Part shown: positions 1-64,000 of the stretch, piece by piece | Position numbering within the stretch: the first letter of the stretch is position 1 | How the letters are laid out: each line of letters begins with the position of its first letter | Assembly: GCA_964521865.1 (NCBI GenBank) | Contig: CAZFTJ010000005.1 | Location: 7,613 to 71,612 of the forward strand | Reading direction: 5' to 3' | Length of the DNA: 64,000 nucleotides | DNA from: an uncultured Spirochaetota bacterium | GTDB taxonomy: Bacteria; Spirochaetota; B62-G9; DRHN01 | Notes under the pieces: generated by a model | What the model was told of the DNA's origin: nothing | What the model saw: the letters and a program-made list of their open reading frames with translations, nothing else | Databases searched by the model: none | Translations under genes and position numbers: made by a program

Positions 1-101
1 TTACAACCAAGCATATTCGTCTCAACACCGGAAGTGAACATCGTACTTCTTATAGAACTCTGAAATCGGCACCAGATTTTTTCAGTTGTTCCAGTACAAT
101 C

Positions 102-1190
102 TCAACTTAACTTTTCAGGCGGATATTTCTTAACTGGATCGTCGATTGGTGTTATTATGACTTTTATCGAATTATACTTTGCTTTACTGTTTGAAACTTC
201 AAACGCTTCCTTTATTTTTTCTAATGGAAAACAGTGAGTGATAATTTCATTTGCTTTTAACTGTTTAGACGATAATAGATCAATTGCACTTTGAAATTCT
301 GATTCACCTTCCCAATTCCCATATCCGGTACTCCAAAGAAGATCGATCTGTTTCTCCATACCGGTTTGTAAAGGTACCAACCCTTTATTAAAAAATTCAC
401 CCATAATACCAATAATACCATCGAGCGCAACTATATTAAATGCAATATCGAGTGTATCAGCCTGACCGCCAACTGCTTCGATTACAACATCGGCACCTTT
501 TCCTGAAGTTAATTTATTTATTTCTTTTACAGCCTCCTGCTTACTAATATTTATAATTTCATCAGCATCAGCTATTTCAAGTGCTTTCTTTAATACCTCT
601 TCCCTCCTCCCAATTACAATTATTTTACTATTGCTCCGTAATTTAAAAATCTGAGCTGTGGATAATGCTATTGGACCGGTCCCTATTACAACAACATATT
701 CATTAAACCCCTTACCGACTCTATTATAACAATGTACTCCACATCCATATACGTCTGCAAGAGAGGCTACGTTAAAATCAAGATTATCCAAAATTTTATA
801 TGCATTTTTTTCAGGAACAGTCACATATTCTGCGAATCCGCCATTATACCATATTCCAATATGTTTGACAGAAGGGCATAATTGAAAGGTTCCTTTCAAA
901 CACGCATAGCATTTACCGCACGTAATCTGAGGTTGAACAGTGACTCTGTCCCCTTCACGGATATTTTTTACTAATTTTCCCACGGATACTACTTCACCTG
1001 CCAATTCATGCCCGAGTATAACAGGGGCTGCCTCAGGAAACCATAGTTTCCCACTCCTCCAGCCATGAAGGTCACTTCCGCATATACCGGCCGATTTTAC
1101 TCTTATTTTAACTTCACCGATTTTCGGTGTTGGTTCAGGGACTTCCTTAATTTCTACTGTTCTACCATCTAAAAAAACAGCTGCTTTCAT
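102..1190 (-). CDS. Zn-dependent alcohol dehydrogenase, MDR family (sorbitol/threonine dehydrogenase-like)
   Basis: 362 aa; GHE..GEV catalytic-zinc motif; structural-zinc Cys cluster CGKCYAC..C; Rossmann motif VIGTGPIA. Confidence 0.85.
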   Translation of the reverse strand: MKAAVFLDGRTVEIKEVPEPTPKIGEVKIRVKSAGICGSDLHGWRSGKLWFPEAAPVILGHELAGEVVSVGKLVKNIREGDRVTVQPQITCGKCYACLKGTFQLCPSVKHIGIWYNGGFAEYVTVPEKNAYKILDNLDFNVASLADVYGCGVHCYNRVGKGFNEYVVVIGTGPIALSTAQIFKLRSNSKIIVIGRREEVLKKALEIADADEIINISKQEAVKEINKLTSGKGADVVIEAVGGQADTLDIAFNIVALDGIIGIMGEFFNKGLVPLQTGMEKQIDLLWSTGYGNWEGESEFQSAIDLLSSKQLKANEIITHCFPLEKIKEAFEVSNSKAKYNSIKVIITPIDDPVKKYPPEKLS

Positions 1191-1203
1191 TTTCTCAACA
1201 CCC

Positions 1204-2337
1204 TCAGCTATAAAGATTAACAGACTTTCTCTCGAGCCATGAAAACATCATTGCTTCACAGACTTTATGCACAGGCAAAATAAGCTCCGCACTGGTGACG
1301 GATTTATAAGCAGTACATCGGATTGTCCGTACGAAAGACTCATGCTCATTTTCAAAACACCAAGAAGGTTCGAGTAATTGTTTAATTATATCACCGGTTT
1401 GAAAATCATTTTGAATTACAACAGCCGATTTATTTCTGAGCAATGTCGGGTTCCAACAAACCTTTATGCTTCCTGTATCGCTCCTCATTTCAAGACTCAT
1501 GCCTGTAATGTCAAAATTGAGAAACGCAATATTATAAACAACTCTTGCCGATGGAAATCTTAAAACCGATAGTATTCTTAATGTATGAAAATCATCCGAA
1601 TCATTATGCATCCTGTATACATCTGTATAAATAATCTCTTCAGGTTCACCTAAAAATAGCCTTAAAAGATCTATAGTATGTGATCCACAATCCATTAAAA
1701 ATTCATACGCAAAGCTAATCAATGATCCTTCACACCATGCTGGTCGCCTCATTTTTATTTCAGGAACTGGCTCATCGGTTATGATCATGTGCTTTAAAGC
1801 ACCTGCTTCCCACCCATGAGCTCCTTCTTCTCCACCGCATATTGCAAAATTTACTTCACCAATTTCCCCATTTTTCACTTTTTGTAATGCAAAATCTGTC
1901 CCCCTGTCATAACGCCACATATAGCCAACAACAAGCTTTAGGTTGTATTTGGCAGCTTCCTTAACCATGGCTTTTGAATCATCATAACTCATTGTCATCG
2001 GTTTTTCTATGAGCACATGCTTGCCTCTTCTTAAAGCTTCCATAACTACTTCGTAATGGAGGTCATGATACAACGATACAATTACCGCTTCTACCTCCGA
2101 ATCATTAAGTATATCTTCTATTCGTGTGTATATTTTAAGCGCACCGTATCTTTCACCTACCATATGTGCTAACTTTGGCTTAATATCACATACCGCTTGG
2201 AGGGTTTCAAATTCTGAGAATTGTATAATCGGTAAATGCGCTCCCTGTGCAATCGCCCCGCATCCTATGACACCTACTCGGAGAGGTTCGGCTTTTATCA
2301 ATGAATCATTTTCACTGATATAAATACTTTTATCCAT
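1204..2337 (-). CDS. Gfo/Idh/MocA family NAD(P)-dependent oxidoreductase
   Basis: N-terminal Rossmann motif RVGVIGCGAIAQ..HLP; the track ORF begins at a TTG at 2355; first ATG (MDKSIY) at 2337 has an AAGGGG RBS. Confidence 0.8.
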   Translation of the reverse strand: MDKSIYISENDSLIKAEPLRVGVIGCGAIAQGAHLPIIQFSEFETLQAVCDIKPKLAHMVGERYGALKIYTRIEDILNDSEVEAVIVSLYHDLHYEVVMEALRRGKHVLIEKPMTMSYDDSKAMVKEAAKYNLKLVVGYMWRYDRGTDFALQKVKNGEIGEVNFAICGGEEGAHGWEAGALKHMIITDEPVPEIKMRRPAWCEGSLISFAYEFLMDCGSHTIDLLRLFLGEPEEIIYTDVYRMHNDSDDFHTLRILSVLRFPSARVVYNIAFLNFDITGMSLEMRSDTGSIKVCWNPTLLRNKSAVVIQNDFQTGDIIKQLLEPSWCFENEHESFVRTIRCTAYKSVTSAELILPVHKVCEAMMFSWLERKSVNLYS

Positions 2338-2374
2338 CAACGACCCCTTAATCAATAATTTATTGTTAAACCGA

Positions 2375-3211
2375 TTAGCCTTTTACTGCTCCAAAGGTAA
2401 GACCTCTAACCAAATTATTGAGAACGAGAAATGTAAAAATTATAATGGGAAGTGTTTGAAATACCGCTATGCTGCTTACCACCCCCCAAAGAGTGCCAGA
2501 TTTTATAATTAGTAGAGGTACAGTCACAGTAAGAGTTCTCGTATTATCTGCAGTAAGAACTAACACATAGAGAAGATCATTCCACGAAAAAATGAAAGAA
2601 AATATTGAAACAGTTACCATTCCGGGTGTAACCAAAGGAAGACTAATGCACCAAAAAGCCTTAAATTGACTCGCTCCATCGACTTTAGCCGATTCTTCCA
2701 GGGACGGGGGAAGTTCATCAAAAAAACCTTTCATAAGCCATGTACACAGCACTACATTGTATGCTGCATGTGCCAGGATTATACCGAGGTATCTGTCGAT
2801 AAGATTCAATTTGCTGTACATGATGTACATAGGTACGGCAAGAGTTATCGGGGGTACCATGGTAGTCGCCAATATATACAGGAGAAGATATTTTTTCCCC
2901 AAATATTTAAAGCGGGAAAAACCATATGCAGCAGGTATACCGATAGTGAGAGCTATTAAAGTACTTCCCGATGCAATGACGAGTGAATTTTTCAAATACT
3001 TTAACGCCTTGTATCGTTTAATTGCCATTGAATAATGCTCAAAGGTCGGGTGAAAAATTTTTAAAGGCTTATTTGAAAACATATCAAGTCGAGGTTTAAA
3101 GCTATTCGATATTGTCCATAGATATGGTAAAATACAAATGAGTATTACAAGTAACATAAGAATTAAAAATAAAGTTCTTTTAATGCCATATTTTCTCATA
3201 TAAATTTTCAT
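2375..3211 (-). CDS. carbohydrate ABC transporter permease (MalG/AraQ-like)
   Basis: 278 aa, 6 TM helices; ABC permease EAA-type signature ESAKVDGASQFKAFWCISLPL; 4-bp overlap with the upstream permease gene. Confidence 0.85.
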   Translation of the reverse strand: MKIYMRKYGIKRTLFLILMLLVILICILPYLWTISNSFKPRLDMFSNKPLKIFHPTFEHYSMAIKRYKALKYLKNSLVIASGSTLIALTIGIPAAYGFSRFKYLGKKYLLLYILATTMVPPITLAVPMYIMYSKLNLIDRYLGIILAHAAYNVVLCTWLMKGFFDELPPSLEESAKVDGASQFKAFWCISLPLVTPGMVTVSIFSFIFSWNDLLYVLVLTADNTRTLTVTVPLLIIKSGTLWGVVSSIAVFQTLPIIIFTFLVLNNLVRGLTFGAVKG

Positions 3212-4119
3212 TCTCGTGCTTTTTTTTCATAGTGGTTCCACAGAATAAAGATGAAAGATGCAGTGATAAACATAATAGCAACGATAAAGACAGCAGGCGC
3301 GGTACCATATCCAAGATTCCAGTACATAAAATTAAGCCGATAAATATATAAGTTTACCACTTCAGTTTTGCCACCAGGCCCTCCAAATGTAAGAATATAT
3401 ACAATGTCAAAAATTTTTATCGCATCAATAAGTCGAAATATAAACCCAACTATCAATAAGGGCTTCAGCATTGGAATGGTAATTTTTCTGAATAGCTGAA
3501 AACCACTTGCACCATCAATTCTTGCAGCCTCAAAGGGTTCTTCCGGCAGGGATAAGAGACCTGATAAAAATACAAGACCCAAAAACGGAGTCCATTCCCA
3601 TATATCGACAAGCACTATTACCGCAAAGGCAGTCAATGGATTAGAAAGTGCTGTCGTATCCGAAGTTAATAATCCCAACTTCCTCAAGCAAATATCTAGA
3701 ATACCGTACTGTGGATAGAACATAAACCTCCATACAAGTCCTACCACAACTGGAGCCAACATTGTTGGAATAATGAATAACGAAAGCACAACTCTTCTGA
3801 ATGGAATATGTTGATTGAAGAGAACTGCAATCAACAACCCTAATATCATTTCAACCCCGACTACAATTACAACGAATACCCCCGTAATCATCAGACTATA
3901 TCCAAAAACAGGATCGTCCGTTAAAAGATTTATATAATTTGAAATGCCAACAAACTGACCTTTTTTTTCCGGAACTGCAAGATTATAGTTTCGAAAGCTA
4001 TAATTCAGAGCAATACTAAAGGGTATGAGGATAGTGAAACAAAGAAATAATATGATCGGTATAATCCACGTATATTTGCGAAATAATTTACGTTTTACAT
4101 ATTTATTCCCGGTATCCAT
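3208..4119 (-). CDS. carbohydrate ABC transporter permease (MalF/AraP-like)
   Basis: 303 aa; signature EAARIDGASGFQLFRKITIPMLKP; multiple TM helices. Confidence 0.85.
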   Translation of the reverse strand: MDTGNKYVKRKLFRKYTWIIPIILFLCFTILIPFSIALNYSFRNYNLAVPEKKGQFVGISNYINLLTDDPVFGYSLMITGVFVVIVVGVEMILGLLIAVLFNQHIPFRRVVLSLFIIPTMLAPVVVGLVWRFMFYPQYGILDICLRKLGLLTSDTTALSNPLTAFAVIVLVDIWEWTPFLGLVFLSGLLSLPEEPFEAARIDGASGFQLFRKITIPMLKPLLIVGFIFRLIDAIKIFDIVYILTFGGPGGKTEVVNLYIYRLNFMYWNLGYGTAPAVFIVAIMFITASFIFILWNHYEKKARE

Positions 4120-4194
4120 AATTTTTCATTTTTCCGAGAGATTATACCATACATTGTATAGTATAATCTCTCATAGTATAGGGACGTATTTTAT

Positions 4195-5652
4195 TTATCT
4201 ACCCTCAACGAGCTTCACGGTTCTTGCCTGTGCTTCATCCAGTGCTGTTTTTACAGAGACCATTCCCGCAGCGGCTTTTGAAATAGCTTCTGCCATTATA
4301 TCACTGGCCTGTGGTATCCAAGAATATCCAGGTGGAGCAAAAATCTTCCCACTATCGATTATTGCTAAAGTTGCCTTGAACCATGGATATTTCTTTTGTA
4401 TCTCAGGTAAGGCCATTACTCGTGGATCATGAGTACAGCCGTTCGCATTTTGTACCTCAAGTTGTGCATCATAGGAGTTCAGGTACTGGATAAGAAGGAA
4501 TGCCGCTTCTTTATGTCTTGAGCTCTTCCATATCACCCATTGCGCCATATTTGCCGTAACATTGTATTTGCCTGGTGCCTGGATTGGCGGGACAAAATAA
4601 CCGTTGAGCCCGGCAACTTTTGAATCTTCAGGATTTTCCATAAATGATATGGTATCCGGAGAGGAATTTTCCATAAACACACGCCCGGCAGCATACATTG
4701 AAAATTTTTCATCCCATGCTGCTTCAAGATAACCCGGTGGACAGTATTTTCTTAGAGAAAGCATATATTCTAATGTATTGACCAATTCCGGTGAATTCAT
4801 GGTTGGTTTTCCGTTATCGTCGTTGAACCATCCTCCCATACATACCATAAAGTTCTCCAGCTCGATTGAAGCAGCAGGATGTTGCTTATACGCAACTGTT
4901 ATTCCGTAAAAGTCTTCTGTTAAAATTTTTCCCGATAATTTATCACCCTTTTTTCTTGTAAAAAATTCACACAGATCCGTATATTGCTGGTAATTCTTCA
5001 ACGGGTAATAATTATCCGGAGCTAACGGCAATTCATACCCATATTTATTTTTAAATGCGATTCTTTCTTCTTTATTCGCTGCAATATCTTTTCGGTAAAC
5101 CATCATCTGTGTATTATTAAAGCAAGGAACTCCATAATACACCCCCTTCCACAAACTTGCGTCATCTACCATAGCTTTGGGGAGCAGCTTCCAGGGATCA
5201 TAGGATGGATCCCGAAGATCGGAATTATTCAGGAACTTTTCTATCGGTTCTACCCAATTGTTTTCAACATTCAGACCAAGTTCACGCCAAGAGACGAGGC
5301 TAAAATCATAAATGTGAGTCCCAGCAAGAAAATCTGATTTTGTTTTCGCCTGTCGTTCAGCATAATCTGCATATTCGATATCTACGTTAATCCCGGTCAA
5401 CTTCTCGAAGTTTTTAACCGGACCTTCAAAAGCCTGCATTCCTGCCCATGGTTCAAAAATAACTTTGAGGTTTTGGCCCTTGTACGGCATTGCCGCTCTC
5501 TCAAGAGTCCACTCTTTCACTTCCTGAGTTAATGGTTTGGGTTCTGGAGCTGGTTCCTCTTTTTTACTCCCTGCATAGAGATTTCCAATGTAAATTCCAA
5601 AACAAACAACTACTGATAACAATAGTGACCGCGTCAACAATTTTCTGTTCAT
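4195..5652 (-). CDS. ABC transporter extracellular solute-binding protein (sugar/oligosaccharide type)
   Basis: 485 aa; N-terminal signal peptide; typical SBP family-1 composition; sits in the operon with the two permeases. Confidence 0.75.
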   Translation of the reverse strand: MNRKLLTRSLLLSVVVCFGIYIGNLYAGSKKEEPAPEPKPLTQEVKEWTLERAAMPYKGQNLKVIFEPWAGMQAFEGPVKNFEKLTGINVDIEYADYAERQAKTKSDFLAGTHIYDFSLVSWRELGLNVENNWVEPIEKFLNNSDLRDPSYDPWKLLPKAMVDDASLWKGVYYGVPCFNNTQMMVYRKDIAANKEERIAFKNKYGYELPLAPDNYYPLKNYQQYTDLCEFFTRKKGDKLSGKILTEDFYGITVAYKQHPAASIELENFMVCMGGWFNDDNGKPTMNSPELVNTLEYMLSLRKYCPPGYLEAAWDEKFSMYAAGRVFMENSSPDTISFMENPEDSKVAGLNGYFVPPIQAPGKYNVTANMAQWVIWKSSRHKEAAFLLIQYLNSYDAQLEVQNANGCTHDPRVMALPEIQKKYPWFKATLAIIDSGKIFAPPGYSWIPQASDIMAEAISKAAAGMVSVKTALDEAQARTVKLVEGR

Positions 5653-5767
5653 AGCTATCCTCCTTAAAAAATATAAAATTTATTTTAAAAGTATCATGAT
5701 GCCCCGACCTGCGTTGATATCCAAATAATTCTATTAAATCTTTGGAGCTCTCAATTTAATGAGTTAG

Positions 5768-6739
5768 TTACTTATTTTTCTTTATTGAAATAGCCCTATC
5801 AATCATACGCTCTATAGTAAATTGTGGACAGTATCCAAGAAAATTTCTCGCCTTTGCAATACTTATCTCATACGGTTCTATATGATCGACCCTCGCACTG
5901 TCCCATTCTACTCCCAAACCTTTAGCTACTCTTTCAATGACGTCCAGATATCGAAAAGACGACGGTCCTGCAATATTGAATAAATTGTTTTTTATAGTTG
6001 CATGTTTCTCAATTGCAAGAATAATTCCTTCTGCAATGTCTTCAGGATCTGCACAATGATCAACAGCAGACTCACTATTTGCACATAAAGGGGCAAAGAC
6101 ACCTTTACCATTTGCCAGTTTAGGACCCAGCTTTCTCCTGTCCGCTGGTTTAAGAAATTTTTCCCATAACTCATATTCAAATAGTTTCAATACTTCCATA
6201 CCGGCTAACGTCCATGATATTCGCAAGATAATCCATGGAATATCGTATAATCTGCCGTAATTGATACACATTATCTCGCCTAATATTTTTGTGAGAGCAT
6301 AAAATCTGCTGGGAAAAATTTCAGTTTCTTCAGTCACTGGTGTTTTAAACTTTTTAAACCCGGTAGAATACACCGCATCTGTGCTCGCATAAAGAAAAAG
6401 CTTAAGATCCTTCACTTTATTTGCGGCTTCCAAAAGGTTATATGTACCTCTCACAATAATTTCAAATAACCGATCATTCTCCTTCTCAATAACTTCGGGC
6501 CCAAACATGTCAAAAACAGCAGCAAGATGACAAATAATTTTACATCCGCGTACTAGCTTCTCTAATTCTTGTTTATCTAATAAATCTCCATACACAAGTT
6601 CTAATTTATTATTAATAACTCCTTCAGGTTTATGATGATGAATTAAAGCCTTTACGCTATAGCCCCGTTCTAATAAAGACTTCAGCACGAAACGGCCAAT
6701 ACGTCCTGTTCCTCCAGTGAGAAAAATAGATTCTTTCAT
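5768..6739 (-). CDS. NAD-dependent epimerase/dehydratase family protein (extended SDR)
   Basis: N-terminal GGTGRIG Rossmann motif; catalytic Y..K spacing; 323 aa. Confidence 0.8.
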   Translation of the reverse strand: MKESIFLTGGTGRIGRFVLKSLLERGYSVKALIHHHKPEGVINNKLELVYGDLLDKQELEKLVRGCKIICHLAAVFDMFGPEVIEKENDRLFEIIVRGTYNLLEAANKVKDLKLFLYASTDAVYSTGFKKFKTPVTEETEIFPSRFYALTKILGEIMCINYGRLYDIPWIILRISWTLAGMEVLKLFEYELWEKFLKPADRRKLGPKLANGKGVFAPLCANSESAVDHCADPEDIAEGIILAIEKHATIKNNLFNIAGPSSFRYLDVIERVAKGLGVEWDSARVDHIEPYEISIAKARNFLGYCPQFTIERMIDRAISIKKNK

Positions 6740-6812
6740 TGTCCTATCTCTTAACTAGAAGCTATATTTATCCGCAGTATTTCTTGAATATTTCTTTACG
6801 CATCGATTCACA

Positions 6813-8291
6813 TTATTTATCAACCGGAAAAGGCCTGTATTCCACACCTTCACGTTTATAAATAGCCGCTACTTTTCTTTCCAATTCAGTAACGATTTTA
6901 TTGGATAAATGATTTAGTCTGTGCTCTTCGAGTATTTGTCGAACCCTCTCTATTGCCCTCTCCCGAATATCTTTGCACCCGTTCGCTTCCCATTTCTGGC
7001 GAACGGTCCTATCGGATATTGTAGGAAAGTACTGTTCTTCCTTGAAAAATTTTAATGTATGCTCATGCTCTAAAAAATTCCCCCCATGACCAATCTCTTG
7101 AATTATATCTATGGCAAGTTTTTCCTCTGTTACATGTATTCCCTTTAAAATTCTTTTAACATACCCTGCTATTTCTTCATCTATTACTACCTGTTCATAG
7201 TTCGCACTTTCACCACTATTGATTAGACCGCCAACAAGAGCAATTTCATCCGCACCTGCCATTGCTGCTAAAAGTACTCCCATCATTTTTTCATAGCCGG
7301 CCTGTTGATCTGGAACCTTCGCATCAGTCTGCCCAACAATAATATTGGATGGAATTTGATAATATTTTGCGAGCTGCGTAAACCCTACGCACATGAGCAC
7401 CTGTTCGGGACACCCGAACACATTTGTAACAGCTCTCATGTCCATAATCCCGGGCCAAGACATATATATAACCGGCGCTCCGGGGTTTACCAACTGATTG
7501 AGCACTATACCACTCAAGGCCTCAGCATTACCCTGGACAAGAGAACCTGAAAGTGTAACGGGATGCATGGAGCCCGAAAGAGGCATGGGGAGTATTTCAT
7601 TCGGAAGCCTTACTTTTGCTGTTTCGATTATAACAATTGCCTCTTTGCTCCAGGTTAGCGCTCTTTGTGGGAGAACAGTCATGTTAAAAGTTTTTTTCTT
7701 ACCAATTTCATTACGTCCACCCTCTACAATCTCGACCAAATCGATGAGATCATCCGTTGTTTTTTGATCGAGTCCGTCTCCAGCAGGAATAACCTTGCCG
7801 TTATTTTTTACCAGAACTTCAAAATATCGAGCATGAAAGACTTCAGCAGGAATGTCCTGAGCCCAGATCATTCCATTGCCTATTTCAAGATATTCCATAG
7901 CATCAGAAAGACGTGCAAAATTTGCAATATCCTGTTCTACCCCTTTTCTAAACCTGCCTTCAAGATCCAGTACATAAGCAGTGGTCGATCCCACACCAAA
8001 ATGAACATCTCTATCACCAAATCGAATGGGAGAATGTCTCCTTTGATCCAAGGGATATCTTGTAAATGAAGGAGGTGCAGAACGAATACATGCTTCAACT
8101 ATACCGGGAGGAAAATACACTGTATTATTATCACCGATAGTCAATCCTGCCTTGCGAAATACTTTCAAAGCGCTTTCACAGTGGAATTGGATTCCAGTAT
8201 TTTCTAAAATATCAATAGTAGCGACATGTATACGGTATAACTCGTCGTCGCTCAATATACGAAATGGGGCTTTGGATTGGACTAATATCAT
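6813..8291 (-). CDS. MttB-superfamily methyltransferase (trimethylamine methyltransferase family), no in-frame amber codon, so a non-pyrrolysine member
   Basis: 492 aa; N-terminus LSDDELYRIHVATIDILENTGIQFHCESALKVFRKAG matches the MttB-family N-terminal consensus; the ORF is uninterrupted. Confidence 0.7.
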   Translation of the reverse strand: MILVQSKAPFRILSDDELYRIHVATIDILENTGIQFHCESALKVFRKAGLTIGDNNTVYFPPGIVEACIRSAPPSFTRYPLDQRRHSPIRFGDRDVHFGVGSTTAYVLDLEGRFRKGVEQDIANFARLSDAMEYLEIGNGMIWAQDIPAEVFHARYFEVLVKNNGKVIPAGDGLDQKTTDDLIDLVEIVEGGRNEIGKKKTFNMTVLPQRALTWSKEAIVIIETAKVRLPNEILPMPLSGSMHPVTLSGSLVQGNAEALSGIVLNQLVNPGAPVIYMSWPGIMDMRAVTNVFGCPEQVLMCVGFTQLAKYYQIPSNIIVGQTDAKVPDQQAGYEKMMGVLLAAMAGADEIALVGGLINSGESANYEQVVIDEEIAGYVKRILKGIHVTEEKLAIDIIQEIGHGGNFLEHEHTLKFFKEEQYFPTISDRTVRQKWEANGCKDIRERAIERVRQILEEHRLNHLSNKIVTELERKVAAIYKREGVEYRPFPVDK

Positions 8292-8350
8292 TCTATGTTC
8301 CCATTCATTACCGGTTGATTTTTATCGTGCATTAATACGCGTCTCCAGGT

Positions 8351-9532
8351 TTAATTTCCAAACTTTTCGGCCCATTTATAAAGACGCTCGCGGTAATATC
8401 TAAAATTTTCCCACGAAATCCCACATGGAACCAGATGATCAATAAAAGGAATATATCCTCCCTGCTCCAACATAATGGGCAGCTTTGAGCGCAACTCCTC
8501 GTCAATTGCTTCCTTACCCACAGCGACTTTTCTTTTGTCGATCCCTCCCATCATTTTCAATTGCGGGAATTTTTTCCTGACCGCAACAACATTCATCCCC
8601 GCCGCAACTTCAAACGGATATAATCCTGTAACACCACAATCGAGCAAAATAGGAATAAGCTCACTGATATTTCCATCTGAATCGACAAAAATATTTTTCA
8701 CTCCTTTTGAAATAACCGCATTAATAAATTTTTTATAATACGGCATAAAAAAATCTCTAAACATCTTGGGAGATATCAAGGGTCCATTCTTGTACGCCAT
8801 ATCCTCCCAGATATGAATGCAGTCGACTTCGATCTCATTTAGTATTGATGTTATGAGCTCTATATAGAAATCAGTGAGATATTCTAACATTGATATAATG
8901 AGCTTAGGGTCATCGTAGAATGAATAGAGAAGACGCTCGACACCCATCAGGGCTCTTAAATAACCAAAAAAACCAAAGGGATACCCCCCTAAAGCAAGAG
9001 GATAATCTCTTTGCTTGTACCTTTCGCGTCTATTCCGCCAATCATCGGGAAGTCTTTTCTCTAAATCCGGCTGAAATCGTTTTTTCAGTTTTACAAAATC
9101 GGACAATTCCTTTACAGGATAGAACAAGAATTGCGGTATTGATTTCCCGTCCTTTCTGGTTTTCATACCAACTCCCATCTGGTCGATGATTACTATATTT
9201 TCTCCTTCGTATCTGAGCACCTTTTCTTCAAACGGCGGCTCCATCCCCAAATTCAATGGGACAGCAACGGTGGGGGAATCAAAGTGAAAAAATGCCGCTA
9301 CATCTGTGTCATGAGGCTCTTGTCCTATTTCATTCCATGGATACGCCTCACCAATTACAGTACCATCCCAAAATAGTGAAACGTTCGTCCACTTATTACT
9401 GGATGTAATTTTCGGCAAGCCCTCTTTCCACCATCGATTGTATACGTCCCGCCAGTAACCGAACTCCCACATCATTGTCCTGGTTCCTGTGGTAAAGTCC
9501 ATAATGGAAAGAAATCTTTCTCGCGAGTTCAT
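8351..9532 (-). CDS. uroporphyrinogen-decarboxylase (URO-D) family protein, MtaA/CmuA-like methylcobamide methyltransferase-like
   Basis: 393 aa; N-terminal ERFLSIM.. and C-terminal VDSDGNISELIPILLDCGVTGLYPFE resemble URO-D family motifs; adjacent to the MttB-like gene. Confidence 0.55.
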   Translation of the reverse strand: MNSRERFLSIMDFTTGTRTMMWEFGYWRDVYNRWWKEGLPKITSSNKWTNVSLFWDGTVIGEAYPWNEIGQEPHDTDVAAFFHFDSPTVAVPLNLGMEPPFEEKVLRYEGENIVIIDQMGVGMKTRKDGKSIPQFLFYPVKELSDFVKLKKRFQPDLEKRLPDDWRNRRERYKQRDYPLALGGYPFGFFGYLRALMGVERLLYSFYDDPKLIISMLEYLTDFYIELITSILNEIEVDCIHIWEDMAYKNGPLISPKMFRDFFMPYYKKFINAVISKGVKNIFVDSDGNISELIPILLDCGVTGLYPFEVAAGMNVVAVRKKFPQLKMMGGIDKRKVAVGKEAIDEELRSKLPIMLEQGGYIPFIDHLVPCGISWENFRYYRERLYKWAEKFGN

Positions 9533-9547
9533 GAGATTCTCTTGCGT

Positions 9548-10825
9548 TTACGAATAATTCATCACAGGTTTTTTATTTCCTCTTTTAAGCTTTGCAACCG
9601 TTTTACTGATCGATTCAATCATATAATCGACTTGTGAATCTGTTAATGAGAGATTGATTGGTGTATCTGTGAGCTGAGAATAGATCCGATCGGCCTGTGG
9701 ACAATTGATTCTTGGATACCCCAATTCTGTGAATATTTTAAAACGGTACGGTGGAAGATAATGTGGGATCGATTTGATCCCAAACTCATGGTATAAAATG
9801 TTCACAAAGTCATCCCGATTTGAATTAAAATTACTTCCGTCGAACAAGATAGGGTAAAGATGGAAAGCATGCGACCGATCATCTGGAATATGGGGTGCGG
9901 TAATACCTTCTATATCTTTTATACCGGCATTCATATGAGCTGCAATCTCATTTCTACGAGCATTCATCCATTCCAACTTTTTTAACTGTACTCTGCCGAC
10001 ATTGGCCTGTACATCACTGAGACAATAGTTATACGGAATCCTCCCTTTAATTGTTTTTACATCATAAAGAAATGGTATCCAATACTTTTCCAGATTTTCA
10101 TACATATCCATACCCACCCATCTCGCAAGAGGAATCAGGTCCGCAAATTCTTTTTTATTGGTTGTTATCATTCCGCCTTCACCCAATGTTGTGATGTTCT
10201 TTACCGTGTGAAAACTGAAACAGCCAAAATCTCCGAAAGTACCTGTTTTTTTACCTTTGTATACCGCCCCTAAAGAGTGAGCGCAATCTTCGACAACTTT
10301 TAAATTCTTTTTCGTCGCGAGCTTCATGATAGGTCCCATATCAGCAGGTAATCCATTTAAATGAACCACATAAATGGCTTTTGTTTTTTCAGTTATTTTT
10401 TCAGAAATTGTATCGGCCGTTATCGTATAGGTAACCGGATCAATGTCGGCAAAAACTACCTTTGCCCCGACTCTAAGAAGGGGAATAACTGTGGCAATAA
10501 AAGTAACTGCAGGAACAATGACCTCGTCCCCTTGTCCAATTTCCAGTATTTGTGTAGCGATTTCCAGCGCTCCTGTGCAACTGGAAACGCCGAAAGCATA
10601 TTTTGTGCCTATGTATTCCGCGAATTCTGTTTGGAAGAGTTTGAGATACGGACCTTGTGTGAAAATATCTCCCTGTATTGCTTCAATAACAGCCTGCACC
10701 TCTTCTAAACCATAGTGGGGTCCAACTTCTCGATACGGTACTTTCAACCCTTCTTGTTGTATTGCCTGCTTATAAATACCGCTCCAATCACTTTTTTCTT
10801 TGCTTTCATTTGGATCCATTTGCAT
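9548..10825 (-). CDS. DegT/DnrJ/EryC1/StrS family PLP-dependent aminotransferase
   Basis: 425 aa; characteristic blocks GDEVIVPAVTFIAT, VVEDCAHSLGA, FGDFGCFSFHTVKNITTLGEGGMITT. Confidence 0.85.
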   Translation of the reverse strand: MQMDPNESKEKSDWSGIYKQAIQQEGLKVPYREVGPHYGLEEVQAVIEAIQGDIFTQGPYLKLFQTEFAEYIGTKYAFGVSSCTGALEIATQILEIGQGDEVIVPAVTFIATVIPLLRVGAKVVFADIDPVTYTITADTISEKITEKTKAIYVVHLNGLPADMGPIMKLATKKNLKVVEDCAHSLGAVYKGKKTGTFGDFGCFSFHTVKNITTLGEGGMITTNKKEFADLIPLARWVGMDMYENLEKYWIPFLYDVKTIKGRIPYNYCLSDVQANVGRVQLKKLEWMNARRNEIAAHMNAGIKDIEGITAPHIPDDRSHAFHLYPILFDGSNFNSNRDDFVNILYHEFGIKSIPHYLPPYRFKIFTELGYPRINCPQADRIYSQLTDTPINLSLTDSQVDYMIESISKTVAKLKRGNKKPVMNYS

Positions 10826-10894
10826 ACCATTTTCCCCGTAATAGTTATTTGTCTTGTCTCACATGAAGACCATCCCGCATATTTCCGATGTGAA

Positions 10895-10932
10895 TAATTA
10901 TTTAACCGGTTACGTAAGCGGTTAAATAATTA
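10895..10932. promoter_or_regulatory. 38-bp near-perfect palindrome (TAATTATTTAACCG-gTTACGTAAg-CGGTTAAATAATTA); candidate operator upstream of the AT-rich minus-strand operon
   Basis: Read directly: 14-bp perfect inverted arms around the self-complementary core TTACGTAA; lies 70-110 bp upstream of the DegT start at 10825. Confidence 0.5.
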
Positions 10933-11859
10933 AACACTATTTAAGACTATATGTCAAGCAAAAAAATTAATAAATCAGTGATTTTATATGAAAATAATAT
11001 TGAGTCCTCCAGTCCAAACCATACAACTTTCCAAGACCCTGTTATATCACGCTCCTCATATTCACACCCCGCCATTGCTCACTCATCCCGTTCTTATTCT
11101 TAAAAATTTTACCTGCCTCAGCGTTTTTCAGCGATTCCTCCATATATTTCATCTTCATCCCCGAGCATTCATCTCCACCGCCAATTGCTATAGCTGCATT
11201 CTGAGAGGGTCGATTCTCTTCAAAAACTTTATGTGAAGATCAATACCGATAAAACCATACCCCTTGATTTATTCGTCGACGGCATGCATATTGACAAACG
11301 TGGTGTATTCAGAAATCTATTCGGAGTCTTCCTCATTTTCGGGAAGCTCCGATAGGTTTGATGCGAGGCGGCCGTCATTCGAAACGACGGGATACTGCGT
11401 CCCGGCATAACGACGGCCTCATCCATCTGAATACGCTGAAGAGAGTATTTGACCATACGGATATCAATATTCGGCTTTTATTATAATCTCGAAAGCGGAC
11501 AATTCCCTTCTTGGGACAAGATGGATAAACTCAGCGAACGTACTAAGGTCAATGAAAAAAAATGGGATACAAGGGCATAAACATACGATCAAAAACGATT
11601 CGACTATTTCAGATATATGCAGAAAAAGCTTATATTTAGCATCGGCCTTAAAAAGAATACTGCATTATTGGTAACCGATAAAGATTCATATTGGTGAAAA
11701 GCAGCATATATAATTACAAGAAATGTCCAGGCTTTGCCCGACAGAGCGTATGCGCCCTGCTCCCTTAGGTCGCTTAAGGCTTCGTTGTATTTCGTATACG
11801 CGCGGCTTCGCCAAAATGTCTTCTACGCATAAAACGCCGTTCGAAATCGGAGGTATCAA

Positions 11860-12450
11860 ATGGATGCTGAAAAGATTGACGAGAGAAAAATAGTATTCAA
11901 ACCTGCAACAAAAGATCTATGGAACGACTTAGAGGAATTATTCGGAACGCATGGAGCGTACGGTGGTTGCTGGTGCATGTGGTGGAGAGTCAAAAGGTTG
12001 GAGTTCGAAAAGCACGCCGGTGAAGGAAATAGGAAAGCCCTTAAAAAAATAGTGGACTCCGGAACAGTTCCGGGAATTTTAGCGTACTTCGACTGCAGAC
12101 CGGTAGCATGGTGTTCCGTTGCACCGCGCGAACAATTTCCGGTTTTGGACCGGTCTCCTGTGTTGAAGAGATTCGACAACAAGCCTGTTTGGTCTATTGT
12201 GTGCTTTTTTATCTCAAAGCCGTTCAGGCGCAAAGGATTGAATCTGATACTGATAAAGGGTGCGCTTGATTATGCAAGGAAAAAGGGAGCGAAGATAGCA
12301 GAGTCATATCCTTTGGATAAAGAATCCAGCAAGAACACATCGACGGATGCCTTTACGGGATTTGCCAAAACATTCTACCGTGCCGGTTTTAAGGAAGTGA
12401 TAAGACGATCGGAAAAACGTCCGATACTCAGATATTATATCGATTCCTGA
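11860..12450 (+). CDS. GNAT family N-acetyltransferase
   Basis: 196 aa; acetyl-CoA-binding-like block FRRKGLNLILIKGALDYARKKGAKIAES; GNAT-like fold signature; RBS GGAGG before the ATG. Confidence 0.6.
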   Translation: MDAEKIDERKIVFKPATKDLWNDLEELFGTHGAYGGCWCMWWRVKRLEFEKHAGEGNRKALKKIVDSGTVPGILAYFDCRPVAWCSVAPREQFPVLDRSPVLKRFDNKPVWSIVCFFISKPFRRKGLNLILIKGALDYARKKGAKIAESYPLDKESSKNTSTDAFTGFAKTFYRAGFKEVIRRSEKRPILRYYIDS

Positions 12451-12633
12451 CGATATCACGACTTTACCATACTCCTTCACGATTTCGCCGAGCTTCTTCG
12501 TGCTCTATCCAAAGTGCCCCTATCGCGCATTCTGCGGGTACACGTCGAATCGTGAAAGGATTATGTAATATAAAAAAAATGCGTGCCCTCCCTCGATATT
12601 TCGGGCATCTTAAATCTCTGAGAGAATATTCAA

Positions 12634-13302
12634 ATGTGCACCTACATCTTAATGAAGATACTTGAATCCACCCCACACAGGTATGACAGGGGCATTCGCA
12701 TTCTCACACTCGGGAGATTGGACGGGGCGTACGATCGTTTAACCTCTCTCATAAAAAGAAGGCAGCGTGTCCTTGATATTGGATGCGGTACCGGTGCATT
12801 AACGGTAAGAGCCGCTTTTAAGGGCGCAAAGGTAAAAGGGATTGATGTCAATGAACAGATGCTGGAAATCGCGAAAAAGAGGGTAGCGGAAGCAAAACTC
12901 GAACAAAGTGTTGAGCTATGTGAGATGGGTGTTGCGGAGCTCGAAGGCGAAGAGGCGGCAAACTACGATGTTGTTATGAGCGGTCTCTGTTTCTCTGAGT
13001 TAACCGGGGATGAATTGATTTATACCTTGAAAGAGGTAAAGAGGATCCTGAAGCCGGGAGGCGCTGTGCTCATTGCAGATGAAATAAGACCCAACGGCAT
13101 TTCAAAGAGGATACTCAATTGGCTGATACGGTTCCCGCTTGTAATAATTACCTGCCTTGTGACCCAAACTACGACACGTGCCGTACGGAATTTGCCGGAA
13201 AAGATGGAAGAAGCGGGTTTTTTAATTGAATCGGTCAGATTGAATAAAATAGAAAGTTTTATTGAGCTTTTTGGAAGAAAACCTGAGGAAACGGTGCAAT
13301 GA
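12634..13302 (+). CDS. class I SAM-dependent methyltransferase (Methyltransf_11/25-like) with a hydrophobic C-terminal segment
   Basis: Motif I VLDIGCGTGALT; acidic loop GIDVNE; 222 aa; its stop overlaps the start of the next gene (ATGA). Confidence 0.8.
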   Translation: MCTYILMKILESTPHRYDRGIRILTLGRLDGAYDRLTSLIKRRQRVLDIGCGTGALTVRAAFKGAKVKGIDVNEQMLEIAKKRVAEAKLEQSVELCEMGVAELEGEEAANYDVVMSGLCFSELTGDELIYTLKEVKRILKPGGAVLIADEIRPNGISKRILNWLIRFPLVIITCLVTQTTTRAVRNLPEKMEEAGFLIESVRLNKIESFIELFGRKPEETVQ

Positions 13303-14456
13303 ATCTTCTCAAGTATATTCTTGTGAGTATTATCGAAACTTTGCTGAGAGGCTTCCCTTTCCCCTGTAAGACAGGTTTGATTAAAATAGGGAGTCCGGGC
13401 AGGAATTCACCTGTTATTCTGACCTGTAATTATCATTTGACTGTTGTAAAAGTCAAAAGAGCGTTGAAAGAAACGGACTGTTATCTCCTTGTAGCAAATA
13501 GCAGAGGACTCAATGTATGGTGCGGCTCCGCCGGCGGGCATTTGACAAATCACTCTATTATATCCGCTCTAAAGACCAGCGGGATAGAAGAACATGTGCA
13601 TCATAGATATGTAATACTTCCTCAACTCGCTGCCGCAGGAATCGAATCGAGAGTCATCAAGAAAAAGACGGCATGGAAGATCGTCTGGGGGCCGGTTTAT
13701 GCGAAAGATATACCGGCTTTCATAGAAAGCAATTTCAAAAAAACTGCCGAAATGAGGGAGATACGTTTCCCCTTGGGGCAGCGGATTGAAATGGCTGTTA
13801 TGTGGGCATTTCCATTTTCAATCATCGCATCCATTATAATAATTCCTTTCCGGCCCGGAATGCTTTTACCTTTAAATGCTCTTATCTGGGGCTTATCATT
13901 TTTAATATTCACGTCCTTCCCCCTGTATTCCGGCTGGCTCAATCGAAAGAAGAATCCGACGGGTGTCAGCAGGTACTCGATTATCTTTGATTTCGGTCGC
14001 ATCCCCCTGGTTATTTGGATAATTTTTCTATCGTGTCTTGTCGTCGTAAGCATTTTCGTAAACGCTTTTACATGGGGATTCGTTTTACGCTGGGGATTCA
14101 TGTCATTCGTTATCCTTCTTCTGATAAGCGGTGATCTCATGGGCAGCACCCCGGTTTACAAGAGTGGTTTGCACGAAGAGAGATTTTTCAAGGTCATGCT
14201 CGATAAAAAAAAGTGCAGAGGAGCCGGTTTTTGTGAGCTGGTCTGCCCGCGTAATTGTTATGAAGTGGATAAAAATCGGCATGTTGCCACCATGCCGGGG
14301 GCGAACCGGTGCGTACAGTGCGGCGCGTGCATAGTTCAGTGCCCGTTCGATGCCCTGTATTTTGAAAGCCCGGAAGGTGAAATAATACCTCCTGAATCTG
14401 TCAGAAGATTTAAATTAAATCTTATGGGCAAACGGCTTGTGAAACAGGATTCTTAA
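13299..14456 (+). CDS. HgcA-like corrinoid-binding membrane protein fused to an HgcB-like 4Fe-4S ferredoxin domain (HgcAB-fusion paralog family)
   Basis: Residues 30-160 align with the HgcA corrinoid domain (PVILTCNYHLTVV, cap-helix-like LLVANSRGLNVWCGSAGG, VILPQLAAAGIE, VWGPVYAKDIPAFI); four to five TM helices at 165-290; C-terminal CRGAGFCELVCP plus CVQCGACIVQCP ferredoxin. Confidence 0.75.
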   Translation: MNLLKYILVSIIETLLRGFPFPCKTGLIKIGSPGRNSPVILTCNYHLTVVKVKRALKETDCYLLVANSRGLNVWCGSAGGHLTNHSIISALKTSGIEEHVHHRYVILPQLAAAGIESRVIKKKTAWKIVWGPVYAKDIPAFIESNFKKTAEMREIRFPLGQRIEMAVMWAFPFSIIASIIIIPFRPGMLLPLNALIWGLSFLIFTSFPLYSGWLNRKKNPTGVSRYSIIFDFGRIPLVIWIIFLSCLVVVSIFVNAFTWGFVLRWGFMSFVILLLISGDLMGSTPVYKSGLHEERFFKVMLDKKKCRGAGFCELVCPRNCYEVDKNRHVATMPGANRCVQCGACIVQCPFDALYFESPEGEIIPPESVRRFKLNLMGKRLVKQDS

Positions 14457-14659
14457 CGGCCCGGTGTGATAGTATTTCAAGCAGGAGGCGTGCGTTCTCA
14501 TAGCATGAACAGTCTGACAGGCAGGGCATGGAATAGAGAAAAAAAATGATAACATTTCTAAATTGTAATGTTCGTGAAAGCTTTTTTTCATTTTGCAGTA
14601 TTACATTATGAAGCGGATTGAGATACTATTCAAAACTGGGGAACAAGAGGAGCAATACA

Positions 14660-15514
14660 ATGAATGCTTTAAAGACGACAGTTCTTATGGCGGCAATGAC
14701 CGGAATTCTGATCATCATCGGAAAGCTTATCGGCGGAGCTACAGGCATGATCGTTGCGTTTATTTTCGCCGGAATCTTGAATTTCTTCAGCTACTGGTTC
14801 AGCGATAAAATTGTCCTTTCAATGTATCGAGCTAAAGAGGCAAGTGAGAAGGAGGCTCCGAAGCTCTATAAAACGGTGGAAAGGCTTACGTCAAAGCTCG
14901 GGCTTCCGGTGCCCAGGATATTCATTATTCCATCCGACACGCCCAATGCTTTTGCAACGGGAAGGAATCCATCTCACGCCGTTGTAGCAGCAACGAGGGG
15001 TTTGCTGCGTATGCTCGATGACGACGAGCTGGAGGCGGTTCTTGGTCATGAGCTCACACACGTACGGGACCGGGACATTCTTGTGAGCACCATCGCAGCC
15101 GCAATGGCAGGCGCTGTCACCATGCTCGCATTCATGGCTCGCTGGACCGCTTTATTCGGAGGGCTCGGTGGTACGAGTAATGAAAGGGGTGGAGGTGTAA
15201 TCGGTCTCCTTGCAATGGCTATCCTGGCGCCTTTCGCTGCCCTCCTTATCCGTCTCGCAATTTCCAGAACACGGGAGTATATGGCCGACGCAGGAAGTGC
15301 AGAGCTTACAAAGAATCCTCTCGCGCTCGCACGAGCGCTCGAGAATCTGGAAGCTGCCGCCGCACGAAGACCGCTTCCTGCAAGCCCGTCTACCGCGCAC
15401 CTGTTTATTGTAAATCCTTTGAGAAGCGGTTTCATGATAAAGCTTTTCAGCACTCACCCTCCCATTGAAAAGAGGGTTGCACGGCTTCAGGAGATTGCAC
15501 GAAATATGGATTAA
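14660..15514 (+). CDS. htpX: zinc metalloprotease HtpX (M48 family)
   Basis: HELTHVRDRD zinc motif (HExxH); N-terminal TM helices; strong RBS AAGAGGAG before the ATG at 14660 (the track ORF begins upstream at 14618). Confidence 0.9.
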   Translation: MNALKTTVLMAAMTGILIIIGKLIGGATGMIVAFIFAGILNFFSYWFSDKIVLSMYRAKEASEKEAPKLYKTVERLTSKLGLPVPRIFIIPSDTPNAFATGRNPSHAVVAATRGLLRMLDDDELEAVLGHELTHVRDRDILVSTIAAAMAGAVTMLAFMARWTALFGGLGGTSNERGGGVIGLLAMAILAPFAALLIRLAISRTREYMADAGSAELTKNPLALARALENLEAAAARRPLPASPSTAHLFIVNPLRSGFMIKLFSTHPPIEKRVARLQEIARNMD

Positions 15515-15538
15515 ATACCTCAGTCAGGTATATTCTCT

Positions 15539-16855
15539 ATGTTTAAAAAAATCGCAGATCGCCGGACGAGCCAAAAAATCGGATATCTGGAAACCGCAGC
15601 TATCGGTGTTGGAGGCATGGTTGGAGGTGGAATCTTCGCCGTGCTGGGGCTTGCGGTGCAGCTCGCACACGGTGGAGCGCCTGTCGCATTTATGATTGCC
15701 GGAATTGTCGCACTGGTTACGTCCTATTCTTATGCGAAGCTCTCAGTAACCTTCCCCAGCCAGGGAGGTACGGTCGCTTTTCTGGATCGCGCATTCGGGC
15801 CAGGTCTTATAACGGGCTCGGTAAATATTCTACTATGGATCAGCTACATGATCATGCTCTCCCTCTATGCGTATGCTTTCGGCAGCTATGGCGCTGCTCT
15901 TTTCCCTCAGGCCTCGCGAGAGCTGTGGAAACATGTGCTGATCAGCGTGAGTATCACCGGCATTACGGGGCTCAACCTGTTGAGCGCCAGGCTCATCGGA
16001 GAAACCGAGGAGGTGATCGTCGCAATCAAGCTCGTAATTCTTCTGTTATTCGCAGGATTTGGAGTATTGGGCATCAGGGGCTCTCGTTTGGAGCCAATGG
16101 CCTGGTCCTCCCCATTAAAACTTGTTTCCGGCGGAATGATCATTTTTCTCGCATACGAAGGATTCGAATTGATCGCCAATACCGCCAAGGATGTACGAGA
16201 GCCGTCAAAAACACTGCCCCGGGCATTTTATACCTCTGTTGGATTCGTGATTGTACTCTATATCCTCATAGCGGCTGTCGCAATAGGGAATCTTCCCGTC
16301 AAACAGATTGTCGGAGCAAAAGATTACGCACTGGCCGAGGCGGCTCGACCTTTCCTCGGGCAAGCGGGGTACCTCTTGATCACCGTAGCTGCATTGCTAT
16401 CGACTTTTTCGGCGATTAATGCCACAGTTTATGGAGCGGCTCGCCTGAGTTATGTCATTGCAAAAGACGGCGAACTGCCGGCCGAACTCGAGCGTAAAGC
16501 GTGGAAGCAGCCCATTGAGGGGCTTTTGATCACTTCAGGGATCACACTGATCATTGCAAACGTGTTTGATCTCTCCAGCATTTCCGTGATGGGGAGCACC
16601 GGCTTCCTTTTAATCTTTACTGCCGTCAATGCTGCAAACGCTGTACTCGCCAGGGAGACGAAGAGCATGCGGTGGCTTTCGATTATCGGTGTGGCGCTGT
16701 GCCTCGGTGCTCTGGGCAGCCTGCTCCGGCAAACGGCAATCGATGCACCGGGACATCTGTGGGTGCTTGCTGGTATGGTTGTGCTCGCGTTTCTCATCGA
16801 ATCGAGCTTCCGTTTGCTGAGTTCCAGAAGTATACGGCTCGAAAGCTCACGTTGA
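15539..16855 (+). CDS. APC-family amino acid permease
   Basis: 438 aa, 12 predicted TM helices; N-terminal GVGGMVGGGIFAVLG signature typical of the APC superfamily. Confidence 0.85.
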   Translation: MFKKIADRRTSQKIGYLETAAIGVGGMVGGGIFAVLGLAVQLAHGGAPVAFMIAGIVALVTSYSYAKLSVTFPSQGGTVAFLDRAFGPGLITGSVNILLWISYMIMLSLYAYAFGSYGAALFPQASRELWKHVLISVSITGITGLNLLSARLIGETEEVIVAIKLVILLLFAGFGVLGIRGSRLEPMAWSSPLKLVSGGMIIFLAYEGFELIANTAKDVREPSKTLPRAFYTSVGFVIVLYILIAAVAIGNLPVKQIVGAKDYALAEAARPFLGQAGYLLITVAALLSTFSAINATVYGAARLSYVIAKDGELPAELERKAWKQPIEGLLITSGITLIIANVFDLSSISVMGSTGFLLIFTAVNAANAVLARETKSMRWLSIIGVALCLGALGSLLRQTAIDAPGHLWVLAGMVVLAFLIESSFRLLSSRSIRLESSR

Positions 16856-17094
16856 ATGAGGGCCTGTTCAACACATGGAATTCATCGACCGGCGCGTGCG
16901 GCAAAACCCGAAGGCTGACCCTAAAAGAGTATACGAAGCTCTTTTTAAGCACCTTCAAAAAGTTACTTCATACCATCCATTCGGCTGTCGGCGGCGCATC
17001 TCGTTCTTCGTTATAATATTCTTAAAAATAATTCTTTACACATATACAATGTGCACATATGATGTTTTTAGAAGAACGGGCAAGGGGGTTTTCT

Positions 17095-18441
17095 ATGAGA
17101 ACAGAGCAATGGATGAAGGAAGCCGGGTATATAGCAGACGTGATGAAGAAAGCACCTTCGTTTGACAGAGCATATCGGATCGGACCGGAGGAGTTTGACG
17201 CACGGCAGAGCAAGGTGTTGAAAGGGCTGCAGGAAAAGGGTCTTGAATGCGGAATAGTATTTTCAAACGAGCACTACAATGGAGATGTTCCATATTTAGG
17301 AGGAAATACCAACATAACGGTCGAATCTGTAGCCGGAATCATCGGGAACGACGGATTTCATATACTCGCAGGTCTTGAAGGAGGGTACGTCGCTGAGCAG
17401 CTTGCCGGCAGATCGAACACAAAGGTACACAAGATACAGATGCTTCAGCTCGCTGATGAGGATTATCCAATCGATGCTGAACGTTTCGAGGATGTGATAG
17501 AGGAGGCGTGCGGGAAAAAGCCCGAAACAATCGGCCTTCTTACCCCCCGGGCAATTTTCCCTGTGAGCATTTACGAGTATTTACAAAAGTACCTGGGCGG
17601 TACAGAACACATAATCGATGCTCAGGAGGTGTACTATAAAGTCAAATACGAGAAGTCCGATATGGAGATGAAACTTGTCGAGGAAGCCTGCCTGTTGGCT
17701 GACACACTTATAGAGGGAATGGTCGGGGTCGTGAAACCCGGTATATACGATACACAGATAGCAGGGTGGGGCTATGAAATGGCCTATGAGTTGGGCGTTG
17801 ACGAGCTCAGCTTCGATATTATAGTAACGGTCGGTGAAGCAAATCGCTCGCTTATATCCAAGGCATTGAACTACAGGGTAAAGGAAGGCGACATTGTTTC
17901 AATAGGAGTAGCGCCGAGGAGGGACGGGCTTACCGGATGCAACCGGGTATCCGTAGTGGCAGTTGATGATCCCGGCAGGATAACCGATGATCAAAGGTTC
18001 TGGATTGAATTCGTGGAAGAGGCCTACCGCGAAGGACTCAGAGCGTTCAAGGAAGTTGCAAAGAACAACCTGCCGGCAAAGAATGTCGAACAGGCGATTA
18101 TAGACTATTACCGAATGCGCGAAAAAGAGGTAAACAAAAGGTACGGAATATCGGTCGATCTGGCCAGACAAAAGCCGTATACGGGTGTGCACAATGCAGG
18201 GTACACGGAGGCATACGAGTTTTACGGCGCCATCACGCTGGCTTCCGAAGAGCCTCTCGGGAATCAGGTAGTGAATATGCTCGATATTGCTGTGAGGGGT
18301 ATCGGCAACAGGTGGGATGAAGTTGTCATACCCGGGCTCGATTATGTTGTGGTGGAAAAGACGCTTGGTAAATACGGAAAAGAGGTTCGGCAGCTCAACA
18401 AGCTTCCTTTGAACGTACAGCATCTCGTCGGCAAGGCCTGA
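17095..18441 (+). CDS. M24 family metallopeptidase (Xaa-Pro aminopeptidase/creatinase-like)
   Basis: Creatinase-like N-terminal domain and pita-bread C-terminal domain; RBS AAGGGGG before the ATG at 17095. Confidence 0.6.
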   Translation: MRTEQWMKEAGYIADVMKKAPSFDRAYRIGPEEFDARQSKVLKGLQEKGLECGIVFSNEHYNGDVPYLGGNTNITVESVAGIIGNDGFHILAGLEGGYVAEQLAGRSNTKVHKIQMLQLADEDYPIDAERFEDVIEEACGKKPETIGLLTPRAIFPVSIYEYLQKYLGGTEHIIDAQEVYYKVKYEKSDMEMKLVEEACLLADTLIEGMVGVVKPGIYDTQIAGWGYEMAYELGVDELSFDIIVTVGEANRSLISKALNYRVKEGDIVSIGVAPRRDGLTGCNRVSVVAVDDPGRITDDQRFWIEFVEEAYREGLRAFKEVAKNNLPAKNVEQAIIDYYRMREKEVNKRYGISVDLARQKPYTGVHNAGYTEAYEFYGAITLASEEPLGNQVVNMLDIAVRGIGNRWDEVVIPGLDYVVVEKTLGKYGKEVRQLNKLPLNVQHLVGKA

Positions 18442-18559
18442 TAATTTTCATCAACACAAAGGTCGATTGGTTTATATTAGGAAAAAACAAAAGTTCGCCG
18501 CCCGAATCGGTTCGACAATATCTACAATTACTGAGATATCTCAAAAAAACATGACTCTG

Positions 18560-19609
18560 TTATTCTGGGAATTCGATCAGGGTCTTCAAACCCTCTCCGC
18601 TCATAGCATATGCAAATGCTTCTTTAATCTCGGCGATTCTGAAGCGCTTGCTTATGATCGATTTCGTATCAACCTTTCGATCTTCTATCAGCTTTATCGA
18701 CCGTGCATAATCATACTGCGCATATCTCGTCGTTCCCGTCAGAACGAGGTTGTTGTAATGAATACGATTCGTGTCGAGCCGGACAAGCTCCTTTCCCTGC
18801 GGCAGGCCGCCGAACAGGTTTATTCTCCCTCCCTTTGCTGCAAGCTCCACGGACTGCCGTTGTACATCAGGAACAGGACAGGCTGTAATAATCACATCCG
18901 CCCCGGCCCCATCTGTATGGCGACTCACCGCTTCGGCAAGGTCTTCCTTCTCAGAATTGACGATGATATCGGGATTAAACTTTTGAATGAGGTTGAGTCT
19001 GGCATCGGAGATATCAGCCATCATGATTTTCCCCGCCCCTGCAATGCGTTGAATCAAGAGATGCAGGACGCCCATGGGCCCTGCCCCAACAATCAGAACG
19101 TTATCACCGGGCTTTGTGTGTACTGAACGGTATGCAAAGTAGCAGCACGCGAGCGGTTCTGCAAGTGCCGCTTCTTCGAAGCCGATATCTTTTTTGAACG
19201 GTACAAGATCACCCTGCACGATTGCCTTGGAATAAATCCTCATATATTCTGCAAAGCCGCCGTTTATTGTGATACCAAACGCATCGTAATCGGGGCAGAG
19301 GTGAAATTTTCCTATTTTACAATAGCGACACCTCCCACACCCGATGTTTGGGGCAACCGCAACCCTCATTCCTTTCGCATATCCTTTTACATCAGAACCA
19401 ACCTCCCAGATCTCCCCTGAAATCTCATGTCCCAGTATCCTTGTTTCGCCCTCACCTATCCTGTGGTGACCACTCTTAAAGATCCTGAGGTCCGTGCCGC
19501 ATATATTCGCGGCTCTCACCCTGAGGAGCATCTCATCTTTAGCGATCTTTGGAACCGGAACTTCATGCGCTTCGATCTTACCGATACCACTGAATACTGC
19601 AGCACGCAT
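18560..19609 (-). CDS. Zn-dependent alcohol dehydrogenase, MDR family (threonine/sorbitol dehydrogenase-like)
   Basis: CGTDLR.. GHE..GEI catalytic zinc motif; CGRCRYC structural zinc motif; GAGPMG Rossmann motif. Confidence 0.85.
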   Translation of the reverse strand: MRAAVFSGIGKIEAHEVPVPKIAKDEMLLRVRAANICGTDLRIFKSGHHRIGEGETRILGHEISGEIWEVGSDVKGYAKGMRVAVAPNIGCGRCRYCKIGKFHLCPDYDAFGITINGGFAEYMRIYSKAIVQGDLVPFKKDIGFEEAALAEPLACCYFAYRSVHTKPGDNVLIVGAGPMGVLHLLIQRIAGAGKIMMADISDARLNLIQKFNPDIIVNSEKEDLAEAVSRHTDGAGADVIITACPVPDVQRQSVELAAKGGRINLFGGLPQGKELVRLDTNRIHYNNLVLTGTTRYAQYDYARSIKLIEDRKVDTKSIISKRFRIAEIKEAFAYAMSGEGLKTLIEFPE

Positions 19610-19761
19610 GTTTCAAACCTCCACTCTGATCCCTTCCGAGTCTCTTTTGGCTGAAGTTGATATCTTTCAGTTGTAAAATAATATTTTTTTTGTTAATATA
19701 TTCAAAAAATTTATTTCAATTCTATAATATTTATGCAATAATAATAACTGGAGGCTGAACG

Positions 19762-20622
19762 ATGCCCGAGAATGATATTCTTTTGTTGAAGATCAGGGGC
19801 TTGCTCTCATCACTTAGTCCTGCTTTAAAAAAAATAGCTCTCTACATTCTAAATAATCCACAGAAGGTAAAGCTGTTGCGCATAAAAGACCTCGCCTCAA
19901 GCTGTGGTGTTGCAGAAGCAACAATTACACGGTTTGTAAAGACCATCGGCCTTGGAAGCTTCCAGGAGTTGAAGATCAATATTGCCGAGCTCACCAAAGA
20001 GAGTAATGTCGAGAAAGAGCTCGTATACGACGATGTAACGATAGGCGATTCTATAAAGAGTATCGTAGATAAAATCGTTGCCATTAATATCAAGGCATTG
20101 AACGACACTAAAAAGCTGATAAACATAAAAGAAACAGAGAGGGCAATAGCTGCAATACATAAAGCAAAGCAGATAGATATCTACGGTGCAGGCGGTTCCT
20201 ATATCACTTCCGAGAATGTCCGCATGCGGTTCTACAGAATAGGGAAGCGCTGTATCATATACAACGACCCGAACCAGCAGGCTGTATCAGCCTCGCTGCT
20301 TACTTCAAAGGATCTCGCCATAGGTATATGTAATTCGGGCCGCACGATCTCCACCGTCAATGCATTAAAACGAGCCAAGGAAAGCGGTGCCGTTACTATT
20401 TGCATTACCAACTTCGATCAGACGCCTATAACAAAGTATGCCGACATCAAGCTCTTTACATCGACCCAGGACTCCGCATTCTTTCAGGAATCGATGGTTT
20501 CAAGAGTGGCACAAATTATCATAGTGGACATCCTCTATGCGGGACTTGCGATACGCACCTTCGATACATCTATTAAAAAGATCGAGAAATCATCGGCCTC
20601 TCTGAGAAATGTCCTTATGTAG
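19762..20622 (+). CDS. MurR/RpiR family transcriptional regulator (HTH + SIS domain)
   Basis: N-terminal HTH LRIKDLASSCGVAEATITRFVKTIG; C-terminal SIS-like sugar-phosphate-binding region. Confidence 0.85.
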   Translation: MPENDILLLKIRGLLSSLSPALKKIALYILNNPQKVKLLRIKDLASSCGVAEATITRFVKTIGLGSFQELKINIAELTKESNVEKELVYDDVTIGDSIKSIVDKIVAINIKALNDTKKLINIKETERAIAAIHKAKQIDIYGAGGSYITSENVRMRFYRIGKRCIIYNDPNQQAVSASLLTSKDLAIGICNSGRTISTVNALKRAKESGAVTICITNFDQTPITKYADIKLFTSTQDSAFFQESMVSRVAQIIIVDILYAGLAIRTFDTSIKKIEKSSASLRNVLM

Positions 20623-20799
20623 ATGCATTCCAGGAAATCTTCAAATCTCCTCCACCTCCAGGTCCGGTACCTGGTCGGTATATTTCAATCCCGTTTTGAT
20701 AGATGCGAAAAAAAGCGCTGCAATAGAAAATTCCAGAAAATTTCTACTCAGGATTGGGATGATGAAAAAATTCTTAATGCGCAGATTATTATATATATC

Positions 20800-21888
20800 T
20801 TACGCACCGAATTTTCTTCTCCGCCACTGATCGAAAACAACAACGCCAATGATTACGAGCCCCATAACAACGCGCTGCCAGAAAGCAGATACATTGAGAA
20901 GGTTAAGACCGTTTCCCAGCACGCCCATGATGATTGCACCGATCAAGCTGCCGATTATAGTCCCCTCGCCGCCGAAGAGGTTGGTTCCGCCGATAACAAC
21001 GGCTGCAATACACTTCAGCTCAACACCTGTTGCCATGAGTGCATTGGCTGAATTCATGCGTCCCGTAAGCACAATACCGGCCATTGCTCCCATCATCCCC
21101 ATTATCATGTATGTTGAAATCTTTATACGATCTACCTTGAGACCGGATACTCGTGCTGCTTCTCGATTTCCACCGACAGCAAATATGGACCTTCCCAATA
21201 CCGTTTGCGACAATACTATCCAGCCTATAAATACGATAAGGATAGCGATAAGCGGTCCGGTTGGAATGCCAAAAAGCTCCTTCCCGCCCATCCATATTAT
21301 GGCGTCAGGCAAATATCCCTTGAGCTCAGTTGCGGTCAAGTGTGAAGGAATCGGCAATCCGCCTGTGACAAGAAGGGCAACACCGCGTGCTGCCTCCATC
21401 ATACCGAGAGTTGCAACAAAATCCGGAATTCGCCCCTTGGCAATAATGATACCGTTTATCGCCCCTGCAACCGTTCCCACAAGAAATCCAATGAGCATTG
21501 CCGACCATGCACTGATTGGCCCAAAAGATACGCCGAGGAAGGTGATGGTCTGTGTCGCAAGCACTGCCATAATCGAAGCAGACACAGCCATTACGGCACC
21601 AACAGAAAGGTCGATCCCTGCACCGATGATTACCATAGTCTGTCCGACTGCAAGGATGATGAGGTATGCATTTTGTTCCCCTATATTTTTTAAGTTGCTT
21701 ACTGTTGCAAAATGAGGAGAAGCGAGTGAAAAGTACAAAACAAGAAAGAGCAGGGCAATGATAGGACCGCCACGAAGCAGCGTCGACCACCCTATAGTAC
21801 GCATACCGACACCTCTTTTCATCCCGAGCTTCACCGATGCTTTTGCATCGGGATTCTTACGCTGCCTCATCCGCCCCTGCATTTTCAT
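20800..21888 (-). CDS. sugar ABC transporter permease (ribose/xylose RbsC-type)
   Basis: 362 aa; multiple TM helices; BPD-transport-2 style composition; 4-bp overlap with the ATPase gene. Confidence 0.85.
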   Translation of the reverse strand: MKMQGRMRQRKNPDAKASVKLGMKRGVGMRTIGWSTLLRGGPIIALLFLVLYFSLASPHFATVSNLKNIGEQNAYLIILAVGQTMVIIGAGIDLSVGAVMAVSASIMAVLATQTITFLGVSFGPISAWSAMLIGFLVGTVAGAINGIIIAKGRIPDFVATLGMMEAARGVALLVTGGLPIPSHLTATELKGYLPDAIIWMGGKELFGIPTGPLIAILIVFIGWIVLSQTVLGRSIFAVGGNREAARVSGLKVDRIKISTYMIMGMMGAMAGIVLTGRMNSANALMATGVELKCIAAVVIGGTNLFGGEGTIIGSLIGAIIMGVLGNGLNLLNVSAFWQRVVMGLVIIGVVVFDQWRRRKFGA

Positions 21889-23381
21889 TCTCCTCCAATT
21901 ACTGCGTATTTTAAAATATCTTCCTGAGTAGCGGTGCCGCGTTTAAAATCCGCAGTTATCGAGCCCCGGCACATAACGAGTATCCTGTCGGCTATTGCCA
22001 GTACCTCAGGGAGTTCAGAAGAGATCATGATGATGCCGACTCCCCTTTTGACCAGTTCGCTCATCAATTTGAACACCTCGGTTTTGGATCCAACGTCTAT
22101 TCCTCGTGTCGGCTCATCGAATATCATTATCTTTGAACGACTGCATATCCACTTTGCGAGAGCAACTTTCTGCTGGTTTCCACCGCTGAGAAATTCAACC
22201 TTCTGATTAAGGCCTGAAGTGTGGATGGTAAGATTTTTTATGTAATTCTGGGCCAGGTTTCTTTCAGTACGATGTTTAAGAAAACCTGCTCTTTTTACCT
22301 GTTTTAAGCTTGCCAGCGTAATGTTCGCCGAAACAGGCAGCCGCGGAACCAGCCCATCTCTTCTGTTTTCTGTAAGAAAACCGATACCGTGCTCGATTGC
22401 GTCCCAGGGAGATGATATTGTAACTTCTTTTCCATCGATAAAAATTTTTCCCCCGTCGATCTTATCGATCCCGAAGATAGCCCGGGCAAACTCCGTACGG
22501 CCGGCACCCATAAGACCGGAAATTCCTAATATTTCTCCTTCATGGAGGGTTAAACCGATATTATGGAGCTTCTCCTTTACGCTCAGTTTCTCTACTCTGA
22601 AGACTTCCCGGCCGATTTTAACCTCTTCCTTTGGAAATTGCTCCTTTAACTCTCTTCCCACCATCATTCTTATCAATGTACCCGTATCAGCCTTATCCAC
22701 CCCTAATGTCCCGATGGTTTTCCCATCTCTGAGCACTGTAACTCTCTGTCCGATCTGTTTAACCTCATCGAGCCTGTGCGACACATACACAACGCCGACG
22801 CCACGCTTCTGGAGCTGTCTTATTATCTCAAATAATCTCTCCCTCTCCTCTGCAGAAAGTGCGGATGTCGGTTCATCGAGAAGCAGGATGCGAACATGTA
22901 TGGAGAGTACTTTTGCTATTTCGACAAGCTGACGCTCAGCCATTCCGAGCGCCCTGATCCGCTGCCTCGGGTTCACATGAACTCCAAAACCATTGAACAG
23001 TGTATAGGTCTCATCGTATAGCCGGGACCAGTAAACGATCCCTGTTTTTCTTTTAGGAAACCTGCCCAGAAATATGTTCTCAGCCACACTGAGACTGGGA
23101 ATAAGACTCAATTCCTGATAGACCATTCCTATCCCGAGATCCCTGGCATGGTATGGGTTTTCAATCTCTACTTCCTGATCCTGGATAATTATTCGACCGC
23201 TATCCTTAGCGAGAGTACCACTGAAAATTTTCATCAAGGTAGATTTTCCGGCTCCGTTTTCTCCAAGTAATATATGCACCTCTCCAGGTATAAGATCGAA
23301 GTCGACATGATCGATTGCATGAACGCCTGGAAAGCTTTTGTCGATGCTCTCCGCCTTTAAAAGGAAAGATGCCTCTTGCAT
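21885..23381 (-). CDS. sugar ABC transporter ATP-binding protein with two fused ABC domains (RbsA/MglA-type)
   Basis: 498 aa; two Walker A motifs (GENGAGKST; GLMGAGRTE) and two LSGG signature motifs. Confidence 0.9.
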   Translation of the reverse strand: MQEASFLLKAESIDKSFPGVHAIDHVDFDLIPGEVHILLGENGAGKSTLMKIFSGTLAKDSGRIIIQDQEVEIENPYHARDLGIGMVYQELSLIPSLSVAENIFLGRFPKRKTGIVYWSRLYDETYTLFNGFGVHVNPRQRIRALGMAERQLVEIAKVLSIHVRILLLDEPTSALSAEERERLFEIIRQLQKRGVGVVYVSHRLDEVKQIGQRVTVLRDGKTIGTLGVDKADTGTLIRMMVGRELKEQFPKEEVKIGREVFRVEKLSVKEKLHNIGLTLHEGEILGISGLMGAGRTEFARAIFGIDKIDGGKIFIDGKEVTISSPWDAIEHGIGFLTENRRDGLVPRLPVSANITLASLKQVKRAGFLKHRTERNLAQNYIKNLTIHTSGLNQKVEFLSGGNQQKVALAKWICSRSKIMIFDEPTRGIDVGSKTEVFKLMSELVKRGVGIIMISSELPEVLAIADRILVMCRGSITADFKRGTATQEDILKYAVIGGE

Positions 23382-23430
23382 ATTATACTTCCTCTTCGTG
23401 TATAGTTATTTGAACGCTTCGCATCCGGAG

Positions 23431-24192
23431 TTATTGAGCAGTATAACCTCCATCTACGGAAAGAACCGAACCTATCGTATATTTTGATTCATCTGAAGCC
23501 AGAAAGAGAATACCGGTTGCTATTTCCTCCGGCTTTCCCATTCGCTTCAATGGACGATCATCCGATAAAACTCTTCGCGTCTCTTCAGGGTCCTCTGAGT
23601 TATCTATTATCTTTTCAACAAGAGGCGTCAATGTTCTTCCCGGACATATGCAATTTATCCGAATATTTTTTGTTGCAAAATCAACGGCAGTGCTCCTTGT
23701 CAGTGCAATGACCCCGCTTTTCGACACATTATATGCCACCTGATTTGCTATTCCAACCAGACCTGCTTCAGATGCTATATTAACAACAGATCCGCCGCCG
23801 CCTTTAACCATATATGGAATACAATACTTCATGCAGAGGAATATTCCAAGGAGGTTTATTCCCAGGATACGATTCCAGGTCTCTTCCGGTGTACTGACCA
23901 CATCGCCTTCTGAAAAGATTCCTGCAACATTGATGAGTATGTCCAGTCTCCCATATGTATCGACTGTGACCTTCACCATATTCAGGACGTGCGACGAGTT
24001 GGAAACATCAGCAGGAATAAAAATCGCACTTCCGCCCATCTCCTTTATCATACTGACTGTTCTTTCACCCGCTTTCTCATCGATATCAACGACAACAACC
24101 TTTGCACCTTCTTGTGTAAAAAGCAATGCCGTGGTTCTCCCGATTCCGGAACCGGCGCCTGTAATTATTGCAACCTTATCTACCAGTTTCAT
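23431..24192 (-). CDS. SDR family oxidoreductase
   Basis: TGAGSGIG cofactor motif; catalytic Y..K; 253 aa. Confidence 0.85.
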   Translation of the reverse strand: MKLVDKVAIITGAGSGIGRTTALLFTQEGAKVVVVDIDEKAGERTVSMIKEMGGSAIFIPADVSNSSHVLNMVKVTVDTYGRLDILINVAGIFSEGDVVSTPEETWNRILGINLLGIFLCMKYCIPYMVKGGGGSVVNIASEAGLVGIANQVAYNVSKSGVIALTRSTAVDFATKNIRINCICPGRTLTPLVEKIIDNSEDPEETRRVLSDDRPLKRMGKPEEIATGILFLASDESKYTIGSVLSVDGGYTAQ

Positions 24193-24259
24193 CTTCTTCT
24201 TCCTTAATAAAAAAATAGGGATAGAAACCCTTGCAGGTTCCTATCCCCATCAACGACCC

Positions 24260-25456
24260 TTACTTTACCCGGGGTGAACCACCCGCCTTAATGGTGGCCC
24301 AGTCAATGGGCTCGAGTGCAGGTGTTGGATAGAAGAGTCTGGCGTTATCCTTGTACATCGTGCGCGGTCTGATATCAAATATATAAGGAACGTCCCCACC
24401 CATTACAAGGGTAACCGCAAACTCCGTTCCATACCATCCCCACTCGGGGAACCCGTGATGCGTTTCAGCAACCATCTTGCCTTCTGCAACCCGGTCAGCT
24501 GATTCCGGGGTTACATCATTCGTGAATACAGCGACGTATTTATCCCCTATATCTCCTTTACCTGCACGTTCCAGTCTTCCGGCAGCATCACACGCCAGCA
24601 TTGCTCCAAGTCCCATCTCATTGGAAGCAGCCCATATTGCATCGAGTGTTCCCGGCGGGTTTGCAGTCAGGAAATCCTCGGCAGCCTTGATACCCTTTTC
24701 TCTGTTCCAGTCTGCAGGAAGGGTCCCCACCACTTCAATGCCTGGAAAGGGATCTACCACTTCGTGGAAGCCGTTCAAACGGGCAGTAGAAAAGAAACCG
24801 CCTGCGATTCCCTCGATGATTGCTACCCTTGCCTCAATGTCCGCTGTTTTGGGATTAACATCCTTGTAGAGGTTTTTCCACCACGCAAGGTCAAGATACG
24901 TGCCGGGTTCAATATCTACCATTTTCCCCTTTCCGAGTACTCCGGGCCCCCCAAAGTAATCGAGCAGAGCGTATGCAGAAATTCTGCCGGCATCTGTGTT
25001 GTCAAATCCTATGTATGACGCTACTTCAACTCCGGGAATGGGCTCAAGCAGGTTTACGATAATAACCGGAATCCCCTTTTCATTGGCCTTCTTTACCGCC
25101 GGCTTGATGACCTCTACTTCGATCGGAGAAATTGCAATAGCATCAACGTTTCTCTCAACATAGTCTTCGATAATGGCTACCTGGTCTGCAAATGCAACGT
25201 GGGTAGCAGGCGACTGGGATATAACTTCAACATCAATACCGTTTGCAGCAGCATCTGCAGCAGCTTTCTCGAAGTAATCGGTTGCCGTTTTGAAAACCCC
25301 GGTAATATCCGGCGGTGTCCATCCGATCGTGATCTTTTCCGCCTCCTTTTTCCCTGCAGCAAGAATTCTCACATCACGCGTTTGAAGAAGAATCATACCT
25401 GCAAGAAAAACCAGAACTGTGGATGCAATAATGATGATTTTTGTTTTGCCTTTCAT
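24260..25456 (-). CDS. sugar ABC transporter periplasmic substrate-binding protein (RbsB-like, extended)
   Basis: Start moved to MKGKTKIIII (AAAGGAGGGG RBS) from the track start at 25531; signal peptide/TM; periplasmic-binding-protein type-I composition. Confidence 0.75.
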   Translation of the reverse strand: MKGKTKIIIIASTVLVFLAGMILLQTRDVRILAAGKKEAEKITIGWTPPDITGVFKTATDYFEKAAADAAANGIDVEVISQSPATHVAFADQVAIIEDYVERNVDAIAISPIEVEVIKPAVKKANEKGIPVIIVNLLEPIPGVEVASYIGFDNTDAGRISAYALLDYFGGPGVLGKGKMVDIEPGTYLDLAWWKNLYKDVNPKTADIEARVAIIEGIAGGFFSTARLNGFHEVVDPFPGIEVVGTLPADWNREKGIKAAEDFLTANPPGTLDAIWAASNEMGLGAMLACDAAGRLERAGKGDIGDKYVAVFTNDVTPESADRVAEGKMVAETHHGFPEWGWYGTEFAVTLVMGGDVPYIFDIRPRTMYKDNARLFYPTPALEPIDWATIKAGGSPRVK

Positions 25457-25823
25457 GATGCCCCTCCTTTGAAAAATAGATTTATATACACAAAGCAGGT
25501 CACATTGAATCCGCTTTACAATGCAGGACACAGCTTTTAGGTGTATAGCCTTATAAATAACAGTGGCGATTAAACGGTGCAGTGCAATTAAAAATCAAAA
25601 TTCGGAGCTTTATTCACGCAGGGATACACATGGTGTTATACCACTATTAATTTACCTACTCTTAACCGCTATTTCATATTATTGTATCACCAAATAAAAG
25701 TCTGTCAAATAAATTTTTTTTTTTATAATAATATTCAATCTTATTTTTTTCGATAACTCATTACCAAATACCGACGGTCGGTTGTGTTCGATATAAATTG
25801 TCTGCCGGTAAAAGGAGCAAATT

Positions 25824-26231
25824 TTGCGCCCCGGCGATTACGCATTTTCCAATCTGTACAATAAAATGCTTGTAGTTGCGGAGGATACGGTGGGCAGGCA
25901 AGATCTTTTGTACCCTGCGTGCAGCCCGGATATGTACCGCTACCAGTACGGCTTCACCGGGCATCATCCAACCTGCCTTGAAAATCTATATACCGCTCTC
26001 CGCGATTATGCAATACGTATCGATGAAATTCCAGGCCCGATAAACCTATTCATGAATTCCCGTGTATCCCCGGACGGAACCATCCGGATTGACGAGCCGT
26101 GTTCGAAAGCAGGGGATTACGTATCCCTCAAGGCCGAAATGGATATGATCGTGGCGGTATCCGCATGCTCCGTAAAAGAAAGCGCATTAAACGCCTGCGA
26201 ATGCAGACCGATAAAAATAATTTTTGTATAA
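25824..26231 (+). CDS. DUF1989-like (urea-carboxylase-associated family) small protein; TTG start
   Basis: TTG start 6 nt after an AAAGGAG RBS; blocks PACSPDMY..GHHPTCLENL, NLFMNSRVSPDG, GDYVSLKAEMDMIVAVSACS recalled as DUF1989-like. Confidence 0.4.
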   Translation: MRPGDYAFSNLYNKMLVVAEDTVGRQDLLYPACSPDMYRYQYGFTGHHPTCLENLYTALRDYAIRIDEIPGPINLFMNSRVSPDGTIRIDEPCSKAGDYVSLKAEMDMIVAVSACSVKESALNACECRPIKIIFV

Positions 26232-26426
26232 CGATGATCTGCAAACGGTTCAAAGTGCGGGTTGTTATCCATCCGGAGTACAGCACTTTTTCCGGCTTTT
26301 TTCAACACAAACCGTTATATTATATATATCACCACGCTTCCTGTTCCCGGATTTTAATACTCCACCGTTGAATAACGATCGTGTTGAAACAAAACCTGCA
26401 GCACACTGAAGAGAGGAACCGTCGAT

Positions 26427-27002
26427 ATGACAAGGCAATTCGACCCCAAACACATGCACAAACTGGACTCGCCGGAAAGAAGGAAAATACTGCCCCCGGA
26501 AGAGATTCTGCACAAACTGAATCTTTCAGAAGGAGATATTTTTATCGACATCGGCTGCGGAACCGGATATTTCTCGATTCCTGCATCGAAAATCGTCGGT
26601 CCGAAAAGCCGGGTGATTGCCCTCGATATATCGATAGAAATGATCAAAGAATTGAACGACAGAATATCCGCAGGTAATATTAAAAATATTACCGTCATAC
26701 AGTCCGAAAAATACAAACTCCCAATCCCGGACGAAACAGGAACATTCGCGCTCGCTTCAAGCGTTTTGCATGAAGTTGAGGATAGAAAAGGGTTTCTCCT
26801 TGAAGTCTACAGAGCTCTGTGCACAACCGGCAGACTGGGGGTAATTGAGTGGCAGAAAAAAGAGACGCCCGAAGGACCTCCGATTGAACACAAACTGGGT
26901 CCGGCCGAAGTGCATCTCGCAATAGAAGAAGCCGGGTTTCAATTTGAAACGTCTTTTCCTATCGGTGATTTTTTTATTGTATATACGGCGATTAAGAGGT
27001 GA
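26427..27002 (+). CDS. class I SAM-dependent methyltransferase
   Basis: Motif I IDIGCGTGYFS; 191 aa. Confidence 0.75.
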   Translation: MTRQFDPKHMHKLDSPERRKILPPEEILHKLNLSEGDIFIDIGCGTGYFSIPASKIVGPKSRVIALDISIEMIKELNDRISAGNIKNITVIQSEKYKLPIPDETGTFALASSVLHEVEDRKGFLLEVYRALCTTGRLGVIEWQKKETPEGPPIEHKLGPAEVHLAIEEAGFQFETSFPIGDFFIVYTAIKR

Positions 27003-27090
27003 TGCTCGCTGAAGTGCCGATATATTGCGGCCGCAATGATAACGCCCTCTGCTTCAACCGGCAGCAGGCACTTTGCCTGAAAACCCCCTC

Positions 27091-27516
27091 TTATACCCGG
27101 AGCTTCGCTTCCATCGTAATATTCGCATTCAACAATTTAGATACCGGGCATCCGGTTTTTGCATCGTTTGCCGCTTTTTCAAAGGTCATCCGATCCGCAC
27201 CGGGAATTTTTGCCGTTACGTCTAAATGGACTGCCGTAACTGCAAATCCTGTACCGGTTTTCTCGAGTGTAACAGCCGCCCTGGTGTCAATGCTCTCTGC
27301 CGTTAAACCGGCATTGTCCAATTCACCGGAAAGAGCCATGGAAAAACAGCCCGCATGAGCTGCTGCAATCAATTCTTCCGGATTGGTGCCCTTGTCGTTC
27401 TCGAAACGAGTACCGAACGAATACCGGGCGTCAGAAAGAACACCGCTTTGGGTGGAGAGTTTCCCTCGCCCGTTTTTTAGTCCGCCTTTCCATACAGCCG
27501 AACCTTCACGTTTCAT
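27091..27516 (-). CDS. OsmC/Ohr family peroxiredoxin-like protein
   Basis: 141 aa; conserved Cys pair AHAGCFS ... KTGCPVS typical of the OsmC family. Confidence 0.85.
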   Translation of the reverse strand: MKREGSAVWKGGLKNGRGKLSTQSGVLSDARYSFGTRFENDKGTNPEELIAAAHAGCFSMALSGELDNAGLTAESIDTRAAVTLEKTGTGFAVTAVHLDVTAKIPGADRMTFEKAANDAKTGCPVSKLLNANITMEAKLRV

Positions 27517-27923
27517 GGCTTCCTCCTATACGATAATGATTCGGAAGTTTCTCGTCCGAATACCGCCGCCTGCTTCGGCCTTTTGCTATTAATGACAATA
27601 GTATGTTCCGTGGAAACAGGAAAGCAAAATTTTCCTTTCAGCAAATCGAATGAAAAAGCGCGCTCTTTTTATAAATTTAATACCCCGTTTTGTCCGATTC
27701 AATGATCCGTCTGCGATGTGAGCAGGATACATTCTCACAGTTTCATCGCCATTTCGAGGTATTGAGGCCGGGCTGCAACAAATTCTCAGTAAACAGTTCG
27801 CATCCCGATAAAAAATATAATATACAGTAAAGAACGCGTATGGTATTGTTGTAATTGTTACTATCATAGTATCCTTTTAGTATAAATAAAGAAGATAGAG
27901 CTCAAGAGAGGTGAAGGAAATTT

Positions 27924-29042
27924 ATGCGTGAAAAACAAACGATACTTATTGTCGACGACATCGACGCCAACAGGAAGATGCTCAGCACGTTTCTCACCCC
28001 CATGGGATATTCCATTGTCGAGGCGGCGGACGGTGAGGAGGCTCTCGAACGTTTTCAGGCACATCATCCCGACCTCCTGATACTCGACCTCAATATGCCG
28101 AAGATGGATGGTTTTGAGGTTTGCCGAAGATTGAAATCGGATCCTGAAACAAAAATGGTGCCCATTATTGTCATTACCGGCCTCGGGGACGACAAAAGCC
28201 ACCTCAAAGCTCTCGAAACAGGGGCCGATGATTTTCTGGCAAAGCCTTTCAATATACATTTCTTAAAGGCACGGCTCAAATCCGCCCTATCGTTGAAAAA
28301 ACTGCACGATATAAACATCGAGTACCAGAACAGTTTAAAAAAGAGCAATATCGAGCTCATGCAGAAAGTGATCGCCACCCAGGATGTGACGATAGTAGCC
28401 TTGGCAAAGCTGGCTGAGTTCCGGGACCCTGAAACCGGCGAGCACCTTGAGAGGATGCGAGAGTACGCAAGGATACTTGCGCACGGACTGCAGAATATCG
28501 GGAAGTACAATAAATACATAGACGACAATTATATAGACAGTATATACAAATCAACTCCGCTTCATGATATTGGAAAGGTCGGCATACCCGACAGCATACT
28601 CCGCAAACCGGGTAAGCTCACACCGGAAGAGTTCGAGATAATGAAGCGGCACAGTGAAATAGGCGGCGATGCAATAGCTTCCGCAATCAAGCTTGCCGGT
28701 ATGGAGAGATCGTTTCTGGATATGGGACAAGCTATCGCCTATCATCACCATGAAAGGTGGGATGGTAACGGCTATCCCAGGGGCTTGCAGGGTGAACATA
28801 TTCCCCTTTCCGCACGCATAGCGGCCTTTGCCGACGTATACGATGCCCTTACCACAAAGAGGGTTTACAAACCGGCCTTTTCTCACCAGAAATCAAAAGT
28901 CATCCTCGTTGAGGGATCCTGCACTGCATTCGATCCGGATATCGTGAAAGCATTTCTGGGGAAAGAAAAAGAGTTCGTTGCGATCAAAGAGGAGTATAAG
29001 GATAATCCCCGAAAAGGGCTTTCCCCGGTTTCCCAACAATAA
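27924..29042 (+). CDS. response regulator with an HD-GYP c-di-GMP phosphodiesterase output domain
   Basis: REC domain (ILIVDD.., D in LILDLNMP, K at the end); HD motif LHDIGKVG; HHERWDGNGYP (HD-GYP signature). Confidence 0.9.
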   Translation: MREKQTILIVDDIDANRKMLSTFLTPMGYSIVEAADGEEALERFQAHHPDLLILDLNMPKMDGFEVCRRLKSDPETKMVPIIVITGLGDDKSHLKALETGADDFLAKPFNIHFLKARLKSALSLKKLHDINIEYQNSLKKSNIELMQKVIATQDVTIVALAKLAEFRDPETGEHLERMREYARILAHGLQNIGKYNKYIDDNYIDSIYKSTPLHDIGKVGIPDSILRKPGKLTPEEFEIMKRHSEIGGDAIASAIKLAGMERSFLDMGQAIAYHHHERWDGNGYPRGLQGEHIPLSARIAAFADVYDALTTKRVYKPAFSHQKSKVILVEGSCTAFDPDIVKAFLGKEKEFVAIKEEYKDNPRKGLSPVSQQ

Positions 29043-29100
29043 ATGGCGGTAATAAGAACGAAAACGTGCCTTAATATCGTGTGAACACGGTATCGGTACC

Positions 29101-29412
29101 GTTGGCCGTCATCGTAAGTTGGCTTCCGGAAACGCTTATTGGGAATGTATACGGCGCCTACCCCCAGTTAGGCGTAATTTGGTCGTCGATAAATGTCTGC
29201 CAGGAAAGGTCTGTGTCGTCTATCCATGTTGTACCGTCGTCTCCCCTCTCGAGCGTCACCGTGATCGAACTGTCGCCGGTCGTATAGCTTCCCATAATGC
29301 CCCATACCATTACCCCGCCGCTGTCCAGATCGAAGGTCAATATCTCAATGTGATGTCTGTCCATGGTGCAGTCTGTCTTTGTGTTTGTGGAATCATATAC
29401 CGACGTTTCGTA
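29101..29412 (-). pseudogene. degenerate tandem paralog of the upstream lipoprotein (in-frame TGA at 29413-29415, then a downstream frameshift)
   Basis: The 16 codons after the TGA and the 68-aa ORF 29158..29364 are about 45 % identical to ORF 29413..29904 (FDLDSGGVMVWGIMGSYTTGDSSITVTL vs YDLESSAFVWGVNGSYEESGNTLTVTV); no signal peptide; homology continues in another frame after its TAA. Confidence 0.5.
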
Positions 29413-29904
29413 TCATGCGCCGATATGGTTCAGAGATGCGCTCACCTGCGTATACGTGATTGTCTCGCCGTTCATGGTAAGAGTGAGATCGTTTCCGGAG
29501 ACCGAATAGGTCATAGTGTACGGCTGGGCTCCCCAGAATTCGTCGAGGGTTGCAAGAAATTCATTCCAGTACGCACTGTTGCTGTCCATCCAGCTTTGCT
29601 CCAGATACCCATCTTTTACGGTGACGGTCAATGTGTTGCCGGATTCCTCATAACTGCCGTTTACCCCCCATACAAACGCCGAGCTTTCAAGGTCATAACT
29701 CAGCATCTGGATTTCCTTCTCGCCCAGAATAAAGGTCGTTTCAATGTCCGTGGAATCCCATACAATCGTTGTGTACCACACCCCCAGGGCCGAATCAATA
29801 CCGCTTTCTTTACCTTCACATGAAGAGCAGAGAGCAAGGCCCGCGGAAAACAGCACAAACAGAATAATCAATACCGCCGCACCGTACCATAGCCTTCGTT
29901 TCAT
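29413..29904 (-). CDS. small secreted lipoprotein with internal repeat, unknown function
   Basis: Signal peptide MKRRLWYGAAVLIILFVLFSAGLALCSSC; 163 aa; first copy of a tandem pair. Confidence 0.55.
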   Translation of the reverse strand: MKRRLWYGAAVLIILFVLFSAGLALCSSCEGKESGIDSALGVWYTTIVWDSTDIETTFILGEKEIQMLSYDLESSAFVWGVNGSYEESGNTLTVTVKDGYLEQSWMDSNSAYWNEFLATLDEFWGAQPYTMTYSVSGNDLTLTMNGETITYTQVSASLNHIGA

Positions 29905-30168
29905 AACACCCTCCTCTTATTGATGTATTTCCTCCTGTTATGCAAAATAAAACAGACGAATAGGAAAAATCGCGTATAAAATTGTAAGTATCATGAAATT
30001 GTTTACACATTATACCATTTTACCGGAAACAATAAAGAATAAAAGATTCGGTATAGGCACAGGAATTGCCTACTGGATTTTAATCGTGGGGGAAATCTCT
30101 TTCTGCTGAAATTCGCAAACGAAGGCAGACCGAAGTCGGCAGTGAACGATGTATTGTATAAACAGCAA

Positions 30169-30375
30169 TCAATCGGAATACGGGTTAAAAATCAACCTGC
30201 GGTCCTGCATCGAAGATCCATGGCCCGCAGAAACGGGCGATACATCCGCATACCGTACCGGGATGGATCGCTTTTCCGAGGCGCTTACCGTATTATGATT
30301 TCTGTTTGAAATAAAGATACCAAGACTCACGAGAAGGGTGAGTGCGGCAAGGAATACAAGCACTCTGATTATCAC
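30169..30375 (-). CDS. possible small single-TM membrane protein (68 aa), GTG start
   Basis: GGGAGG RBS about 10 nt upstream of a GTG; one hydrophobic helix; immediately downstream of acnA on the same strand. Confidence 0.25.
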   Translation of the reverse strand: MIIRVLVFLAALTLLVSLGIFISNRNHNTVSASEKRSIPVRYADVSPVSAGHGSSMQDRRLIFNPYSD

Positions 30376-30539
30376 TTCCCTGTTACCTCCCGCGTTATAA
30401 GCTTACCGATTGCCTGCAGCTTTACCCTTTAAAACACCGAAACAACTCTATATATATTTTCGTTACCCACGGATGAAGAGTTTACATCTTTTTATTCGGC
30501 GATTATCGGCCGGCAGTATACCGCATAGTATGCACAATG

Positions 30540-33203
30540 TCAATCGCCTGCCATCTGACGAACCACGGTATGCAGAATACCGCCGTTTTTGTAATACTCG
30601 AGCTCAACGGGGGTGTCGAGACGCGCACGAACATCAAAACGCTTCTTCTCACCCGTTTCAAAAACAGCTTCCACTTCGAGCAGTTGACCCACTTCATACA
30701 CAGTCTCGATACTGTAGCGTTCCATACCGGTGAGCCCCAGTGAGGAGGCATTCTGCCCATCGACGAACTGAAGCGGCAGCACCCCCATACCGATGAGATT
30801 GCTCCGGTGTATGCGTTCGAAGCTCTCGGCGATGACCGCCTTTACACCGAGGAGCTGGGTCCCTTTTGCCGCCCAGTCCCTCGAGCTCCCGGCTCCGTAC
30901 TCCCTGCCCGCAATAACGATGAGCGGAACACCCCTGCCGGCATACTCAACCGCCGCATCGTAGATGGGCATAACCGCGCCGTCGGGAATGAGCCTGGTCA
31001 CGCCGCCCTCTGTGCCGGGTACGAGAAAGTTTTTTATACGAATATTTCCGAACGTCCCCCGCACCATCACCTCGTGGTTGCCCCGTCTCGATCCGTAGCT
31101 GTTGAAGTCCTCAGGTTTTACCCCGTGTTCGATGAGCCATTTCCCGGCCGGGCTCTCGGCAGGAATGCTTCCAGCAGGTGAGATATGATCCGTGGTTATC
31201 GTTTCCCCGAGAAACGCGAGCACTCTCGCATTTTCAATAACAGGCATCCGGGCAAGCCGGCCGCTGAGCCCGTTGAAAAAAGGCGGCTTCCTGATATAGG
31301 TCGACGAATCATTCCAGGCGTACCGCTCTGCTTTTTTCACGTGCACCCTGTTCCAGGTTTCATTGCCTGTGTAGACGTTCGAGTACTCGTCAATAAAAAA
31401 TTTCGAAGAGAGCACACGCCGTATAACTTCCTGCACTTCTTCTTCTGACGGCCATATGTCCGAAAGATACACCGCCTCGCCGTTTTTATCGCAGCCGACC
31501 GGCTCTCTGGTAAGGTCTTTCATCTTTCCCGAAAGCGCGTAGGCAACGACAAGGGGCGGCGACATGAGATAGTTTGCACGCACATCCTGATGAATTCGCC
31601 CCTCGAAATTTCTATTTCCCGAGAGAACGCTCGCAGTCACGAGTTCATTCTCGCGTATGGCCCTGCTTATCTCGGTCAGGAGGGGCCCTGAATTCCCAAT
31701 ACAGGTGGTACATCCGTATCCGACCTGATGAAAGCCGAGCGCCTCGAGGTACGGGGTAAGTCCCGCCTCGTCCAGGTAGCGGGTCACGACCTTCGAACCT
31801 GGCGCGAGGCTCGTCTTTACATGAGGAGGAACGTCGAGGCCGAGCTGTACCGCCTTTTTCGCAAGCATGCCGGCGCCGACCATGACCGTTGGATTCGAGG
31901 TATTCGTACAGCTCGTAATCGCTGCGATGACCACCGATCCATCCTCGAGCACGGCATCCCTCCCATGGAGGGTGAAATGCACCTCCCTGGACTTTCTCTT
32001 CATCGTCTTCAGCATATCCGGAATCGACGTGTGCGCCCTATCGAGCGAAATCCTGTCCTGCGGACGCCTGGGGCCTGCAATTGACGGCTCGACGGACGCC
32101 AGATCGAGCTCGATTACATCGGTAAACACAGGATCGGGGGTGTCTTTATCTCTGAAAAGTCCCTGAGCCTTCATGTATTTCTCGACAAGATCGACACGCT
32201 CCTTTGTCCTCCCCGTTTCCCTGAGATAGGTGAGGGTCTTCTCGTCGACGGGAAAGTACATGACGGTCGCACCTGTTTCCGGCGACATATTGCTCACAAG
32301 CGCTCTGTCGCAGGCCGTCATGGAACCGACTCCCGGGCCGAAGAGCTCCACGAATTTACCGACGACTCCGTATTCCCGCAGCCGTTTGGTTACATGAAGC
32401 ACAATGTCGGTGGGCGTGGTGCCTGGTCCGAGCCTGCCTGTAAGCCTTAACCCGATGACGTCCGGCAGAAGCATGTAGTAGGGCCGGCCGAGTATAACGG
32501 CCTCAGCCTCGATGCCGCCGACTCCCCACCCGAGAACACCGAGCCCGTCTATCATCGGCGTGTGTGAATCGGTGCCTACAAGGGTATCCGGGAAAGCATA
32601 CGATGCGCCGCCGCTCTCTGCGGTCTGCACCACCTTCGCCAGATACTCGAGATTAACCTGATGGCATATGCCCGTCGCCGGCGGCACCACCTGCAGATTA
32701 TCGAAAGACGCCGCGCCCCACCGCAGCAATTCATAGCGCTCACTGTTTCGTTTGAACTCCATATCCGCATTGTATGCGAGCGCCCTTAGTGTTGCAAAGC
32801 GGTCGACCTGCACGGAATGGTCGATAACGAGATCAACCGGTATGCGCGGATTGATCTGCTGCGGATGCCCTCCCCGGTCGGCGAGTGCATCGCGCATGAC
32901 CGCGAGATCCACGAGCGCCGGTACGCCGGTGAAATCCTGCATCAGAACGCGTGCCGGCATGAACGGCACCTCTTGTCCCCCTCCGAACACCAGTTTCTCT
33001 ACGTCATCCTCTCCGATCAGATTCCCATCAATATTTCGCACCACGGATTCGAGCAGTATCTTCAGGGTGAAGGGCATCCGAGAGATATCTTTCCCGAGTT
33101 TTTCCGATAGCCTTCTCAAACTGAAGTAGCGCACATCTCCACTTGCAGTCTGCAAACCGGCAAGAATCCCGAAGGAATCGATATACAGTCTTTCCGATGG
33201 CAT
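30540..33203 (-). CDS. acnA: aconitate hydratase A
   Basis: 887 aa; aconitase family blocks including the Fe-S ligand Cys region (TSCTNTSN, GCTTCIGNSG) and the swivel domain. Confidence 0.95.
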   Translation of the reverse strand: MPSERLYIDSFGILAGLQTASGDVRYFSLRRLSEKLGKDISRMPFTLKILLESVVRNIDGNLIGEDDVEKLVFGGGQEVPFMPARVLMQDFTGVPALVDLAVMRDALADRGGHPQQINPRIPVDLVIDHSVQVDRFATLRALAYNADMEFKRNSERYELLRWGAASFDNLQVVPPATGICHQVNLEYLAKVVQTAESGGASYAFPDTLVGTDSHTPMIDGLGVLGWGVGGIEAEAVILGRPYYMLLPDVIGLRLTGRLGPGTTPTDIVLHVTKRLREYGVVGKFVELFGPGVGSMTACDRALVSNMSPETGATVMYFPVDEKTLTYLRETGRTKERVDLVEKYMKAQGLFRDKDTPDPVFTDVIELDLASVEPSIAGPRRPQDRISLDRAHTSIPDMLKTMKRKSREVHFTLHGRDAVLEDGSVVIAAITSCTNTSNPTVMVGAGMLAKKAVQLGLDVPPHVKTSLAPGSKVVTRYLDEAGLTPYLEALGFHQVGYGCTTCIGNSGPLLTEISRAIRENELVTASVLSGNRNFEGRIHQDVRANYLMSPPLVVAYALSGKMKDLTREPVGCDKNGEAVYLSDIWPSEEEVQEVIRRVLSSKFFIDEYSNVYTGNETWNRVHVKKAERYAWNDSSTYIRKPPFFNGLSGRLARMPVIENARVLAFLGETITTDHISPAGSIPAESPAGKWLIEHGVKPEDFNSYGSRRGNHEVMVRGTFGNIRIKNFLVPGTEGGVTRLIPDGAVMPIYDAAVEYAGRGVPLIVIAGREYGAGSSRDWAAKGTQLLGVKAVIAESFERIHRSNLIGMGVLPLQFVDGQNASSLGLTGMERYSIETVYEVGQLLEVEAVFETGEKKRFDVRARLDTPVELEYYKNGGILHTVVRQMAGD

Positions 33204-33225
33204 GCGACCTCCTCCTATCCTTCAC

Positions 33226-33753
33226 TCATTCCAGACCGAGTTTCTTCAGTTTCGGCCGAATGACGACAGAGCAGTACCCCTGGGTGGGGTGCCTGTCATA
33301 GTAACCCTGGTGATAATCCTCAGCGGGATAAAATATCTCCAGGGGCTTTATTTCCGTGACAACGGGATCGTCGAAATACGCAGCGGTTTTTTCTTTCGAT
33401 TCTTCGGCGATCTTTCTCTGTTTGTCATCCAGATAGAGAATAATCGAACGGTACTGCGAGCCCACATCCACACCCTGCCGGTTTCTGGTGGTTGGGTCAT
33501 GGGCCTTCCAGAACAGTTCGAGCAGTTCTTCATAACTGATGCTATCCGGATCGTACTCTATCCGCACCACCTCGGCATGCCCCGTCGTATCGGAACAAAC
33601 CTCCCTGTAGGTGGGGTTCGGCTTCGTGCCCCCCGCGTAGCCCGACACAACAGATTTTACCCCGTCGATTCTTGCATACGCCGCTTCGATGCACCAGAAG
33701 CAGCCGCCGCCAAAAACCGCAACTTCGGTTCTTTCGAATTTATTCTCTCTCAT
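33226..33753 (-). CDS. msrA: peptide-methionine (S)-S-oxide reductase MsrA
   Basis: GGGCFWC active-site motif; 175 aa; 22 bp upstream of acnA (same operon). Confidence 0.9.
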   Translation of the reverse strand: MRENKFERTEVAVFGGGCFWCIEAAYARIDGVKSVVSGYAGGTKPNPTYREVCSDTTGHAEVVRIEYDPDSISYEELLELFWKAHDPTTRNRQGVDVGSQYRSIILYLDDKQRKIAEESKEKTAAYFDDPVVTEIKPLEIFYPAEDYHQGYYDRHPTQGYCSVVIRPKLKKLGLE

Positions 33754-33947
33754 CGTATATTCAATATCAAACCGGCACTTTGAAAACAGCGCTCCAACCG
33801 TATACTGTATACTATAGTAATGTACATAACTTCATGTGACCAGGGCAAGTTTGGGCAGCGTTCCCGTTCATTTTTTTACAGGACAACTTTTTAAATCTAT
33901 TAAAATTATATGATTTCCATTAGTTTCCATCTCATGTATAATAAAGT

Positions 33948-34307
33948 ATGGCTCTGTGCGGTTTCCGCTGCACGGACCCCTCTTTCAAGAACAGGGTGCC
34001 GTCAATGGGCAGGCTAAAACGCTGGTACGACAAGGATCCTGAGCTTAAAAAATGGATCGAAAAGCTAAAACATGCGGATGAGGAAAAGAGAAATACCATC
34101 CTCGACGGAATCAAACGTCTTGACAGCAATTTCGACAGTGAGCTCATCGATCGGCACGTGCTGGAATTTCCAATGGAGCTGAAAAGAAGGTGGTACGATC
34201 AAAACCCGTACTGCTGGCTCATCATCAATGGATTGAAATATGCGGATGAGCCGCTTCTCCGGAAAGTGGTAGACTACCTGCAGAAAGAGCTTTCACATTT
34301 CCCCTGA
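33948..34307 (+). CDS. hypothetical protein
   Basis: 119-aa ORF with no recognised motif; start uncertain (alternative start MGRLKRWYD). Confidence 0.3.
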   Translation: MALCGFRCTDPSFKNRVPSMGRLKRWYDKDPELKKWIEKLKHADEEKRNTILDGIKRLDSNFDSELIDRHVLEFPMELKRRWYDQNPYCWLIINGLKYADEPLLRKVVDYLQKELSHFP

Positions 34308-34478
34308 TACGAATGGCCTCGTCCGTTCGGAGTGGAAGATCGAAGAAACATCCCTGCCGATAAAGGTATATACCATAACCGAAAGAGGAACATCAGTTCT
34401 GGAAGAGAGAATCGGCATCTCAAGATCTCAAATAAACCGATTGAAGAAAATTCTTACCCTGTATGAAGGAGGAGGAGA

Positions 34479-34880
34479 ATGATCATCGCATTTTCAGCAG
34501 ATGACGATGAGGGATTGCGGTCCCGCATATCGCACCACTTCGGAAGATGTCCCTACTACATCTTCGTGGAGGTCGAAAACAAGGACATTGTTTCAGTAAA
34601 CGGCGAAGAGAACCCGTACTTTTCTTCGCACCAGCCCGGCGCAGTTCCGGAATACATTTCGTCAAAGCATGCACAGTTTATCGTTGCAGGCGGCATGGGC
34701 CCGCGTGCAGTACAATTCTTCGAACAGTACCGGATAGCTCCGATTATCGGAGTTTCAGGTAAAATTGAAGATGTACTGGACGATATTCTCGAAGGCAAAT
34801 ACGAGACAGTCGGCATGCGAAATTACGATCCCTCAAAACATGACAGACACAAGGACGAACGGGATCATACGTGTAATTAA
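34479..34880 (+). CDS. NifB/NifX-family (dinitrogenase FeMo-cofactor-binding domain) protein
   Basis: MIIAFSADDD..HFGRCPYYIFVEV..FIVAGGMGPRAVQFFEQYRIAPI matches NifX/NafY-like small proteins; RBS GGAGGAGGAG. Confidence 0.7.
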   Translation: MIIAFSADDDEGLRSRISHHFGRCPYYIFVEVENKDIVSVNGEENPYFSSHQPGAVPEYISSKHAQFIVAGGMGPRAVQFFEQYRIAPIIGVSGKIEDVLDDILEGKYETVGMRNYDPSKHDRHKDERDHTCN

Positions 34881-34942
34881 TTGTGGATACGGTGCTTCGA
34901 AGCAAAGGCGGCACATGCCGCATGCATCGCAGCGATGCGCCG

Positions 34943-35683
34943 TCATTTGACCCGCAATTCCCATAAAACGGAGAGCTCCTTTTCGAGGCGTGAGCCGAGC
35001 GCTTCACCGCCGAGCGTCGTCACATCGTCCTCATTCTCGAAAACCCTGTAAGGAATTCTATATCCACGTACGTACAAATAGTGCGCATCACGCGAGGAAA
35101 AATCTTCCCAGTCGCACTCTCTGTACAGGGTTTCCATCTTGTCGTCGGGGATGCTGTGCTGGAGAATGCTGCCGGGGTCGTTCGGGTTATACCGCCTTCT
35201 GTTTTTTCGGATCGATTCACCGTATGAAACATTGATGTAGAGCACCGCTGCGGACTCGAGAATGCGGTCCGAGAGATTATTAAACGCGCGGGCAAACCCG
35301 CCATGCGCCCTGCCTCGAGAAAACTCGAGTACGGCGGTACAGGTTTCAGGATAGTGCGGATCTTTCTTGAGCTTTTTTTCATATTCAAAAGAAATTCGAC
35401 GAATGAGCACATCCCAGAGATATTCGTATTTAAAATAGCCGTCAACTGTCGTATATAGGCGCGGCCTGCCCATTTCAGTGAGAATCGCATCTTCCTCAAA
35501 CCACGACCAGAGCATGGGAAAGTCGTCAATCTCTTCAAAATTTCCGATGTGAAAGCGCCTCTGACGCTCCGTTTCGGCGACACTTTTCATATACCGGATG
35601 ATCTCACTCTTTCCTGCCGCAGGCCGTGCTATAAGCACAAGCACCGCAAATAGTCTCCAGGGCTCCATCGCTCCGACTCCCAT
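34943..35683 (-). CDS. P-loop NTPase, kinase-like hypothetical protein
   Basis: Walker A IARPAAGKSE; 246 aa; no further family assignment possible by eye. Confidence 0.4.
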   Translation of the reverse strand: MGVGAMEPWRLFAVLVLIARPAAGKSEIIRYMKSVAETERQRRFHIGNFEEIDDFPMLWSWFEEDAILTEMGRPRLYTTVDGYFKYEYLWDVLIRRISFEYEKKLKKDPHYPETCTAVLEFSRGRAHGGFARAFNNLSDRILESAAVLYINVSYGESIRKNRRRYNPNDPGSILQHSIPDDKMETLYRECDWEDFSSRDAHYLYVRGYRIPYRVFENEDDVTTLGGEALGSRLEKELSVLWELRVK

Positions 35684-35830
35684 ATTCGGCTGTTTACATG
35701 CTCCTCCAATACCGTACCCGATATTCAGCTTTTTATCCCGCCGCTCGGACCAGAGTCAATGGACCCGAACGCATCGCAAAGAATAAAGATTCGACAGGTG
35801 CACCGTACGGAGGGCCGGCAATTCCGTCTG

Positions 35831-37192
35831 TCAGTAGGAATAGCTGCTCCCGCCGATAAACTCCCTTAACAGGGATGTGCCGGGCACCACATTCTCATCG
35901 CTCCAATCCGGAAACTCTCCGAACATTTCAATCACCCGCTGGGCCCGTGCGAGCGCATCCGACTTTTCAGGGTCATTTTTGAACTCCTCGATGAAACCGG
36001 GAAAAAATCCGCCGAGCCTGTGCTTCATCATGGGAAGCTCATACGGAAGAAAACTGTTGAGGATGTAATGGGCCTTTGTAATGCGTGAAATGATGTACCT
36101 CATTTCAGAGCGACGCACATAGTGCCAGTGCGTTATGGTCTGCTGAGGACTGTAGTTTCGAAACTGCATATCCCGCACCATTCTGCGAAGCATTCTGATA
36201 TCGGCCCATCGTATGAACCGTCCCTCTTTGTTTTTTATTTGCGACAGTGTTTCAATATACAGGTTGAACTTCTTTTCCTCCGGTATATCACCGGTCATAT
36301 CCTCGAACATGCCGTGCAGAGAATCGATGAGAAGTATCTCTTTTTCCCCGAGCGAAAGAGTGCCCGAGACGCCTTCCCTGTTGCCCGTTTTGAAGTTATA
36401 GTAGGGAACCTGTACGGTTTTTCCCGCAAGAAGCACTTTCAGATGCTCGTTGATAAGCGCGAGGTCCAGAGCCTGCGGTGTTTCGTAGTCGTAATCGCCG
36501 ACCATGTCCTGCGGCTGATCCTTCAGATCGAAGAAGTAATGATCCACATTGAGGGTAACGAGGTTGTACCCGAGCTTTTGCAGTTCTTTTTCTATTTTTA
36601 TCGTGGTTGTCGTCTTGCCGGACGAAGAGGGACCGGACACGATGATGATTTTGATGTCGTCTATCCTGTTTTCAATGAGCCTGACTGCATCTTCAAGCTC
36701 ATCCTCATAAAAATTCTCGGATACTGTGACAAGCTCACCGAACCTGTTCTTCTCGATAAAGTCGCCGATCTGGTTCAGCCGGACACAATGGTGATCTATT
36801 CCCCAGGAAAGAGCGTACCACAGTTTCCTGTAGGGAATGTTATCGGAAGAGTATGTCAGGCTCTCCCTTCCGGCCCGTTTGAGGGCATGCTCGTACCGGT
36901 ATATTATGTAGGCCTTTGCCGTTTTTGCATGGCCCCGTTCAATGAGCGATTTTTCGACGAGGTCCTGCACCTCCTCGACGGTCGGGTAGCTCTGAGGGTA
37001 ATCGGCCGACTCGAGTCTGGTCATAACATCGTCGGTCACCTTTTCAGCAGTTGCCCTATCGCGTCCGCCGACGGCAATCGCTGCCTGGAGAACGGCAAGT
37101 GTAATTTTTTCGCGATTGAAGGGAACAAGGCTTCCGTCCCGTTTAATTATCTTATCGATCACGAGATTCTCCTCCGCCGTCCGGATAGGCAA
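35831..37192 (-). CDS. ATP-cone domain fused to a uridine-kinase/phosphoribulokinase-family P-loop kinase domain
   Basis: N-terminal VIKRDGSLVPFNREKITLAVLQA (ATP-cone as in NrdR/NrdA); central IVSGPSSSGKTTTT...NVDHYF (PRK/Udk-like Walker A and substrate region); 453 aa. Confidence 0.6.
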   Translation of the reverse strand: MPIRTAEENLVIDKIIKRDGSLVPFNREKITLAVLQAAIAVGGRDRATAEKVTDDVMTRLESADYPQSYPTVEEVQDLVEKSLIERGHAKTAKAYIIYRYEHALKRAGRESLTYSSDNIPYRKLWYALSWGIDHHCVRLNQIGDFIEKNRFGELVTVSENFYEDELEDAVRLIENRIDDIKIIIVSGPSSSGKTTTTIKIEKELQKLGYNLVTLNVDHYFFDLKDQPQDMVGDYDYETPQALDLALINEHLKVLLAGKTVQVPYYNFKTGNREGVSGTLSLGEKEILLIDSLHGMFEDMTGDIPEEKKFNLYIETLSQIKNKEGRFIRWADIRMLRRMVRDMQFRNYSPQQTITHWHYVRRSEMRYIISRITKAHYILNSFLPYELPMMKHRLGGFFPGFIEEFKNDPEKSDALARAQRVIEMFGEFPDWSDENVVPGTSLLREFIGGSSYSY

Positions 37193-37378
37193 CCCATGGG
37201 CCTGCAGTGAAGACTCCGATACGTGAACGCATCAAAACATTGAAGCGCACCGGCAGGAGACGACTAGATTTCACATTGATCAAATCACGGTGTTTTTTCA
37301 GCTGTGATCCGATGCCCTGAAAAAACATGCTGCAGAGAACATGACGTCCGACCGCAGCACCATAAACTCGACGCCGGT

Positions 37379-38896
37379 TCACACGAAACGCCTTCGAATT
37401 TCAGCGCTTACAGAGTCGAGAATGGCAACTGTAATGGCAATAAACCATACGGCAATTCCCGCAGCCTTGTAATCGAGGAGTCTGATGTACTGCACAAGAA
37501 TAAATCCGATACCGCCGCCGCCCACCAGTCCGATAATCGTGGACATACGCACATTGATATCCCACCTGTATATGGAAAACGACACGAACGGGGGTATCAT
37601 CTGCGGTACGACTGCATACATGATCGTCTGAAGGCGTGTCGCACCCGTTGCCTGTATCGCCTCGATGGGACCCGGGTCTATATTCTCTATGGCCTCGGAG
37701 TAGAGCTTTCCGAGCGCGGCGATCGAGTGGAAGGTCAGTGCGATAATACCTGCAAAGGGGCCGAGTCCCACCCACACGACAGCGATCAGAGCCCAGATGA
37801 GCGGCTCGATAGAGCGTACGATATTCATGACGGTTCGGGTGATGTAATAGATTATCATGGTGACCCAGGAACCCGACATCAGGTTCCGTGCTGCAAGAAA
37901 GCTCACCGGTATGGCGAAGATAATGCCGAAGAAAGTTGCCATCATCCCCATGAATATGGTTTCGGCCATCCGGGAAATGGTCAGTTTCAGAGGATCGTTG
38001 ATCTTGAGCCTGCCGAGTGCAGATATCTGTCTTGCTTCAACCCGGTGATACTGCGGTCCGGCCGCGCTCGGCGGAATCAGCCGGTAGGGCATAACGAGCT
38101 TGAACGTAAAAGCCCCATTCTGGTCCGTTTTAAGGGTTACGTATTTCCCCTCCTGTCGGGGACGAAACTCGTTTCCGAGAGAATCCTTCCACCATATCTG
38201 CGTTTCCGTGTTCGGCGCAAACCCCCTGCCCGTGAGCGTTACAGTTGAGCCTTTGATCACCTGATTGTTCTTATCCATTCTGGAAAGCTCGCCGCAGCGC
38301 GGCTCGACCTTCAGGTACGGTTTTCCCGGTTCTTCGATCGGCACCGGAGGAAGCTCGTCCTCACAGCCGATCAGTATATCGGCACCTGCTTTGATTTCCT
38401 CCTTCTCACGCATGACAGCCGCTTCCCACGGCCACAGCACGCGGGACAGGGGCGGCAGCGCATCCGGGAGCTCGGTAACCATCTTGTACAGGTTGATCTG
38501 GCTTATCTGCCAGCCGAGGACGAAAAAGCTTACCAGTATGAGCACAAACAGGCCCGGGCCGCTCTTTTCCCCTGTCTTCGCCTGCCTGTACGCGTCCCAG
38601 GCCGTCCACAGCCAGCACATAACGGCAGCGGCCAGCATAATCCCCATAAATAGAGGCCGCCGCTGCAGAGCCTTGACAAGACGCGCCCAGCCGCCGACCT
38701 CGAAATGCGCAAGAAGGTAAATACGCCATCCGACGATCAGCAGCATGGTGGCGAAGGACCCGAAAAGGAGAAGTCCCCGTCTGACCTGCCCGCAGACAAC
38801 CTGCCCGAGACCCGGAATAATGAGCGACAGCAGCCCCGCAACCGGACCCGGCACACCGGTGACAACCGTCTTTTTTCGTGCTGTCATTCGAACCAT
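37379..38896 (-). CDS. phnE: phosphonate ABC transporter permease PhnE with about 230-aa N-terminal extension (extra TM helices plus a soluble domain)
   Basis: C-terminal 270 aa is a typical PhnE (LGPFAGIIALTFHSIAALGKLYSEAIENID, IGLVGGGGIGF); the N-terminal half has about 4 TM helices and about 130 hydrophilic residues; start overlaps the phnC stop. Confidence 0.8.
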   Translation of the reverse strand: MVRMTARKKTVVTGVPGPVAGLLSLIIPGLGQVVCGQVRRGLLLFGSFATMLLIVGWRIYLLAHFEVGGWARLVKALQRRPLFMGIMLAAAVMCWLWTAWDAYRQAKTGEKSGPGLFVLILVSFFVLGWQISQINLYKMVTELPDALPPLSRVLWPWEAAVMREKEEIKAGADILIGCEDELPPVPIEEPGKPYLKVEPRCGELSRMDKNNQVIKGSTVTLTGRGFAPNTETQIWWKDSLGNEFRPRQEGKYVTLKTDQNGAFTFKLVMPYRLIPPSAAGPQYHRVEARQISALGRLKINDPLKLTISRMAETIFMGMMATFFGIIFAIPVSFLAARNLMSGSWVTMIIYYITRTVMNIVRSIEPLIWALIAVVWVGLGPFAGIIALTFHSIAALGKLYSEAIENIDPGPIEAIQATGATRLQTIMYAVVPQMIPPFVSFSIYRWDINVRMSTIIGLVGGGGIGFILVQYIRLLDYKAAGIAVWFIAITVAILDSVSAEIRRRFV

Positions 38897-39684
38897 CAGC
38901 CGGCCCCCTCGTCCCTGCGTCCGGCACTCACCCTGACCGCTTCCTCACCGTAAATGTCCTTGAACTCATCATCCGTCATCCGACGAATATCCCTCCTCGA
39001 ACCGCGGTACACGATCCGTCCTTCCTTCAAACCAATGACACGCGTCGCATACCGCTGCACAAGGTCCAGATAGTGAAGACTGCAGAGCACGGTCACCCCT
39101 TCTTCCCGGTTCATCTGCTCCAGGTATCCGAGTATGGTGTGTGCGAGCACCGGATCGAGGCTTGCCACCGGTTCATCGGCGAGCACCATCCGCGGCTGCT
39201 GCATCAGCGCACGCGCAATACCGACACGCTGCTGCTGGCCGCCGCTCAATTCATCGGCACGCTTATTCGCCTGATCCGCGATTCCCACTCGCATGAGTGC
39301 ATGCAGCGCCATATCGCGGTCGTCGGGGGAAAAACGGTGCAGAAGACTCGACATTGAACCGGCATAGCCGAGCCTCCCTGAAAGCACATTCGTCAGCACA
39401 CTCGACCGTTTGACGAGATTGAAATGCTGAAATATCATCCCGATCTGCCTGCGTATCTCCCTGAGCGGGCCTGGATCGGCCGAGGTGATGTCCACTCCGT
39501 CCCAGGTGATCTTTCCCTCCGTAGGCTCGATAAGCCTGTTTATGCACCGAAGCAGCGTCGATTTCCCGGAACCGCTCAGTCCGATAATCACGAGAAACTC
39601 CCCGGATTCCACCTGGAAGCCGACGTTTTTCAAAGCAACGGTACCGTCGTCGTATACCTTTGTCAGATTTGTGATCTCAAGCAT
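38896..39684 (-). CDS. phnC: phosphonate ABC transporter ATP-binding protein PhnC
   Basis: Walker A GLSGSGKST; LSGGQQQR signature; Walker B LADEP; 262 aa. Confidence 0.9.
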   Translation of the reverse strand: MLEITNLTKVYDDGTVALKNVGFQVESGEFLVIIGLSGSGKSTLLRCINRLIEPTEGKITWDGVDITSADPGPLREIRRQIGMIFQHFNLVKRSSVLTNVLSGRLGYAGSMSSLLHRFSPDDRDMALHALMRVGIADQANKRADELSGGQQQRVGIARALMQQPRMVLADEPVASLDPVLAHTILGYLEQMNREEGVTVLCSLHYLDLVQRYATRVIGLKEGRIVYRGSRRDIRRMTDDEFKDIYGEEAVRVSAGRRDEGAG

Positions 39685-39770
39685 TAAGGCACCTCACGTA
39701 ATCCGAACGTCTTCGTCGGAAATCCCGAGAAAGCGGGGAATTGCCTTTAACCTCCGCTTTTTTCAACAAT

Positions 39771-39806
39771 CGGTATTTCTTTCGGTATTTCTTTCGGTAT
39801 TTTTTT
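39771..39806. repeat. 12-bp tandem repeat (CGGTATTTCTTT) x3 in the phnD-phnC intergenic region
   Basis: Read directly: cggtatttctttcggtatttctttcggtattttttt. Confidence 0.8.
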
Positions 39807-39821
39807 CCCGTGCAGCCTCCC

Positions 39822-39860
39822 TCAATAAAACCGGCGCACAGACAACACAGCCCGTGCGCC
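39822..39860 (-). terminator. intrinsic terminator/attenuator after phnD (stem GGCGCAC/GTGCGCC then UUUUAUU on the minus strand)
   Basis: 7-bp GC-rich stem at 39833-39839/39854-39860, followed on the minus strand by GGTTTTATT; sits between the phnD stop (39879) and the phnC start (39684). Confidence 0.55.
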
Positions 39861-39878
39861 CTTTCAATGCAGATAATG

Positions 39879-40784
39879 CTACTTTGTAAGATCCTCGATG
39901 CGCATACCCGATGCCTGCAGCACCTGCCTGAAAGGATCGTAGAAGGAATCGTCTATCTTCTTGAGACCGCTCCACTGATATGCGGTTTCGAGCGCCTTCT
40001 TTCCCTCATCCGTCTGGGCAATCTCGAGCAGGGCATTGACGATTTTATCGCGAAGCGCCTTCGGCACAACGGGTGAGAACTGCACACCGTCGTTTGGAAT
40101 ATCCTCCGTAACCTCAATGACGGCGACCTTTTCCATTACATCGGGATGGTCCTTTTCGATCCGCGTCCGGGCATCCACATATGTTGCGCCTGCGTCCACA
40201 TCGCCGTTGTACACCGCAGCGACGACCGAATCGTGGCTTCCGGCATCGATAATCTCCTTGAGGTCTGTTTCAGGATTGATTCCTGCCGCCCTCATGGTGA
40301 GCATCGGAATAATCCATCCGCTCGTTGAAAGCGGATCGGGGCGGGCAAAGGTCTTTCCCTTCAAATCGCTGATGCTTCTGATCCCGCTGTCGGCCCGCGT
40401 AATGAGCTGGCCGTTGTACGTTGGGCTTCCGAATCGAACTGAAACGAGCGCCGCTTCTGCAACTCCCCTGTCTGCAGCCATAACATAGGCGAAGGTCGCC
40501 AGAGACGCCATATGCGCTTCAGGCGGATCGCTCGACAGCGCCTCGATTACCCCGGCGTATTCCGTTGCCACATTCGTTGAAAAAAACAGACCCGTTTTCT
40601 TATGAAGCAGATCGGCGACGGACTGCGCTCCGGCGGAAACACGCTCCATCTCACCCGACGGGACGAAAGACCAGATAATAGGGTTCTCCTCGGAGCCGAG
40701 GGGAACCTCCTTCTTCTCCCCGGCATACAAAAAAGAAACCGCCGTCATCACGACCAGTACCGCAAACATAATTTTTTTACCCAT
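39879..40784 (-). CDS. phnD: phosphonate ABC transporter substrate-binding protein PhnD
   Basis: Signal peptide; PhnD/SsuA-type periplasmic binding protein blocks (TFARPDPLSTSGWIIP, AVYNGDVDAG). Confidence 0.85.
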   Translation of the reverse strand: MGKKIMFAVLVVMTAVSFLYAGEKKEVPLGSEENPIIWSFVPSGEMERVSAGAQSVADLLHKKTGLFFSTNVATEYAGVIEALSSDPPEAHMASLATFAYVMAADRGVAEAALVSVRFGSPTYNGQLITRADSGIRSISDLKGKTFARPDPLSTSGWIIPMLTMRAAGINPETDLKEIIDAGSHDSVVAAVYNGDVDAGATYVDARTRIEKDHPDVMEKVAVIEVTEDIPNDGVQFSPVVPKALRDKIVNALLEIAQTDEGKKALETAYQWSGLKKIDDSFYDPFRQVLQASGMRIEDLTK

Positions 40785-41033
40785 ATTTCCACCTCCCTAA
40801 TGAGATATCGAGATATAAACGATGGTGATTCCGGACTTCAAAACACGGAAGAAGCGACATGCAGCTAAAAAAACTATACCATATACGAGGATTCCTGTCT
40901 TTAAAAAATTTCTCCGCGTCACGCCGCCGGCAAAGGTCGCTACTCCGACGCGAAACATCCGAATAATTTGTCGACGTATTATAATGAAACGACGATAAAC
41001 GACCGGTTGGAAGAAATATGGTTTTATCTATTT

Positions 41034-41060
41034 AAATTCTGGTTTTTTGTACCAGAATTT
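41034..41060. promoter_or_regulatory. perfect 10-bp inverted repeat AAATTCTGGT-N7-ACCAGAATTT, candidate operator upstream of the phn operon
   Basis: Read directly; about 250 bp upstream of the phnD start; no flanking U-tract. Confidence 0.4.
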
Positions 41061-41125
41061 CATTAATAAGTGAGCCTATACAATGTTAAAATTGCCTGTC
41101 ATTGCATTCTATAGGTAAAAACCAT

Positions 41126-41180
41126 TAGGCAAGTGTCGATTTGAACCTTTTAAGTTTGGAAGTTCACTTGCCTATTTTTC
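41126..41180 (-). terminator. bidirectional intrinsic terminator (10-bp stem TAGGCAAGTG/CACTTGCCTA) downstream of the deacetylase gene
   Basis: Stem at 41126-41135/41165-41174; TTTTT follows on the plus strand and 4 nt downstream on the minus strand. Confidence 0.5.
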
Positions 41181-41192
41181 AATATCGAACGG

Positions 41193-42347
41193 CTATTGAA
41201 CGACCCTCTGAATGATAATATCCGAGCTGTCCGGAAGAATGCCGCAGTATATATGATTTTCATGCTGATGATGAGCAATCGCGCGTCCGCCCTGCGTCAC
41301 TTCCACCTCATGCCACGAGCGAGGGACGATCGCCTCAAGAGAAAGCGGCTGGTCGTACACATCATCGTCGAGGCCGTCCTCTACGGTAAATACAACCTCC
41401 GAATCGGAACCGGCCAACAAAAAAATCATGGCCGACTCCCGCTCACGCGCATAGCGGGCGACTGTTCCGAATGGTGCTATCCAGAATCCCTCCTGCGTCA
41501 CATAGTCGAGCACGTACCTGAAATCCTGCAGAGTGAGCGGCTCCCAGCCGAGCCATTCTCTTTTTATCCCGGAACCGGCGATCCCGTGGAAATTCAAAAC
41601 AAACCATCCGCCCGCGGTATACATCCTGCTGCAGTACCACTCCCACGGCTTCACGAACTCCTTACTGCGTATACCGAAGGAATTGATGCTGTAAAACCCT
41701 TCACGTGTCCAGAAAATATCTTCTCCGTTTTTATCCACATACGATTCGAGCACGCCGCTTCCGGACCGCGCCGCTATGTAGTAGCGCGATGCGAGCTGTC
41801 GCGATTCTTCCGTGCTCCTCCAGTATGCCCAGGCGAGTGTCAGGCCTCCGGTTATGTGGAGCTCTCCTTTAATTTTGTCGTACGAATCCTTCAGCTCCCT
41901 CTTTACATTCGTCTCCTTCTTCGTCATATCCGCATGCGTCTTCGTATGGCTCCCTATTTCGTGACCCGCATGGTATATCTCCCGCGCCTGATCCCAGCTG
42001 AAAAGCTCGCGCCTGATCCCGGAATCTATCCAGTACCCGCGCCTTACATACTTCGTGATCAGAAAAAACGTAGCTTTCAGATTTCTTTTCGCAAGCTCCG
42101 GAAGGGCAAGCACGTACTGATCGAGCGTCCCGTCATCGAAGGTGAGCGAACAGGAAGCCTGTTTGAATCCGTACCACCGCGCGATGCGAAAGCTGAAGCG
42201 TCCTGCAACTTCAGTCAGCGTTTCCGGAGCGGGGGTATACGGGAGTGTCGGAGAGGCTTCTTCGGCTTTCTTAACGGAGGCGCAGTCCGGGAGATAGAAG
42301 AAGACGTACAGGCATGCCACGACAAGCAGCACTTTTCTAAACAACAT
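41193..42347 (-). CDS. polysaccharide deacetylase family protein (CE4/NodB homology), secreted
   Basis: Signal peptide; TFDDG and HT.TH motifs of the NodB domain; 384 aa. Confidence 0.75.
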   Translation of the reverse strand: MLFRKVLLVVACLYVFFYLPDCASVKKAEEASPTLPYTPAPETLTEVAGRFSFRIARWYGFKQASCSLTFDDGTLDQYVLALPELAKRNLKATFFLITKYVRRGYWIDSGIRRELFSWDQAREIYHAGHEIGSHTKTHADMTKKETNVKRELKDSYDKIKGELHITGGLTLAWAYWRSTEESRQLASRYYIAARSGSGVLESYVDKNGEDIFWTREGFYSINSFGIRSKEFVKPWEWYCSRMYTAGGWFVLNFHGIAGSGIKREWLGWEPLTLQDFRYVLDYVTQEGFWIAPFGTVARYARERESAMIFLLAGSDSEVVFTVEDGLDDDVYDQPLSLEAIVPRSWHEVEVTQGGRAIAHHQHENHIYCGILPDSSDIIIQRVVQ

Positions 42348-42553
42348 TCGACCTCCCTCTATCTTTTATGAAACCTGGAATGCTCCGAAGTACACTGTCT
42401 TCCCCTCTAGCAATTATCGGATATATTGTAAAGCGCGACCACTTTTTAAACCCGAACACGAGGTCATTTGAAATTCCTGCAATACCCGACAAAAAAAGAG
42501 CCGTCAATCTCAGAATGATGTATAATAACCATACACATTTCTGAAAGGGGGAA

Positions 42554-43576
42554 GTGATGAAATATCGGTACATGGGAAATACGGGACTGGTCGTTTCTCG
42601 GGTGTGCCTCGGTGCAATGACCTTCGGAAACCGGGAATGGGGATGTGACAACAGAACGTCCGTCGATATCACACACCGGTTTCTCGATGCAGGAGGCAAC
42701 TTCATCGATACCGCGGATATGTACAGCGAGGGAAATTCCGAAACGATACTCGGTGAAGCCCTGAAGGGGAGAAAACGGGACGACATCGTGATTGCGACAA
42801 AATGTTTCTTTCGCTTGGGCACAACCCAGAATGCAAAGGGACTGTCGCGAAAGCACATACTCGAGGCGTGCGAAGCGAGCCTGAAGCGGCTTCAGACAGA
42901 CTTTATCGACCTCTACCAGATACACGGGCCCGACCCGCACACTCCGGTCGAAGAAACAATGCGCTCCCTCGATGATTTGGTGCGCCAGGGCAAGGTGCGC
43001 TACATCGGCTGCAGCAACCATCACGCATGGCAGATACTGAAGGCAAACGGCATCGCCGCCCTGAAAAACCTCGAATCGCTCGTATGCGGGCAGTACCAGT
43101 ACAACCTGATTGTACGTGATGTGGAGAGAGAGATACTTCCTGCCTGCGAGGACCAGGGAATGGGGTTCATCTGCTGGAGCCCGCTTGCAAGCGGAATGCT
43201 CACAGGAAAGTATAAAAAGGCGGATAAACCGGAAACCGGCACCCGCATTGCGCTCACGGCGCAGTTTACCGTTCCCCGTTTCTGGCATGAACGCGGGTTT
43301 CGCATTATCGAGGAGGTCAAAAAGGCAGCACAGGAAACGGGAAAAACGCCCGCACAGGTTGCTCTGGCATGGCTTTTATCCGACAAACGGGTCACCGCGG
43401 TCATTGTCGGGGCCCGGAATGCCCGGCAGCTCAAGGACAACCTTGCTGCAGGAGACTGGAATATACCCGAAGATGTACGGCGGCGTCTGGACGAGGCATC
43501 GACGTTCGATCACGGCTATCCGAGGCAATGGATGGACCTCGTGTATCCGCTCACCTTCGGCGAGGAAGAGTCGTAA
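42554..43576 (+). CDS. aldo/keto reductase
   Basis: 340 aa; AKR family blocks (LGAMTFG, IDTADMY, catalytic Y/K/H region); RBS GGGGGAAG. Confidence 0.9.
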   Translation: MMKYRYMGNTGLVVSRVCLGAMTFGNREWGCDNRTSVDITHRFLDAGGNFIDTADMYSEGNSETILGEALKGRKRDDIVIATKCFFRLGTTQNAKGLSRKHILEACEASLKRLQTDFIDLYQIHGPDPHTPVEETMRSLDDLVRQGKVRYIGCSNHHAWQILKANGIAALKNLESLVCGQYQYNLIVRDVEREILPACEDQGMGFICWSPLASGMLTGKYKKADKPETGTRIALTAQFTVPRFWHERGFRIIEEVKKAAQETGKTPAQVALAWLLSDKRVTAVIVGARNARQLKDNLAAGDWNIPEDVRRRLDEASTFDHGYPRQWMDLVYPLTFGEEES

Positions 43577-43583
43577 AGGGCAC

Positions 43584-44294
43584 TCAAAACCCGCCCCTCC
43601 CGACTATTATCCAGTAATCGAGGGCGATGCCGGTGTATGCGTGGATGAGGATACCGGGCCAGAGTGTTTTGAGCCGCCGAACGATGAGTGGAAACACAAT
43701 ACCCGCGACCACGGCCATGAGGGTTTCCGACTGCGGCTGGGTTACATGAAGAAGAACGGTCGCGAGCAGCGATACCATAATCGCCTGTATATCGCCGATA
43801 TCCTCCCGAATGCCCATGAAGAGAAATCCCCTGAAACAAAACTCATACCCTATATAGTAGAGAAAATAGAAGAGCGAGCTTTTCAGAAAATGAACGGGTG
43901 AATCGCCTGCATTCTGCACGAGAGGGTACAGCGAATTGAGCTCCGGCCTGCGTGCCCCGAAGTATACAAACGGCGTCATAAAGGCGATTCCCGCCATGGT
44001 AACAAACAGGGAAACAAACGGTTTTTTGAATAAAATACCGTATCCCCCCAGCCTTTCCCTGAAACCGAATCTGAGTATGCACATGGGAATCGCCCCGAGC
44101 AGGAAGAATGCCGTTCCCCACTGGTAGTAGATCGACCTGGCCTGAACAAGGGAAAAATCGTCGGATTTTCTCAGAAAAGCAATGAAGAACCTGCTGCTCC
44201 CTTCATACCGGTACAAAATATACAGAATGACGACGGACAGCAGAATTATCACGGTTTTAACAGCCTGTGCACGGGATGATGCCGGTATTTTCAT
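43584..44294 (-). CDS. CPBP family intramembrane metalloprotease (CAAX protease/Abi-like)
   Basis: Motifs E-x3-R (YEFCFRG), F-x3-H (ATVLLHV), H-x3-D (HAYTGIALD); start moved to MKIPASS (GGGGGA RBS) from the track start at 44480. Confidence 0.7.
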   Translation of the reverse strand: MKIPASSRAQAVKTVIILLSVVILYILYRYEGSSRFFIAFLRKSDDFSLVQARSIYYQWGTAFFLLGAIPMCILRFGFRERLGGYGILFKKPFVSLFVTMAGIAFMTPFVYFGARRPELNSLYPLVQNAGDSPVHFLKSSLFYFLYYIGYEFCFRGFLFMGIREDIGDIQAIMVSLLATVLLHVTQPQSETLMAVVAGIVFPLIVRRLKTLWPGILIHAYTGIALDYWIIVGRGGF

Positions 44295-44464
44295 GGTGTC
44301 CCCCTGCTGTACTATATTCACGATCGATGCAACGCTTACGAATACACAGTGTAACAGATGGCCAGAGAAATGGAAATTTTTATTGCAGTGTTTTGAAAAA
44401 ATCGAAATAAACGGTGTTTTTTTATTATTCTCAACAGCACAGTATATTATTTTAATGTCGTGGA

Positions 44465-44473
44465 TGGTATAAT
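44465..44473 (+). promoter_or_regulatory. extended -10 promoter element TGG-TATAAT upstream of nrdJ
   Basis: TGGTATAAT 37 nt upstream of the nrdJ ATG (RBS GAAGGAG in between). Confidence 0.5.
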
Positions 44474-44509
44474 CTCTCAATACTACTCCTACGAGAAGGA
44501 GCCCATTTT

Positions 44510-46798
44510 ATGCAGGCCACACAGAAAAGAGCATCACTTGAGCTCACAGAGAATGCGCTGACAGTATTAAAGAAGAGGTACCTGAAAAAGGACAAAAACG
44601 GTACTCCGACAGAAAATCCCGAAGACATGTTCCGGCGCGTTGCATTCAATATCGCCGAAGCCGACCGCATTTACGACAAGTCAGTCTCCATCGACGAAAC
44701 GGCGGAGCGATTCCACACCCTCATGGTTTCCGAGCGCTTTCTTCCCAATTCCCCCACACTGATGAATGCCGGCAGAGAGCTCCAGCAGCTTGCAGCCTGC
44801 TTCGTTCTGCCCGTTGATGATTCGATCGAAAGCATCTTCGACGGCGTCAAGTACACGGCCCTCATACACAAAAGCGGCGGCGGCACGGGATTCTCGTTCT
44901 CACGGCTCAGGCCGAAGAACGACGTCGTAAAATCGACAAAGGGCATTTCGAGCGGCCCGGTATCGTTTATGAAAATATTCGACACCGCTACAGAAACAAT
45001 CGTGCAGGGGGGAACGAGACGGGGCGCAAATATGGGTATCCTGAGCGTACATCACCCCGATATCCTCGATTTTATAGCATCGAAAACCGAGCAGCATATT
45101 CTCAATAACTTCAACATATCCGTTGCCGTAACAGATACCTTCATGAATGCGGTTTTGACCGATGACGACTACGAGCTCGTCAATCCGCGGTCGAACGAGG
45201 TTGTCGGCACCCTGAAAGCAACAAAGGTATTCGATCTTATTGCCGAAGGCGCATGGAAATACGGAGACCCGGGAATCGTGTTCATCGATGAAATCAACAG
45301 GTCGAATCCGACTCCGCTCCTGGGCAGGATAGAATCCACCAATCCCTGCGGCGAACAGCCGCTTCTTCCATTCGAGGCGTGCAATCTCGGATCCATCAAC
45401 CTGAAATGGTTCGTCGAAAACGGCGATATCCTCTGGGACGACCTGAGAGAAACGGTGCATGAATCGGTCCATTTCCTCGATAATGTCGTCGATATGAGCA
45501 GATTCCCGCTGCGGGAGATCGAAGAGCTCGTTCACGGCAACAGAAAGATAGGGCTCGGTGTAATGGGATTCGCCGACATGCTTATCAAGCTTGAAATACC
45601 CTATAACTCGGAAGAGGCGCGGCAGACCGGAAGAGAGGTAATGAAGTTCATCCATGAGAAGGCAAACCGGGCATCTATCATGCTTGCAGAAAAACGAGGG
45701 GTTTTCCCCAATTGGGAAAAATCAATCTATGCCGAGAAAAACCTTCGCTTCAGAAACGCAACGCGGACCACAATCGCACCGACCGGAACGATAAGCATCA
45801 TCGGGGGCTGCTCATCCGGAATAGAGCCTCTTTTTGCCGTATCCTTCGTCAGAAACGTGCTCGACAACAACGAGCTGCCCGAAACAAACCCTCTGTTTCT
45901 TGAAGTTGCCAAGAAAGGGGGGTTCTACTCCAACGACCTCATACGCCGTATTGCCGAGCACGGGAGTGTAAAGGACATGCTCGGGGTTCCGGCCAAGGAT
46001 CAGAACATATTCGTTACCGCTCACGATATTCAGGCTATCGATCATGTACGTATGCAGGCTGCTTTTCAGGAGTACGTCGACAACGCCGTATCGAAAACCG
46101 TCAATTTTCCGAACTCGGCAACGGTCGAGGACGTAAAGGATGTCTATCTCGAGGCGTACCGTCTGAAATGCAAGGGCATTACCGTATACCGTGACGGCTC
46201 GCGGGATGTCCAGGTGCTCACGACCGGAAAGATGAAGAAAGAACCTGAAAACCGAAAGCGTGCGCCCCGTCAAAGACCGGTCCGCACGCACGGCTTGACG
46301 GAAAAAATCGCAACCGGGTGCGGCAATCTCTACGTGACGATCAATGCAGACGATTACGGACCGTGTGAGATATTCGCAAGCATGGGCAAAGCAGGCGGAT
46401 GCGCTGCATCGCAGATCGATGCACAGGCGCGTCTTATCTCCATGGCGCTTCGCTCGAATGTCGACCCGTACTCCGTCGTCAAGCAGCTCAGAGGAATACG
46501 GTGCCCGTCACCCTCTTTGCTCCCGCAGGCGGGTGGAAAAGTTCTCTCCTGTTCCGATGCGATCGCCAAGGTTCTCGAGCGCTACCTTGACGATTTCTAC
46601 AGCAGCAAGGGTAAAACCGTGCCTATGCGGCCGGAGACAAGAGAGGAAACGCCCGAGCCCGATGAAAACAATCCCGACAATGGAGTCGAACAGGGCGGCA
46701 CAAAGAATATCGCCGGGATGTGCCCGGACTGCGGCAGTATTCTCGAGCATGAGAGCGGCTGCGTGGTGTGCCATTCCTGCGGGTATGCGAAGTGCTGA
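44510..46798 (+). CDS. nrdJ: adenosylcobalamin-dependent (class II) ribonucleotide reductase NrdJ with a C-terminal zinc ribbon
   Basis: 762 aa; class II RNR blocks (active-site region NPCGEQPL..EACNLGS; B12-binding region); C-terminal CPDCG...CVVCHSCG. Confidence 0.9.
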   Translation: MQATQKRASLELTENALTVLKKRYLKKDKNGTPTENPEDMFRRVAFNIAEADRIYDKSVSIDETAERFHTLMVSERFLPNSPTLMNAGRELQQLAACFVLPVDDSIESIFDGVKYTALIHKSGGGTGFSFSRLRPKNDVVKSTKGISSGPVSFMKIFDTATETIVQGGTRRGANMGILSVHHPDILDFIASKTEQHILNNFNISVAVTDTFMNAVLTDDDYELVNPRSNEVVGTLKATKVFDLIAEGAWKYGDPGIVFIDEINRSNPTPLLGRIESTNPCGEQPLLPFEACNLGSINLKWFVENGDILWDDLRETVHESVHFLDNVVDMSRFPLREIEELVHGNRKIGLGVMGFADMLIKLEIPYNSEEARQTGREVMKFIHEKANRASIMLAEKRGVFPNWEKSIYAEKNLRFRNATRTTIAPTGTISIIGGCSSGIEPLFAVSFVRNVLDNNELPETNPLFLEVAKKGGFYSNDLIRRIAEHGSVKDMLGVPAKDQNIFVTAHDIQAIDHVRMQAAFQEYVDNAVSKTVNFPNSATVEDVKDVYLEAYRLKCKGITVYRDGSRDVQVLTTGKMKKEPENRKRAPRQRPVRTHGLTEKIATGCGNLYVTINADDYGPCEIFASMGKAGGCAASQIDAQARLISMALRSNVDPYSVVKQLRGIRCPSPSLLPQAGGKVLSCSDAIAKVLERYLDDFYSSKGKTVPMRPETREETPEPDENNPDNGVEQGGTKNIAGMCPDCGSILEHESGCVVCHSCGYAKC

Positions 46799-46947
46799 GT
46801 GAATACAAAAAGCCGCATGTTCCGGCACAATACCCTCTCTCATAGACGGTTTAACTCCGCGCCGCCGACCTGCTTTTGCCGCGCTCGCCGGAAAAGAGGG
46901 CCCGGACGGCTACCCTCCGACACTCCGGGCAATTCTTAAAATTATTA

Positions 46948-46975
46948 TTGACATACTTCATGTAATTTGTAAAAT
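46948..46975 (+). promoter_or_regulatory. sigma70-like promoter TTGACA-16-TAAAAT about 180 nt upstream of the lamin-tail lipoprotein gene
   Basis: Read directly; followed by a 180-nt leader with two short hairpins (ATGCCGC/GCGGCAT, GGGC/GCCC). Confidence 0.4.
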
Positions 46976-47156
46976 AAAGTTCTCTTTTGAAATTTTTTCC
47001 TCCATTATTTTGTTTATATATAATGCCGCCGCAAAGCGGCATGTTCTACGCGACACGTAAGCGGGGCTATGCCCGTACGGTTTCCATACAGAACTGTCTC
47101 CATGCACACAGAGTAGGTGCGGTCGCGGGATGAAAATCCTCTGAGTAACGGCATAG

Positions 47157-48608
47157 ATGCAGGAGTGCACGTCGATGAAAGCGATACTCCGATACATCTT
47201 ACTCGTCGTTCTATACCTCTCTCTTTGCGGGTCGGGGTGCACAAAGATCGACACTCCCATCGGAGACGGAACATCCGACGAATCAAAGGCACGCACTCCG
47301 TCCGGGCATCTTGAAATAATCGCCGATAAAACCGAGATTCTCGATACCGAGCCGCTTTTGCTGGAAGCCCAAGGAGGTTCCGGTATCGTGGTTTGGCGCT
47401 GTGAAACGGGTTTCGGCAGTTTTCAGCCCGATTCGGGAGACGAGGTGCTGTTCATACCCTCCGACACAACGGGAGATCGATCGACACAAGTAACCGCTGA
47501 GGACGAAGATGCCAAAACAGCCTCTTTAACGATTTCAATTATCGATGAAGGAGCCCCTCCCCGGTCGGGTGATATCCTCATCAACGAAATCGCGTGGGCC
47601 GGCACCCTCACCAGCTCATACGACGAGTACATTGAAATCGTAAACCGGGCCGGCCGGCCCTTCTACCTCAAAGGCTGGAGCATCGAAAACGCTGCCGGCC
47701 GGGGCGTACCTCTTGTTTTTTCCGGCAGAATTGATGCGGATTCGGTGTTTCTCATAGCAAATTACGGCTCGGACAGCGGAAAAACAGCCATCGGCTGTCC
47801 TGTTCACTGCATATCCTCCTCCCTTTCGCTGTCCAACTCATCTTTGGGCCCGTTCATTCTCACAGATGCCGGGGGTGGTGTTCTGGATGCCGTCGGTAAC
47901 GGCGATGCACCGTTATACGGAATAAACACGTCGGAGCGAAGGGCCTCCATGTCGCGGCACACCGATTCCAACACCATCAGCTGGGACGAATCGTCATGGT
48001 ACACGTCGGGGGAGTCCGTCAACCTCAGCGACGGCAGTCTGGGCTCTCCCGGTGCACAGAACGGGGATATGCCGTTTCTATCAGGTCCCCTCGATGAGGA
48101 TGCTCTCGGCATAATCACGGAGTTTTCGATCGATGCCAATGACGAGCTGGGTGAGGACTGGGTCGAGGTCTACATCACCAAAAGCGGTTCTTTGAAGAAT
48201 ATCATGATAACCGATCTCGACGGCGACGACAGTACGATTACGAACGGCGGGGAGGTGCAGGTATTTAAAGGAGACTGTATACTGGTTGTCTGGAATGCCG
48301 AATATACCGAACATTTCCAGCAGGACAACCGGTTCTATACACCCGATTCGAATCCAACCGGCACCAAGGACCAGATCGTACTCATGTGCACAGGTTCGTT
48401 TATCGACGGCGTATGCTACTATTCGGATGATTCGGCAGGCGATGCGCGCTTCGGCGGCGACAAGGAAACAATGACGGCTGCCGGCTGGACAGGCGATCCG
48501 GTATTCGGAAAGCATGCTTCGCGCAGGACGGATACCGCCGAAGGATACATCTTCGGGCTCAGCGCAGACAGCTGGGATACGGAAACGGCGCCATCACCCG
48601 GATGGTGA
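47157..48608 (+). CDS. secreted lipoprotein with two lamin-tail-domain (LTD)-like modules
   Basis: Signal/lipobox LSLCGSGC; LTD-like blocks GDILINEIAW..DEYIEIVNRAGRPFYLKGWSI and GIITEFSID..EDWVEVYITKSG. Confidence 0.6.
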   Translation: MQECTSMKAILRYILLVVLYLSLCGSGCTKIDTPIGDGTSDESKARTPSGHLEIIADKTEILDTEPLLLEAQGGSGIVVWRCETGFGSFQPDSGDEVLFIPSDTTGDRSTQVTAEDEDAKTASLTISIIDEGAPPRSGDILINEIAWAGTLTSSYDEYIEIVNRAGRPFYLKGWSIENAAGRGVPLVFSGRIDADSVFLIANYGSDSGKTAIGCPVHCISSSLSLSNSSLGPFILTDAGGGVLDAVGNGDAPLYGINTSERRASMSRHTDSNTISWDESSWYTSGESVNLSDGSLGSPGAQNGDMPFLSGPLDEDALGIITEFSIDANDELGEDWVEVYITKSGSLKNIMITDLDGDDSTITNGGEVQVFKGDCILVVWNAEYTEHFQQDNRFYTPDSNPTGTKDQIVLMCTGSFIDGVCYYSDDSAGDARFGGDKETMTAAGWTGDPVFGKHASRRTDTAEGYIFGLSADSWDTETAPSPGW

Positions 48609-48631
48609 TGAGAGGCACTCGAACCTTCTAA

Positions 48632-51013
48632 TTGCCGTGTGCTTGTCGGTTTCCGAAAGAAAAGAACAGGGAAGGGATACCTATCTCCATTATGGGAAGA
48701 GAAAAAACAAACCTATCCGGCCCCGGATCGAATGCAGAGGATCCGACTGGAAACGAAAACCGGTACAGAAAGCTTGTTGAACATTCACTGCAGGGAATAA
48801 TTGTGGTGCAGGATTTTCACATAGTGTATTCCAATGCAGCCTTTGAAAGGATGTCGGGATATACATTCGGCGAGCTGCTTCGTCTTCAACCCGAAGAGGT
48901 TCGAGAAATGGTGCATCCGGACGATCGGAAATTGATCTGGGGACGCTTTCGCGAACGGCTGAGAGGCAAACAGGTGCCGCCGCATTACGAATTTCGGGGA
49001 TTTCGAAAAGACCGTACCGTGCGCTGGTTTGATTTGTATGCGGACCGTATCGAATACCGCGGAAGGCCGGCCATTCAGGGCGCACTGGTAGACATTACGG
49101 AAAGAAAAGAGGCGGAAAATGCGCTTCTTGCTGAAAAAGCGTACCTGGAGGAGCTATTCGAAAATGCTCCGGAAGCGATTGTTCTGGTGGACAACGACAG
49201 CCGGGCAGTCAGGGTAAACCGTGAATTCACGAGAACTTTCGGGTATACGCAGGAGGAAATCGGAGGTCGGTGCGTCGACGATCTACTGGCCCCCGGAGAG
49301 CTTCATAGAGAAGCCGTTTCCATTACAAACCGCATTAAAAAGGGGGAGCGAATAATCGTTGAAACCGCGCGCATGCGAAAGGACAAAACGCGCGTCTATA
49401 TATCCTTATCCGGCTTGCCGATCAAAGTCGAAGGCAGACAACTAGCCGTGTACGGAATATATCGCGATATTTCAGAGCGGAAACGCGCCGAGGAAGAAAC
49501 GAAAAAGTCGGAAGAAAAGTACCGTATCCTGGTGGAAAACGCTACGGATGCAATCATCATCCTCCAGGACGATCTCATCAGGTTTCACAATCAAAAAACC
49601 GCCGCACTTACCGGCTACTCGAAAGAAGAACTGGAGTCGACTCGCTTTTTCCAGTTTATTCATCCGGAAGACAGGGACGCCATGATTCAAAGATACAACA
49701 AAACGTTAAAAGGAGAACGCACACCCGCACCGTTTTCTTTCAGAGCAATACATAAAAGCGGTGCCATACTATGGGAAGAAATCAATTCGATTCAGATACT
49801 GTGGGAAGACCATCCTGCCGTACTCTGTTTTATCAGAGATATTACCGGAGAAAAGAAGCTCAGAGACCAGCTCCAGCACGCGCAGAAGATGGAGGCGGTC
49901 GGCACCCTTGCCGGCGGGATTGCGCATGACTTCAACAATCTTCTCCAGGGGATTCTCGGCTATGCCGATCTTCTGCTCTTCAAGAAAGAGGCGGACGACC
50001 CGACTCGCAGGGGGCTCGAACAGATACGAAGCGCCGCCCAGAGAGCGGCCGAGCTCACACAGCGGCTTCTCACATTCAGCCGCAAGGTCGAGAGCAAGAT
50101 GAGACCGATCAATCTCAACAACAGCGTCAACCGCATTCATTCCCTTATTAAAAGAACCATTCCAAAAATGATCGAAATCAAGCTCAACCTGACAGACAGG
50201 CTCCGAACGGTCAATGCAGACCCGGCGCAGGTGGAGCAGGTTGTCATGAACCTGGTCGTAAACGCAAAGGACGCCATGCCGGAGGGAGGCGTGCTCACAA
50301 TCACAACCCAGAACAAGACGCTCGATGAAAAATTCTGTCGAGGGCACCTGGGCGCGGTTCCCGGCGAGCACGTGCTTGTGGGCATCTCCGATACGGGCCA
50401 CGGGATGGACAGCGAAACCCTTGCCCATATATTCGAGCCCTTTTACACCACCAAGGAGAAGGGCAGAGGAACCGGACTGGGGCTTGCCATGGTATACGGT
50501 ATTGTTGCAAATCACAACGGCTATATCGAATGCAAAAGCAAACCGGACAGGGGCACCAGTTTCAATATGTATTTCCCCGTTTTTAACGGCATCGCCGAAT
50601 ACACAGAAGAGGTTAATTCGGCATCATCACAGGGCGGCTACGAGACCATTCTACTGGTCGACGATGAAGAGTTTATTAGGAATCTCGGAAGGCAGATGCT
50701 GACAGGCTTCGGATATACGGTACTGACCGCTTCCGACGGCACGGAGGCGCTCGAGATCTACGGGAAAAAACATCGGAACATAGATCTCATTATCCTCGAT
50801 TTGACTATGCCCGGAATGAGCGGCAGCCGGTGTCTGAGAGAGCTTTTAAAAATAAATCCCGGGGCAAAGGTCATTATTGCGAGCGGCTATGCTGAAAACG
50901 GACCTGAAATGGAGACCATAACCGCACAGACCAGGGGATTCATCGGCAAGCCGTTCAAGATAAGCGCGATACTGGGTCTGATTCGAAAAGTTCTGGAAGA
51001 GGAAACGCCATAG
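48632..51013 (+). CDS. PAS-domain hybrid sensor histidine kinase with a C-terminal receiver domain
   Basis: Three PAS-like segments; HisKA H-box AHDFNNLLQGILGY; HATPase N/G boxes (NLVVNAKDAMPEGG, GTGLGLAMVYG); REC (ILLVDDEE..LDLTMPGMSG); possible alternative start at 48692. Confidence 0.85.
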   Translation: MPCACRFPKEKNREGIPISIMGREKTNLSGPGSNAEDPTGNENRYRKLVEHSLQGIIVVQDFHIVYSNAAFERMSGYTFGELLRLQPEEVREMVHPDDRKLIWGRFRERLRGKQVPPHYEFRGFRKDRTVRWFDLYADRIEYRGRPAIQGALVDITERKEAENALLAEKAYLEELFENAPEAIVLVDNDSRAVRVNREFTRTFGYTQEEIGGRCVDDLLAPGELHREAVSITNRIKKGERIIVETARMRKDKTRVYISLSGLPIKVEGRQLAVYGIYRDISERKRAEEETKKSEEKYRILVENATDAIIILQDDLIRFHNQKTAALTGYSKEELESTRFFQFIHPEDRDAMIQRYNKTLKGERTPAPFSFRAIHKSGAILWEEINSIQILWEDHPAVLCFIRDITGEKKLRDQLQHAQKMEAVGTLAGGIAHDFNNLLQGILGYADLLLFKKEADDPTRRGLEQIRSAAQRAAELTQRLLTFSRKVESKMRPINLNNSVNRIHSLIKRTIPKMIEIKLNLTDRLRTVNADPAQVEQVVMNLVVNAKDAMPEGGVLTITTQNKTLDEKFCRGHLGAVPGEHVLVGISDTGHGMDSETLAHIFEPFYTTKEKGRGTGLGLAMVYGIVANHNGYIECKSKPDRGTSFNMYFPVFNGIAEYTEEVNSASSQGGYETILLVDDEEFIRNLGRQMLTGFGYTVLTASDGTEALEIYGKKHRNIDLIILDLTMPGMSGSRCLRELLKINPGAKVIIASGYAENGPEMETITAQTRGFIGKPFKISAILGLIRKVLEEETP

Positions 51014-51036
51014 ACCGTTATACCGGTGTATGGCGT

Positions 51037-52458
51037 CTAGATCATGTCGAAAGGAATCTGATAGGTGCTCAACAGATTGTAGTACCGATCGAAGGCGTAT
51101 ACGGTAAGGGTGTGCGATCCTGTCGCAAGAGATGCTGTACTTACATAGTAATCCCATTTCCTCGAGCCGAAATCCATCGTATCGACGTCCTGCAGCACAT
51201 CCGAGTCGATCTGTATCTGAATATACTTCACCGCATCTTCGTCGAAATATCCCCACACGGGAAAATCGGATGATTGCGATGAATTGTAAAATAAAGGATC
51301 GATATACGCATATGCTCCGTTCGCTTCCATGAAATCGACGCTGTAGTAACTGCTTACAGTAAAAAAATCATCCAGTGCATCAACGGTAATTATATGAGAA
51401 CCAACGGATGAAAGACTCGATGTTTGGATACCGAAATCCCAGGTCCCGTCGCTGCTGTTAAGGGCGGCATAGCCGTAGGATATTCCATCGATCAAGACTT
51501 CAACATACGACACCGAGCCGGGATTGTACTTCCCCGAGATGTCGAGAAAGTCCAGAATGTACTGATTCTCATAGGGCGAGGCGATGTACACGGAAGGCTC
51601 GCTCTTACCGTCCCTCTCCACAAACCCGATGGTGTAGCTGTCGAATACCTCTCCGGACTGATCGAGCGCCTTTACTCTGAGGCCGTGGGTTTGGTCGGGA
51701 AAGTCAAATGTATTTATCCTGGCATACCACGTATCGCCCGTGTCGTTCATGGTCACGGAGCCCGGGATGGGTGCTCCATCGACCTCGACCTCCAGGGTCG
51801 TATTCCAGTCGCCGAACAGGCCGCCTGCAACGGTAAAAAACTGTGCGTCGATATAATCACCATCGTCGGGCGATGCGATGTACACCGCATGCCACTCAAA
51901 CTTCTGCCCCTGATTGCCGAAACCGAGATAAATTCTCTCATCGTGGTCATTCAGGTCGACAGTATCCCAGTGGGGATCGACAAAATACTGGGTCACCCCG
52001 TTTGAATCCCTGTACGGCGTTACAGTCGAATCCGCAAAATACCTGTCGTTGTACAGGACATACGGCTCTCTGAGATCAGGCATATCGTTTTTATTCAACG
52101 AATCGTGGAAGGCAAGCACGATGTAGCTGCCGGTGGCAAGCGTCATTGAGAGGGAGCCGGTCGGAATATAGGCCTCCCTGACCTCCCTCACCGGACCGCC
52201 GTCCGGATTGTCCGTATCTTGAATTATATTTCCGTTCTCATCGAGAGGCATGATCCAGAACACGATCGGGCTGCCGACAGACACAGCGGACCGACCCCAG
52301 TAGCTGTAATCGATGGTCAACGCATAGTAGTCGCTCGTTCCCGAGCCGTTGCCTCCGCCGCCGAATAGAGCGCCGACGAATCCGCATGAGGAGATGCCGA
52401 ACAGTAAACCGCCCGAAGCAAAAAGCAGAATAGTAAGTCTCCAAAACCCTCTCTTCAT
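51037..52458 (-). CDS. secreted lipoprotein, unknown function (repetitive beta-rich)
   Basis: Signal/lipobox LLFGISSCG; 473 aa with no catalytic motif recognised. Confidence 0.45.
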   Translation of the reverse strand: MKRGFWRLTILLFASGGLLFGISSCGFVGALFGGGGNGSGTSDYYALTIDYSYWGRSAVSVGSPIVFWIMPLDENGNIIQDTDNPDGGPVREVREAYIPTGSLSMTLATGSYIVLAFHDSLNKNDMPDLREPYVLYNDRYFADSTVTPYRDSNGVTQYFVDPHWDTVDLNDHDERIYLGFGNQGQKFEWHAVYIASPDDGDYIDAQFFTVAGGLFGDWNTTLEVEVDGAPIPGSVTMNDTGDTWYARINTFDFPDQTHGLRVKALDQSGEVFDSYTIGFVERDGKSEPSVYIASPYENQYILDFLDISGKYNPGSVSYVEVLIDGISYGYAALNSSDGTWDFGIQTSSLSSVGSHIITVDALDDFFTVSSYYSVDFMEANGAYAYIDPLFYNSSQSSDFPVWGYFDEDAVKYIQIQIDSDVLQDVDTMDFGSRKWDYYVSTASLATGSHTLTVYAFDRYYNLLSTYQIPFDMI

Positions 52459-52564
52459 TACGGCACCCCGAGATACCCCCGTCAGGATTCGAGGTATAAT
52501 TTCAAAGCAATCGTATATCTAAAGTATAGTGCGAATCCGGCACTTTTCAATGCACCGCCGAAAT

Positions 52565-53974
52565 TTATTTCTGTCGGGACTTTCGTGCCCGAATCTGTTT
52601 TTCGAGAATGTTCTCGACACGCTTGATCTCGCCGGCAACCCTCTTCAAAGCGGTACCGCCTGACACGTTGTGACGGTTGACCGAGCGGATGTAGTCGAAC
52701 AGCCCGTATACGTCCTTTTCGAAGGCCGTATCGAAGCTCTTATACTGCTCGAGAGAAAGGTCTCTAAGGTCCACCTTACGCTCCATGGCAGACCTGACGA
52801 TCTCCCCCACAATACGATGGGCATCCCGAAACGGAACACCCCTGCCCACGAGGTATTCGGCAATATCCGTTGCAAACAGGGTCCCATTCGATTTCTGAAG
52901 CGCTTCTTCAATACGTTCCGGGTTCACGGAAAGACCCTCAATCACATCCGTCATCACCGCAATACATTGCATGGCGGTATCTATGGAATCGAACAGGCCC
53001 TCCTTGTCCTCCTGAAAATCCCGGTTATAGGTATAGGGCGTGCCCTTCATGAGGGTGAGGATCCAAACCAGGTTTCCGATGACGCGGCCGGATTTGCCGC
53101 GTATAAGCTCGAGGGAGTCGGGGTTTTTCTTCTGCGGCAGAAGCGAAGAGGTCGTGGTCAGATCATCCGGAAGGTCATAAAAACCGAACTCCTCCGATGA
53201 GTATATGATTATATCCTCAGCCATGCGGGAGAGCGTGACGCCGATCAGAACACATATAAATTCGAATTCCATGATGAAATCACGCGTTGAAACCGCATCA
53301 ATCGAGTTCTGCGCCGGGGTATCAAAGGGAAGCTCCTGCAAAAGCTGATCCCTGTCCATACCGATCGAAGAGCCGACAGCGGCGCCCGATCCGAGCGGGA
53401 GCACCCTGAGCCTCTTCTGAAAATCCTTTATTCTCTCCCGATCCCGCGCCAGGGCATGGTAGTAGGCGAGGAAGAGATGGGCCAGGCTTGCGGGCTGAGC
53501 CTTTCTGAGGTGTGTGTATATCGGAACGATCGTCGAGAGGTGCTCCTTCGCCCTTTCAACGAGGGCCAGGGAAAGAAACAGCATCTTTTCATCGATTGAA
53601 GAGCACTCCTTAATGAGGTGCATACGCTCATCGAGCACGATCTGTTCGTTCCTGCTCCGGCCCGTATGAAGCTTGTAGGCGGTTTTTCCGATTTTTTCGA
53701 AAAGCCGCCGCTCGATGCTCATATGTATGTCTTCATCTTCGACCCTGAAATCAAATACTCCGGTCGCGATCTCCTCCTCAACCGAACAAAGACCGTCGAC
53801 AATCTTCCCGTACTCCTCCCTGTCGAGTATGCCCCTTTTTTCAAGCATCTTCGCCCAGGCGATCGAACCCCTGACGTCTTCGCGGTACAGACGTTTATCA
53901 AAACCGATGGATGCATTCATGCCGGCAAACACGCTGCCGGGCGGTTTATTGAGCCTTCCGTCCCGTATGGCCAC
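52565..53974 (-). CDS. argH: argininosuccinate lyase
   Basis: 469 aa; fumarate-lyase signature GRSRNEQ; ASL N-terminal consensus. Confidence 0.9.
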   Translation of the reverse strand: MAIRDGRLNKPPGSVFAGMNASIGFDKRLYREDVRGSIAWAKMLEKRGILDREEYGKIVDGLCSVEEEIATGVFDFRVEDEDIHMSIERRLFEKIGKTAYKLHTGRSRNEQIVLDERMHLIKECSSIDEKMLFLSLALVERAKEHLSTIVPIYTHLRKAQPASLAHLFLAYYHALARDRERIKDFQKRLRVLPLGSGAAVGSSIGMDRDQLLQELPFDTPAQNSIDAVSTRDFIMEFEFICVLIGVTLSRMAEDIIIYSSEEFGFYDLPDDLTTTSSLLPQKKNPDSLELIRGKSGRVIGNLVWILTLMKGTPYTYNRDFQEDKEGLFDSIDTAMQCIAVMTDVIEGLSVNPERIEEALQKSNGTLFATDIAEYLVGRGVPFRDAHRIVGEIVRSAMERKVDLRDLSLEQYKSFDTAFEKDVYGLFDYIRSVNRHNVSGGTALKRVAGEIKRVENILEKQIRARKSRQK

Positions 53975-54090
53975 GGTTTCCTCCCCATGATGCGGATATC
54001 CCGAATACTGCCCGGAAATATGCTGCAGGATACTTCGCGCCGACGGTATGCGCTCCGGTGTACAGTTTATACAATTGCACCCTGGACATA

Positions 54091-55008
54091 TTAAAAACCC
54101 GTGTGCTCGTAATCCTCGACATCCGCCTCCGATAGAATCATGGTGCCGTTTCCCGAGCTGGTAAAGACCTCGATAAGGAGGGAGTTCTGGATAGTTCCGT
54201 CGAGTATGTGAACCCTCTTCACCCCGTTTTCAACCGCACGGATGCACTCCTTCACCTTGGGCACCATACCTCCGCGTATTATCCCCCGTTCGATCAGACG
54301 AAGCGCATCCTTCTGCGATACGTACGATATCCTGCTGTCCGGGTCGTTGATGTCCCTGAGAATGCCGCCGACGTTGGTCATGGTAATATACTTGAACGCA
54401 CCCACTGCGACAGCAATACCGGATGCGACCGAGTCGGCGTTTATATTGAGTATATGTCCCATGCCGTCGTCCGCAAGGGAAGAGATCACGGGAATATAAC
54501 CCCTGTCCAGAAGCACGGTAAGCAACTCCGTGTTTACGCTCACGACATCGCCCACATGCCCGAAATCCACATTGTTGATTTCACCCGTCTCTTCATCGAC
54601 GTATGAAACAGGCTCTCTCCGCTTTGCGATAATCACGTCCCCGTCGATTCCGGAGAGACCGACCGATTTTGCACCGTGCTTTCTGAGTATGGTGAGTATC
54701 TCGTGATTTATCTTTCCGGCAAACACCATCTTCGTGACTTCGAGCGTCTCCTCATCGGTAACCCTTCTCCCCTCCACAATTTTTGGAGATATACCCAGCT
54801 TTTTCGAAAGCTCGGTTGCCTGCGGGCCTCCCCCGTGAATCAGAATAACCCGCACACCGATCTGATAGAGAAGGGAAACATCCTGCGCAATATCATCGAT
54901 AACCGCCTGGTTCTGTATCAGCTCTCCTCCCAGTTTGATGACGAATATCCGGTTTTTATACCTGCGTATATAGGGAAGAGCCTGTTTGAGAATACCGATA
55001 TCCTGCAT
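54091..55008 (-). CDS. argB: acetylglutamate kinase
   Basis: Amino-acid-kinase blocks IFVIKLGGE, HGGGPQ; start moved to MQDIGILK (RBS GAGGT) from the track start at 55119; no fused GNAT domain. Confidence 0.9.
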   Translation of the reverse strand: MQDIGILKQALPYIRRYKNRIFVIKLGGELIQNQAVIDDIAQDVSLLYQIGVRVILIHGGGPQATELSKKLGISPKIVEGRRVTDEETLEVTKMVFAGKINHEILTILRKHGAKSVGLSGIDGDVIIAKRREPVSYVDEETGEINNVDFGHVGDVVSVNTELLTVLLDRGYIPVISSLADDGMGHILNINADSVASGIAVAVGAFKYITMTNVGGILRDINDPDSRISYVSQKDALRLIERGIIRGGMVPKVKECIRAVENGVKRVHILDGTIQNSLLIEVFTSSGNGTMILSEADVEDYEHTGF

Positions 55009-55133
55009 AGCGTACCTCGTGATCCCCGATGTGACGAAGCCCCGGGCTGCCGGCGACCCGGGCATCGGCGCATTCTCCACGGTTGAGAATCGACGCCGTA
55101 ACCGCACGCATACGCTCATTGCGTACCATGCCC

Positions 55134-56144
55134 TTAACCACCCCGGTTGCCGAGGATGGCATAGAGCACCGATTTTTGGGCGTGCAGTCTGTTTTCCGCC
55201 TCATCGTATACGATCGATGCGGGGCTGTCTATCACAGAATCCGACACCACGACATTCCGCCGCACCGGAAGGCAGTGCATGAAAGATGCATTGTCCGTAA
55301 GCGCCATCTTTTTATCATCAACGATCCAGTGCTTCAGTTTTTTCCTGTGCTCTTTCTCCTTTTCCCTGTTCCCGTAAAAGGCAAGGCTTCCCCAGCTCTT
55401 TGCGTACACAACCCTGGAACCTCTATACCCCTCCTCAATAGTATCGGTTACCGAGAACCTGCCGCCCGCATTTTTACAAAATTTTTCGGCATTGTGCATT
55501 ATTTCGGGGTCCAGATCGTATCCCGAAGGCCGCACAAAGCGTACATCCATGCCGAACAGAGCGCATGCGGTCAGTATCGAATTGGGGACGGCCATCGGAA
55601 GCGGATTCGGATGATACGCCCAGGTAATTGTCACCGGAAATCCGGTAAGGTTTCTGCCGTGTCTCTCCATAATGGTCATGATATCAGCAAGCGCCTGGTT
55701 GGGATGGTAGAGCGAGGATTCCATGTTGATAATCGGAACTCCTGCATACTTTTCGAAGGCGCCGAGTATGGGGTCTTTTCTGTCGGTTTCCCAGGAATCT
55801 CCCTTCGGGAATGCGCGGATTCCGATTGCGTCCCCGTAGGTTCCGAGAACCTTCGCCGCATCCTTTATGTGCTCGGCATTGGGGCCGTCCATGACGACTC
55901 CTTCCTCTGTTTCGAGCTTCCACGTATCTTCCCCTGCATTGAGGGTTACCACGTTCCCGCCAAGCTCCTGCATCGCAAGCTCGAACGAGGTCCTCGTGCG
56001 CAGGGATGGGTTGAAAAAGAGAAGGATGAGGTTTTTCCCGGGAAGCCCGGGCCGGAACTCCCGGTGTTTCATCTTGATGCCGTTTTCGATCAGCTCTGCG
56101 ATCTGTTCGGCTGTGTACCGGGAAAGCGAAATAAAGTGTTGCAT
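55134..56144 (-). CDS. argF': N-acyl-L-ornithine carbamoyltransferase of the argF' type (AOTCase/SOTCase family), probably acetylornithine-specific
   Basis: SLRTRTSFE (carbamoyl-phosphate binding), HPNQ, HCLP; the ornithine-specific SMG loop is replaced by VYAKSWGSLAF; about 55 % identity by eye to the Xanthomonas AOTCase sequence as recalled. Confidence 0.75.
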   Translation of the reverse strand: MQHFISLSRYTAEQIAELIENGIKMKHREFRPGLPGKNLILLFFNPSLRTRTSFELAMQELGGNVVTLNAGEDTWKLETEEGVVMDGPNAEHIKDAAKVLGTYGDAIGIRAFPKGDSWETDRKDPILGAFEKYAGVPIINMESSLYHPNQALADIMTIMERHGRNLTGFPVTITWAYHPNPLPMAVPNSILTACALFGMDVRFVRPSGYDLDPEIMHNAEKFCKNAGGRFSVTDTIEEGYRGSRVVYAKSWGSLAFYGNREKEKEHRKKLKHWIVDDKKMALTDNASFMHCLPVRRNVVVSDSVIDSPASIVYDEAENRLHAQKSVLYAILGNRGG

Positions 56145-56231
56145 GGTATAAAAACTCCACTTTTGGAATGCAGAAGGCGTGTGTGCACACATCGTTTAAA
56201 ATGTGCATGTGCACAGCGTACAAGCGCCTCC

Positions 56232-57395
56232 CTACAGCGAACGGAGAGCCCGGAGAAATACATCCACATCCGCCTCTTCGAGCACCAGCGGCGGAAGCAG
56301 CCTCATAACATTCTTCTGGGAAGATGTACCGGTGATAACGCCTCTTTCGAGCAGGAGGTCGCGCACCTCTTTCGCATCCCTATCGAGCTCTATCCCGATG
56401 AGGAGGCCTTTCCCCTTCACCCCCCTGACGCCGGGCAGCTTCTCCGCTTCTTCCCGTATGTACGCGCCGATTCCGGCAGCCTTCTCCACGAGACCGTTCT
56501 TTCTGATCACGTCGATATTCGCCGAAAGCGCCGCACATGCAACGGGCCCGCCCCCGAAAGTGGATCCGTGCTCGCCGTGATGTATTGTTTTCGATATATG
56601 CTCTCCGATAAGAACCGCCCCCATGGGGATGCCCCCTGCAATACCCTTTGCCGTGGTTATTATATCCGGAACAATACCCCACGAATCGCCGAAAAACCAG
56701 CTTCCGGTTCTTCCGAGCGCTGTCTGCACTTCATCGAAAATGAGAACGGCTCCCGTTTCACCGCATATCTCCCTGAGCTTTCCGTAATACTCCTCATCCG
56801 CAATCGAAACTCCGGCCATGGATTGTATCGGTTCGAGAATAACGCCTGCGGTCCGGGAGGAAAGAGCTTTCTCAAAGGCGGGTATATCCCCAAAGGGCAC
56901 GAAGCGAAAACTCTCGATAAGCGGGGAAAACATATCCCTGTATTTTCCGAGGGCCGTCGCACTGAGCGCACCGATGGTCCTTCCGTGAAATCCGCCCAGC
57001 ATGGCGATGATCTCCGGCTTGCCGCTGAACCTGCGTGCGATTTTCAGCGCCGTTTCGTTCGCCTCGGCCCCCGAGTTGCAGAAAAACACCTTGTCCATCG
57101 GCTTCGGCGAAACCTCTACAATCGCCCGGGCCGCCCGGGCCCGCACCGGCAGGTATACGACATTCGAGTAGAAGAGAAGCTGTTCGGCCTGCGTTTTCAC
57201 CGCCCTGACAACCTCGGGATGACAGTGGCCTGTCAGCGCCACCGCGTGCCCGCCGTAGAGATCGAGGTATTTTTTCCCATCCGTATCGTACACATATACG
57301 CCCTCGCCTCGTTCGAGGGCTATGGGCAGTTTTGCATAGGTGTCGAGCTGGTACCGATCTTCCTGTTTTCTCACAGCTTCGAAATTTTCACTCAT
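56232..57395 (-). CDS. argD: acetylornithine aminotransferase
   Basis: Class III aminotransferase blocks; PLP-lysine region (TTAKGIAGG); 387 aa. Confidence 0.9.
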   Translation of the reverse strand: MSENFEAVRKQEDRYQLDTYAKLPIALERGEGVYVYDTDGKKYLDLYGGHAVALTGHCHPEVVRAVKTQAEQLLFYSNVVYLPVRARAARAIVEVSPKPMDKVFFCNSGAEANETALKIARRFSGKPEIIAMLGGFHGRTIGALSATALGKYRDMFSPLIESFRFVPFGDIPAFEKALSSRTAGVILEPIQSMAGVSIADEEYYGKLREICGETGAVLIFDEVQTALGRTGSWFFGDSWGIVPDIITTAKGIAGGIPMGAVLIGEHISKTIHHGEHGSTFGGGPVACAALSANIDVIRKNGLVEKAAGIGAYIREEAEKLPGVRGVKGKGLLIGIELDRDAKEVRDLLLERGVITGTSSQKNVMRLLPPLVLEEADVDVFLRALRSL

Positions 57396-57455
57396 ACCCT
57401 TTTATCCGTTCCCGTTATAGAACTCCGGAATCCAAAACAGGCCTGCGCCCAGCCG

Positions 57456-58508
57456 TCAGGGGCGCTGTCCCGGAAACTGGAGCCCCTCATCCTCGTCGAA
57501 TCCGAACATGATGTTCATGTTCTGTACGGCCTGACCGCCCGCCCCTCGCACCAGATTGTCAATTGCGCTCATGGTTACAATAAAATTGCTCCTGCAGGCA
57601 TACGATACCTCGACGTAGTTGGTGCCTGCAATCGGATTGATTTCGGGAGATCCTTCAACGACTCGTATGAATCTTTCATCCCCGTAACAGTCCATAAATG
57701 TATCCCGCAGCCGGTCCGGGCCTATCCTGTCGTTGTACACGGTCGCAGTTGTAAAAATGCCCCTGACGAACGGTCCGGACTGAGGCACCATCCCTATCTC
57801 GTAGTCCCAGCTTATGAACGTATCCCTGAAAAACTGCTCGATTTCAGGCATATGCTGATGCTCGAGAATTTTATACGCTTTGAAATTGGCCGCCCTGATC
57901 GGATGGTGCGTCACCTCTTTCGGCAGTTCGCCGGATCCCGAAGAACCGGTAACGGCAACAACACTGACGTCTCTCGTTACCGCACTCACCGTAAAGAGGG
58001 GATACAGCGCAAAGATAATACCCGTTGCAAAACACCCCGGATTGGCAATATACCGCGCCCTGCGCACCGTATCCCTGTTGAGCTCCGGAAGCCCGTACAC
58101 GAATTCGCCCAGCAGATGCGTTGCACTGTGGTCCTTGTTGTAGTACTGCTTGTATATATGGGGGTTGCTCAGCCTGAAATCCCCGCTCAAATCGATTATT
58201 CTCGCCTTCGGCATGTGCTTGATGATATCGGGCACGATACGCATTGAGGTCCCGTGCGGCGTTGCGAGGAACACAATATCCATGTCGGGCGTCAGATTCT
58301 CGATATCGGGCTCAATGAATCCCATATCCGTGACGCCGGTGAGAAATCTGTTTATCGAAGATATCTTCTTTCCCGCGTGGCGCCTGGAGGTGACAAAAAC
58401 GAGATTGATCCGTGGATGGAAGAGAAGGAGCTTTACCAGCTCCGCACCTCCGTATCCTGCGCCGCCGATAATACCGGCGTTGATCTTTTTCTTCGCCTTG
58501 AACAGCAT
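57456..58508 (-). CDS. argC: N-acetyl-gamma-glutamyl-phosphate reductase
   Basis: N-terminal GGAGYGG NAD motif; active-site Cys block ANPGCFATG; start moved to MLFKAKKK (RBS AGGGGAAGG) from the track start at 58556. Confidence 0.9.
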   Translation of the reverse strand: MLFKAKKKINAGIIGGAGYGGAELVKLLLFHPRINLVFVTSRRHAGKKISSINRFLTGVTDMGFIEPDIENLTPDMDIVFLATPHGTSMRIVPDIIKHMPKARIIDLSGDFRLSNPHIYKQYYNKDHSATHLLGEFVYGLPELNRDTVRRARYIANPGCFATGIIFALYPLFTVSAVTRDVSVVAVTGSSGSGELPKEVTHHPIRAANFKAYKILEHQHMPEIEQFFRDTFISWDYEIGMVPQSGPFVRGIFTTATVYNDRIGPDRLRDTFMDCYGDERFIRVVEGSPEINPIAGTNYVEVSYACRSNFIVTMSAIDNLVRGAGGQAVQNMNIMFGFDEDEGLQFPGQRP

Positions 58509-58552
58509 ACGCACCTTCCCCTGTTCACGTCCCAACGGCTTTTCACCTGTTC

Positions 58553-59575
58553 TCATCGCAATTGTATTACCCGGAGTATATACTCACCAAGCTCATGCTT
58601 CTGAGATACCGCGTTGATGCCCTCCATATTGAGGGAATCGTGTATGTAATCGATACCGACGCTGTTGTCCGTCACCGGTCCGCTTATAAGATGAACCGGC
58701 ATAGAGAGCTCCTTCATCAATTGCACCGCACCCCACGCACCGACCGGATCGAGTGCGCACACAACGCTGCACACAGTTGCGTCGCGAAGCTCCCTGTCCG
58801 AGAAATAATTCAGCACGCCGTAATCACCGAGAAGACCGTCTCCGAGCTCGACGATGACCACATCCGGGTTGTATCCCGCAAGCTCGTTGAGCGCCCCCTT
58901 TGCTATGAACGGCACCTCATCCGATTTAACGGTAGAGGGATACCCGAAGTCGAGAAATGAAAGCGCTTTGAGGGCGCCGTGGTCCTCCATATTCAGTACA
59001 TCCTTAAGCGCGGAAATACCGGATATCTTGGCGGAGCAGACGCTGTGTCCCTTCCAGGCAAGCTCCCTGGCGATGTTGGCGGCTGCAACCGTTTTACCGC
59101 TGTTCATGGATGTTCCGGAAACCGCGATAACCGGAATATGCGCCTTCAGATCGGTAGCCGTGCCGAGCGAAAAATCCCTGATATTCAGAGGTCCCTTATC
59201 ACCCGCAACGGTTCCGAGAACCTCGACCTTCAACGGCTGTCCGTACTCTCTGCTGTAAGAAACCGCCCTGCCGATTACCCCGCCCAGGTTCAGAATGTTG
59301 AGAACATCACCCCGTTTTACCCGATCGGGAAGCACTCCCACAAAACCCTGCAGAGCGCGTCTCTCGCCCAATACCCCGGCTATAACGTCGCCGCGGGATA
59401 TTTTCGCCATTCGCCCTGTAACGAGCTCGATCATGTCGTACACGCGCTTCTCTTCAAGGGCACGCACGACGCACACGTTCCCCCTCGTCCCATCGCTCTC
59501 CTCACGAACGTCCACCTCCCGCCCAAGCGGCACGTTTACCGTTACAGACGCCGGTTTGTCGATCGCTACTTTCAT
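58553..59575 (-). CDS. DUF1611-family P-loop protein (DgcN-like) embedded in the arginine operon
   Basis: N-terminal Rossmann-like half plus a C-terminal Walker-A-like VIAVSGTSMNSGKT; about 340 aa from MKVAIDKP (RBS GAGGAG); the track ORF extends to 59668. Confidence 0.5.
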   Translation of the reverse strand: MKVAIDKPASVTVNVPLGREVDVREESDGTRGNVCVVRALEEKRVYDMIELVTGRMAKISRGDVIAGVLGERRALQGFVGVLPDRVKRGDVLNILNLGGVIGRAVSYSREYGQPLKVEVLGTVAGDKGPLNIRDFSLGTATDLKAHIPVIAVSGTSMNSGKTVAAANIARELAWKGHSVCSAKISGISALKDVLNMEDHGALKALSFLDFGYPSTVKSDEVPFIAKGALNELAGYNPDVVIVELGDGLLGDYGVLNYFSDRELRDATVCSVVCALDPVGAWGAVQLMKELSMPVHLISGPVTDNSVGIDYIHDSLNMEGINAVSQKHELGEYILRVIQLR

Positions 59576-59804
59576 TCGCTGAGCCGCTCCTCTATCCTGT
59601 TTCCCGCCCTTCCGGCATAGTCCGCGCAGGGTATGATGCCCGTCGGGCATACGAACCGTCCGGTTCAATGCCGGAATACCCGCAGTAAAAGACTTTTAAT
59701 ACGTGCCCGCGGTAAAACCTTCAACACCCGGCAGTACCGGCCGTTTCACAACGAGCGACCGACGATTGGTGTATTCACGGGATTTTACGACCGGTAGTAT
59801 CGTC

Positions 59805-61010
59805 TCAGATGCCGCCGCCCCTGTGTACGATACTGTGGAGTTTTGAAGGTATACCGTAAATCCTGCTGAAGCCCTCCGCATCCCTGGAATCCCAGAGATT
59901 CTGCACTTCTCCGTACGTTGCAAGGTCTGCTCGCATGAGAGAATTGTCGCTTTTTACACCGGTAACGAGAAAACTCCCGCGATGCAGACGCACCCTGGCA
60001 GAACCGGTCACCCCGGACTGCGACGAGTCGATCATCGCCTCGAGATCCCTCATAACGGGATCGAAGTAGAGGCCCTCGTGAAGCAGGTCGCCGTAAACCT
60101 GGCCCATATGATCTTTCCAGAATCTCTGCCGCGCCGAAAGAACGAGTTTCTCGAGCTCACGGTGCGCGGAAATGAGCAGAATCGGCGCAGGCGCCTCGAA
60201 TACGATTCTTCCCTTTATACCGATAATTGTGTCGCCGATATGCACTCCCCGTCCGATTCCATAATTCCCGGCTGTTTCGTTGATGACGGCAATAATCTCT
60301 ATTCCCTCCATCTTTTTTCCATCGAGCGCAGCCGGAAGTCCTTTTTCAAAATCAATAACGACATCCGCCGGAGCTTCGGGAGTCTCCTCCGGGTTTTTGG
60401 TCTTTCTGAATACCGAATCCGGCGGAAACTGCCACGAATCGTGGGTTTCTCTGCCGCCGATAGTGGTGCCCCACAGTCCCTCATTTATGGAGTAATCTTT
60501 GACTTCGACATCGACTTCCACACCCCTGTCCTTCAGCCAGGAGGCCTCTTTTTCCCTGCTCCAGCCGAGGCTCCGGATCGGCGTGACGAGCTCTTTATCC
60601 GGTGCGAGCACCGAGAGCGCAACGTCGAAACGTATCTGATCGTTCCCGGCACCGGTCGAACCGTGGGCTACGGCCGATGCGCCTTCCTCCCGGGCGACTC
60701 TTGCAACTTCAATCGCCTGGGCGACTCGTTCAGCACCGACTGAAAGGGGGTATGAGTTGCCGCGCAGAGAATTACCCTTTATTATGTAGGAAACGAATTT
60801 ATCGTACACAAACTCCTTCCCGTCGACCGTACAGTGCTTCAGTGTGCCCAGGCTCTTCGATCTTCTTTCAATCTTTTTCAGCTCAGTGTCGCTGAATCCG
60901 CCGGTATCGACTGTAACGGATATCACGTCGAATCCTAGTTTCTCCTTCAAATACACGGCACAGAAGGTGGTATCGAGACCGCCTGAAAATGCAAGCACGA
61001 CCTTTTTCAC
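59805..61010 (-). CDS. argG: argininosuccinate synthase (GTG start)
   Basis: N-terminal PP-loop AFSGGLDTT; 401 aa; AAGGAG RBS 7 nt before the GTG. Confidence 0.95.
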   Translation of the reverse strand: MKKVVLAFSGGLDTTFCAVYLKEKLGFDVISVTVDTGGFSDTELKKIERRSKSLGTLKHCTVDGKEFVYDKFVSYIIKGNSLRGNSYPLSVGAERVAQAIEVARVAREEGASAVAHGSTGAGNDQIRFDVALSVLAPDKELVTPIRSLGWSREKEASWLKDRGVEVDVEVKDYSINEGLWGTTIGGRETHDSWQFPPDSVFRKTKNPEETPEAPADVVIDFEKGLPAALDGKKMEGIEIIAVINETAGNYGIGRGVHIGDTIIGIKGRIVFEAPAPILLISAHRELEKLVLSARQRFWKDHMGQVYGDLLHEGLYFDPVMRDLEAMIDSSQSGVTGSARVRLHRGSFLVTGVKSDNSLMRADLATYGEVQNLWDSRDAEGFSRIYGIPSKLHSIVHRGGGI

Positions 61011-61145
61011 ATCTCACTCCTTGCACGAAGCTTCGGATGGGGATCACGGATCGACGCCGCGGGAGTCGTACGCGACCGCCGGCCTGCGGCAACGACCCTG
61101 CCGCATTCTATCGGAGCCCTTCTGTTCGGCCGGCCGAACAAATAC

Positions 61146-61169
61146 GACAAAAGACCGATCGAATCGGTC
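61146..61169 (-). terminator. intrinsic terminator after the rqcH-like gene, upstream of the arg operon
   Basis: Stem GACCGAT/ATCGGTC (loop TCG) followed by TTTTGTCGTATTTGTT on the minus strand; a second perfect palindrome GTTCGGCCGGCCGAAC lies adjacent. Confidence 0.5.
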
Positions 61170-61224
61170 TCCCGGATGAAAAACAATGAACAATATTACT
61201 CAGACGGATAAATAAGAGTCAAGC

Positions 61225-62790
61225 TTATCTTTCGGTCCTCTTCGCTCCGCTCACCATAATCGGTATCTTCGAATCGACAAGCCGTGCAAGCGTCTTTTCT
61301 TCAAGCACGATGTATCTCGTCTTGTTGTGATGATAGATAACGTACCCCTGCTTCGTTCCCCTCGGTTTTTTCACATACTTGCAGTGCGTATACACCACCG
61401 TACCCGCTCCCTGACTCCGAGCCTTGCTGAAATAAAGGGCGAGGGTCGCCGCATCGAGTATATCCCTCTCCTGAAACTCGCCCTTTCTGTCATACCGCAG
61501 CACAACTGCGCTTCCAGTGCCGGCCTCGACATGAAACCAGAGGTCGTTTCCCCGCGCCTTTCTGACCGCAAGCTCCTCGTTCTCACGGGCATTTCTCCCG
61601 ACCAGGATGATTTTCCCCGTACCGGAGGTAAAACGAAGAATGCCCTTCCCCGCCTGCTCTTTTTTCAGCGATCTTCCGTCGGGACGATGAACCAGCGCCC
61701 TTTCCACACGTCTTCGAAAGCTTTCTTTAAAATAAAAATAGTCCGGTAAATCAAGCACATCGCGAGGAGATGTTCCCAGGGATATCTCTTTTTTTTCCGA
61801 CACCGTTTTTAAAAGTCTGTCAAGCGCACGAAGCCTTTCGTTTTCATAGGCTAATTTTTTTCCGAATATCTCCTTCTTTCTCCCGAGCTTCTTGTACCGC
61901 TCAAAATAACGGTGCATGTTTTCGGTGGGGCTTCGGGCCGGATCGAGCGCAATCTCGATATCGTTTCCCTTGAAATCCTTTAGCCTAACGGAGGAAGCGC
62001 CCCTTGGTATCCCGGAAAGGTTGTACTTCAAAAGCTCGCCGCATTTTCGTATCTTCTCACTGTTTTTTAGCTCCTCTTCTTCAAATAGCAGCTTGTCCAG
62101 GAGACGAGCGGCTTTCTTCCGCTCGGCCTTTACCACCTTCAGCACACCGCGCACAAGCGCCTCCGACCGCGATTTGAAGAACTGCGCGGAGAGCTCTCTG
62201 TTTAAAGCGCGTTCACCCGACAATGCAGCCTCTTTTCCTTGTGCACCGCCGCCCGCAGGCTGTTTTCGCGGCTCTATCTCTTTTAACGCGGAATCTTTTG
62301 CGCCGCTTCCCGGTATACGTTCTACGATCGACCGAAAATACGAGGCATCGGTCTTCGGTCTGTTTTTTAACAACCTGAAAACAATCTCACCTGCATCATT
62401 GAGTACCAGCACATCAAAAGCTCTGAAATCAAAAACCAGGTGACGGTCCATAGACGATCGCAGCCCGATCACCACACACTGTTCGACGCATCGCGGTCTT
62501 TCGAGCCTGAATCCATGCACAAGCGAGTGAAGCTGATGCACTGCAGGCGAGCTGTAGAGGTATGCACTGTGTATCTTTTCGAAGAGCAAATGAAAGCCCG
62601 TCTCACCCTTTTTCATGGAAACTGCCAGCACCAGCAGACCGTTTCGACCGTAGACATCGAATATCAATGTACAGGAATCGAGAAGCCTGATCTTTTGTAT
62701 CCTGCTTCCTGCCACTGCATCGGCCATCTCCAGGACAGCCCGGCGAATAAAATCTCCGGTCATCGCAACTCCCCGCCGGAACCCCTCCAT
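61225..62790 (-). CDS. rqcH: NFACT-family fibronectin-binding protein A-like / RqcH (Rqc2 homolog)
   Basis: NFACT-N-like N-terminus; coiled-coil middle; C-terminal NFACT-R/DUF814 block GNDLWFHVEAGTGSAVVL. Confidence 0.65.
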   Translation of the reverse strand: MEGFRRGVAMTGDFIRRAVLEMADAVAGSRIQKIRLLDSCTLIFDVYGRNGLLVLAVSMKKGETGFHLLFEKIHSAYLYSSPAVHQLHSLVHGFRLERPRCVEQCVVIGLRSSMDRHLVFDFRAFDVLVLNDAGEIVFRLLKNRPKTDASYFRSIVERIPGSGAKDSALKEIEPRKQPAGGGAQGKEAALSGERALNRELSAQFFKSRSEALVRGVLKVVKAERKKAARLLDKLLFEEEELKNSEKIRKCGELLKYNLSGIPRGASSVRLKDFKGNDIEIALDPARSPTENMHRYFERYKKLGRKKEIFGKKLAYENERLRALDRLLKTVSEKKEISLGTSPRDVLDLPDYFYFKESFRRRVERALVHRPDGRSLKKEQAGKGILRFTSGTGKIILVGRNARENEELAVRKARGNDLWFHVEAGTGSAVVLRYDRKGEFQERDILDAATLALYFSKARSQGAGTVVYTHCKYVKKPRGTKQGYVIYHHNKTRYIVLEEKTLARLVDSKIPIMVSGAKRTER

Positions 62791-62910
62791 CGGCGATATT
62801 CACGGCATAAACAGCTCTCAGCCCCCGTGCACGCCATTTTCAACGTAAAATAAACTGTTGACGCACGGTACGGTACATATAATAATAGAAAATTATGAGG
62901 GAGGTCGTCT

Positions 62911-64000
62911 ATGTCTTCTACATTGAATGAAATGATAATGGAAAGCGCCGATACGTTTTCCGAGCTCCCCGCTCTCAAGATACGTGAAGGGGAGATATTC
63001 AAACCTATTTCATACCGTGAGCTTGGAGAAATCATACAAAGGCTTGGAACCGGGCTTATCGATCTGGGTGTGAAAAAGGACGATCACATCGGTCTCATCT
63101 CGGACAACCGGTTTGAGTGGATAATGTGCGATCTTGCAGTGCTGGGGACGGGTGCCTGCGACGTACCGAGAGGCAGCGATACCACAGCGCAGGAGATCGA
63201 GTATATACTGAGACATGCTGAAGTGGAAACTGCATTCGTGGAGGATAAAAAGCAGCTCGAGAAAATCTATGCCATAGGTGAAACACTTACCAACCTCAAA
63301 AACCTCATCCTCATAAGCGGCGAACAGGAGATCGACCCTCAACGATACAGCCTGATGAACATATATACCATGCATGGACTTGTTAAAAGGGGGGAAGAGC
63401 TCCTTTCAGGCGGAGATTGGCGCTTTGTGAACGCATCGAAAGGTGTGAAGCCGGACGATGTCGCAACGATTATCTACACATCCGGTACCACCGGTGAGCC
63501 CAAAGGGGTTATGCTCACCCACGGCAACATCATGCACAACGTGAGAAACGCACCCAAATCGGTACCCATTACCAGGGGAGACAGATTTCTCTCCATACTG
63601 CCCGCCTGGCACTCCTTTGAACGAACCTGCGAGTACGTGCTGCTCTACGTCGGTGCGTCGAACGCATACAGCAAGCCGACGGCACAGGTGCTGCTGAAGG
63701 ATTTTGAGACGGAAAAGCCGAACTACATCGTGAGTGTACCGAGAATCTGGGAGGCCCTGTACAACGCCATACATTACAAGATAAGCAAGGACAGTACGGT
63801 CAAGCGCGTAATTTTCCACTTTTTCGTCAAAATGGGAATTCGGTATCATAGAAGCAGAATGAAATTGAAAGGTCTTCTTCCCTACTACAGGCCGAAAAAA
63901 ATGCTTGAACGCGTGGGAGAGATCCTGGGTTCCGCAATCAATTCATTTTTCCTGAAACCCGTTATATCGATGGGAGACAGGCTCGTATACAGCAAGATAC
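62911..64000 (+). CDS. long-chain fatty acid-CoA ligase (AMP-binding family), 5' partial; continues beyond the window
   Basis: RBS GAGGGAGG; AMP-binding motif IYTSGTTGEPKGV; no stop before the window end. Confidence 0.8.
   Translation, partial: MSSTLNEMIMESADTFSELPALKIREGEIFKPISYRELGEIIQRLGTGLIDLGVKKDDHIGLISDNRFEWIMCDLAVLGTGACDVPRGSDTTAQEIEYILRHAEVETAFVEDKKQLEKIYAIGETLTNLKNLILISGEQEIDPQRYSLMNIYTMHGLVKRGEELLSGGDWRFVNASKGVKPDDVATIIYTSGTTGEPKGVMLTHGNIMHNVRNAPKSVPITRGDRFLSILPAWHSFERTCEYVLLYVGASNAYSKPTAQVLLKDFETEKPNYIVSVPRIWEALYNAIHYKISKDSTVKRVIFHFFVKMGIRYHRSRMKLKGLLPYYRPKKMLERVGEILGSAINSFFLKPVISMGDRLVYSKI

Follow-up and report, generated by a model that had tools for sequence, protein, structure and literature searches.

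We propose that an operon in the window, as we call the 64,000-nucleotide stretch of Spirochaetota DNA analysed here, encodes a route for corrinoid-dependent N-demethylation and deamination of an imported, methylated amino-sugar-like compound, with the corrinoid carrier supplied in trans, and we put the probability of this reading at about 60%. The operon contains a gene for a methyltransferase of the MttB superfamily (6813..8291, minus strand), which forms an intact reading frame with an ATG start and no internal stops and encodes a predicted substrate:corrinoid methyltransferase (MT1) of 492 aa. The Pfam MTTB profile (PF06253) scores the protein at 332.3 bits against a cut-off of 25, and the alignment is near full-length, with residues 4-475 covering profile positions 25-493 of 500. 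Solved structures of MtgB (2QNE/9YCE) match it at E 1e-73 over residues 9-476, and a solved MttB structure (7XCM) matches at E 1.5e-66. The protein stays below the cut-off of the equivalog model for pyrrolysine-type trimethylamine methyltransferases (TIGR02369; 422.9 bits, cut-off 525), its gene has no in-frame amber codon, and Gln321 aligns to Pyl334 of the M. barkeri enzyme in 7XCM. These results bear out the sequence-only reading, an earlier description made from the letters of the DNA, which had called the protein a non-pyrrolysine MttB; the HMM assignment that it proposed as a check likewise placed the 492-aa protein in PF06253 and a 393-aa neighbour in the URO-D family.

The substrate pocket differs from that of the characterised relatives. 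All characterised non-pyrrolysine members of the superfamily act on acidic quaternary amines (PMC12155760, PMC13080624), and Arg312 (MtgB numbering), reportedly retained by every member whose function is known, is described as the residue that pairs through a salt bridge with the acidic substrate group (PMC13080624). In a pairwise HMMER alignment, the betaine-binding residues Y97, R312, H348 and F356 of MtgB fall on S102, N316, L352 and G360 of the window protein, and the four MtgB residues keep a constant offset of +2. The window protein therefore carries Asn316 at the Arg312 position, differing from MtgB, MtpB, MtcB, MtyB and MthB, and both aromatics that make cation-pi contacts with the quaternary nitrogen (Y97 and F356) are replaced, by the invariant Ser102 and by Gly360. 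S102 and N316 do not vary among 21 clade members, and the clade as a whole has the signature S102, Y106, N316, Q321 and D/E/N358. The MtgB-type signature Y/R/H/F was sought among the genome's own MttB paralogues as an internal control and was absent from them, so the pocket mapping rests on the pairwise alignment. Read from this alignment, the clade has a rebuilt substrate pocket from which the residues that bind acidic quaternary amines are gone.

The MttB gene lies among nine co-directional genes on the minus strand (102-10825), in the order DegT, URO-D, MttB, SDR, sugar ABC importer, GFO/IDH/MocA and Zn-ADH, followed by LacI. The first gene (9548..10825) encodes a DegT/DnrJ/EryC1-family PLP sugar aminotransferase of 425 aa (PF01041, 354.7 bits) that has the catalytic-lysine motif SFHTVK at residues 204-209 and a glutamine--scyllo-inositol transaminase (7B0D, 218 bits) as its best solved relative. 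It is followed by a 393-aa URO-D-fold protein of an uncharacterised 'DxD' subfamily (8351..9532; PF01208, 53 bits) and, after a gap of 59 nt, by the MttB gene. Downstream lie a 323-aa NAD-dependent epimerase/dehydratase-family SDR (5768..6739; PF01370, 107 bits), whose best solved relative, 4ID9, is also an SDR, a 485-aa ABC substrate-binding protein assigned by Pfam to the sugar type (4195..5652; SBP_bac_1/8), and two ABC permeases with a 4-nt overlap (3208-4119 and 2375-3211; PF00528). The binding protein is 41% identical to its counterpart in a paralogous operon on contig C6, and the permeases, which are MalF/G- and GlcT/U-like, are 46-49% identical to those of C6. The remaining enzymes are a GFO/IDH/MocA-family NAD(P) sugar/cyclitol oxidoreductase of 383 aa (1204..2355; PF01408, 95 bits), with DgpA, glucose-fructose oxidoreductase and inositol dehydrogenases as best solved relatives, and a Zn-dependent medium-chain alcohol/polyol dehydrogenase of 362 aa (102..1190; PF08240 and PF00107), for which the closest NCBIfam model, that of scyllo-inosose 3-dehydrogenase IolM, gives 197 bits, below its cut-off. 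The last gene of the operon, encoding a LacI-family regulator, lies just left of the window (C5:6432-7559, on the window's contig). The aminotransferase, the sugar importer and the sugar and polyol dehydrogenases fit the sugar and amine catabolic setting that had been proposed. Pfam scans of the nine genes and the adjacent LacI gene found no B12-binding domain, in agreement with the earlier claim that the operon encodes no corrinoid protein. Nor did they pick up a transporter of the betaine type (BCCT/OpuA) among the operon's genes. The MttB gene and the closest B12-binding match on its contig are about 83 kb apart.

The minus strand at 10896..10957 has a candidate promoter, with TTGACA at 10957-10952, and after it a palindrome of 36 nt at 10931-10896 (core TTAACCGCTTAC/GTAACCGGTTAA), which is a candidate LacI-type operator. 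The palindrome core, searched as an exact match to the right half-site, was found once in the genome, at this operon. No operator common to this operon and the carrier genes on contigs C3 or C6 was found, the C6 operon having a different operator-like repeat and the region upstream of the C3 carrier having neither repeat, so co-regulation of operon and carrier is not supported. The GC content of the operon is 38.5%, compared with 47.7% for the genome, and a search of two genomes from the same genus did not turn up the MttB clade, which suggests that the operon was most likely acquired horizontally. It is most likely controlled by its LacI protein.

At the scale of the genome, the puzzle of the missing carrier mostly dissolves. 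The search for B12-binding proteins and RamA that the sequence-only reading had called for returned 12 small corrinoid proteins and two RamA activases, alongside 21 MttB-family matches (about 20 genes), 50 URO-D matches, one MtrH homologue, three pterin-binding proteins and a Wood-Ljungdahl core with ACS and four MTHFR. A small corrinoid protein lies within 3 kb of 8 of 20 MttB-family matches, and the other 12 have none at that distance. A paralogue 74% identical to the window MttB (C6:154940-156418) belongs to an operon with the order LacI-DegT-corrinoid protein-MttB-SBP-permease-permease-URO-D, a gene order that recurs on a separate public contig. The corrinoid protein of that operon (C6:154282-154905; 207 aa, PF02607 and PF02310) carries DLHDIG, the canonical DxHxxG motif, and its gene is directly upstream of the MttB paralogue, 34 nt apart. 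A second carrier of the same lineage is encoded at C3:182246-182878. When the window MttB was modelled in complex with the C6 corrinoid protein, the score reached 0.12, short of the mark of 0.32; the job was run without controls, and we do not count it either way. It had been proposed that either the carrier lies elsewhere or the methyltransferase pair works without a corrinoid; the 12 carriers, the C6 paralogue and the 12 unlinked matches give good support to a carrier elsewhere in the genome, and corrinoid-independent function is now the weaker reading.

Other genomes agree with this assignment. Small corrinoid proteins and two RamA each are present in all four of the other genomes that have a clade member, which makes five of five with the present genome, and RamA was matched in only 1 of 14 control genomes. 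The Planctomycetota and Omnitrophota genomes have one corrinoid protein each, an orphan among housekeeping genes. With the C3/C6 carriers these orphans share 56-61% identity, against 44% between the Omnitrophota orphan and the next-best own-genome carrier. By sequence identity, then, the C3/C6 carrier lineage co-occurs with the MttB clade across genomes.

Across the clade, the MttB gene keeps company with aminotransferases rather than with carriers. An aminotransferase gene adjoins it in 15 of the 16 loci with enough upstream sequence, and these aminotransferases come from three unrelated families (DegT, class III or class IV); a sister-clade MttB gene whose product is 46% identical also adjoins an aminotransferase gene, with a 4-nt overlap. 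Clade members lie within operons for taking up and oxidising sugars, and do so in at least four phyla. A neighbouring corrinoid protein occurs at a single locus out of about 17, that of the C6 paralogue, so physical linkage to the carrier is the exception. In the collection of papers searched, a literature search on MttB proteins with aminotransferases, amino sugars, methylated sugars or Sphaerochaeta found no paper on this clade.

The URO-D-fold protein is probably a corrinoid-dependent methyltransferase of a carboxylate-site (DxD) subfamily. Its 53 bits against PF01208 exceed the cut-off of 23.9, compared with 214 bits for the genome's highest-scoring URO-D match, and its scores for MtaA-, MtbA- and CmuA-type models stay far below their cut-offs (34.8 bits against 235.4 for TIGR01463, 28.6 against 400 for NF040654, 25.2 against 600 for NF041608, and 38.4 against 244 for a second CmuA/MtaA-type model). 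An AlphaFold2 model (pLDDT 92.8) is equally far from UroD and MtaA, with TM 0.5-0.6 and 11-18% identity overall and only 11-15% identity to the UroD structures. The His-x-Cys zinc ligands of MtaA are absent, as the HxCGN of MtaA reads D284-S-D286-G-N in the window protein, and all of 46 homologues retain D284, D286, E243, D244, E308, D365 and H366. When the genome's URO-D matches were aligned, 21 had HxC, 16 HxD and six, the window protein among them, DxD. The earlier likening to MtaA thus holds for the superfamily fold and fails for MtaA in the strict sense. Homologues of the window protein adjoin corrinoid proteins or sugar ABC transporters, and the closest ones occur without any MttB. At orthologous loci, identity to the window copies is 58-74% for MttB and 52-54% for DegT and only 24-36% for the URO-D protein, so there is no fixed MttB/URO-D partnership, and we reject a dedicated pair. 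For its role, we slightly favour a second substrate demethylase, at somewhat under even odds, over a methyltransferase that unloads the carrier (MT2), to which we give roughly one chance in three. Bacterial O-, S- and halide demethylases of the UroD superfamily (OdmB/VdmB; Mlp) have the same fold and, as here, homologues adjacent to corrinoid proteins, and the superfamily forms large paralogue families in methylotrophic anaerobes (PMC10418091). However, the Mlp and MtaA proteins have His-Cys-Cys where the window subfamily has an invariant Asp-x-Asp with Glu, Asp and His, and the context of OdmB, VdmB and Mlp is aromatic or sulfur metabolism, whereas here it is sugar ABC transport. We know of no characterised member of the DxD subfamily.

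We considered three other accounts of the operon. If the MttB-like barrel, and perhaps the URO-D barrel too, had been recruited for other chemistry on an amine-bearing sugar, for example as an isomerase, lyase or hydrolase, then the MttB protein would not be a methyltransferase and the absence of a carrier from the operon would be real. The loci without a nearby corrinoid protein (16 of about 17) and the loss of all four betaine-binding residues are consistent with such corrinoid-independent chemistry, but we hold it to be improbable given the 74%-identical paralogue 34 nt from a canonical corrinoid protein and the clade's co-occurrence with RamA, with small corrinoid proteins and with a conserved lineage of carriers. 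Unlinked carriers are also documented experimentally in the superfamily. MtpB, MtcB and MtyB of Eubacterium limosum share the carrier MtqC, the MT2 MtqA and the activase RamQ, which are encoded in separate clusters (PMC8604678), and in R. pomeroyi the carrier is unlinked, with MtgB apart from MtgC/MtgD (PMC12478193). By analogy, paralogues sharing an unlinked carrier would be the layout of the present genome as well. The E. limosum enzymes, however, take acidic quaternary amines as substrates and retain the arginine that corresponds to Arg312 (PMC13080624), whereas the window clade has Asn at that position and is tied to transamination.

The Methanosarcina MttB/MttC/MtbA system (trimethylamine:CoM; 7XCL-7XCN) also pairs an MttB-family MT1 with a URO-D-fold protein, and the window genes could be read likewise, with MttB as first methyltransferase, the URO-D protein as an MtaA/MtbA-type second one that methylates coenzyme M or another thiol, and only the carrier borrowed. 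The adjacency of the two genes, the weak matches of the URO-D protein to MtaA/MtbA models and MtaA structures, and a corrinoid protein-MttB-x-URO-D island on contig C23 with a 40%-identical URO-D paralogue all favour such a pair. We nonetheless consider it unlikely, since invariant Asp284 and Asp286 take the place of the His and the first Cys that bind zinc in MtaA, the MtaA/CmuA model score is far from its cut-off, the URO-D protein diverges at orthologous loci where MttB and DegT are kept, its nearest homologues lack MttB, and 50 URO-D matches to 12 carriers point to substrate-specific enzymes. The window protein also differs from the Methanosarcina MttB in having Gln321 for Pyl334 and in scoring below the TIGR02369 cut-off, and it comes from a bacterium that encodes a Wood-Ljungdahl pathway rather than from a methanogen. 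The earlier statement that characterised bacterial systems use pterin-binding, MtrH-type second methyltransferases was judged right. Such a system is MtgB/MtgC/MtgA of Desulfitobacterium hafniense (glycine betaine:corrinoid:THF), whose MtgB shares superfamily and fold with the window MttB, lacks pyrrolysine as it does, and would be expected to work alike, by methylating the Co(I) centre of a corrinoid protein. As MtgB is the best solved relative, and all characterised non-pyrrolysine members take acidic quaternary amines, an ordinary methyltransferase for glycine betaine, proline betaine, carnitine, gamma-butyrobetaine or phosphocholine could have come to lie in a sugar operon by chance. We rejected this possibility as very unlikely: relative to MtgB the pocket has the replacements Y97S, R312N, H348L and F356G, with Asn invariant in place of Arg312 and Ser and Gly in place of the cation-pi aromatics, and in several phyla the clade is again linked to aminotransferases and to regulators, transporters and enzymes for sugars. 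The window operon also lacks the carrier and the pterin-type MT2 of the MtgB system, and its neighbours are an aminotransferase, a sugar transporter and sugar dehydrogenases where MtgB-type genes have a betaine transporter.

Corrinoid-dependent demethylation and deamination with a carrier in trans is thus the reading that we prefer. From the gene identities, the corrinoid machinery of the genome, the paralogue with its adjacent carrier, the aminotransferase linkage and the rebuilt pocket we infer the following scheme, including its substrate class, choice of carrier, order of reactions and every activity. The ABC system would import a methylated, amine-bearing sugar-like compound, such as an amino sugar, aminocyclitol or amino polyol, and the MttB enzyme, as substrate:corrinoid methyltransferase, would transfer its N-methyl group to the Co(I) of a small corrinoid protein. 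This carrier would be supplied in trans, most probably from the lineage of C6:154282-154905 and C3:182246-182878, and one of the two RamA activases would keep it active. The methyl group would then pass to tetrahydrofolate and into the Wood-Ljungdahl pathway encoded by the genome, while the DegT enzyme would deaminate the demethylated amine to a keto sugar for further processing by the SDR, GFO/IDH/MocA and Zn-ADH enzymes. A single demethylation of a quaternary amine yields no primary amine for an aminotransferase, so the scheme calls for chemistry on an N-methyl secondary amine or in several steps, either of which is unprecedented. Tentatively, and with the odds against it, we suggest a stepwise anaerobic route in which amino sugars or aminocyclitols from glycans, N-methylated and perhaps di- or trimethylated, are demethylated and then deaminated. 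The MttB clade would remove the first methyl group and divergent URO-D enzymes further N- or O-methyl groups, much as MttB, MtbB and MtmB form a series for methylamines; one corrinoid protein, shared as a hub, would pass the methyl groups on to acetogenesis, and the aminotransferase would act last and release the carbon skeleton.

To our knowledge, the substrate is not known for most MttB-superfamily proteins. The lost betaine residues, the linkage to aminotransferases of three families and the sugar operons in at least four phyla together argue for a substrate class new to the family. If the stepwise route is correct, the MttB superfamily would gain its first substrate class that is neither acidic nor a betaine, and sugar-degrading anaerobes among the Spirochaetota, Planctomycetota, Omnitrophota and Aerophobetes would have a new way of harvesting methyl groups. 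The clade points to a link between the breakdown of glycans and amino sugars and B12-dependent methyl harvesting in anoxic habitats.

Nine co-directional minus-strand genes, spaced by -4 to 115 nt, occupy positions 102-10825 of the window. In order of transcription they encode a DegT/DnrJ/EryC1 aminotransferase (9548-10825), a 393-aa URO-D-fold protein (8351-9532), a 492-aa MttB-family protein (6813-8291), an NAD epimerase/dehydratase-type SDR (5768-6739), a sugar-type ABC binding protein (4195-5652), two ABC permeases (3208-4119 and 2375-3211), a GFO/IDH/MocA oxidoreductase (1204-2355) and a Zn-dependent dehydrogenase (102-1190), which is followed just beyond the window edge by a LacI-family regulator (6432-7559 of the parent contig, C5). 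A TTGACA box (10957-10952) and a 36-nt palindrome (10931-10896), by appearance a candidate LacI-type operator, lie 5′ of the DegT gene. The operon looks horizontally acquired, since its GC content is 38.5% compared with 47.7% for the genome. The window also carries a CdhD-like/4Fe-4S protein with a translationally coupled SAM methyltransferase (12634-14456) and a second sugar-type cluster (18560-25531) of Zn-ADH, RpiR/SIS regulator, and ribose-type ABC permease, ATPase and binding protein.

The sequence-only reading had assigned the 492-aa protein to the non-pyrrolysine MttB-family enzymes, and a profile search bore this out: Pfam MTTB matched nearly the full length (332 bits), and alignments to solved MtgB (2QNE/9YCE) and MttB (7XCM) gave E values of 1e-73 and 1.5e-66. 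A pyrrolysine-type identity was ruled out because the ORF has no internal stop codon, Gln321 stands at the position of pyrrolysine 334 of M. barkeri MttB, and the Pyl-type equivalog score of 422.9 falls under the 525 cut-off. In MtgB, the quaternary nitrogen is bound by Y97 and F356 and the carboxylate by R312 and H348; R312 is reported to be conserved in every functionally characterised member, and all of these act on acidic quaternary amines (PMC13080624). In the pairwise alignment, with the four MtgB residues all offset by a uniform +2 in 9YCE, the window protein has S102 at Y97, N316 at R312, L352 at H348 and G360 at F356. The window protein thus lacks both the Arg312 and the aromatic pair of characterised betaine demethylases, and membership of that group was rejected. 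S102 and N316 do not vary among 21 members of its clade, for which IPSNIIVGQTD(S/A)K and DEIALVGGLI(D/E/N)xG form a distinctive signature. With these residues replaced, a betaine-type substrate is unlikely; judged by sequence, the pocket is predicted to be smaller and more polar, which would fit an amine bearing hydroxyl groups.

None of the operon genes has a B12-binding domain, which confirms the earlier observation of MttB-family and URO-D genes without a corrinoid carrier in the operon and leaves its two explanations, a carrier elsewhere or a corrinoid-independent function, to be weighed. The genome (4.22 Mb, 40 contigs, 97% complete) was searched for B12-binding proteins and RamA activases, as had been suggested, and yielded 20 B12-binding matches, including 12 small corrinoid proteins of 210-250 aa, together with two RamA-type activases, one MtrH homologue, acetyl-CoA synthase, three pterin-binding proteins, four MTHFR genes, 50 URO-D matches and 21 MttB-family matches (about 20 genes). 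A small corrinoid protein lies within 3 kb of 8 of 20 MttB-family matches and of none of the other 12, so that a carrier-less MttB locus is the commoner state in this genome. The corrinoid proteins and RamA genes weaken the corrinoid-independent alternative, and the 12 small corrinoid proteins, one of them beside a close MttB paralogue, support a carrier encoded elsewhere. An MttB-family gene without a nearby carrier is likewise documented in Ruegeria pomeroyi (PMC12478193), and in Eubacterium limosum the separately encoded MtqC, MtqA and RamQ are common to MtpB, MtcB and MtyB (PMC8604678). The latter is the most similar system in mechanism, with many MttB paralogues using one carrier as proposed here. 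A fragment of an MttB-family gene on contig C3 (17365-18025) contains an in-frame TAG codon and is possibly a pyrrolysine-type gene or a pseudogene; it adjoins another MttB paralogue and a corrinoid-protein fragment.

The closest database relative of the window MttB (P0002, 74% identity) is the paralogue at 154940-156418 of contig C6 in the same genome, and the corrinoid protein of its public contig is 100% identical to that at C6:154282-154905 (207 aa, PF02607 and PF02310, DLHDIG motif). The C6 operon (C6:151666-167216; 35% GC, DDE transposase upstream) reads LacI, DegT, corrinoid protein, MttB, SBP, permease, permease, HxC-type URO-D, xylose-isomerase-like TIM barrel, an unknown 483-aa protein, Zn-ADH and an unknown 425-aa protein. 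The slot between DegT and MttB thus holds the carrier in C6 and the URO-D gene in the window. Identities between the operons are 74% for MttB, 52% for DegT, 46-49% for the permeases, 41% for SBP, 28% for LacI and 26% for URO-D. In the promoter regions of the C6 operon an operator-like motif recurs (AATCGAAAACATG...) that differs from the candidate C5 operator. A stand-alone corrinoid protein at C3:182246-182878 shares 94% identity with the C6 carrier and may serve as a hub; its neighbours are NUDIX, a sodium:solute symporter, a class V aminotransferase and a 2-hydroxyacid dehydrogenase.

Clade members were found in four other species-representative genomes (Spirochaetota, Candidatus Aerophobus, Planctomycetota and Omnitrophota), including a 69%-identical copy in a family-level relative. 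All four encode small corrinoid proteins and two RamA genes each; RamA is rare, being matched in 1 of 14 control genomes. The Planctomycetota (6727-7356 of locus L066, G043:C85) and Omnitrophota (6520-7155 of locus L067, G044:C8) genomes each have one small corrinoid protein, a stand-alone orphan among housekeeping genes (pseudouridine synthase; PlsY/GpsA), with both RamA genes lying away from it. Both orphans are 56-61% identical to the C3 and C6 carriers (the next-best carrier of the window genome reaches 44% with the Omnitrophota orphan), and the layout looks like a hub carrier serving dispersed first methyltransferases.

For the partner protein, the proposed UroD/MtaA-like character held for the URO-D fold (Pfam URO-D, 53 bits) but not for MtaA, as MtaA/CmuA-type models scored 25-38 bits against cut-offs of 235-600. 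Its AlphaFold2 model (pLDDT 92.8) is equally far from true UroD and MtaA (TM 0.5-0.6, 11-18% identity). D284-S-D286-G-N replaces the MtaA zinc motif HxCGN, and this, with the low model scores, led us to reject an MtaA-type thiol methyltransferase. Across 46 homologues there is no variation at D284, D286, E243, D244, E308, D365 or H366; among 48 aligned URO-D matches of the genome, the motif is HxC in 21, HxD in 16 and DxD in 6. Homologues at 48-49% identity adjoin corrinoid proteins, the two closest (51% and 48%) lie beside sugar ABC transporters without MttB, and a 40%-identical paralogue belongs to a carrier-MttB-x-URO-D island with RamA on contig C23. This island (C23:9667-27899) comprises an HxD-type URO-D, a 613-aa URO-D::B12-binding fusion of CmuA-like layout, a corrinoid protein, an MttB paralogue, a small ORF, the DxD-type paralogue and, on the opposite strand, RamA. 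For the URO-D genes that accompany orthologous MttB genes, identity to the one in the window falls to 24-36%. We conclude that the window protein is a putative corrinoid-dependent methyltransferase of an uncharacterised subfamily. Whether it would load or unload the carrier is nearly balanced; the size and diversity of the URO-D family, and the presence of MtrH and pterin-type proteins that could carry out the tetrahydrofolate step, slightly favour a second, carrier-loading demethylase.

The window MttB has few orthologues in the range of 58-75% identity, and these are spread across phyla. We compared the window and the C6 paralogue with 20 further loci, among which a few entries duplicate each other, and restricted the linkage count to the 16 whose upstream sequence extends for about 2.5 kb or more. 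An aminotransferase stands beside MttB in 15 of these, from three unrelated families: DegT (window, C6, L031, L048, L060 and the context of the database relative P0017), class IV with a DAP-dehydrogenase-like gene (L029/L030, L053-L056, L063, L064 and L027) and class III (L060 and L061). Such exchange of one family for another in this position argues strongly that transamination is part of the clade's pathway. A sister-clade gene (46% identical) and its DegT gene share a 4-nt overlap. In the window DegT the catalytic lysine is retained (SFHTVK), and the best solved relative of this protein is a glutamine--scyllo-inositol transaminase. Other genes that recur nearby encode sugar regulators of the LacI or GntR type, sugar transporters of the ABC or MFS type, alcohol dehydrogenases dependent on Zn or Fe, GatZ/KbaZ, a DHDPS-type aldolase, galactokinase and glycoside hydrolases, among them GH2, GH101-like and GH123.

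The chemistry of demethylation before transamination is the main weakness of the proposed reading. Known non-Pyl MttB enzymes take one methyl group off quaternary amines; a single such step does not yield an aminotransferase substrate, so the reading requires either demethylation of a secondary amine or a series of demethylations. In the Candidatus Aerophobus locus L029 (8260-10685), a class IV aminotransferase and a DAP-dehydrogenase-like gene precede an orthologous MttB gene that is directly followed by two different URO-D genes; three methyltransferases ahead of the deamination step could represent three successive demethylations. In the literature that we searched, there was no report of an MttB clade tied to aminotransferases or sugars. 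The interest of the finding lies in the prediction that this clade may represent a new substrate class for the known MttB family.

What the first reader, a model, noticed from the sequence alone, without database searches (positions are those of the whole stretch)
12634..14456. Translationally coupled SAM-methyltransferase and HgcA-HgcB fusion-like corrinoid membrane ferredoxin protein
ORF 13299..14456 has the three-part architecture of the mercury-methylation pair HgcA/HgcB, fused into a single polypeptide. Residues about 30-160 align to the HgcA corrinoid-binding domain as I recall it from Desulfovibrio ND132, including a cap-helix-like LLVANSRGLNVWCGSAGG (canonical HgcA: NVWCA(A/G)GK). Four to five TM helices follow. 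The C-terminus is a dicluster ferredoxin in which one motif is non-canonical (C-x5-C-x3-CP) and the HgcB C-terminal Cys-Cys pair is absent. Its ATG overlaps the stop of a class I SAM-dependent methyltransferase (ATGA). That places a SAM methyl donor enzyme and a corrinoid carrier in one operon, with a GNAT gene 184 bp upstream. Fused HgcAB paralogs are known but have no assigned function, and reportedly do not methylate mercury. The variant cap helix and the missing CC tail argue that this is a distinct, uncharacterised corrinoid-dependent methyl-transfer system, for a metal(loid) or another nucleophile, rather than a bona fide Hg methylase.
Basis: partly seen in the sequence, partly recalled or inferred. 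Interest (0 to 1): 0.85.

Follow-up and report, generated by a model that had tools for sequence, protein, structure and literature searches.

The report
Known CpaM–fused HgcAB-like gene pair
This is an ordinary copy of a widespread two-gene module already in NCBI's catalogue, a SAM methyltransferase (CpaM) coupled to a membrane-bound vitamin-B12/iron-sulfur protein related to the mercury-methylating enzyme HgcAB; the partnership proved obligatory, but its target is still unknown.

Summary
ORFs 12634..13302 and 13299..14456 overlap by ATGA. They encode a class I SAM methyltransferase and a protein with a CFeSP/HgcA-type corrinoid domain, four TM helices and a two-cluster ferredoxin domain.

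Both already have curated NCBIfam models. The 385-aa protein is an "HgcAB-like fusion protein" (459 bits, cutoff 285) and fails the true HgcA and HgcB models. The 222-aa protein is "corrinoid protein-associated methyltransferase CpaM" (286 bits, cutoff 180). Fused HgcAB has been published since 2015, and two carriers did not methylate mercury.

What I add:
- The pair is obligate: 76 of 76 genomic loci, 4 of 4 reciprocal loci, and the 4-nt overlap in 41 of 73 pairs.
- It has no other conserved neighbour; the GNAT is not part of it.
- It persists in branches only 29% identical.
- It recurs as natural single-chain CpaM–HgcA(B) fusions (15 of 150 representatives).
- True HgcAB uses SAM (Zheng 2024), so CpaM most likely loads SAM's methyl onto Co(I).
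- In *P. furiosus* the pair is induced 11- to 32-fold by copper shock.

The acceptor is unknown. This is a known kind of system, of moderate interest.

The parts
12634..13302 (+). cpaM: corrinoid protein-associated class I SAM-dependent methyltransferase, 222 aa (NCBI calls a 216-aa form starting at Met7, nt 12652)
   Evidence: NCBIfam NF043040 scores 286 bits against a cutoff of 180. Pfam Methyltransf_25 and Ubie_methyltran match. The SAM motif is VLDIGCGTG (residues 46-54), with D71, E97 and G99 invariant. The AF2 model has pLDDT 81, and its closest fold is Coq5/UbiE type.
13108..13176 (+). CpaM-specific conserved hydrophobic helix, residues 159-181 (window: RILNWLIRFPLVIITCLVTQTTT; family consensus has Y174); proposed membrane- or partner-docking element
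   Evidence: P168, L169, T173, Q178, T179 and T181 are invariant in 23 sequences. Kyte-Doolittle hydropathy peaks at 1.2-1.7 over 160-178. The segment is helical but low-confidence in the model. PDB sequence matches stop at about residue 150.
13285..13302 (+). Translational-coupling junction: GAGGAA Shine-Dalgarno-like element inside the end of cpaM, then ATGA (start of hgcAB-like overlapping the stop of cpaM)
   Evidence: Read directly from the sequence. The same 4-nt overlap occurs in 41 of 73 pairs, and 64 of 73 junctions are within 11 nt. It recurs in L164, L165 and L167-L170.
13299..14456 (+). hgcAB-like fusion gene, 385 aa: corrinoid domain, 4 TM helices and a dicluster ferredoxin domain
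   Evidence: NCBIfam NF043039 scores 459 bits against a cutoff of 285. HgcA_corrinoid scores 153 (cutoff 275) and HgcB 40 (cutoff 99). The protein is 67% identical to Kosmotoga pacifica P0059, whose cluster NCBI names HgcAB-like fusion protein.
13356..13802 (+). CFeSP/HgcA-type corrinoid-binding domain (residues 20-168)
   Evidence: Pfam CdhD matches residues 20-141. HgcA_corrinoid matches 23-168. The solved CFeSP large subunit 2h9a_A matches 23-145 at E 3e-10.
13485..13538 (+). Cap-helix region LLVANSRGLNVWCGSAGG (residues 63-80). Cys75 (nt 13521-13523) is the presumed lower axial Co ligand.
   Evidence: N72, W74, C75, G79 and G80 are invariant. Cys75 aligns with the Thr of SVLTAWAAGK in CFeSP 2h9a. 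In true HgcA the equivalent Cys93 ligates Co in methyl-Co(III) (PMC11588087).
13785..14138 (+). Membrane domain with four TM helices (residues about 163-280), N-in and C-in
   Evidence: Hydropathy gives four segments in all 23 homologues, and K/R-rich loops at 140-162, 209-235 and 280-300.
14133..14183 (+). Highly conserved linker DLMGSTPVYKSGLHEER (residues 279-295) between TM4 and the ferredoxin domain
   Evidence: D279, L280, G282, S283, P285, Y287, K288, S289, L291, H292, E293 and R295 are invariant. It is recognisable as DMLGSTPFFKT in the 29%-identical L084 protein.
14193..14369 (+). Ferredoxin domain (residues 299-357): non-canonical C306-x5-C312-x3-C316-P-x2-C320 plus canonical C338-x2-C341-x2-C344-x3-C348-P
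   Evidence: Pfam Fer4_7 matches 305-352. All eight Cys are invariant. The second Cys of motif 1 is missing throughout the window's subclade (class Fd1/1).

Best explanation
The locus is a standard, horizontally mobile cpaM / hgcAB-like cassette: a two-protein, SAM- and corrinoid-dependent methyl-transfer machine anchored in the membrane.

Shown:
- The 385-aa protein joins a CFeSP/HgcA-type corrinoid domain with an invariant cap-helix Cys, four TM helices and a two-cluster ferredoxin domain. Both soluble parts face the cytoplasm.
- It is always encoded directly after, and usually translationally coupled to, a Coq5/UbiE-like class I SAM methyltransferase.
- The two are repeatedly found fused into one chain.

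Inferred mechanism:
1. The built-in ferredoxin domain takes low-potential electrons and reduces Co(II) to Co(I).
2. CpaM binds SAM and presents its methyl to Co(I), giving Cys75-ligated methyl-Co(III) and SAH. This is the half-reaction that true HgcAB carries out with SAM without a dedicated methyltransferase.
3. The methyl group passes to an unidentified acceptor at the membrane face, formed by the TM domain and the conserved GSTPVYKSGLHE(D/E)R linker.

The acceptor is probably not Hg(II). A soft metal(loid) or a small hydrophobic molecule are the leading candidates.
For: Identity:
- NF043039 scores 459 bits (cutoff 285) and NF043040 scores 286 (cutoff 180).
- A crude NJ tree groups the protein with Kosmotoga P0059, far from the one true-HgcA-type sequence placed, P0494.

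Obligate partnership:
- CpaM lies directly upstream in 76 of 76 assessable loci from many bacterial and archaeal phyla.
- All 4 loci chosen through CpaM alone have the fusion gene downstream.
- The 4-nt overlap is present in 41 of 73 pairs.
- No other neighbour family exceeds 5 of 141.
- The pair is kept in L084, L164 and L165. L084 is only 29% and 34% identical to the window proteins.

Rosetta-stone fusions:
- P0311 (646 aa) is a single-chain CpaM plus HgcAB-like protein, found in 3 contigs from 2 sequencing runs.
- 15 of the 150 50%-identity representatives are methyltransferase-HgcA(B) fusions; 7 of 7 tested pass the CpaM cutoff.

Chemistry precedent: purified HgcAB takes its methyl from SAM through Cys-ligated methyl-Co(III), and HgcB reduces Co (PMC11588087).

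Topology: four TM helices, N-in and C-in, place the ferredoxin and corrinoid domains on the same side.

Not Hg:
- P. furiosus and M. methylutens, which carry fused HgcAB, make no MeHg (PMC4646819, PMC5893877).
- The HgcB Cys-Cys tail is absent.

Stress link: P. furiosus PF0728 and PF0729 rise by log2FC 5.0 and 3.4 after copper shock (PMC7830388, supplementary file 3).
Against: - No biochemical data exist for any member.
- The direction of methyl flow and the role of CpaM are inferred from gene coupling and from analogy with HgcAB.
- True HgcAB uses SAM without a separate methyltransferase, so CpaM may do something else, such as methylating the final acceptor or acting only in reactivation.
- A complex model could not be run, and the monomer model of the fusion protein was poor (pLDDT 55).
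- The copper induction in P. furiosus may be read-through from copZ (PF0727), which lies immediately upstream. Metal genes are not enriched near the cassette elsewhere.
- Negative Hg-methylation tests in whole cells do not rule out activity of the enzyme, as Podar et al. themselves note (PMC4646819).
Confidence: 0.6

Rival explanations
1. SAM-dependent repair module. CpaM and the ferredoxin domain only perform reductive remethylation of accidentally oxidised Co(II), like the AdoMet domain plus flavodoxin in methionine synthase MetH. Catalytic turnover uses another methyl donor, such as methyl-H4folate or a methylated substrate, supplied by enzymes encoded elsewhere.
For: - Reductive reactivation with SAM is the classical role of SAM in corrinoid methyltransferases (established knowledge of MetH).
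- The cassette holds exactly a reductant domain and a SAM enzyme.
- The window also encodes an MttB-family methyltransferase and an MtaA/URO-D-like methyltransferase 3-6 kb away.
Against: - No second methyltransferase is conserved near the cassette in about 80 genomes, so the catalytic partners would have to be generic.
- Strict 1:1 coupling and repeated covalent fusion of CpaM to the corrinoid protein fit a stoichiometric catalytic partner better than an occasional repair factor.
- For the closest characterised relative, SAM is the catalytic donor and Me-THF is not (PMC11588087).
Confidence: 0.15
2. It is a genuine, merely divergent mercury methylase (functional hgcAB in fused form). CpaM improves SAM delivery.
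For: - It shares the corrinoid domain, the cap-helix Cys, the membrane domain and the ferredoxin with HgcAB.
- HgcAB uses SAM (PMC11588087).
- Podar et al. caution that the negative whole-cell assays do not prove the enzyme is inactive (PMC4646819).
Against: - It fails the curated HgcA model (153 vs 275) and HgcB model (40 vs 99), whereas a true HgcA control scores 367.
- The cap helix NVWCGSAGG is not among the accepted N(V/I)WC(A/S)(A/G/S)GK variants (PMC10087281).
- The HgcB C-terminal Cys-Cys, required for methylation (PMC11588087), is absent.
- Two cultured carriers made no MeHg (PMC4646819, PMC5893877).
Confidence: 0.05
3. The corrinoid protein is not a methyl carrier here. It is a reductive catalyst, for example halomethane dehalogenation by Co(I) as recently claimed for HgcAB. 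CpaM separately methylates the product or another small molecule, possibly a thiol or metalloid, in a detoxification role.
For: - A 2026 preprint reports CCl4 dechlorination by heterologously expressed HgcAB (10.64898/2026.04.26.720869).
- CpaM's fold resembles small-molecule C- and O-methyltransferases such as Coq5 (TM-score 0.75).
- One locus (L168) has ArsP and another methyltransferase adjacent.
- The pair is induced by metal stress in P. furiosus.
Against: - Covalent fusions of CpaM directly to the corrinoid domain point to direct hand-off between them.
- CpaM lacks the ArsM cysteine pattern and scores far below the ArsM cutoff (45.7 vs 263).
- The preprint has not been peer reviewed and concerns true HgcAB.
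Confidence: 0.1

Closest known systems
HgcAB-like fusion protein / 'fused HgcAB' (NCBIfam NF043039; P. furiosus PF0729 = AAL80853, Kosmotoga pacifica, Methanococcoides methylutens)
   Same: Same family. It scores 459 bits against a cutoff of 285 and is 67% identical to the K. pacifica protein. It has the same three-part architecture, the same cap-helix variant and the same upstream methyltransferase.
   Different: Nothing essential. It is one more member, and the exact protein is already in NCBI and Logan. The family's function is unknown.
CpaM, corrinoid protein-associated methyltransferase (NCBIfam NF043040, hypothetical equivalog)
   Same: It scores 286 bits against a cutoff of 180, aligns over its full length, and has the defining gene context.
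   Different: None. I found no publication describing CpaM in the searchable library.
HgcA/HgcB mercury methylase (Pseudodesulfovibrio mercurii ND132)
   Same: CFeSP-type corrinoid domain, cap-helix Cys as Co ligand, membrane domain and a 2-cluster ferredoxin reductant. SAM is the methyl source in HgcAB (PMC11588087). The proposed chemistry is the same.
   Different: - One polypeptide instead of two.
- Four predicted TM helices here, against five reported for HgcA (PMC11588087).
- NVWC-x3-GG instead of NVWCAAGK.
- The first Fe-S motif lacks its second Cys.
- No C-terminal Cys-Cys.
- An obligate separate SAM methyltransferase.
- Below the HMM cutoffs.
- Relatives do not methylate Hg.
Corrinoid iron-sulfur protein (CFeSP, AcsC/CdhE) of the Wood-Ljungdahl pathway
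   Same: The corrinoid-binding Rossmann domain is homologous (2h9a_A, E 3e-10, residues 23-145).
   Different: CFeSP is soluble, has an N-terminal [4Fe-4S] domain and a TIM-barrel partner, has Thr where Cys75 sits, and takes its methyl from methyl-H4folate through MeTr. The window protein scores 93 bits against a cutoff of 306.
SAM plus cobalamin methylases: MetH reactivation domain, and class B radical-SAM enzymes such as TsrM
   Same: SAM methylates Co(I) to give methyl-Co(III), which then donates the methyl group.
   Different: Here SAM is bound by an ordinary class I Rossmann methyltransferase. There is no radical-SAM CxxxCxxC domain, no MetH-type AdoMet domain and no Pfam PF04055 hit. The corrinoid protein is membrane-integral.

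Membership tests
HgcAB-like fusion protein (NF043039) | Score at or above the curated whole-protein cutoff of the family HMM | tested here: met
   459.2 bits against a cutoff of 285, covering profile positions 2-350 of 350.
HgcAB-like fusion protein (NF043039) | A single chain with an HgcA-type corrinoid domain, a membrane domain and an HgcB-type dicluster ferredoxin | tested here: met
   CdhD matches residues 20-141 and Fer4_7 matches 305-352. Four hydrophobic segments lie between them.
HgcAB-like fusion protein (NF043039) | Conserved cap-helix cysteine (NVWC) | tested here: met
   N72, W74 and C75 are invariant in 23 homologues. Of the 150 representatives, 135 carry N[VIA]WC; the rest are mostly fragments.
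HgcAB-like fusion protein (NF043039) | Binds a corrinoid and Fe-S clusters | not testable with these tools
   This needs UV-vis and EPR on purified protein.
CpaM (NF043040) | Score at or above the curated cutoff | tested here: met
   286 bits against a cutoff of 180, covering profile positions 1-216 of 216.
CpaM (NF043040) | Encoded next to a corrinoid (HgcAB-like) protein | tested here: met
   There is an ATGA overlap in the window. The arrangement holds in 76 of 76 loci and 4 of 4 reciprocal loci.
CpaM (NF043040) | Class I SAM-binding fold and motifs | tested here: met
   VLDIGCGTG, D71 and E97/G99 are present. The AF2 core has pLDDT above 90, and Foldseek gives Coq5 4obw at TM-score 0.75.
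Bona fide HgcA (NF040863) | Score at or above the curated cutoff | tested here: not met
   153.5 bits against a cutoff of 275, with only profile positions 30-175 matched. The positive control P0472 scores 367.
Bona fide HgcA (NF040863) | Cap-helix motif N(V/I)WC(A/S)(A/G/S)GK | tested here: not met
   The window has NVWCGSAGG. The accepted motifs are listed in PMC10087281. Ten of the 150 representatives carry an ...AGK-type cap helix (mostly NVWCAAGKG[TS]F) and no Fe-S motif. They score only about 120-133 bits against the window protein, and the one tested (P0472) passes the HgcA model.
Bona fide HgcB (NF040864) | Two CxxCxxCxxxCP motifs plus a C-terminal Cys-Cys needed for Hg methylation | tested here: not met
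   It scores 40.5 bits against a cutoff of 99. The first motif is C-x5-C-x3-CP, and there is no Cys after C348.
Bona fide HgcAB | Methylates Hg(II) | not testable with these tools
   Published whole-cell tests of two fused-HgcAB carriers were negative (PMC4646819, PMC5893877).
CFeSP large subunit (AcsC/CdhE, NF003195) | Full-length match including the N-terminal [4Fe-4S] and TIM-barrel regions | tested here: not met
   It scores 93 bits against a cutoff of 306, and only profile positions 321-448 of 450 match.
Arsenite methyltransferase ArsM | Score above the cutoff and conserved As-binding cysteines | tested here: not met
   PRK11873 scores 45.7 bits against a cutoff of 263. Apart from C51 in the SAM motif, only C96 and C119 are near-invariant.
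Class B (cobalamin-dependent) radical SAM methylase | Radical SAM domain (PF04055, CxxxCxxC) | tested here: not met
   Neither protein has a PF04055 hit.

The most novel reading that the evidence does not exclude
The stand-alone CpaM / HgcAB-like cassette is a mobile detoxification or stress determinant. It uses SAM and a Cys-ligated methyl-cobalamin to methylate a soft metal(loid) or another electrophile other than mercury, at the cytoplasmic membrane face. That would be a previously unrecognised route of biological organometal(loid) formation, widespread in anaerobes. The deeper branches of the same module have been recruited for methylation in natural-product-like gene clusters.
Probability: 0.15. 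Interest if true: 0.8.

Novelty: already known. Interest (0 to 1): 0.4.

Why it matters
Fused hgcAB sequences are routinely recovered in environmental surveys of mercury-methylation genes, and they must be set aside because their carriers do not make methylmercury. What they do has been open since 2015.

Three points turn that question into a concrete biochemical experiment:
- Every fused HgcAB-like gene comes with a dedicated SAM methyltransferase.
- The two are repeatedly fused into one chain.
- True HgcAB is now known to draw its methyl group from SAM.

The experiment is SAM- and CpaM-dependent methylation of the protein-bound cobalamin, followed by a screen for acceptors. Copper induction in *P. 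furiosus* gives a first physiological lead.

For this window, however, the locus is an ordinary, already annotatable member of the family.

Tried and rejected
- **Complex model.** I built a linker-joined paired alignment (A3) from 29 CpaM and HgcAB-like pairs. Model coordinates cannot be retrieved in any case.
- **AF2 model of the fusion protein from A1.** Mean pLDDT was 55, which is unusable, so I ran no fold search on it.
- **Metagenome scan with the CpaM alignment.** It was swamped by the generic SAM motif VLD[IL]GCGTG. Only L082-L084 were true relatives, so it was not a valid reciprocal test. I replaced it with four look-ups of CpaM hits.
- **GNAT, HtpX and the amino-acid permease as parts of the system.** Rejected: they occur in 1, 0 and 0 of 80 loci.
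- **Metal-homeostasis neighbours as a general feature.** Rejected: only the Thermococcaceae locus has a P-type ATPase, and no family exceeds 5 of 141 neighbours.
- **Source organism.** Not identified. There are no tRNA or Rfam hits. The NCBI copy of CpaM could not be looked up. Only Logan run SRR14802574 is known. Gene content says bacterium.
- **Literature on CpaM.** No paper in the library mentions it, including the NCBI curators' selenoprotein/HgcA preprint.
- **7Fe-ferredoxin reading of the first Fe-S motif.** C-x5-C-x3-CP-x2-C resembles, from my memory of *A. vinelandii* FdI, the C-x7-C-x3-CP-x2-C motif that binds a [3Fe-4S] cluster. PDB sequence hits to a 7Fe ferredoxin (1bc6, E 6e-4) are no better than hits to 8Fe ferredoxins. 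This stays a conjecture.
- **Promoter and terminator scans.** They gave nothing convincing in the 183-nt upstream or 161-nt downstream spacers.
Full report
**What is there**

The window holds two same-strand ORFs, 12634..13302 (222 aa) and 13299..14456 (385 aa). The junction reads GTGCAATGAATC, so the ATG of the second gene overlaps the TGA of the first. A GAGGAA element lies 8-13 nt upstream.

The 222-aa protein is a class I SAM methyltransferase (Methyltransf_25, E 8e-20; Ubie_methyltran, E 9e-15).

The 385-aa protein has three parts:
- The C-terminal corrinoid-binding domain of the CdhD/CFeSP family (residues 20-141, E 8e-18).
- A hydrophobic middle region.
- A dicluster ferredoxin domain (Fer4_7, residues 305-352).

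Hydropathy gives four TM segments, not five, in this protein and in all 22 aligned homologues. The K/R-rich loops imply an N-in, C-in topology, so the corrinoid and ferredoxin domains share the cytoplasmic side.

**It is a known, curated pair**

NCBIfam assigns the 385-aa protein to NF043039, "HgcAB-like fusion protein" (459 bits, cutoff 285). It assigns the 222-aa protein to NF043040, "corrinoid protein-associated methyltransferase CpaM" (286 bits, cutoff 180).

The larger protein fails the true HgcA model (153 vs 275), the HgcB model (40 vs 99) and the CFeSP model (93 vs 306). As a control, a true HgcA from the representative library (P0472, cap helix NVWCAAGKGSF) scores 367 on the HgcA model and 221 on the fused model.

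The exact window proteins are already in public collections. Homologues carry NCBI names such as "HgcAB-like fusion protein" and "CpaM" in several phyla.

The literature agrees:
- Fused HgcAB was described in 2015 (PMC4646819).
- *P. furiosus* and *Methanococcoides methylutens*, which carry it, did not produce methylmercury (PMC4646819, PMC5893877).
- Consensus protocols tell users to treat these sequences separately from true hgcA (PMC10087281).
- The fused clade is sister to HgcA in a published phylogeny (10.1101/2022.11.21.517362).

**How tight is the partnership**

A pattern scan of one genome per species found 356 loci encoding a relative, of which 80 were kept. They span Desulfobacterota, Chloroflexota, Actinomycetota, Bacteroidota, Thermotogota, Acidobacteriota, Spirochaetota, methanogens, Thermococcaceae, Bathyarchaeia and others.

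- In all 76 loci with at least 125 nt of upstream sequence, a CpaM homologue (52-76% identical) lies upstream on the same strand. It is immediately adjacent in 74 of them. The other four loci are cut by a contig end. Three copies look truncated or chimeric (L029, L049, L053).
- In 41 of 73 extracted pairs the genes overlap by the same 4 nt, and 64 of 73 junctions are within 11 nt.
- Clustering of all flanking ORFs, and a Pfam scan of the 141 immediate neighbours, found no other recurrent family. The maximum was 5 of 141, and those were miscellaneous extra methyltransferases.
- The GNAT recurs in 1 of 80 loci. HtpX and the permease recur in none.
- Four CpaM genes chosen only through the CpaM search are each followed by a 381-387-aa CdhD+Fer4 gene with a 4-nt overlap.
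- Transposases flank the cassette in L084 and L170.
- In the window the cassette (44-46% GC) sits between a 36-41% block and a 49-56% core.

High identity across domains of life, together with these features, indicates a self-contained, horizontally mobile two-gene module.

**Deeper branches and natural fusions**

A metagenomic locus (L084) carries a pair only 34% and 29% identical to the window proteins, yet both still pass the NCBIfam cutoffs. Searching with that protein revealed diverse further branches in Riflebacteria, Streptosporangiaceae and Chloroflexi. Their cap helix is NVWCAAG and they have two canonical CxxCxxCxxxCP motifs. The window's NVWC-x3-GG and C-x5-C features are therefore subclade traits.

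P0311 (646 aa) is a single chain with CpaM (residues 3-217, 245 bits) followed by HgcAB-like (residues 252-585, 356 bits). It is identical in three contigs from two sequencing runs and an NCBI MAG.

An exhaustive search of 1.84 billion representatives with residues 1-295 gave 1,092 relatives at E ≤ 1e-3. Among the best 150, 15 are methyltransferase-HgcA(B) fusions, and 7 of 7 tested pass the CpaM cutoff. Four of those seven are triple fusions and three lack the ferredoxin domain. Such Rosetta-stone fusions are strong evidence that the two proteins work as one unit.

A crude NJ tree without support values groups the window protein with *Kosmotoga pacifica* P0059, away from true HgcA.

**Mechanism**

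Zheng et al. 2024 showed that purified HgcAB takes its methyl group from SAM, not methyl-H4folate. It passes through methyl-Co(III) with the cap-helix Cys as ligand, and the HgcB clusters supply electrons (PMC11588087).

By analogy, which is inference:
1. The built-in ferredoxin domain reduces Co(II) to Co(I).
2. CpaM binds SAM and methylates Co(I).
3. Cys75-ligated methyl-Co(III) passes the methyl to an acceptor near the membrane face.

The CpaM model (pLDDT 81) has a confident Rossmann core closest to Coq5/UbiE-type enzymes (TM-score 0.75). Its two family-specific conserved elements are the low-confidence parts: the N-terminal helices 1-25 and the hydrophobic helix 156-177. That is expected for surfaces which order only on a partner or a membrane. 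PDB sequence matches stop at about residue 150.

The first Fe-S motif lacks its second Cys but gains C320. Whether this gives a [3Fe-4S] or a site-differentiated [4Fe-4S] cluster is open.

**A physiological lead**

The *P. furiosus* fused HgcAB is AAL80853 (PMC7438021). By accession offset this is PF0729, which is my own arithmetic. It is supported by the annotation pair PF0728 "SAM-dependent methyltransferase" and PF0729 "Ferredoxin".

In the CopR study, a 20 µM CuSO4 shock raised PF0727 (copZ) by log2FC 6.7, PF0728 by 5.0 and PF0729 by 3.4, while PF0730 was unchanged (PMC7830388, supplementary file 3).

This may be read-through from copZ. Cop genes are not near the cassette outside Thermococcales.

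**In the divergent actinobacterial and Chloroflexi branch**

Here the pair sits in a conserved cluster resembling a natural-product pathway: three radical-SAM enzymes, an α/β-hydrolase, an M20 peptidase, a ThiF-hydrolase fusion, and in some loci an ATP-grasp enzyme and an MFS transporter. The module may therefore be a general SAM-to-cobalamin-to-acceptor platform whose acceptor differs between branches.

**Verdict**

However, the system is already catalogued by NCBI and, for the fused protein, in the mercury literature.

The GNAT is unrelated, and the "variant" motifs are subclade traits. The function is still unknown.

The obligate and often covalent partnership with a SAM methyltransferase, read together with the 2024 HgcAB result, gives a testable mechanism. 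I rate identity at about 0.95, the proposed mechanism at about 0.5-0.6, and interest at 0.4.

Noticed in passing
window 6813..9532 (- strand): An MttB-superfamily methyltransferase (423 bits on the trimethylamine:corrinoid model, below the 525 cutoff, so probably a non-Pyl relative) sits beside a URO-D/MtaA-like protein. These are parts of another corrinoid-dependent methyl-transfer system, 3-6 kb from the cassette. I saw no cognate B12-binding protein next to them.
   Followed up: partly
window 1..12000 vs 14600..64000: There is a strong compositional step. Genes at 102..10825 have 36-41% GC, the GNAT and the cassette 44-46%, and htpX onward 49-56%. This suggests one or two acquired islands abutting the core genome.
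   Followed up: partly
window 10826..11859: About 1 kb has only short overlapping ORFs and no tRNA or Rfam hit, between the DegT-type aminotransferase and the GNAT gene.
   Followed up: no
P0311 (L162 4001..5941; L163 1913..3853); also P0398, P0403, P0431, P0459, P0408, P0467, P0486, P0411, P0487: Natural single-chain CpaM-HgcA-HgcB fusions, and CpaM-HgcA fusions lacking the ferredoxin domain, make up 15 of the 150 50%-identity representatives.
   Followed up: yes
L164 980..12187; L165 959..12310; L162 250..8578: In a Streptosporangiaceae/Chloroflexi branch the cpaM/hgcAB-like pair is embedded in a conserved cluster. It holds two or three radical-SAM genes (one HemN-like), an unknown protein of about 288 aa, and a ThiF-hydrolase fusion. 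L164 and L165 also have an α/β-hydrolase and an M20 peptidase, and some loci add an ATP-grasp enzyme, an MFS transporter or a BTAD/LuxR regulator. It looks like a biosynthetic gene cluster.
   Followed up: partly
P. furiosus PF0727-PF0729 (literature): The P. furiosus copy of the pair lies directly after copZ and rises 32-fold (PF0728) and 11-fold (PF0729) after copper shock (PMC7830388, supplementary file 3). Kosmotoga P0059 also carries the legacy database name 'copper oxidase'.
   Followed up: partly
L053 4888..5605 (Methanococcoides sp. MAG): CpaM residues 1-62, including the SAM motif, are replaced by an unrelated segment with a helicase-like P-loop (GPGAGKT), so cpaM may be disrupted here. 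Methanococcoides is one of the two genera tested negative for Hg methylation.
   Followed up: no
L084 2045..3385; L170 1..2478: Transposases lie directly next to the cassette: IS701 downstream in L084, and a DDE transposase plus IS605 OrfB/TnpB upstream in L170. This fits mobility.
   Followed up: no
P0433, P0450, P0457, P0474, P0475, P0477, P0479, P0482, P0489: A separate class of HgcAB-like proteins of 468-501 aa, mostly with cap helix N[VI]WCSSLAGHF, has an N-terminal extension of about 140-190 aa. None of the three scanned (P0433, P0450, P0477) has a Pfam match in that extension.
   Followed up: partly
L168 4452..5626: In one locus the cassette is followed, on the opposite strand, by another class I methyltransferase and an ArsP-family (organoarsenical efflux) permease. 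AhpD/CMD-like genes lie upstream.
   Followed up: no
L021 2478..3053: The only other locus with a homologue (52% identical) of the window's GNAT-like gene directly upstream of cpaM is a Calditrichota MAG. The three genes may have moved together once.
   Followed up: no

Follow-up and report, generated by a model that had tools for sequence, protein, structure and literature searches.

A candidate non-canonical N-acyl (succinyl)-L-glutamate synthase gene in the arginine operon of a Spirochaetota-like organism, very likely a member of a family already predicted from genomes

The window, that is, the whole 64-kb stretch of DNA analyzed, carries on its minus strand a compact arginine operon between 52.5 and 61.0 kb, and all the features given here with coordinates are located on this strand. 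The gene order argG, X, argC, argD, argF', argB and argH, already recognized in the original prediction, was confirmed from the gene coordinates and from Pfam and NCBIfam matches. The argG gene (59805-61010) codes for argininosuccinate synthase and was identified by Pfam and by the NCBIfam model TIGR00032 (341 bits). It is followed by gene X (58553-59575), which encodes a protein of 340 amino acids that is considered here, from its open reading frame, ribosome binding site and context, as a candidate non-canonical N-acyl (succinyl)-L-glutamate synthase. The ATG start codon of X is at position 59575, with a GGAG sequence about 10 nucleotides upstream, and the alignments with homologs also begin at this position. 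The stop codon of X overlaps by 4 bp (ATGA) the start of argC (57456-58556; TIGR01850, 353 bits), and this gene precedes argD (56232-57395; TIGR00707, 410 bits), coding for an N-acylornithine aminotransferase, and argF' (55134-56192), whose 352-residue product belongs to the AOTCase family of N-acylornithine carbamoyltransferases and matches the model NF003384 (N-acetylornithine carbamoyltransferase) with 445 bits. The last two genes are argB (54091-55119; TIGR00761, 233 bits), which encodes an N-acylglutamate kinase, and argH (52565-53974; TIGR00838, 534 bits), coding for a 469-residue argininosuccinate lyase with no fused acetyltransferase. As had been claimed, ArgB is a stand-alone protein, with the AA_kinase domain as its single domain and no fused GNAT.

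A terminator-like hairpin with a 12-bp stem (61148-61174), found as a pattern match in a consensus scan, lies between argG and an upstream NFACT/RqcH-like gene and likely marks the 5' boundary of the operon. The 229-bp spacer between argG and X gave no Rfam match, and its folding energy was no better than that of shuffled sequences (z 0.4). A 1,054-codon antisense open reading frame that runs across argF', argD and argC was discarded as a gene candidate. When some 40 other large open reading frames of the window were scanned with Pfam, no argA, argJ, GNAT or M20 gene was revealed, in agreement with the earlier statement that argA and argJ are absent from it. Within the operon there is neither an ArgE-like gene nor a racemase or other D-glutamate-related gene.

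The nature of the acyl group carried by the pathway intermediates was considered from the sequence of ArgF'. The operon had been described as being of the N-acetylornithine type, and this description agrees with the NCBIfam name of ArgF' and with its overall similarity, which is higher to the Xanthomonas N-acetylornithine carbamoyltransferase (330 bits) than to the Bacteroides succinyl enzyme (221 bits). The specificity residue, however, is of the succinyl type. Ala106 of ArgF' (codon 55875-55877) aligns with E92 of the Xanthomonas enzyme, the local sequence being DGPNAEH instead of the wild-type DGDTEEH in the alignment with PDB chains, and the best PDB match of ArgF' is 3L02, which is the E92A mutant of the Xanthomonas protein. 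According to Shi et al. 2007, as summarized in the GapMind 2026 preprint, the substitutions E92A/P/S/V switch AOTCase to N-succinylornithine. In 49 ArgF' proteins neighboring X homologs, this position is occupied by Thr (27), Ala (12), Val (6), Ser (2), Pro (1) or Gln (1), and by Glu in none of them (0/49), Thr, the commonest residue, being absent from that set of mutants. Both the Ala residue at the E92 position and the lack of Glu in these relatives suggest that the arginine pathway of this organism is probably N-succinyl and not N-acetyl.

Homologs of X are widespread. More than 1,978 of them were found in a large protein collection, all described as hypothetical proteins and devoid of Pfam domains, and a profile search against 1.84 billion representative proteins retrieved 1,817 clusters at E <= 1e-3, a number that corresponds to a wider superfamily with paralogs of X included, and 405 clusters at E <= 1e-30. 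When one genome per species was scanned, at least 583 of these genomes proved to contain a relative of X. Among the best 80 loci from these genomes, argG and/or argC are found within 400 bp of the X homolog and on the same strand in 76, which is the kind of co-occurrence within arginine operons that had been proposed as a check. The immediate upstream neighbor is argG in 67 of the 76 loci that extend far enough to include it, and the immediate downstream neighbor is argC in 65 of 76. The usual layout is argG-X-argC-argD-argF'-argB(-M20)-argH, and it is shared by Spirochaetota, Thermoanaerobaculia, Chloroflexota, Planctomycetota, Acidobacteriota, Gemmatimonadota, Elusimicrobiota, Wallbacteria, Sumerlaeota, Myxococcales MAGs, WOR-3 and one Woesearchaeota archaeon. 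An X homolog is also present in a MAG of the Peregrinibacteria (candidate phyla radiation), and the closest named relatives of the X protein of this window belong to Spirochaetota. In 20 of the 80 best loci an M20 ArgE-like gene accompanies the X homolog, and a role of X as a replacement of ArgE was rejected on this basis.

A natural fusion protein, P0319, consists of a complete X homolog followed by an amino-acid-kinase domain of the ArgB/ArgA type. Its X portion shares 37% identity with X (E 3e-61), and the beginning of the beta domain is recovered when an in-frame Met further upstream is taken as the start. For the kinase portion, the Pfam AA_kinase score is 115 bits, the best NCBIfam model is argB and the identity to the ArgB protein of this window is 32% (E 7e-41). 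The 626-codon open reading frame lies inside contigs of four metagenome assemblies and is adjoined by an arginase-family gene. In classical ArgA and in the bifunctional ArgA/B proteins, an AA-kinase domain is also joined to an acylating (GNAT) domain, and the fusion thus ties X to the step adjacent to ArgB. The domain order of P0319 is the reverse of that in ArgA and ArgA/B, with X at the N-terminus; in addition, X has no GNAT domain, and separate genes encode X and ArgB in this window. Another apparent fusion, of X with ArgC (P0414), was discarded as a frameshift artefact on account of its long out-of-frame stretches rich in R, S and A.

The operons encode ArgB, ArgC, ArgD, ArgF', ArgG and ArgH, and an M20 ArgE-like protein in 20 of the 80 best loci, so that the first step is the sole step left without an enzyme. 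The role of X at this step is well supported by the gene context across phyla, by the elimination of the other steps and by the fusion to an ArgB-type domain. Very probably, X is the enzyme that makes N-acylglutamate, most likely N-succinylglutamate, in bacteria and archaea where the usual first-step enzyme is absent, and its assignment to this step of the arginine pathway, with all the possible chemistries taken together, deserves good confidence. The original prediction of a non-canonical N-acetylglutamate synthase holds as far as the position in the pathway is concerned, but its acetyl part is at odds with the Ala residue of ArgF' and with the absence of Glu in its relatives.

The domain architecture of X has been analyzed with AlphaFold2, an alignment of 30 homologs being used for the model (pLDDT 93.5, pTM 0.91). 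In this model, the first 135 residues or so are all-beta and residues from about 140 to 340 form an alpha/beta P-loop domain. The N-terminal domain (residues 1-138) is encoded by positions 59162-59575, and the C-terminal domain of the SIMIBI class, with the stop codon, by positions 58553-59158. The predicted all-beta structure contradicts the Rossmann-like N-terminal half that had been proposed, and no relative of the beta domain was found in the PDB. The Walker-A-like motif GTSMNSGKT noticed earlier is indeed present at residues G154-T162 (59090-59116), as read from the sequence, and is of the BioD type GT-x4-GKT. Among the 30 homologs, the invariant residues of the P-loop domain include G154, M157, G160, K161, T162, K183, D192, D198, E243, W281 and N321, and those of the beta domain include K7, S10, E50, R55, D63, R72 and N96.

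The two-domain DUF1611 layout attributed to X was not sustained by the Pfam search, in which no match was obtained at E <= 0.01. The score with DUF1611_C (PF07755) was 15.6 bits, below the cut-off of 25, with an E value of 0.011 and 42 residues covered at the P-loop only; at E <= 10 it was equalled by the score with CbiA (16.3 bits, cut-off 25.4), and DUF1611_N (PF17396) gave no match even at this threshold. The NCBIfam search with X was empty, and neither Pfam nor NCBIfam gave a match to a GNAT domain or to an ArgJ fold. When X, the profile of its family and a Bacillus paralog were compared with PDB sequences, no DUF1611 chain was found; the profile misses by sequence the chains of DgcN (7XRJ), TM0796 (2G0T) and Ava_3511 (2OBN), to which X is 11-17% identical and whose N-terminal domain is DUF1611_N, in contrast to the all-beta domain of X. 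A remote structural similarity to DgcN was detected for the P-loop domain. On the basis of these results, X is not a two-domain DUF1611 protein: its P-loop half is distantly related to the DUF1611/BioD group, and the beta domain attached to it lacks a solved relative.

DgcN is reportedly an acetyl-CoA-dependent D-glutamate N-acetyltransferase and is, to our knowledge, the only characterized DUF1611 enzyme. This activity, together with the higher similarity of ArgF' to the acetylornithine enzyme and its NCBIfam name, would be in line with X being an acetyl-CoA-dependent N-acetylglutamate synthase, or a supplier of N-acetyl-D/L-glutamate, in an N-acetylornithine-type pathway. This proposal is considered improbable: the specificity residue of ArgF' is Ala and Glu does not occur in any of the 49 relatives, the closest PDB chain is that of the E92A mutant, and the operon lacks a racemase or other D-glutamate-related gene. 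As compared with DgcN, X is predicted to act on L-glutamate instead of D-glutamate, probably with a succinyl instead of an acetyl donor, and in a biosynthetic instead of a catabolic process.

The relationship of the P-loop domain with BioD bears on the choice of the acyl donor. The fold class of X includes ATP-dependent C-N ligases such as BioD, CobQ/CbiA, CTP synthase and formate-tetrahydrofolate ligase. The hhalign comparison of X with Escherichia coli BioD gave a weak match (E 5e-4, probability 31%, 58 columns), in which K161/T162, K183 and D198 of X are paired with K15/T16, K37 and D54 of BioD, the last one being a Mg ligand. The motif VELGDG of X (E243), matched by eye, resembles VEGAGG of BioD (E115), and K161, T162, K183, D192 and E243 are invariant even in the distant paralogs. 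These likenesses, along with the BioD-type Walker A motif, would suit an ATP-dependent amide ligase. Free succinate would be activated as succinyl phosphate, and an attack of the glutamate amino group on this intermediate would give N-succinylglutamate, with no CoA thioester involved. X would then represent a new class of enzyme, a two-domain ligase that works through an acyl phosphate and combines a BioD/CobQ-like P-loop domain with a novel beta domain, and a large number of bacteria and archaea, most of them uncultured, would begin to make arginine at no cost in acyl-CoA. Both the ligase chemistry, which is a serious alternative, and the new class are regarded as rather unlikely. The alignment with BioD is weak, and the ADP moiety of CoA could fill the same site, so that the conservation of the P-loop residues is compatible with either donor. 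Moreover, the only characterized relative acting on glutamate, DgcN, reportedly uses acetyl-CoA, and all the N-acylglutamate synthases known to date depend on acyl-CoA or on transacylation. X also differs from BioD and from the CobQ/CbiA-type ligases in that it does not reach the threshold of their Pfam models, has an additional 135-residue beta domain, would act on a different substrate and is found in a different genomic context. As to the residues themselves, X appears to keep the full BioD set for Mg-ATP, which is not obviously needed by an acyl-CoA transferase and counts against an acyl-CoA donor.

For the preferred chemistry, in which X is a succinyl-CoA-using N-succinyl-L-glutamate synthase and the first enzyme of an N-succinylated arginine pathway, the chances are judged to be about even. 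X would acylate the alpha-amino group of L-glutamate to form N-succinyl-L-glutamate (succinyl-CoA + L-glutamate -> N-succinyl-L-glutamate + CoA), and this product would then be processed by ArgB, ArgC, ArgD and ArgF'. By analogy with DgcN and with the known N-acylglutamate synthases, the most likely donor would be succinyl-CoA, the nucleotide part of which would be held by the C-terminal P-loop domain, with binding through K161/T162 and the invariant residues K183, D192/D198 and E243. Binding of the dicarboxylate substrates would fall to the family-specific beta domain, which carries the invariant residues R55, R72 and K7 and whose invariant arginines may plausibly serve as carboxylate binders. 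In this scheme X would take the place of ArgA, which is of the GNAT type, and also of BT3761, the GNAT enzyme of Bacteroidetes. What was observed is the gene context, distribution, fold, conserved residues, specificity residue of ArgF' and natural fusion; from these we infer which reaction X catalyzes, with which donor, and what its single residues do.

In the GapMind 2026 preprint, a protein family represented by Steroidobacter ACG33_RS14135 has been predicted from genomes to be an alternative N-succinylglutamate synthase. The arguments given there are the gene neighborhood, the mutual exclusion with ArgA homologs and residue 92 of ArgF'; the protein is called "a very distant homolog" of DgcN (7XRJ), its genes are reported to lie in arg operons in virtually all cases, and its homologs are reported never to co-occur with those of ArgA. 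The family of X has in common with that of ACG33_RS14135 that its members are hypothetical proteins nearly always encoded within arg operons, that the neighboring ArgF' has A, P, S, V or T (rarely Q), and not Glu, at position 92, that ArgE is present in some clusters only, and that there is a remote structural similarity to DgcN. It is very likely that X belongs to the ACG33_RS14135 family, a membership drawn from these shared properties and not from alignment. The claim of an undescribed route into arginine biosynthesis is consequently superseded, since such a synthase is already predicted in the preprint, where most of the conceptual novelty has been claimed, and X is best filed as a new member of a family already predicted from genomes. 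The present analysis goes beyond the preprint as regards the architecture of X, with its novel beta domain and the residues that resemble those of BioD, its fusion with an ArgB-type domain, the alternatives for the acyl donor and the existence of paralogs that lie apart from arginine operons.

An N-succinylglutamate synthase of the GNAT type, BT3761/ArgA2, occurs in Bacteroidetes and is needed for the arginine prototrophy of B. thetaiotaomicron (PMC8121099, PMC9026213). Like X, it is encoded in arg operons with a succinyl-type ArgF' and catalyzes the same pathway step that is predicted for X, but its GNAT fold is unrelated to the beta domain plus P-loop domain of X, which would be a non-orthologous replacement of BT3761/ArgA2. 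Metabolic reconstructions from genomes repeatedly show a gap at the step that opens arginine synthesis, and organisms that carry X, like this Spirochaetota-like bacterium, would be miscalled arginine auxotrophs. If confirmed, X would add a third unrelated fold to the GNAT and ArgJ types already recruited to make N-acylglutamate, and its function would be only the second one assigned near the DUF1611 fold.

Two-domain paralogs of X outside arginine operons were found on plasmids with a permissive tblastn search. The Priestia paralog matches the profile of the X family in hhalign with a probability of 99.9% (E 1e-33) over residues 28-320 of X. In Priestia and Bacillus, the plasmid paralogs are located in phosphonate-type clusters that include a PEP mutase, a split TPP decarboxylase and ATP-grasp enzymes, and they are adjoined by an OTC/ATC-like carbamoyltransferase and, in Priestia, also by an M20 peptidase. 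These neighbors keep on the table a carbamoyl-linked role for the fold, and with it another arginine-linked function of X, as a partner of the carbamoyltransferase, a substitute N-acylcitrulline deacylase at loci that lack a nearby M20 gene, or a non-catalytic regulator or assembly NTPase. The lack of an ArgE-like gene in the operon of this window would fit a deacylase, and the chemistry of BioD acts on a carbamate, which makes an activation of carbamate or carbamoyl groups conceivable. Such functions nevertheless have little probability. X and the M20 ArgE-like gene occur together in a quarter of the best 80 loci, a hydrolase does not fit a P-loop fold, carA adjoins the X homolog in one locus (L013), which indicates the usual source of carbamoyl phosphate there, and the fusion partner in P0319 is of the ArgB type and not a carbamoyltransferase. 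Furthermore, the set of an X-like protein, a carbamoyltransferase and an M20 peptidase in Priestia is also compatible with a logic in which a substrate is acylated, carbamoylated and deacylated. If the ligase chemistry were true of X, its paralogs would carry out analogous N-acylations in phosphonate natural-product pathways. Some of the plasmid paralogs are annotated by PGAP as "DUF1611 domain-containing protein", and distant paralogs score 16.5 and 22.6 bits with PF07755, values below its threshold.

A full-length homolog of X, the candidate N-acylglutamate synthase, was found naturally fused with an amino acid kinase domain of the ArgB/ArgA type in metagenomic loci L091 (8001-9881; JGI metagenome 3300040949) and L092-L094. 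The gene encoding this fusion stands alone, and an arginase-family gene is located divergently to it. Its annotated start cuts into the beta domain, which is restored by an in-frame Met about 45 codons further upstream.

Arg operons are not the only setting of these proteins, and two-domain X paralogs are also encoded in plasmids from Priestia megaterium (NZ_CP085446.1; 6911-7972 of locus L089), Bacillus paranthracis (NZ_CP116206.1; 6863-7891 of L090) and Sulfitobacter (NZ_CP040754.1; 6890-7987 of L088). In the Priestia and Bacillus plasmids the paralogs are located within phosphonate-type biosynthetic clusters that include genes for PEP mutase, a split TPP decarboxylase and ATP-grasp enzymes, and they are immediately adjacent to a gene coding for an OTC/ATC-like carbamoyltransferase, with an M20 peptidase gene also adjoining the paralog in Priestia. 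A further X homolog, from a Candidatus Peregrinibacteria MAG of the candidate phyla radiation (9261-10283 of L026), has no arg genes nearby in this locus, and its divergent neighbor is a RimK/LysX-like ATP-grasp gene. The gene order X-argC-argD-argB was observed in Chloroflexota and Gemmatimonadetes MAGs (L012, L025 and L032), and argF', the N-acylornithine carbamoyltransferase gene, was not detected between argD and argB with the query used. Either the carbamoyltransferase gene lies at another position, or its sequence has possibly diverged too far for that query.

In the relatives, argG and X overlap by 4 bp, whereas in the window they are separated by a 229-bp spacer (59576-59804). This spacer has no Rfam match, and its predicted folding was not better than that of shuffled sequence (z 0.4). 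The region 44510-62790 shows a wider synteny with loci L006/L007 of the WOR-3 bacterium SM1_77, which share an NFACT/RqcH-like gene, the arg operon, a lamin-tail-domain protein and a class II ribonucleotide reductase. The identity between the two X proteins is only 64%.

An open frame of 1,054 codons (55083-58247, plus strand) lies antisense to argF', argD and argC. These genes have a common reading frame, without TTA or CTA and with only one TCA, so that the codon-aligned antisense frame lacks stops; it is a codon-usage artefact and was rejected as a gene.

The GC content of positions 1-12000 is 37-40%, versus about 50% in the rest of the window. This region codes for an MttB-family methyltransferase (6813-8291), a URO-D-like protein (8351-9532), a DegT-type aminotransferase, an ABC sugar transporter and oxidoreductases, and directly downstream are located a SAM methyltransferase and a CdhD-like/ferredoxin protein (12634-14456). 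The low-GC region may be an acquired island for methylamine or quaternary-amine demethylation. Another gene of the window (35831-37192, minus strand) encodes an ATP-cone domain fused with a domain of the phosphoribulokinase/uridine kinase family.
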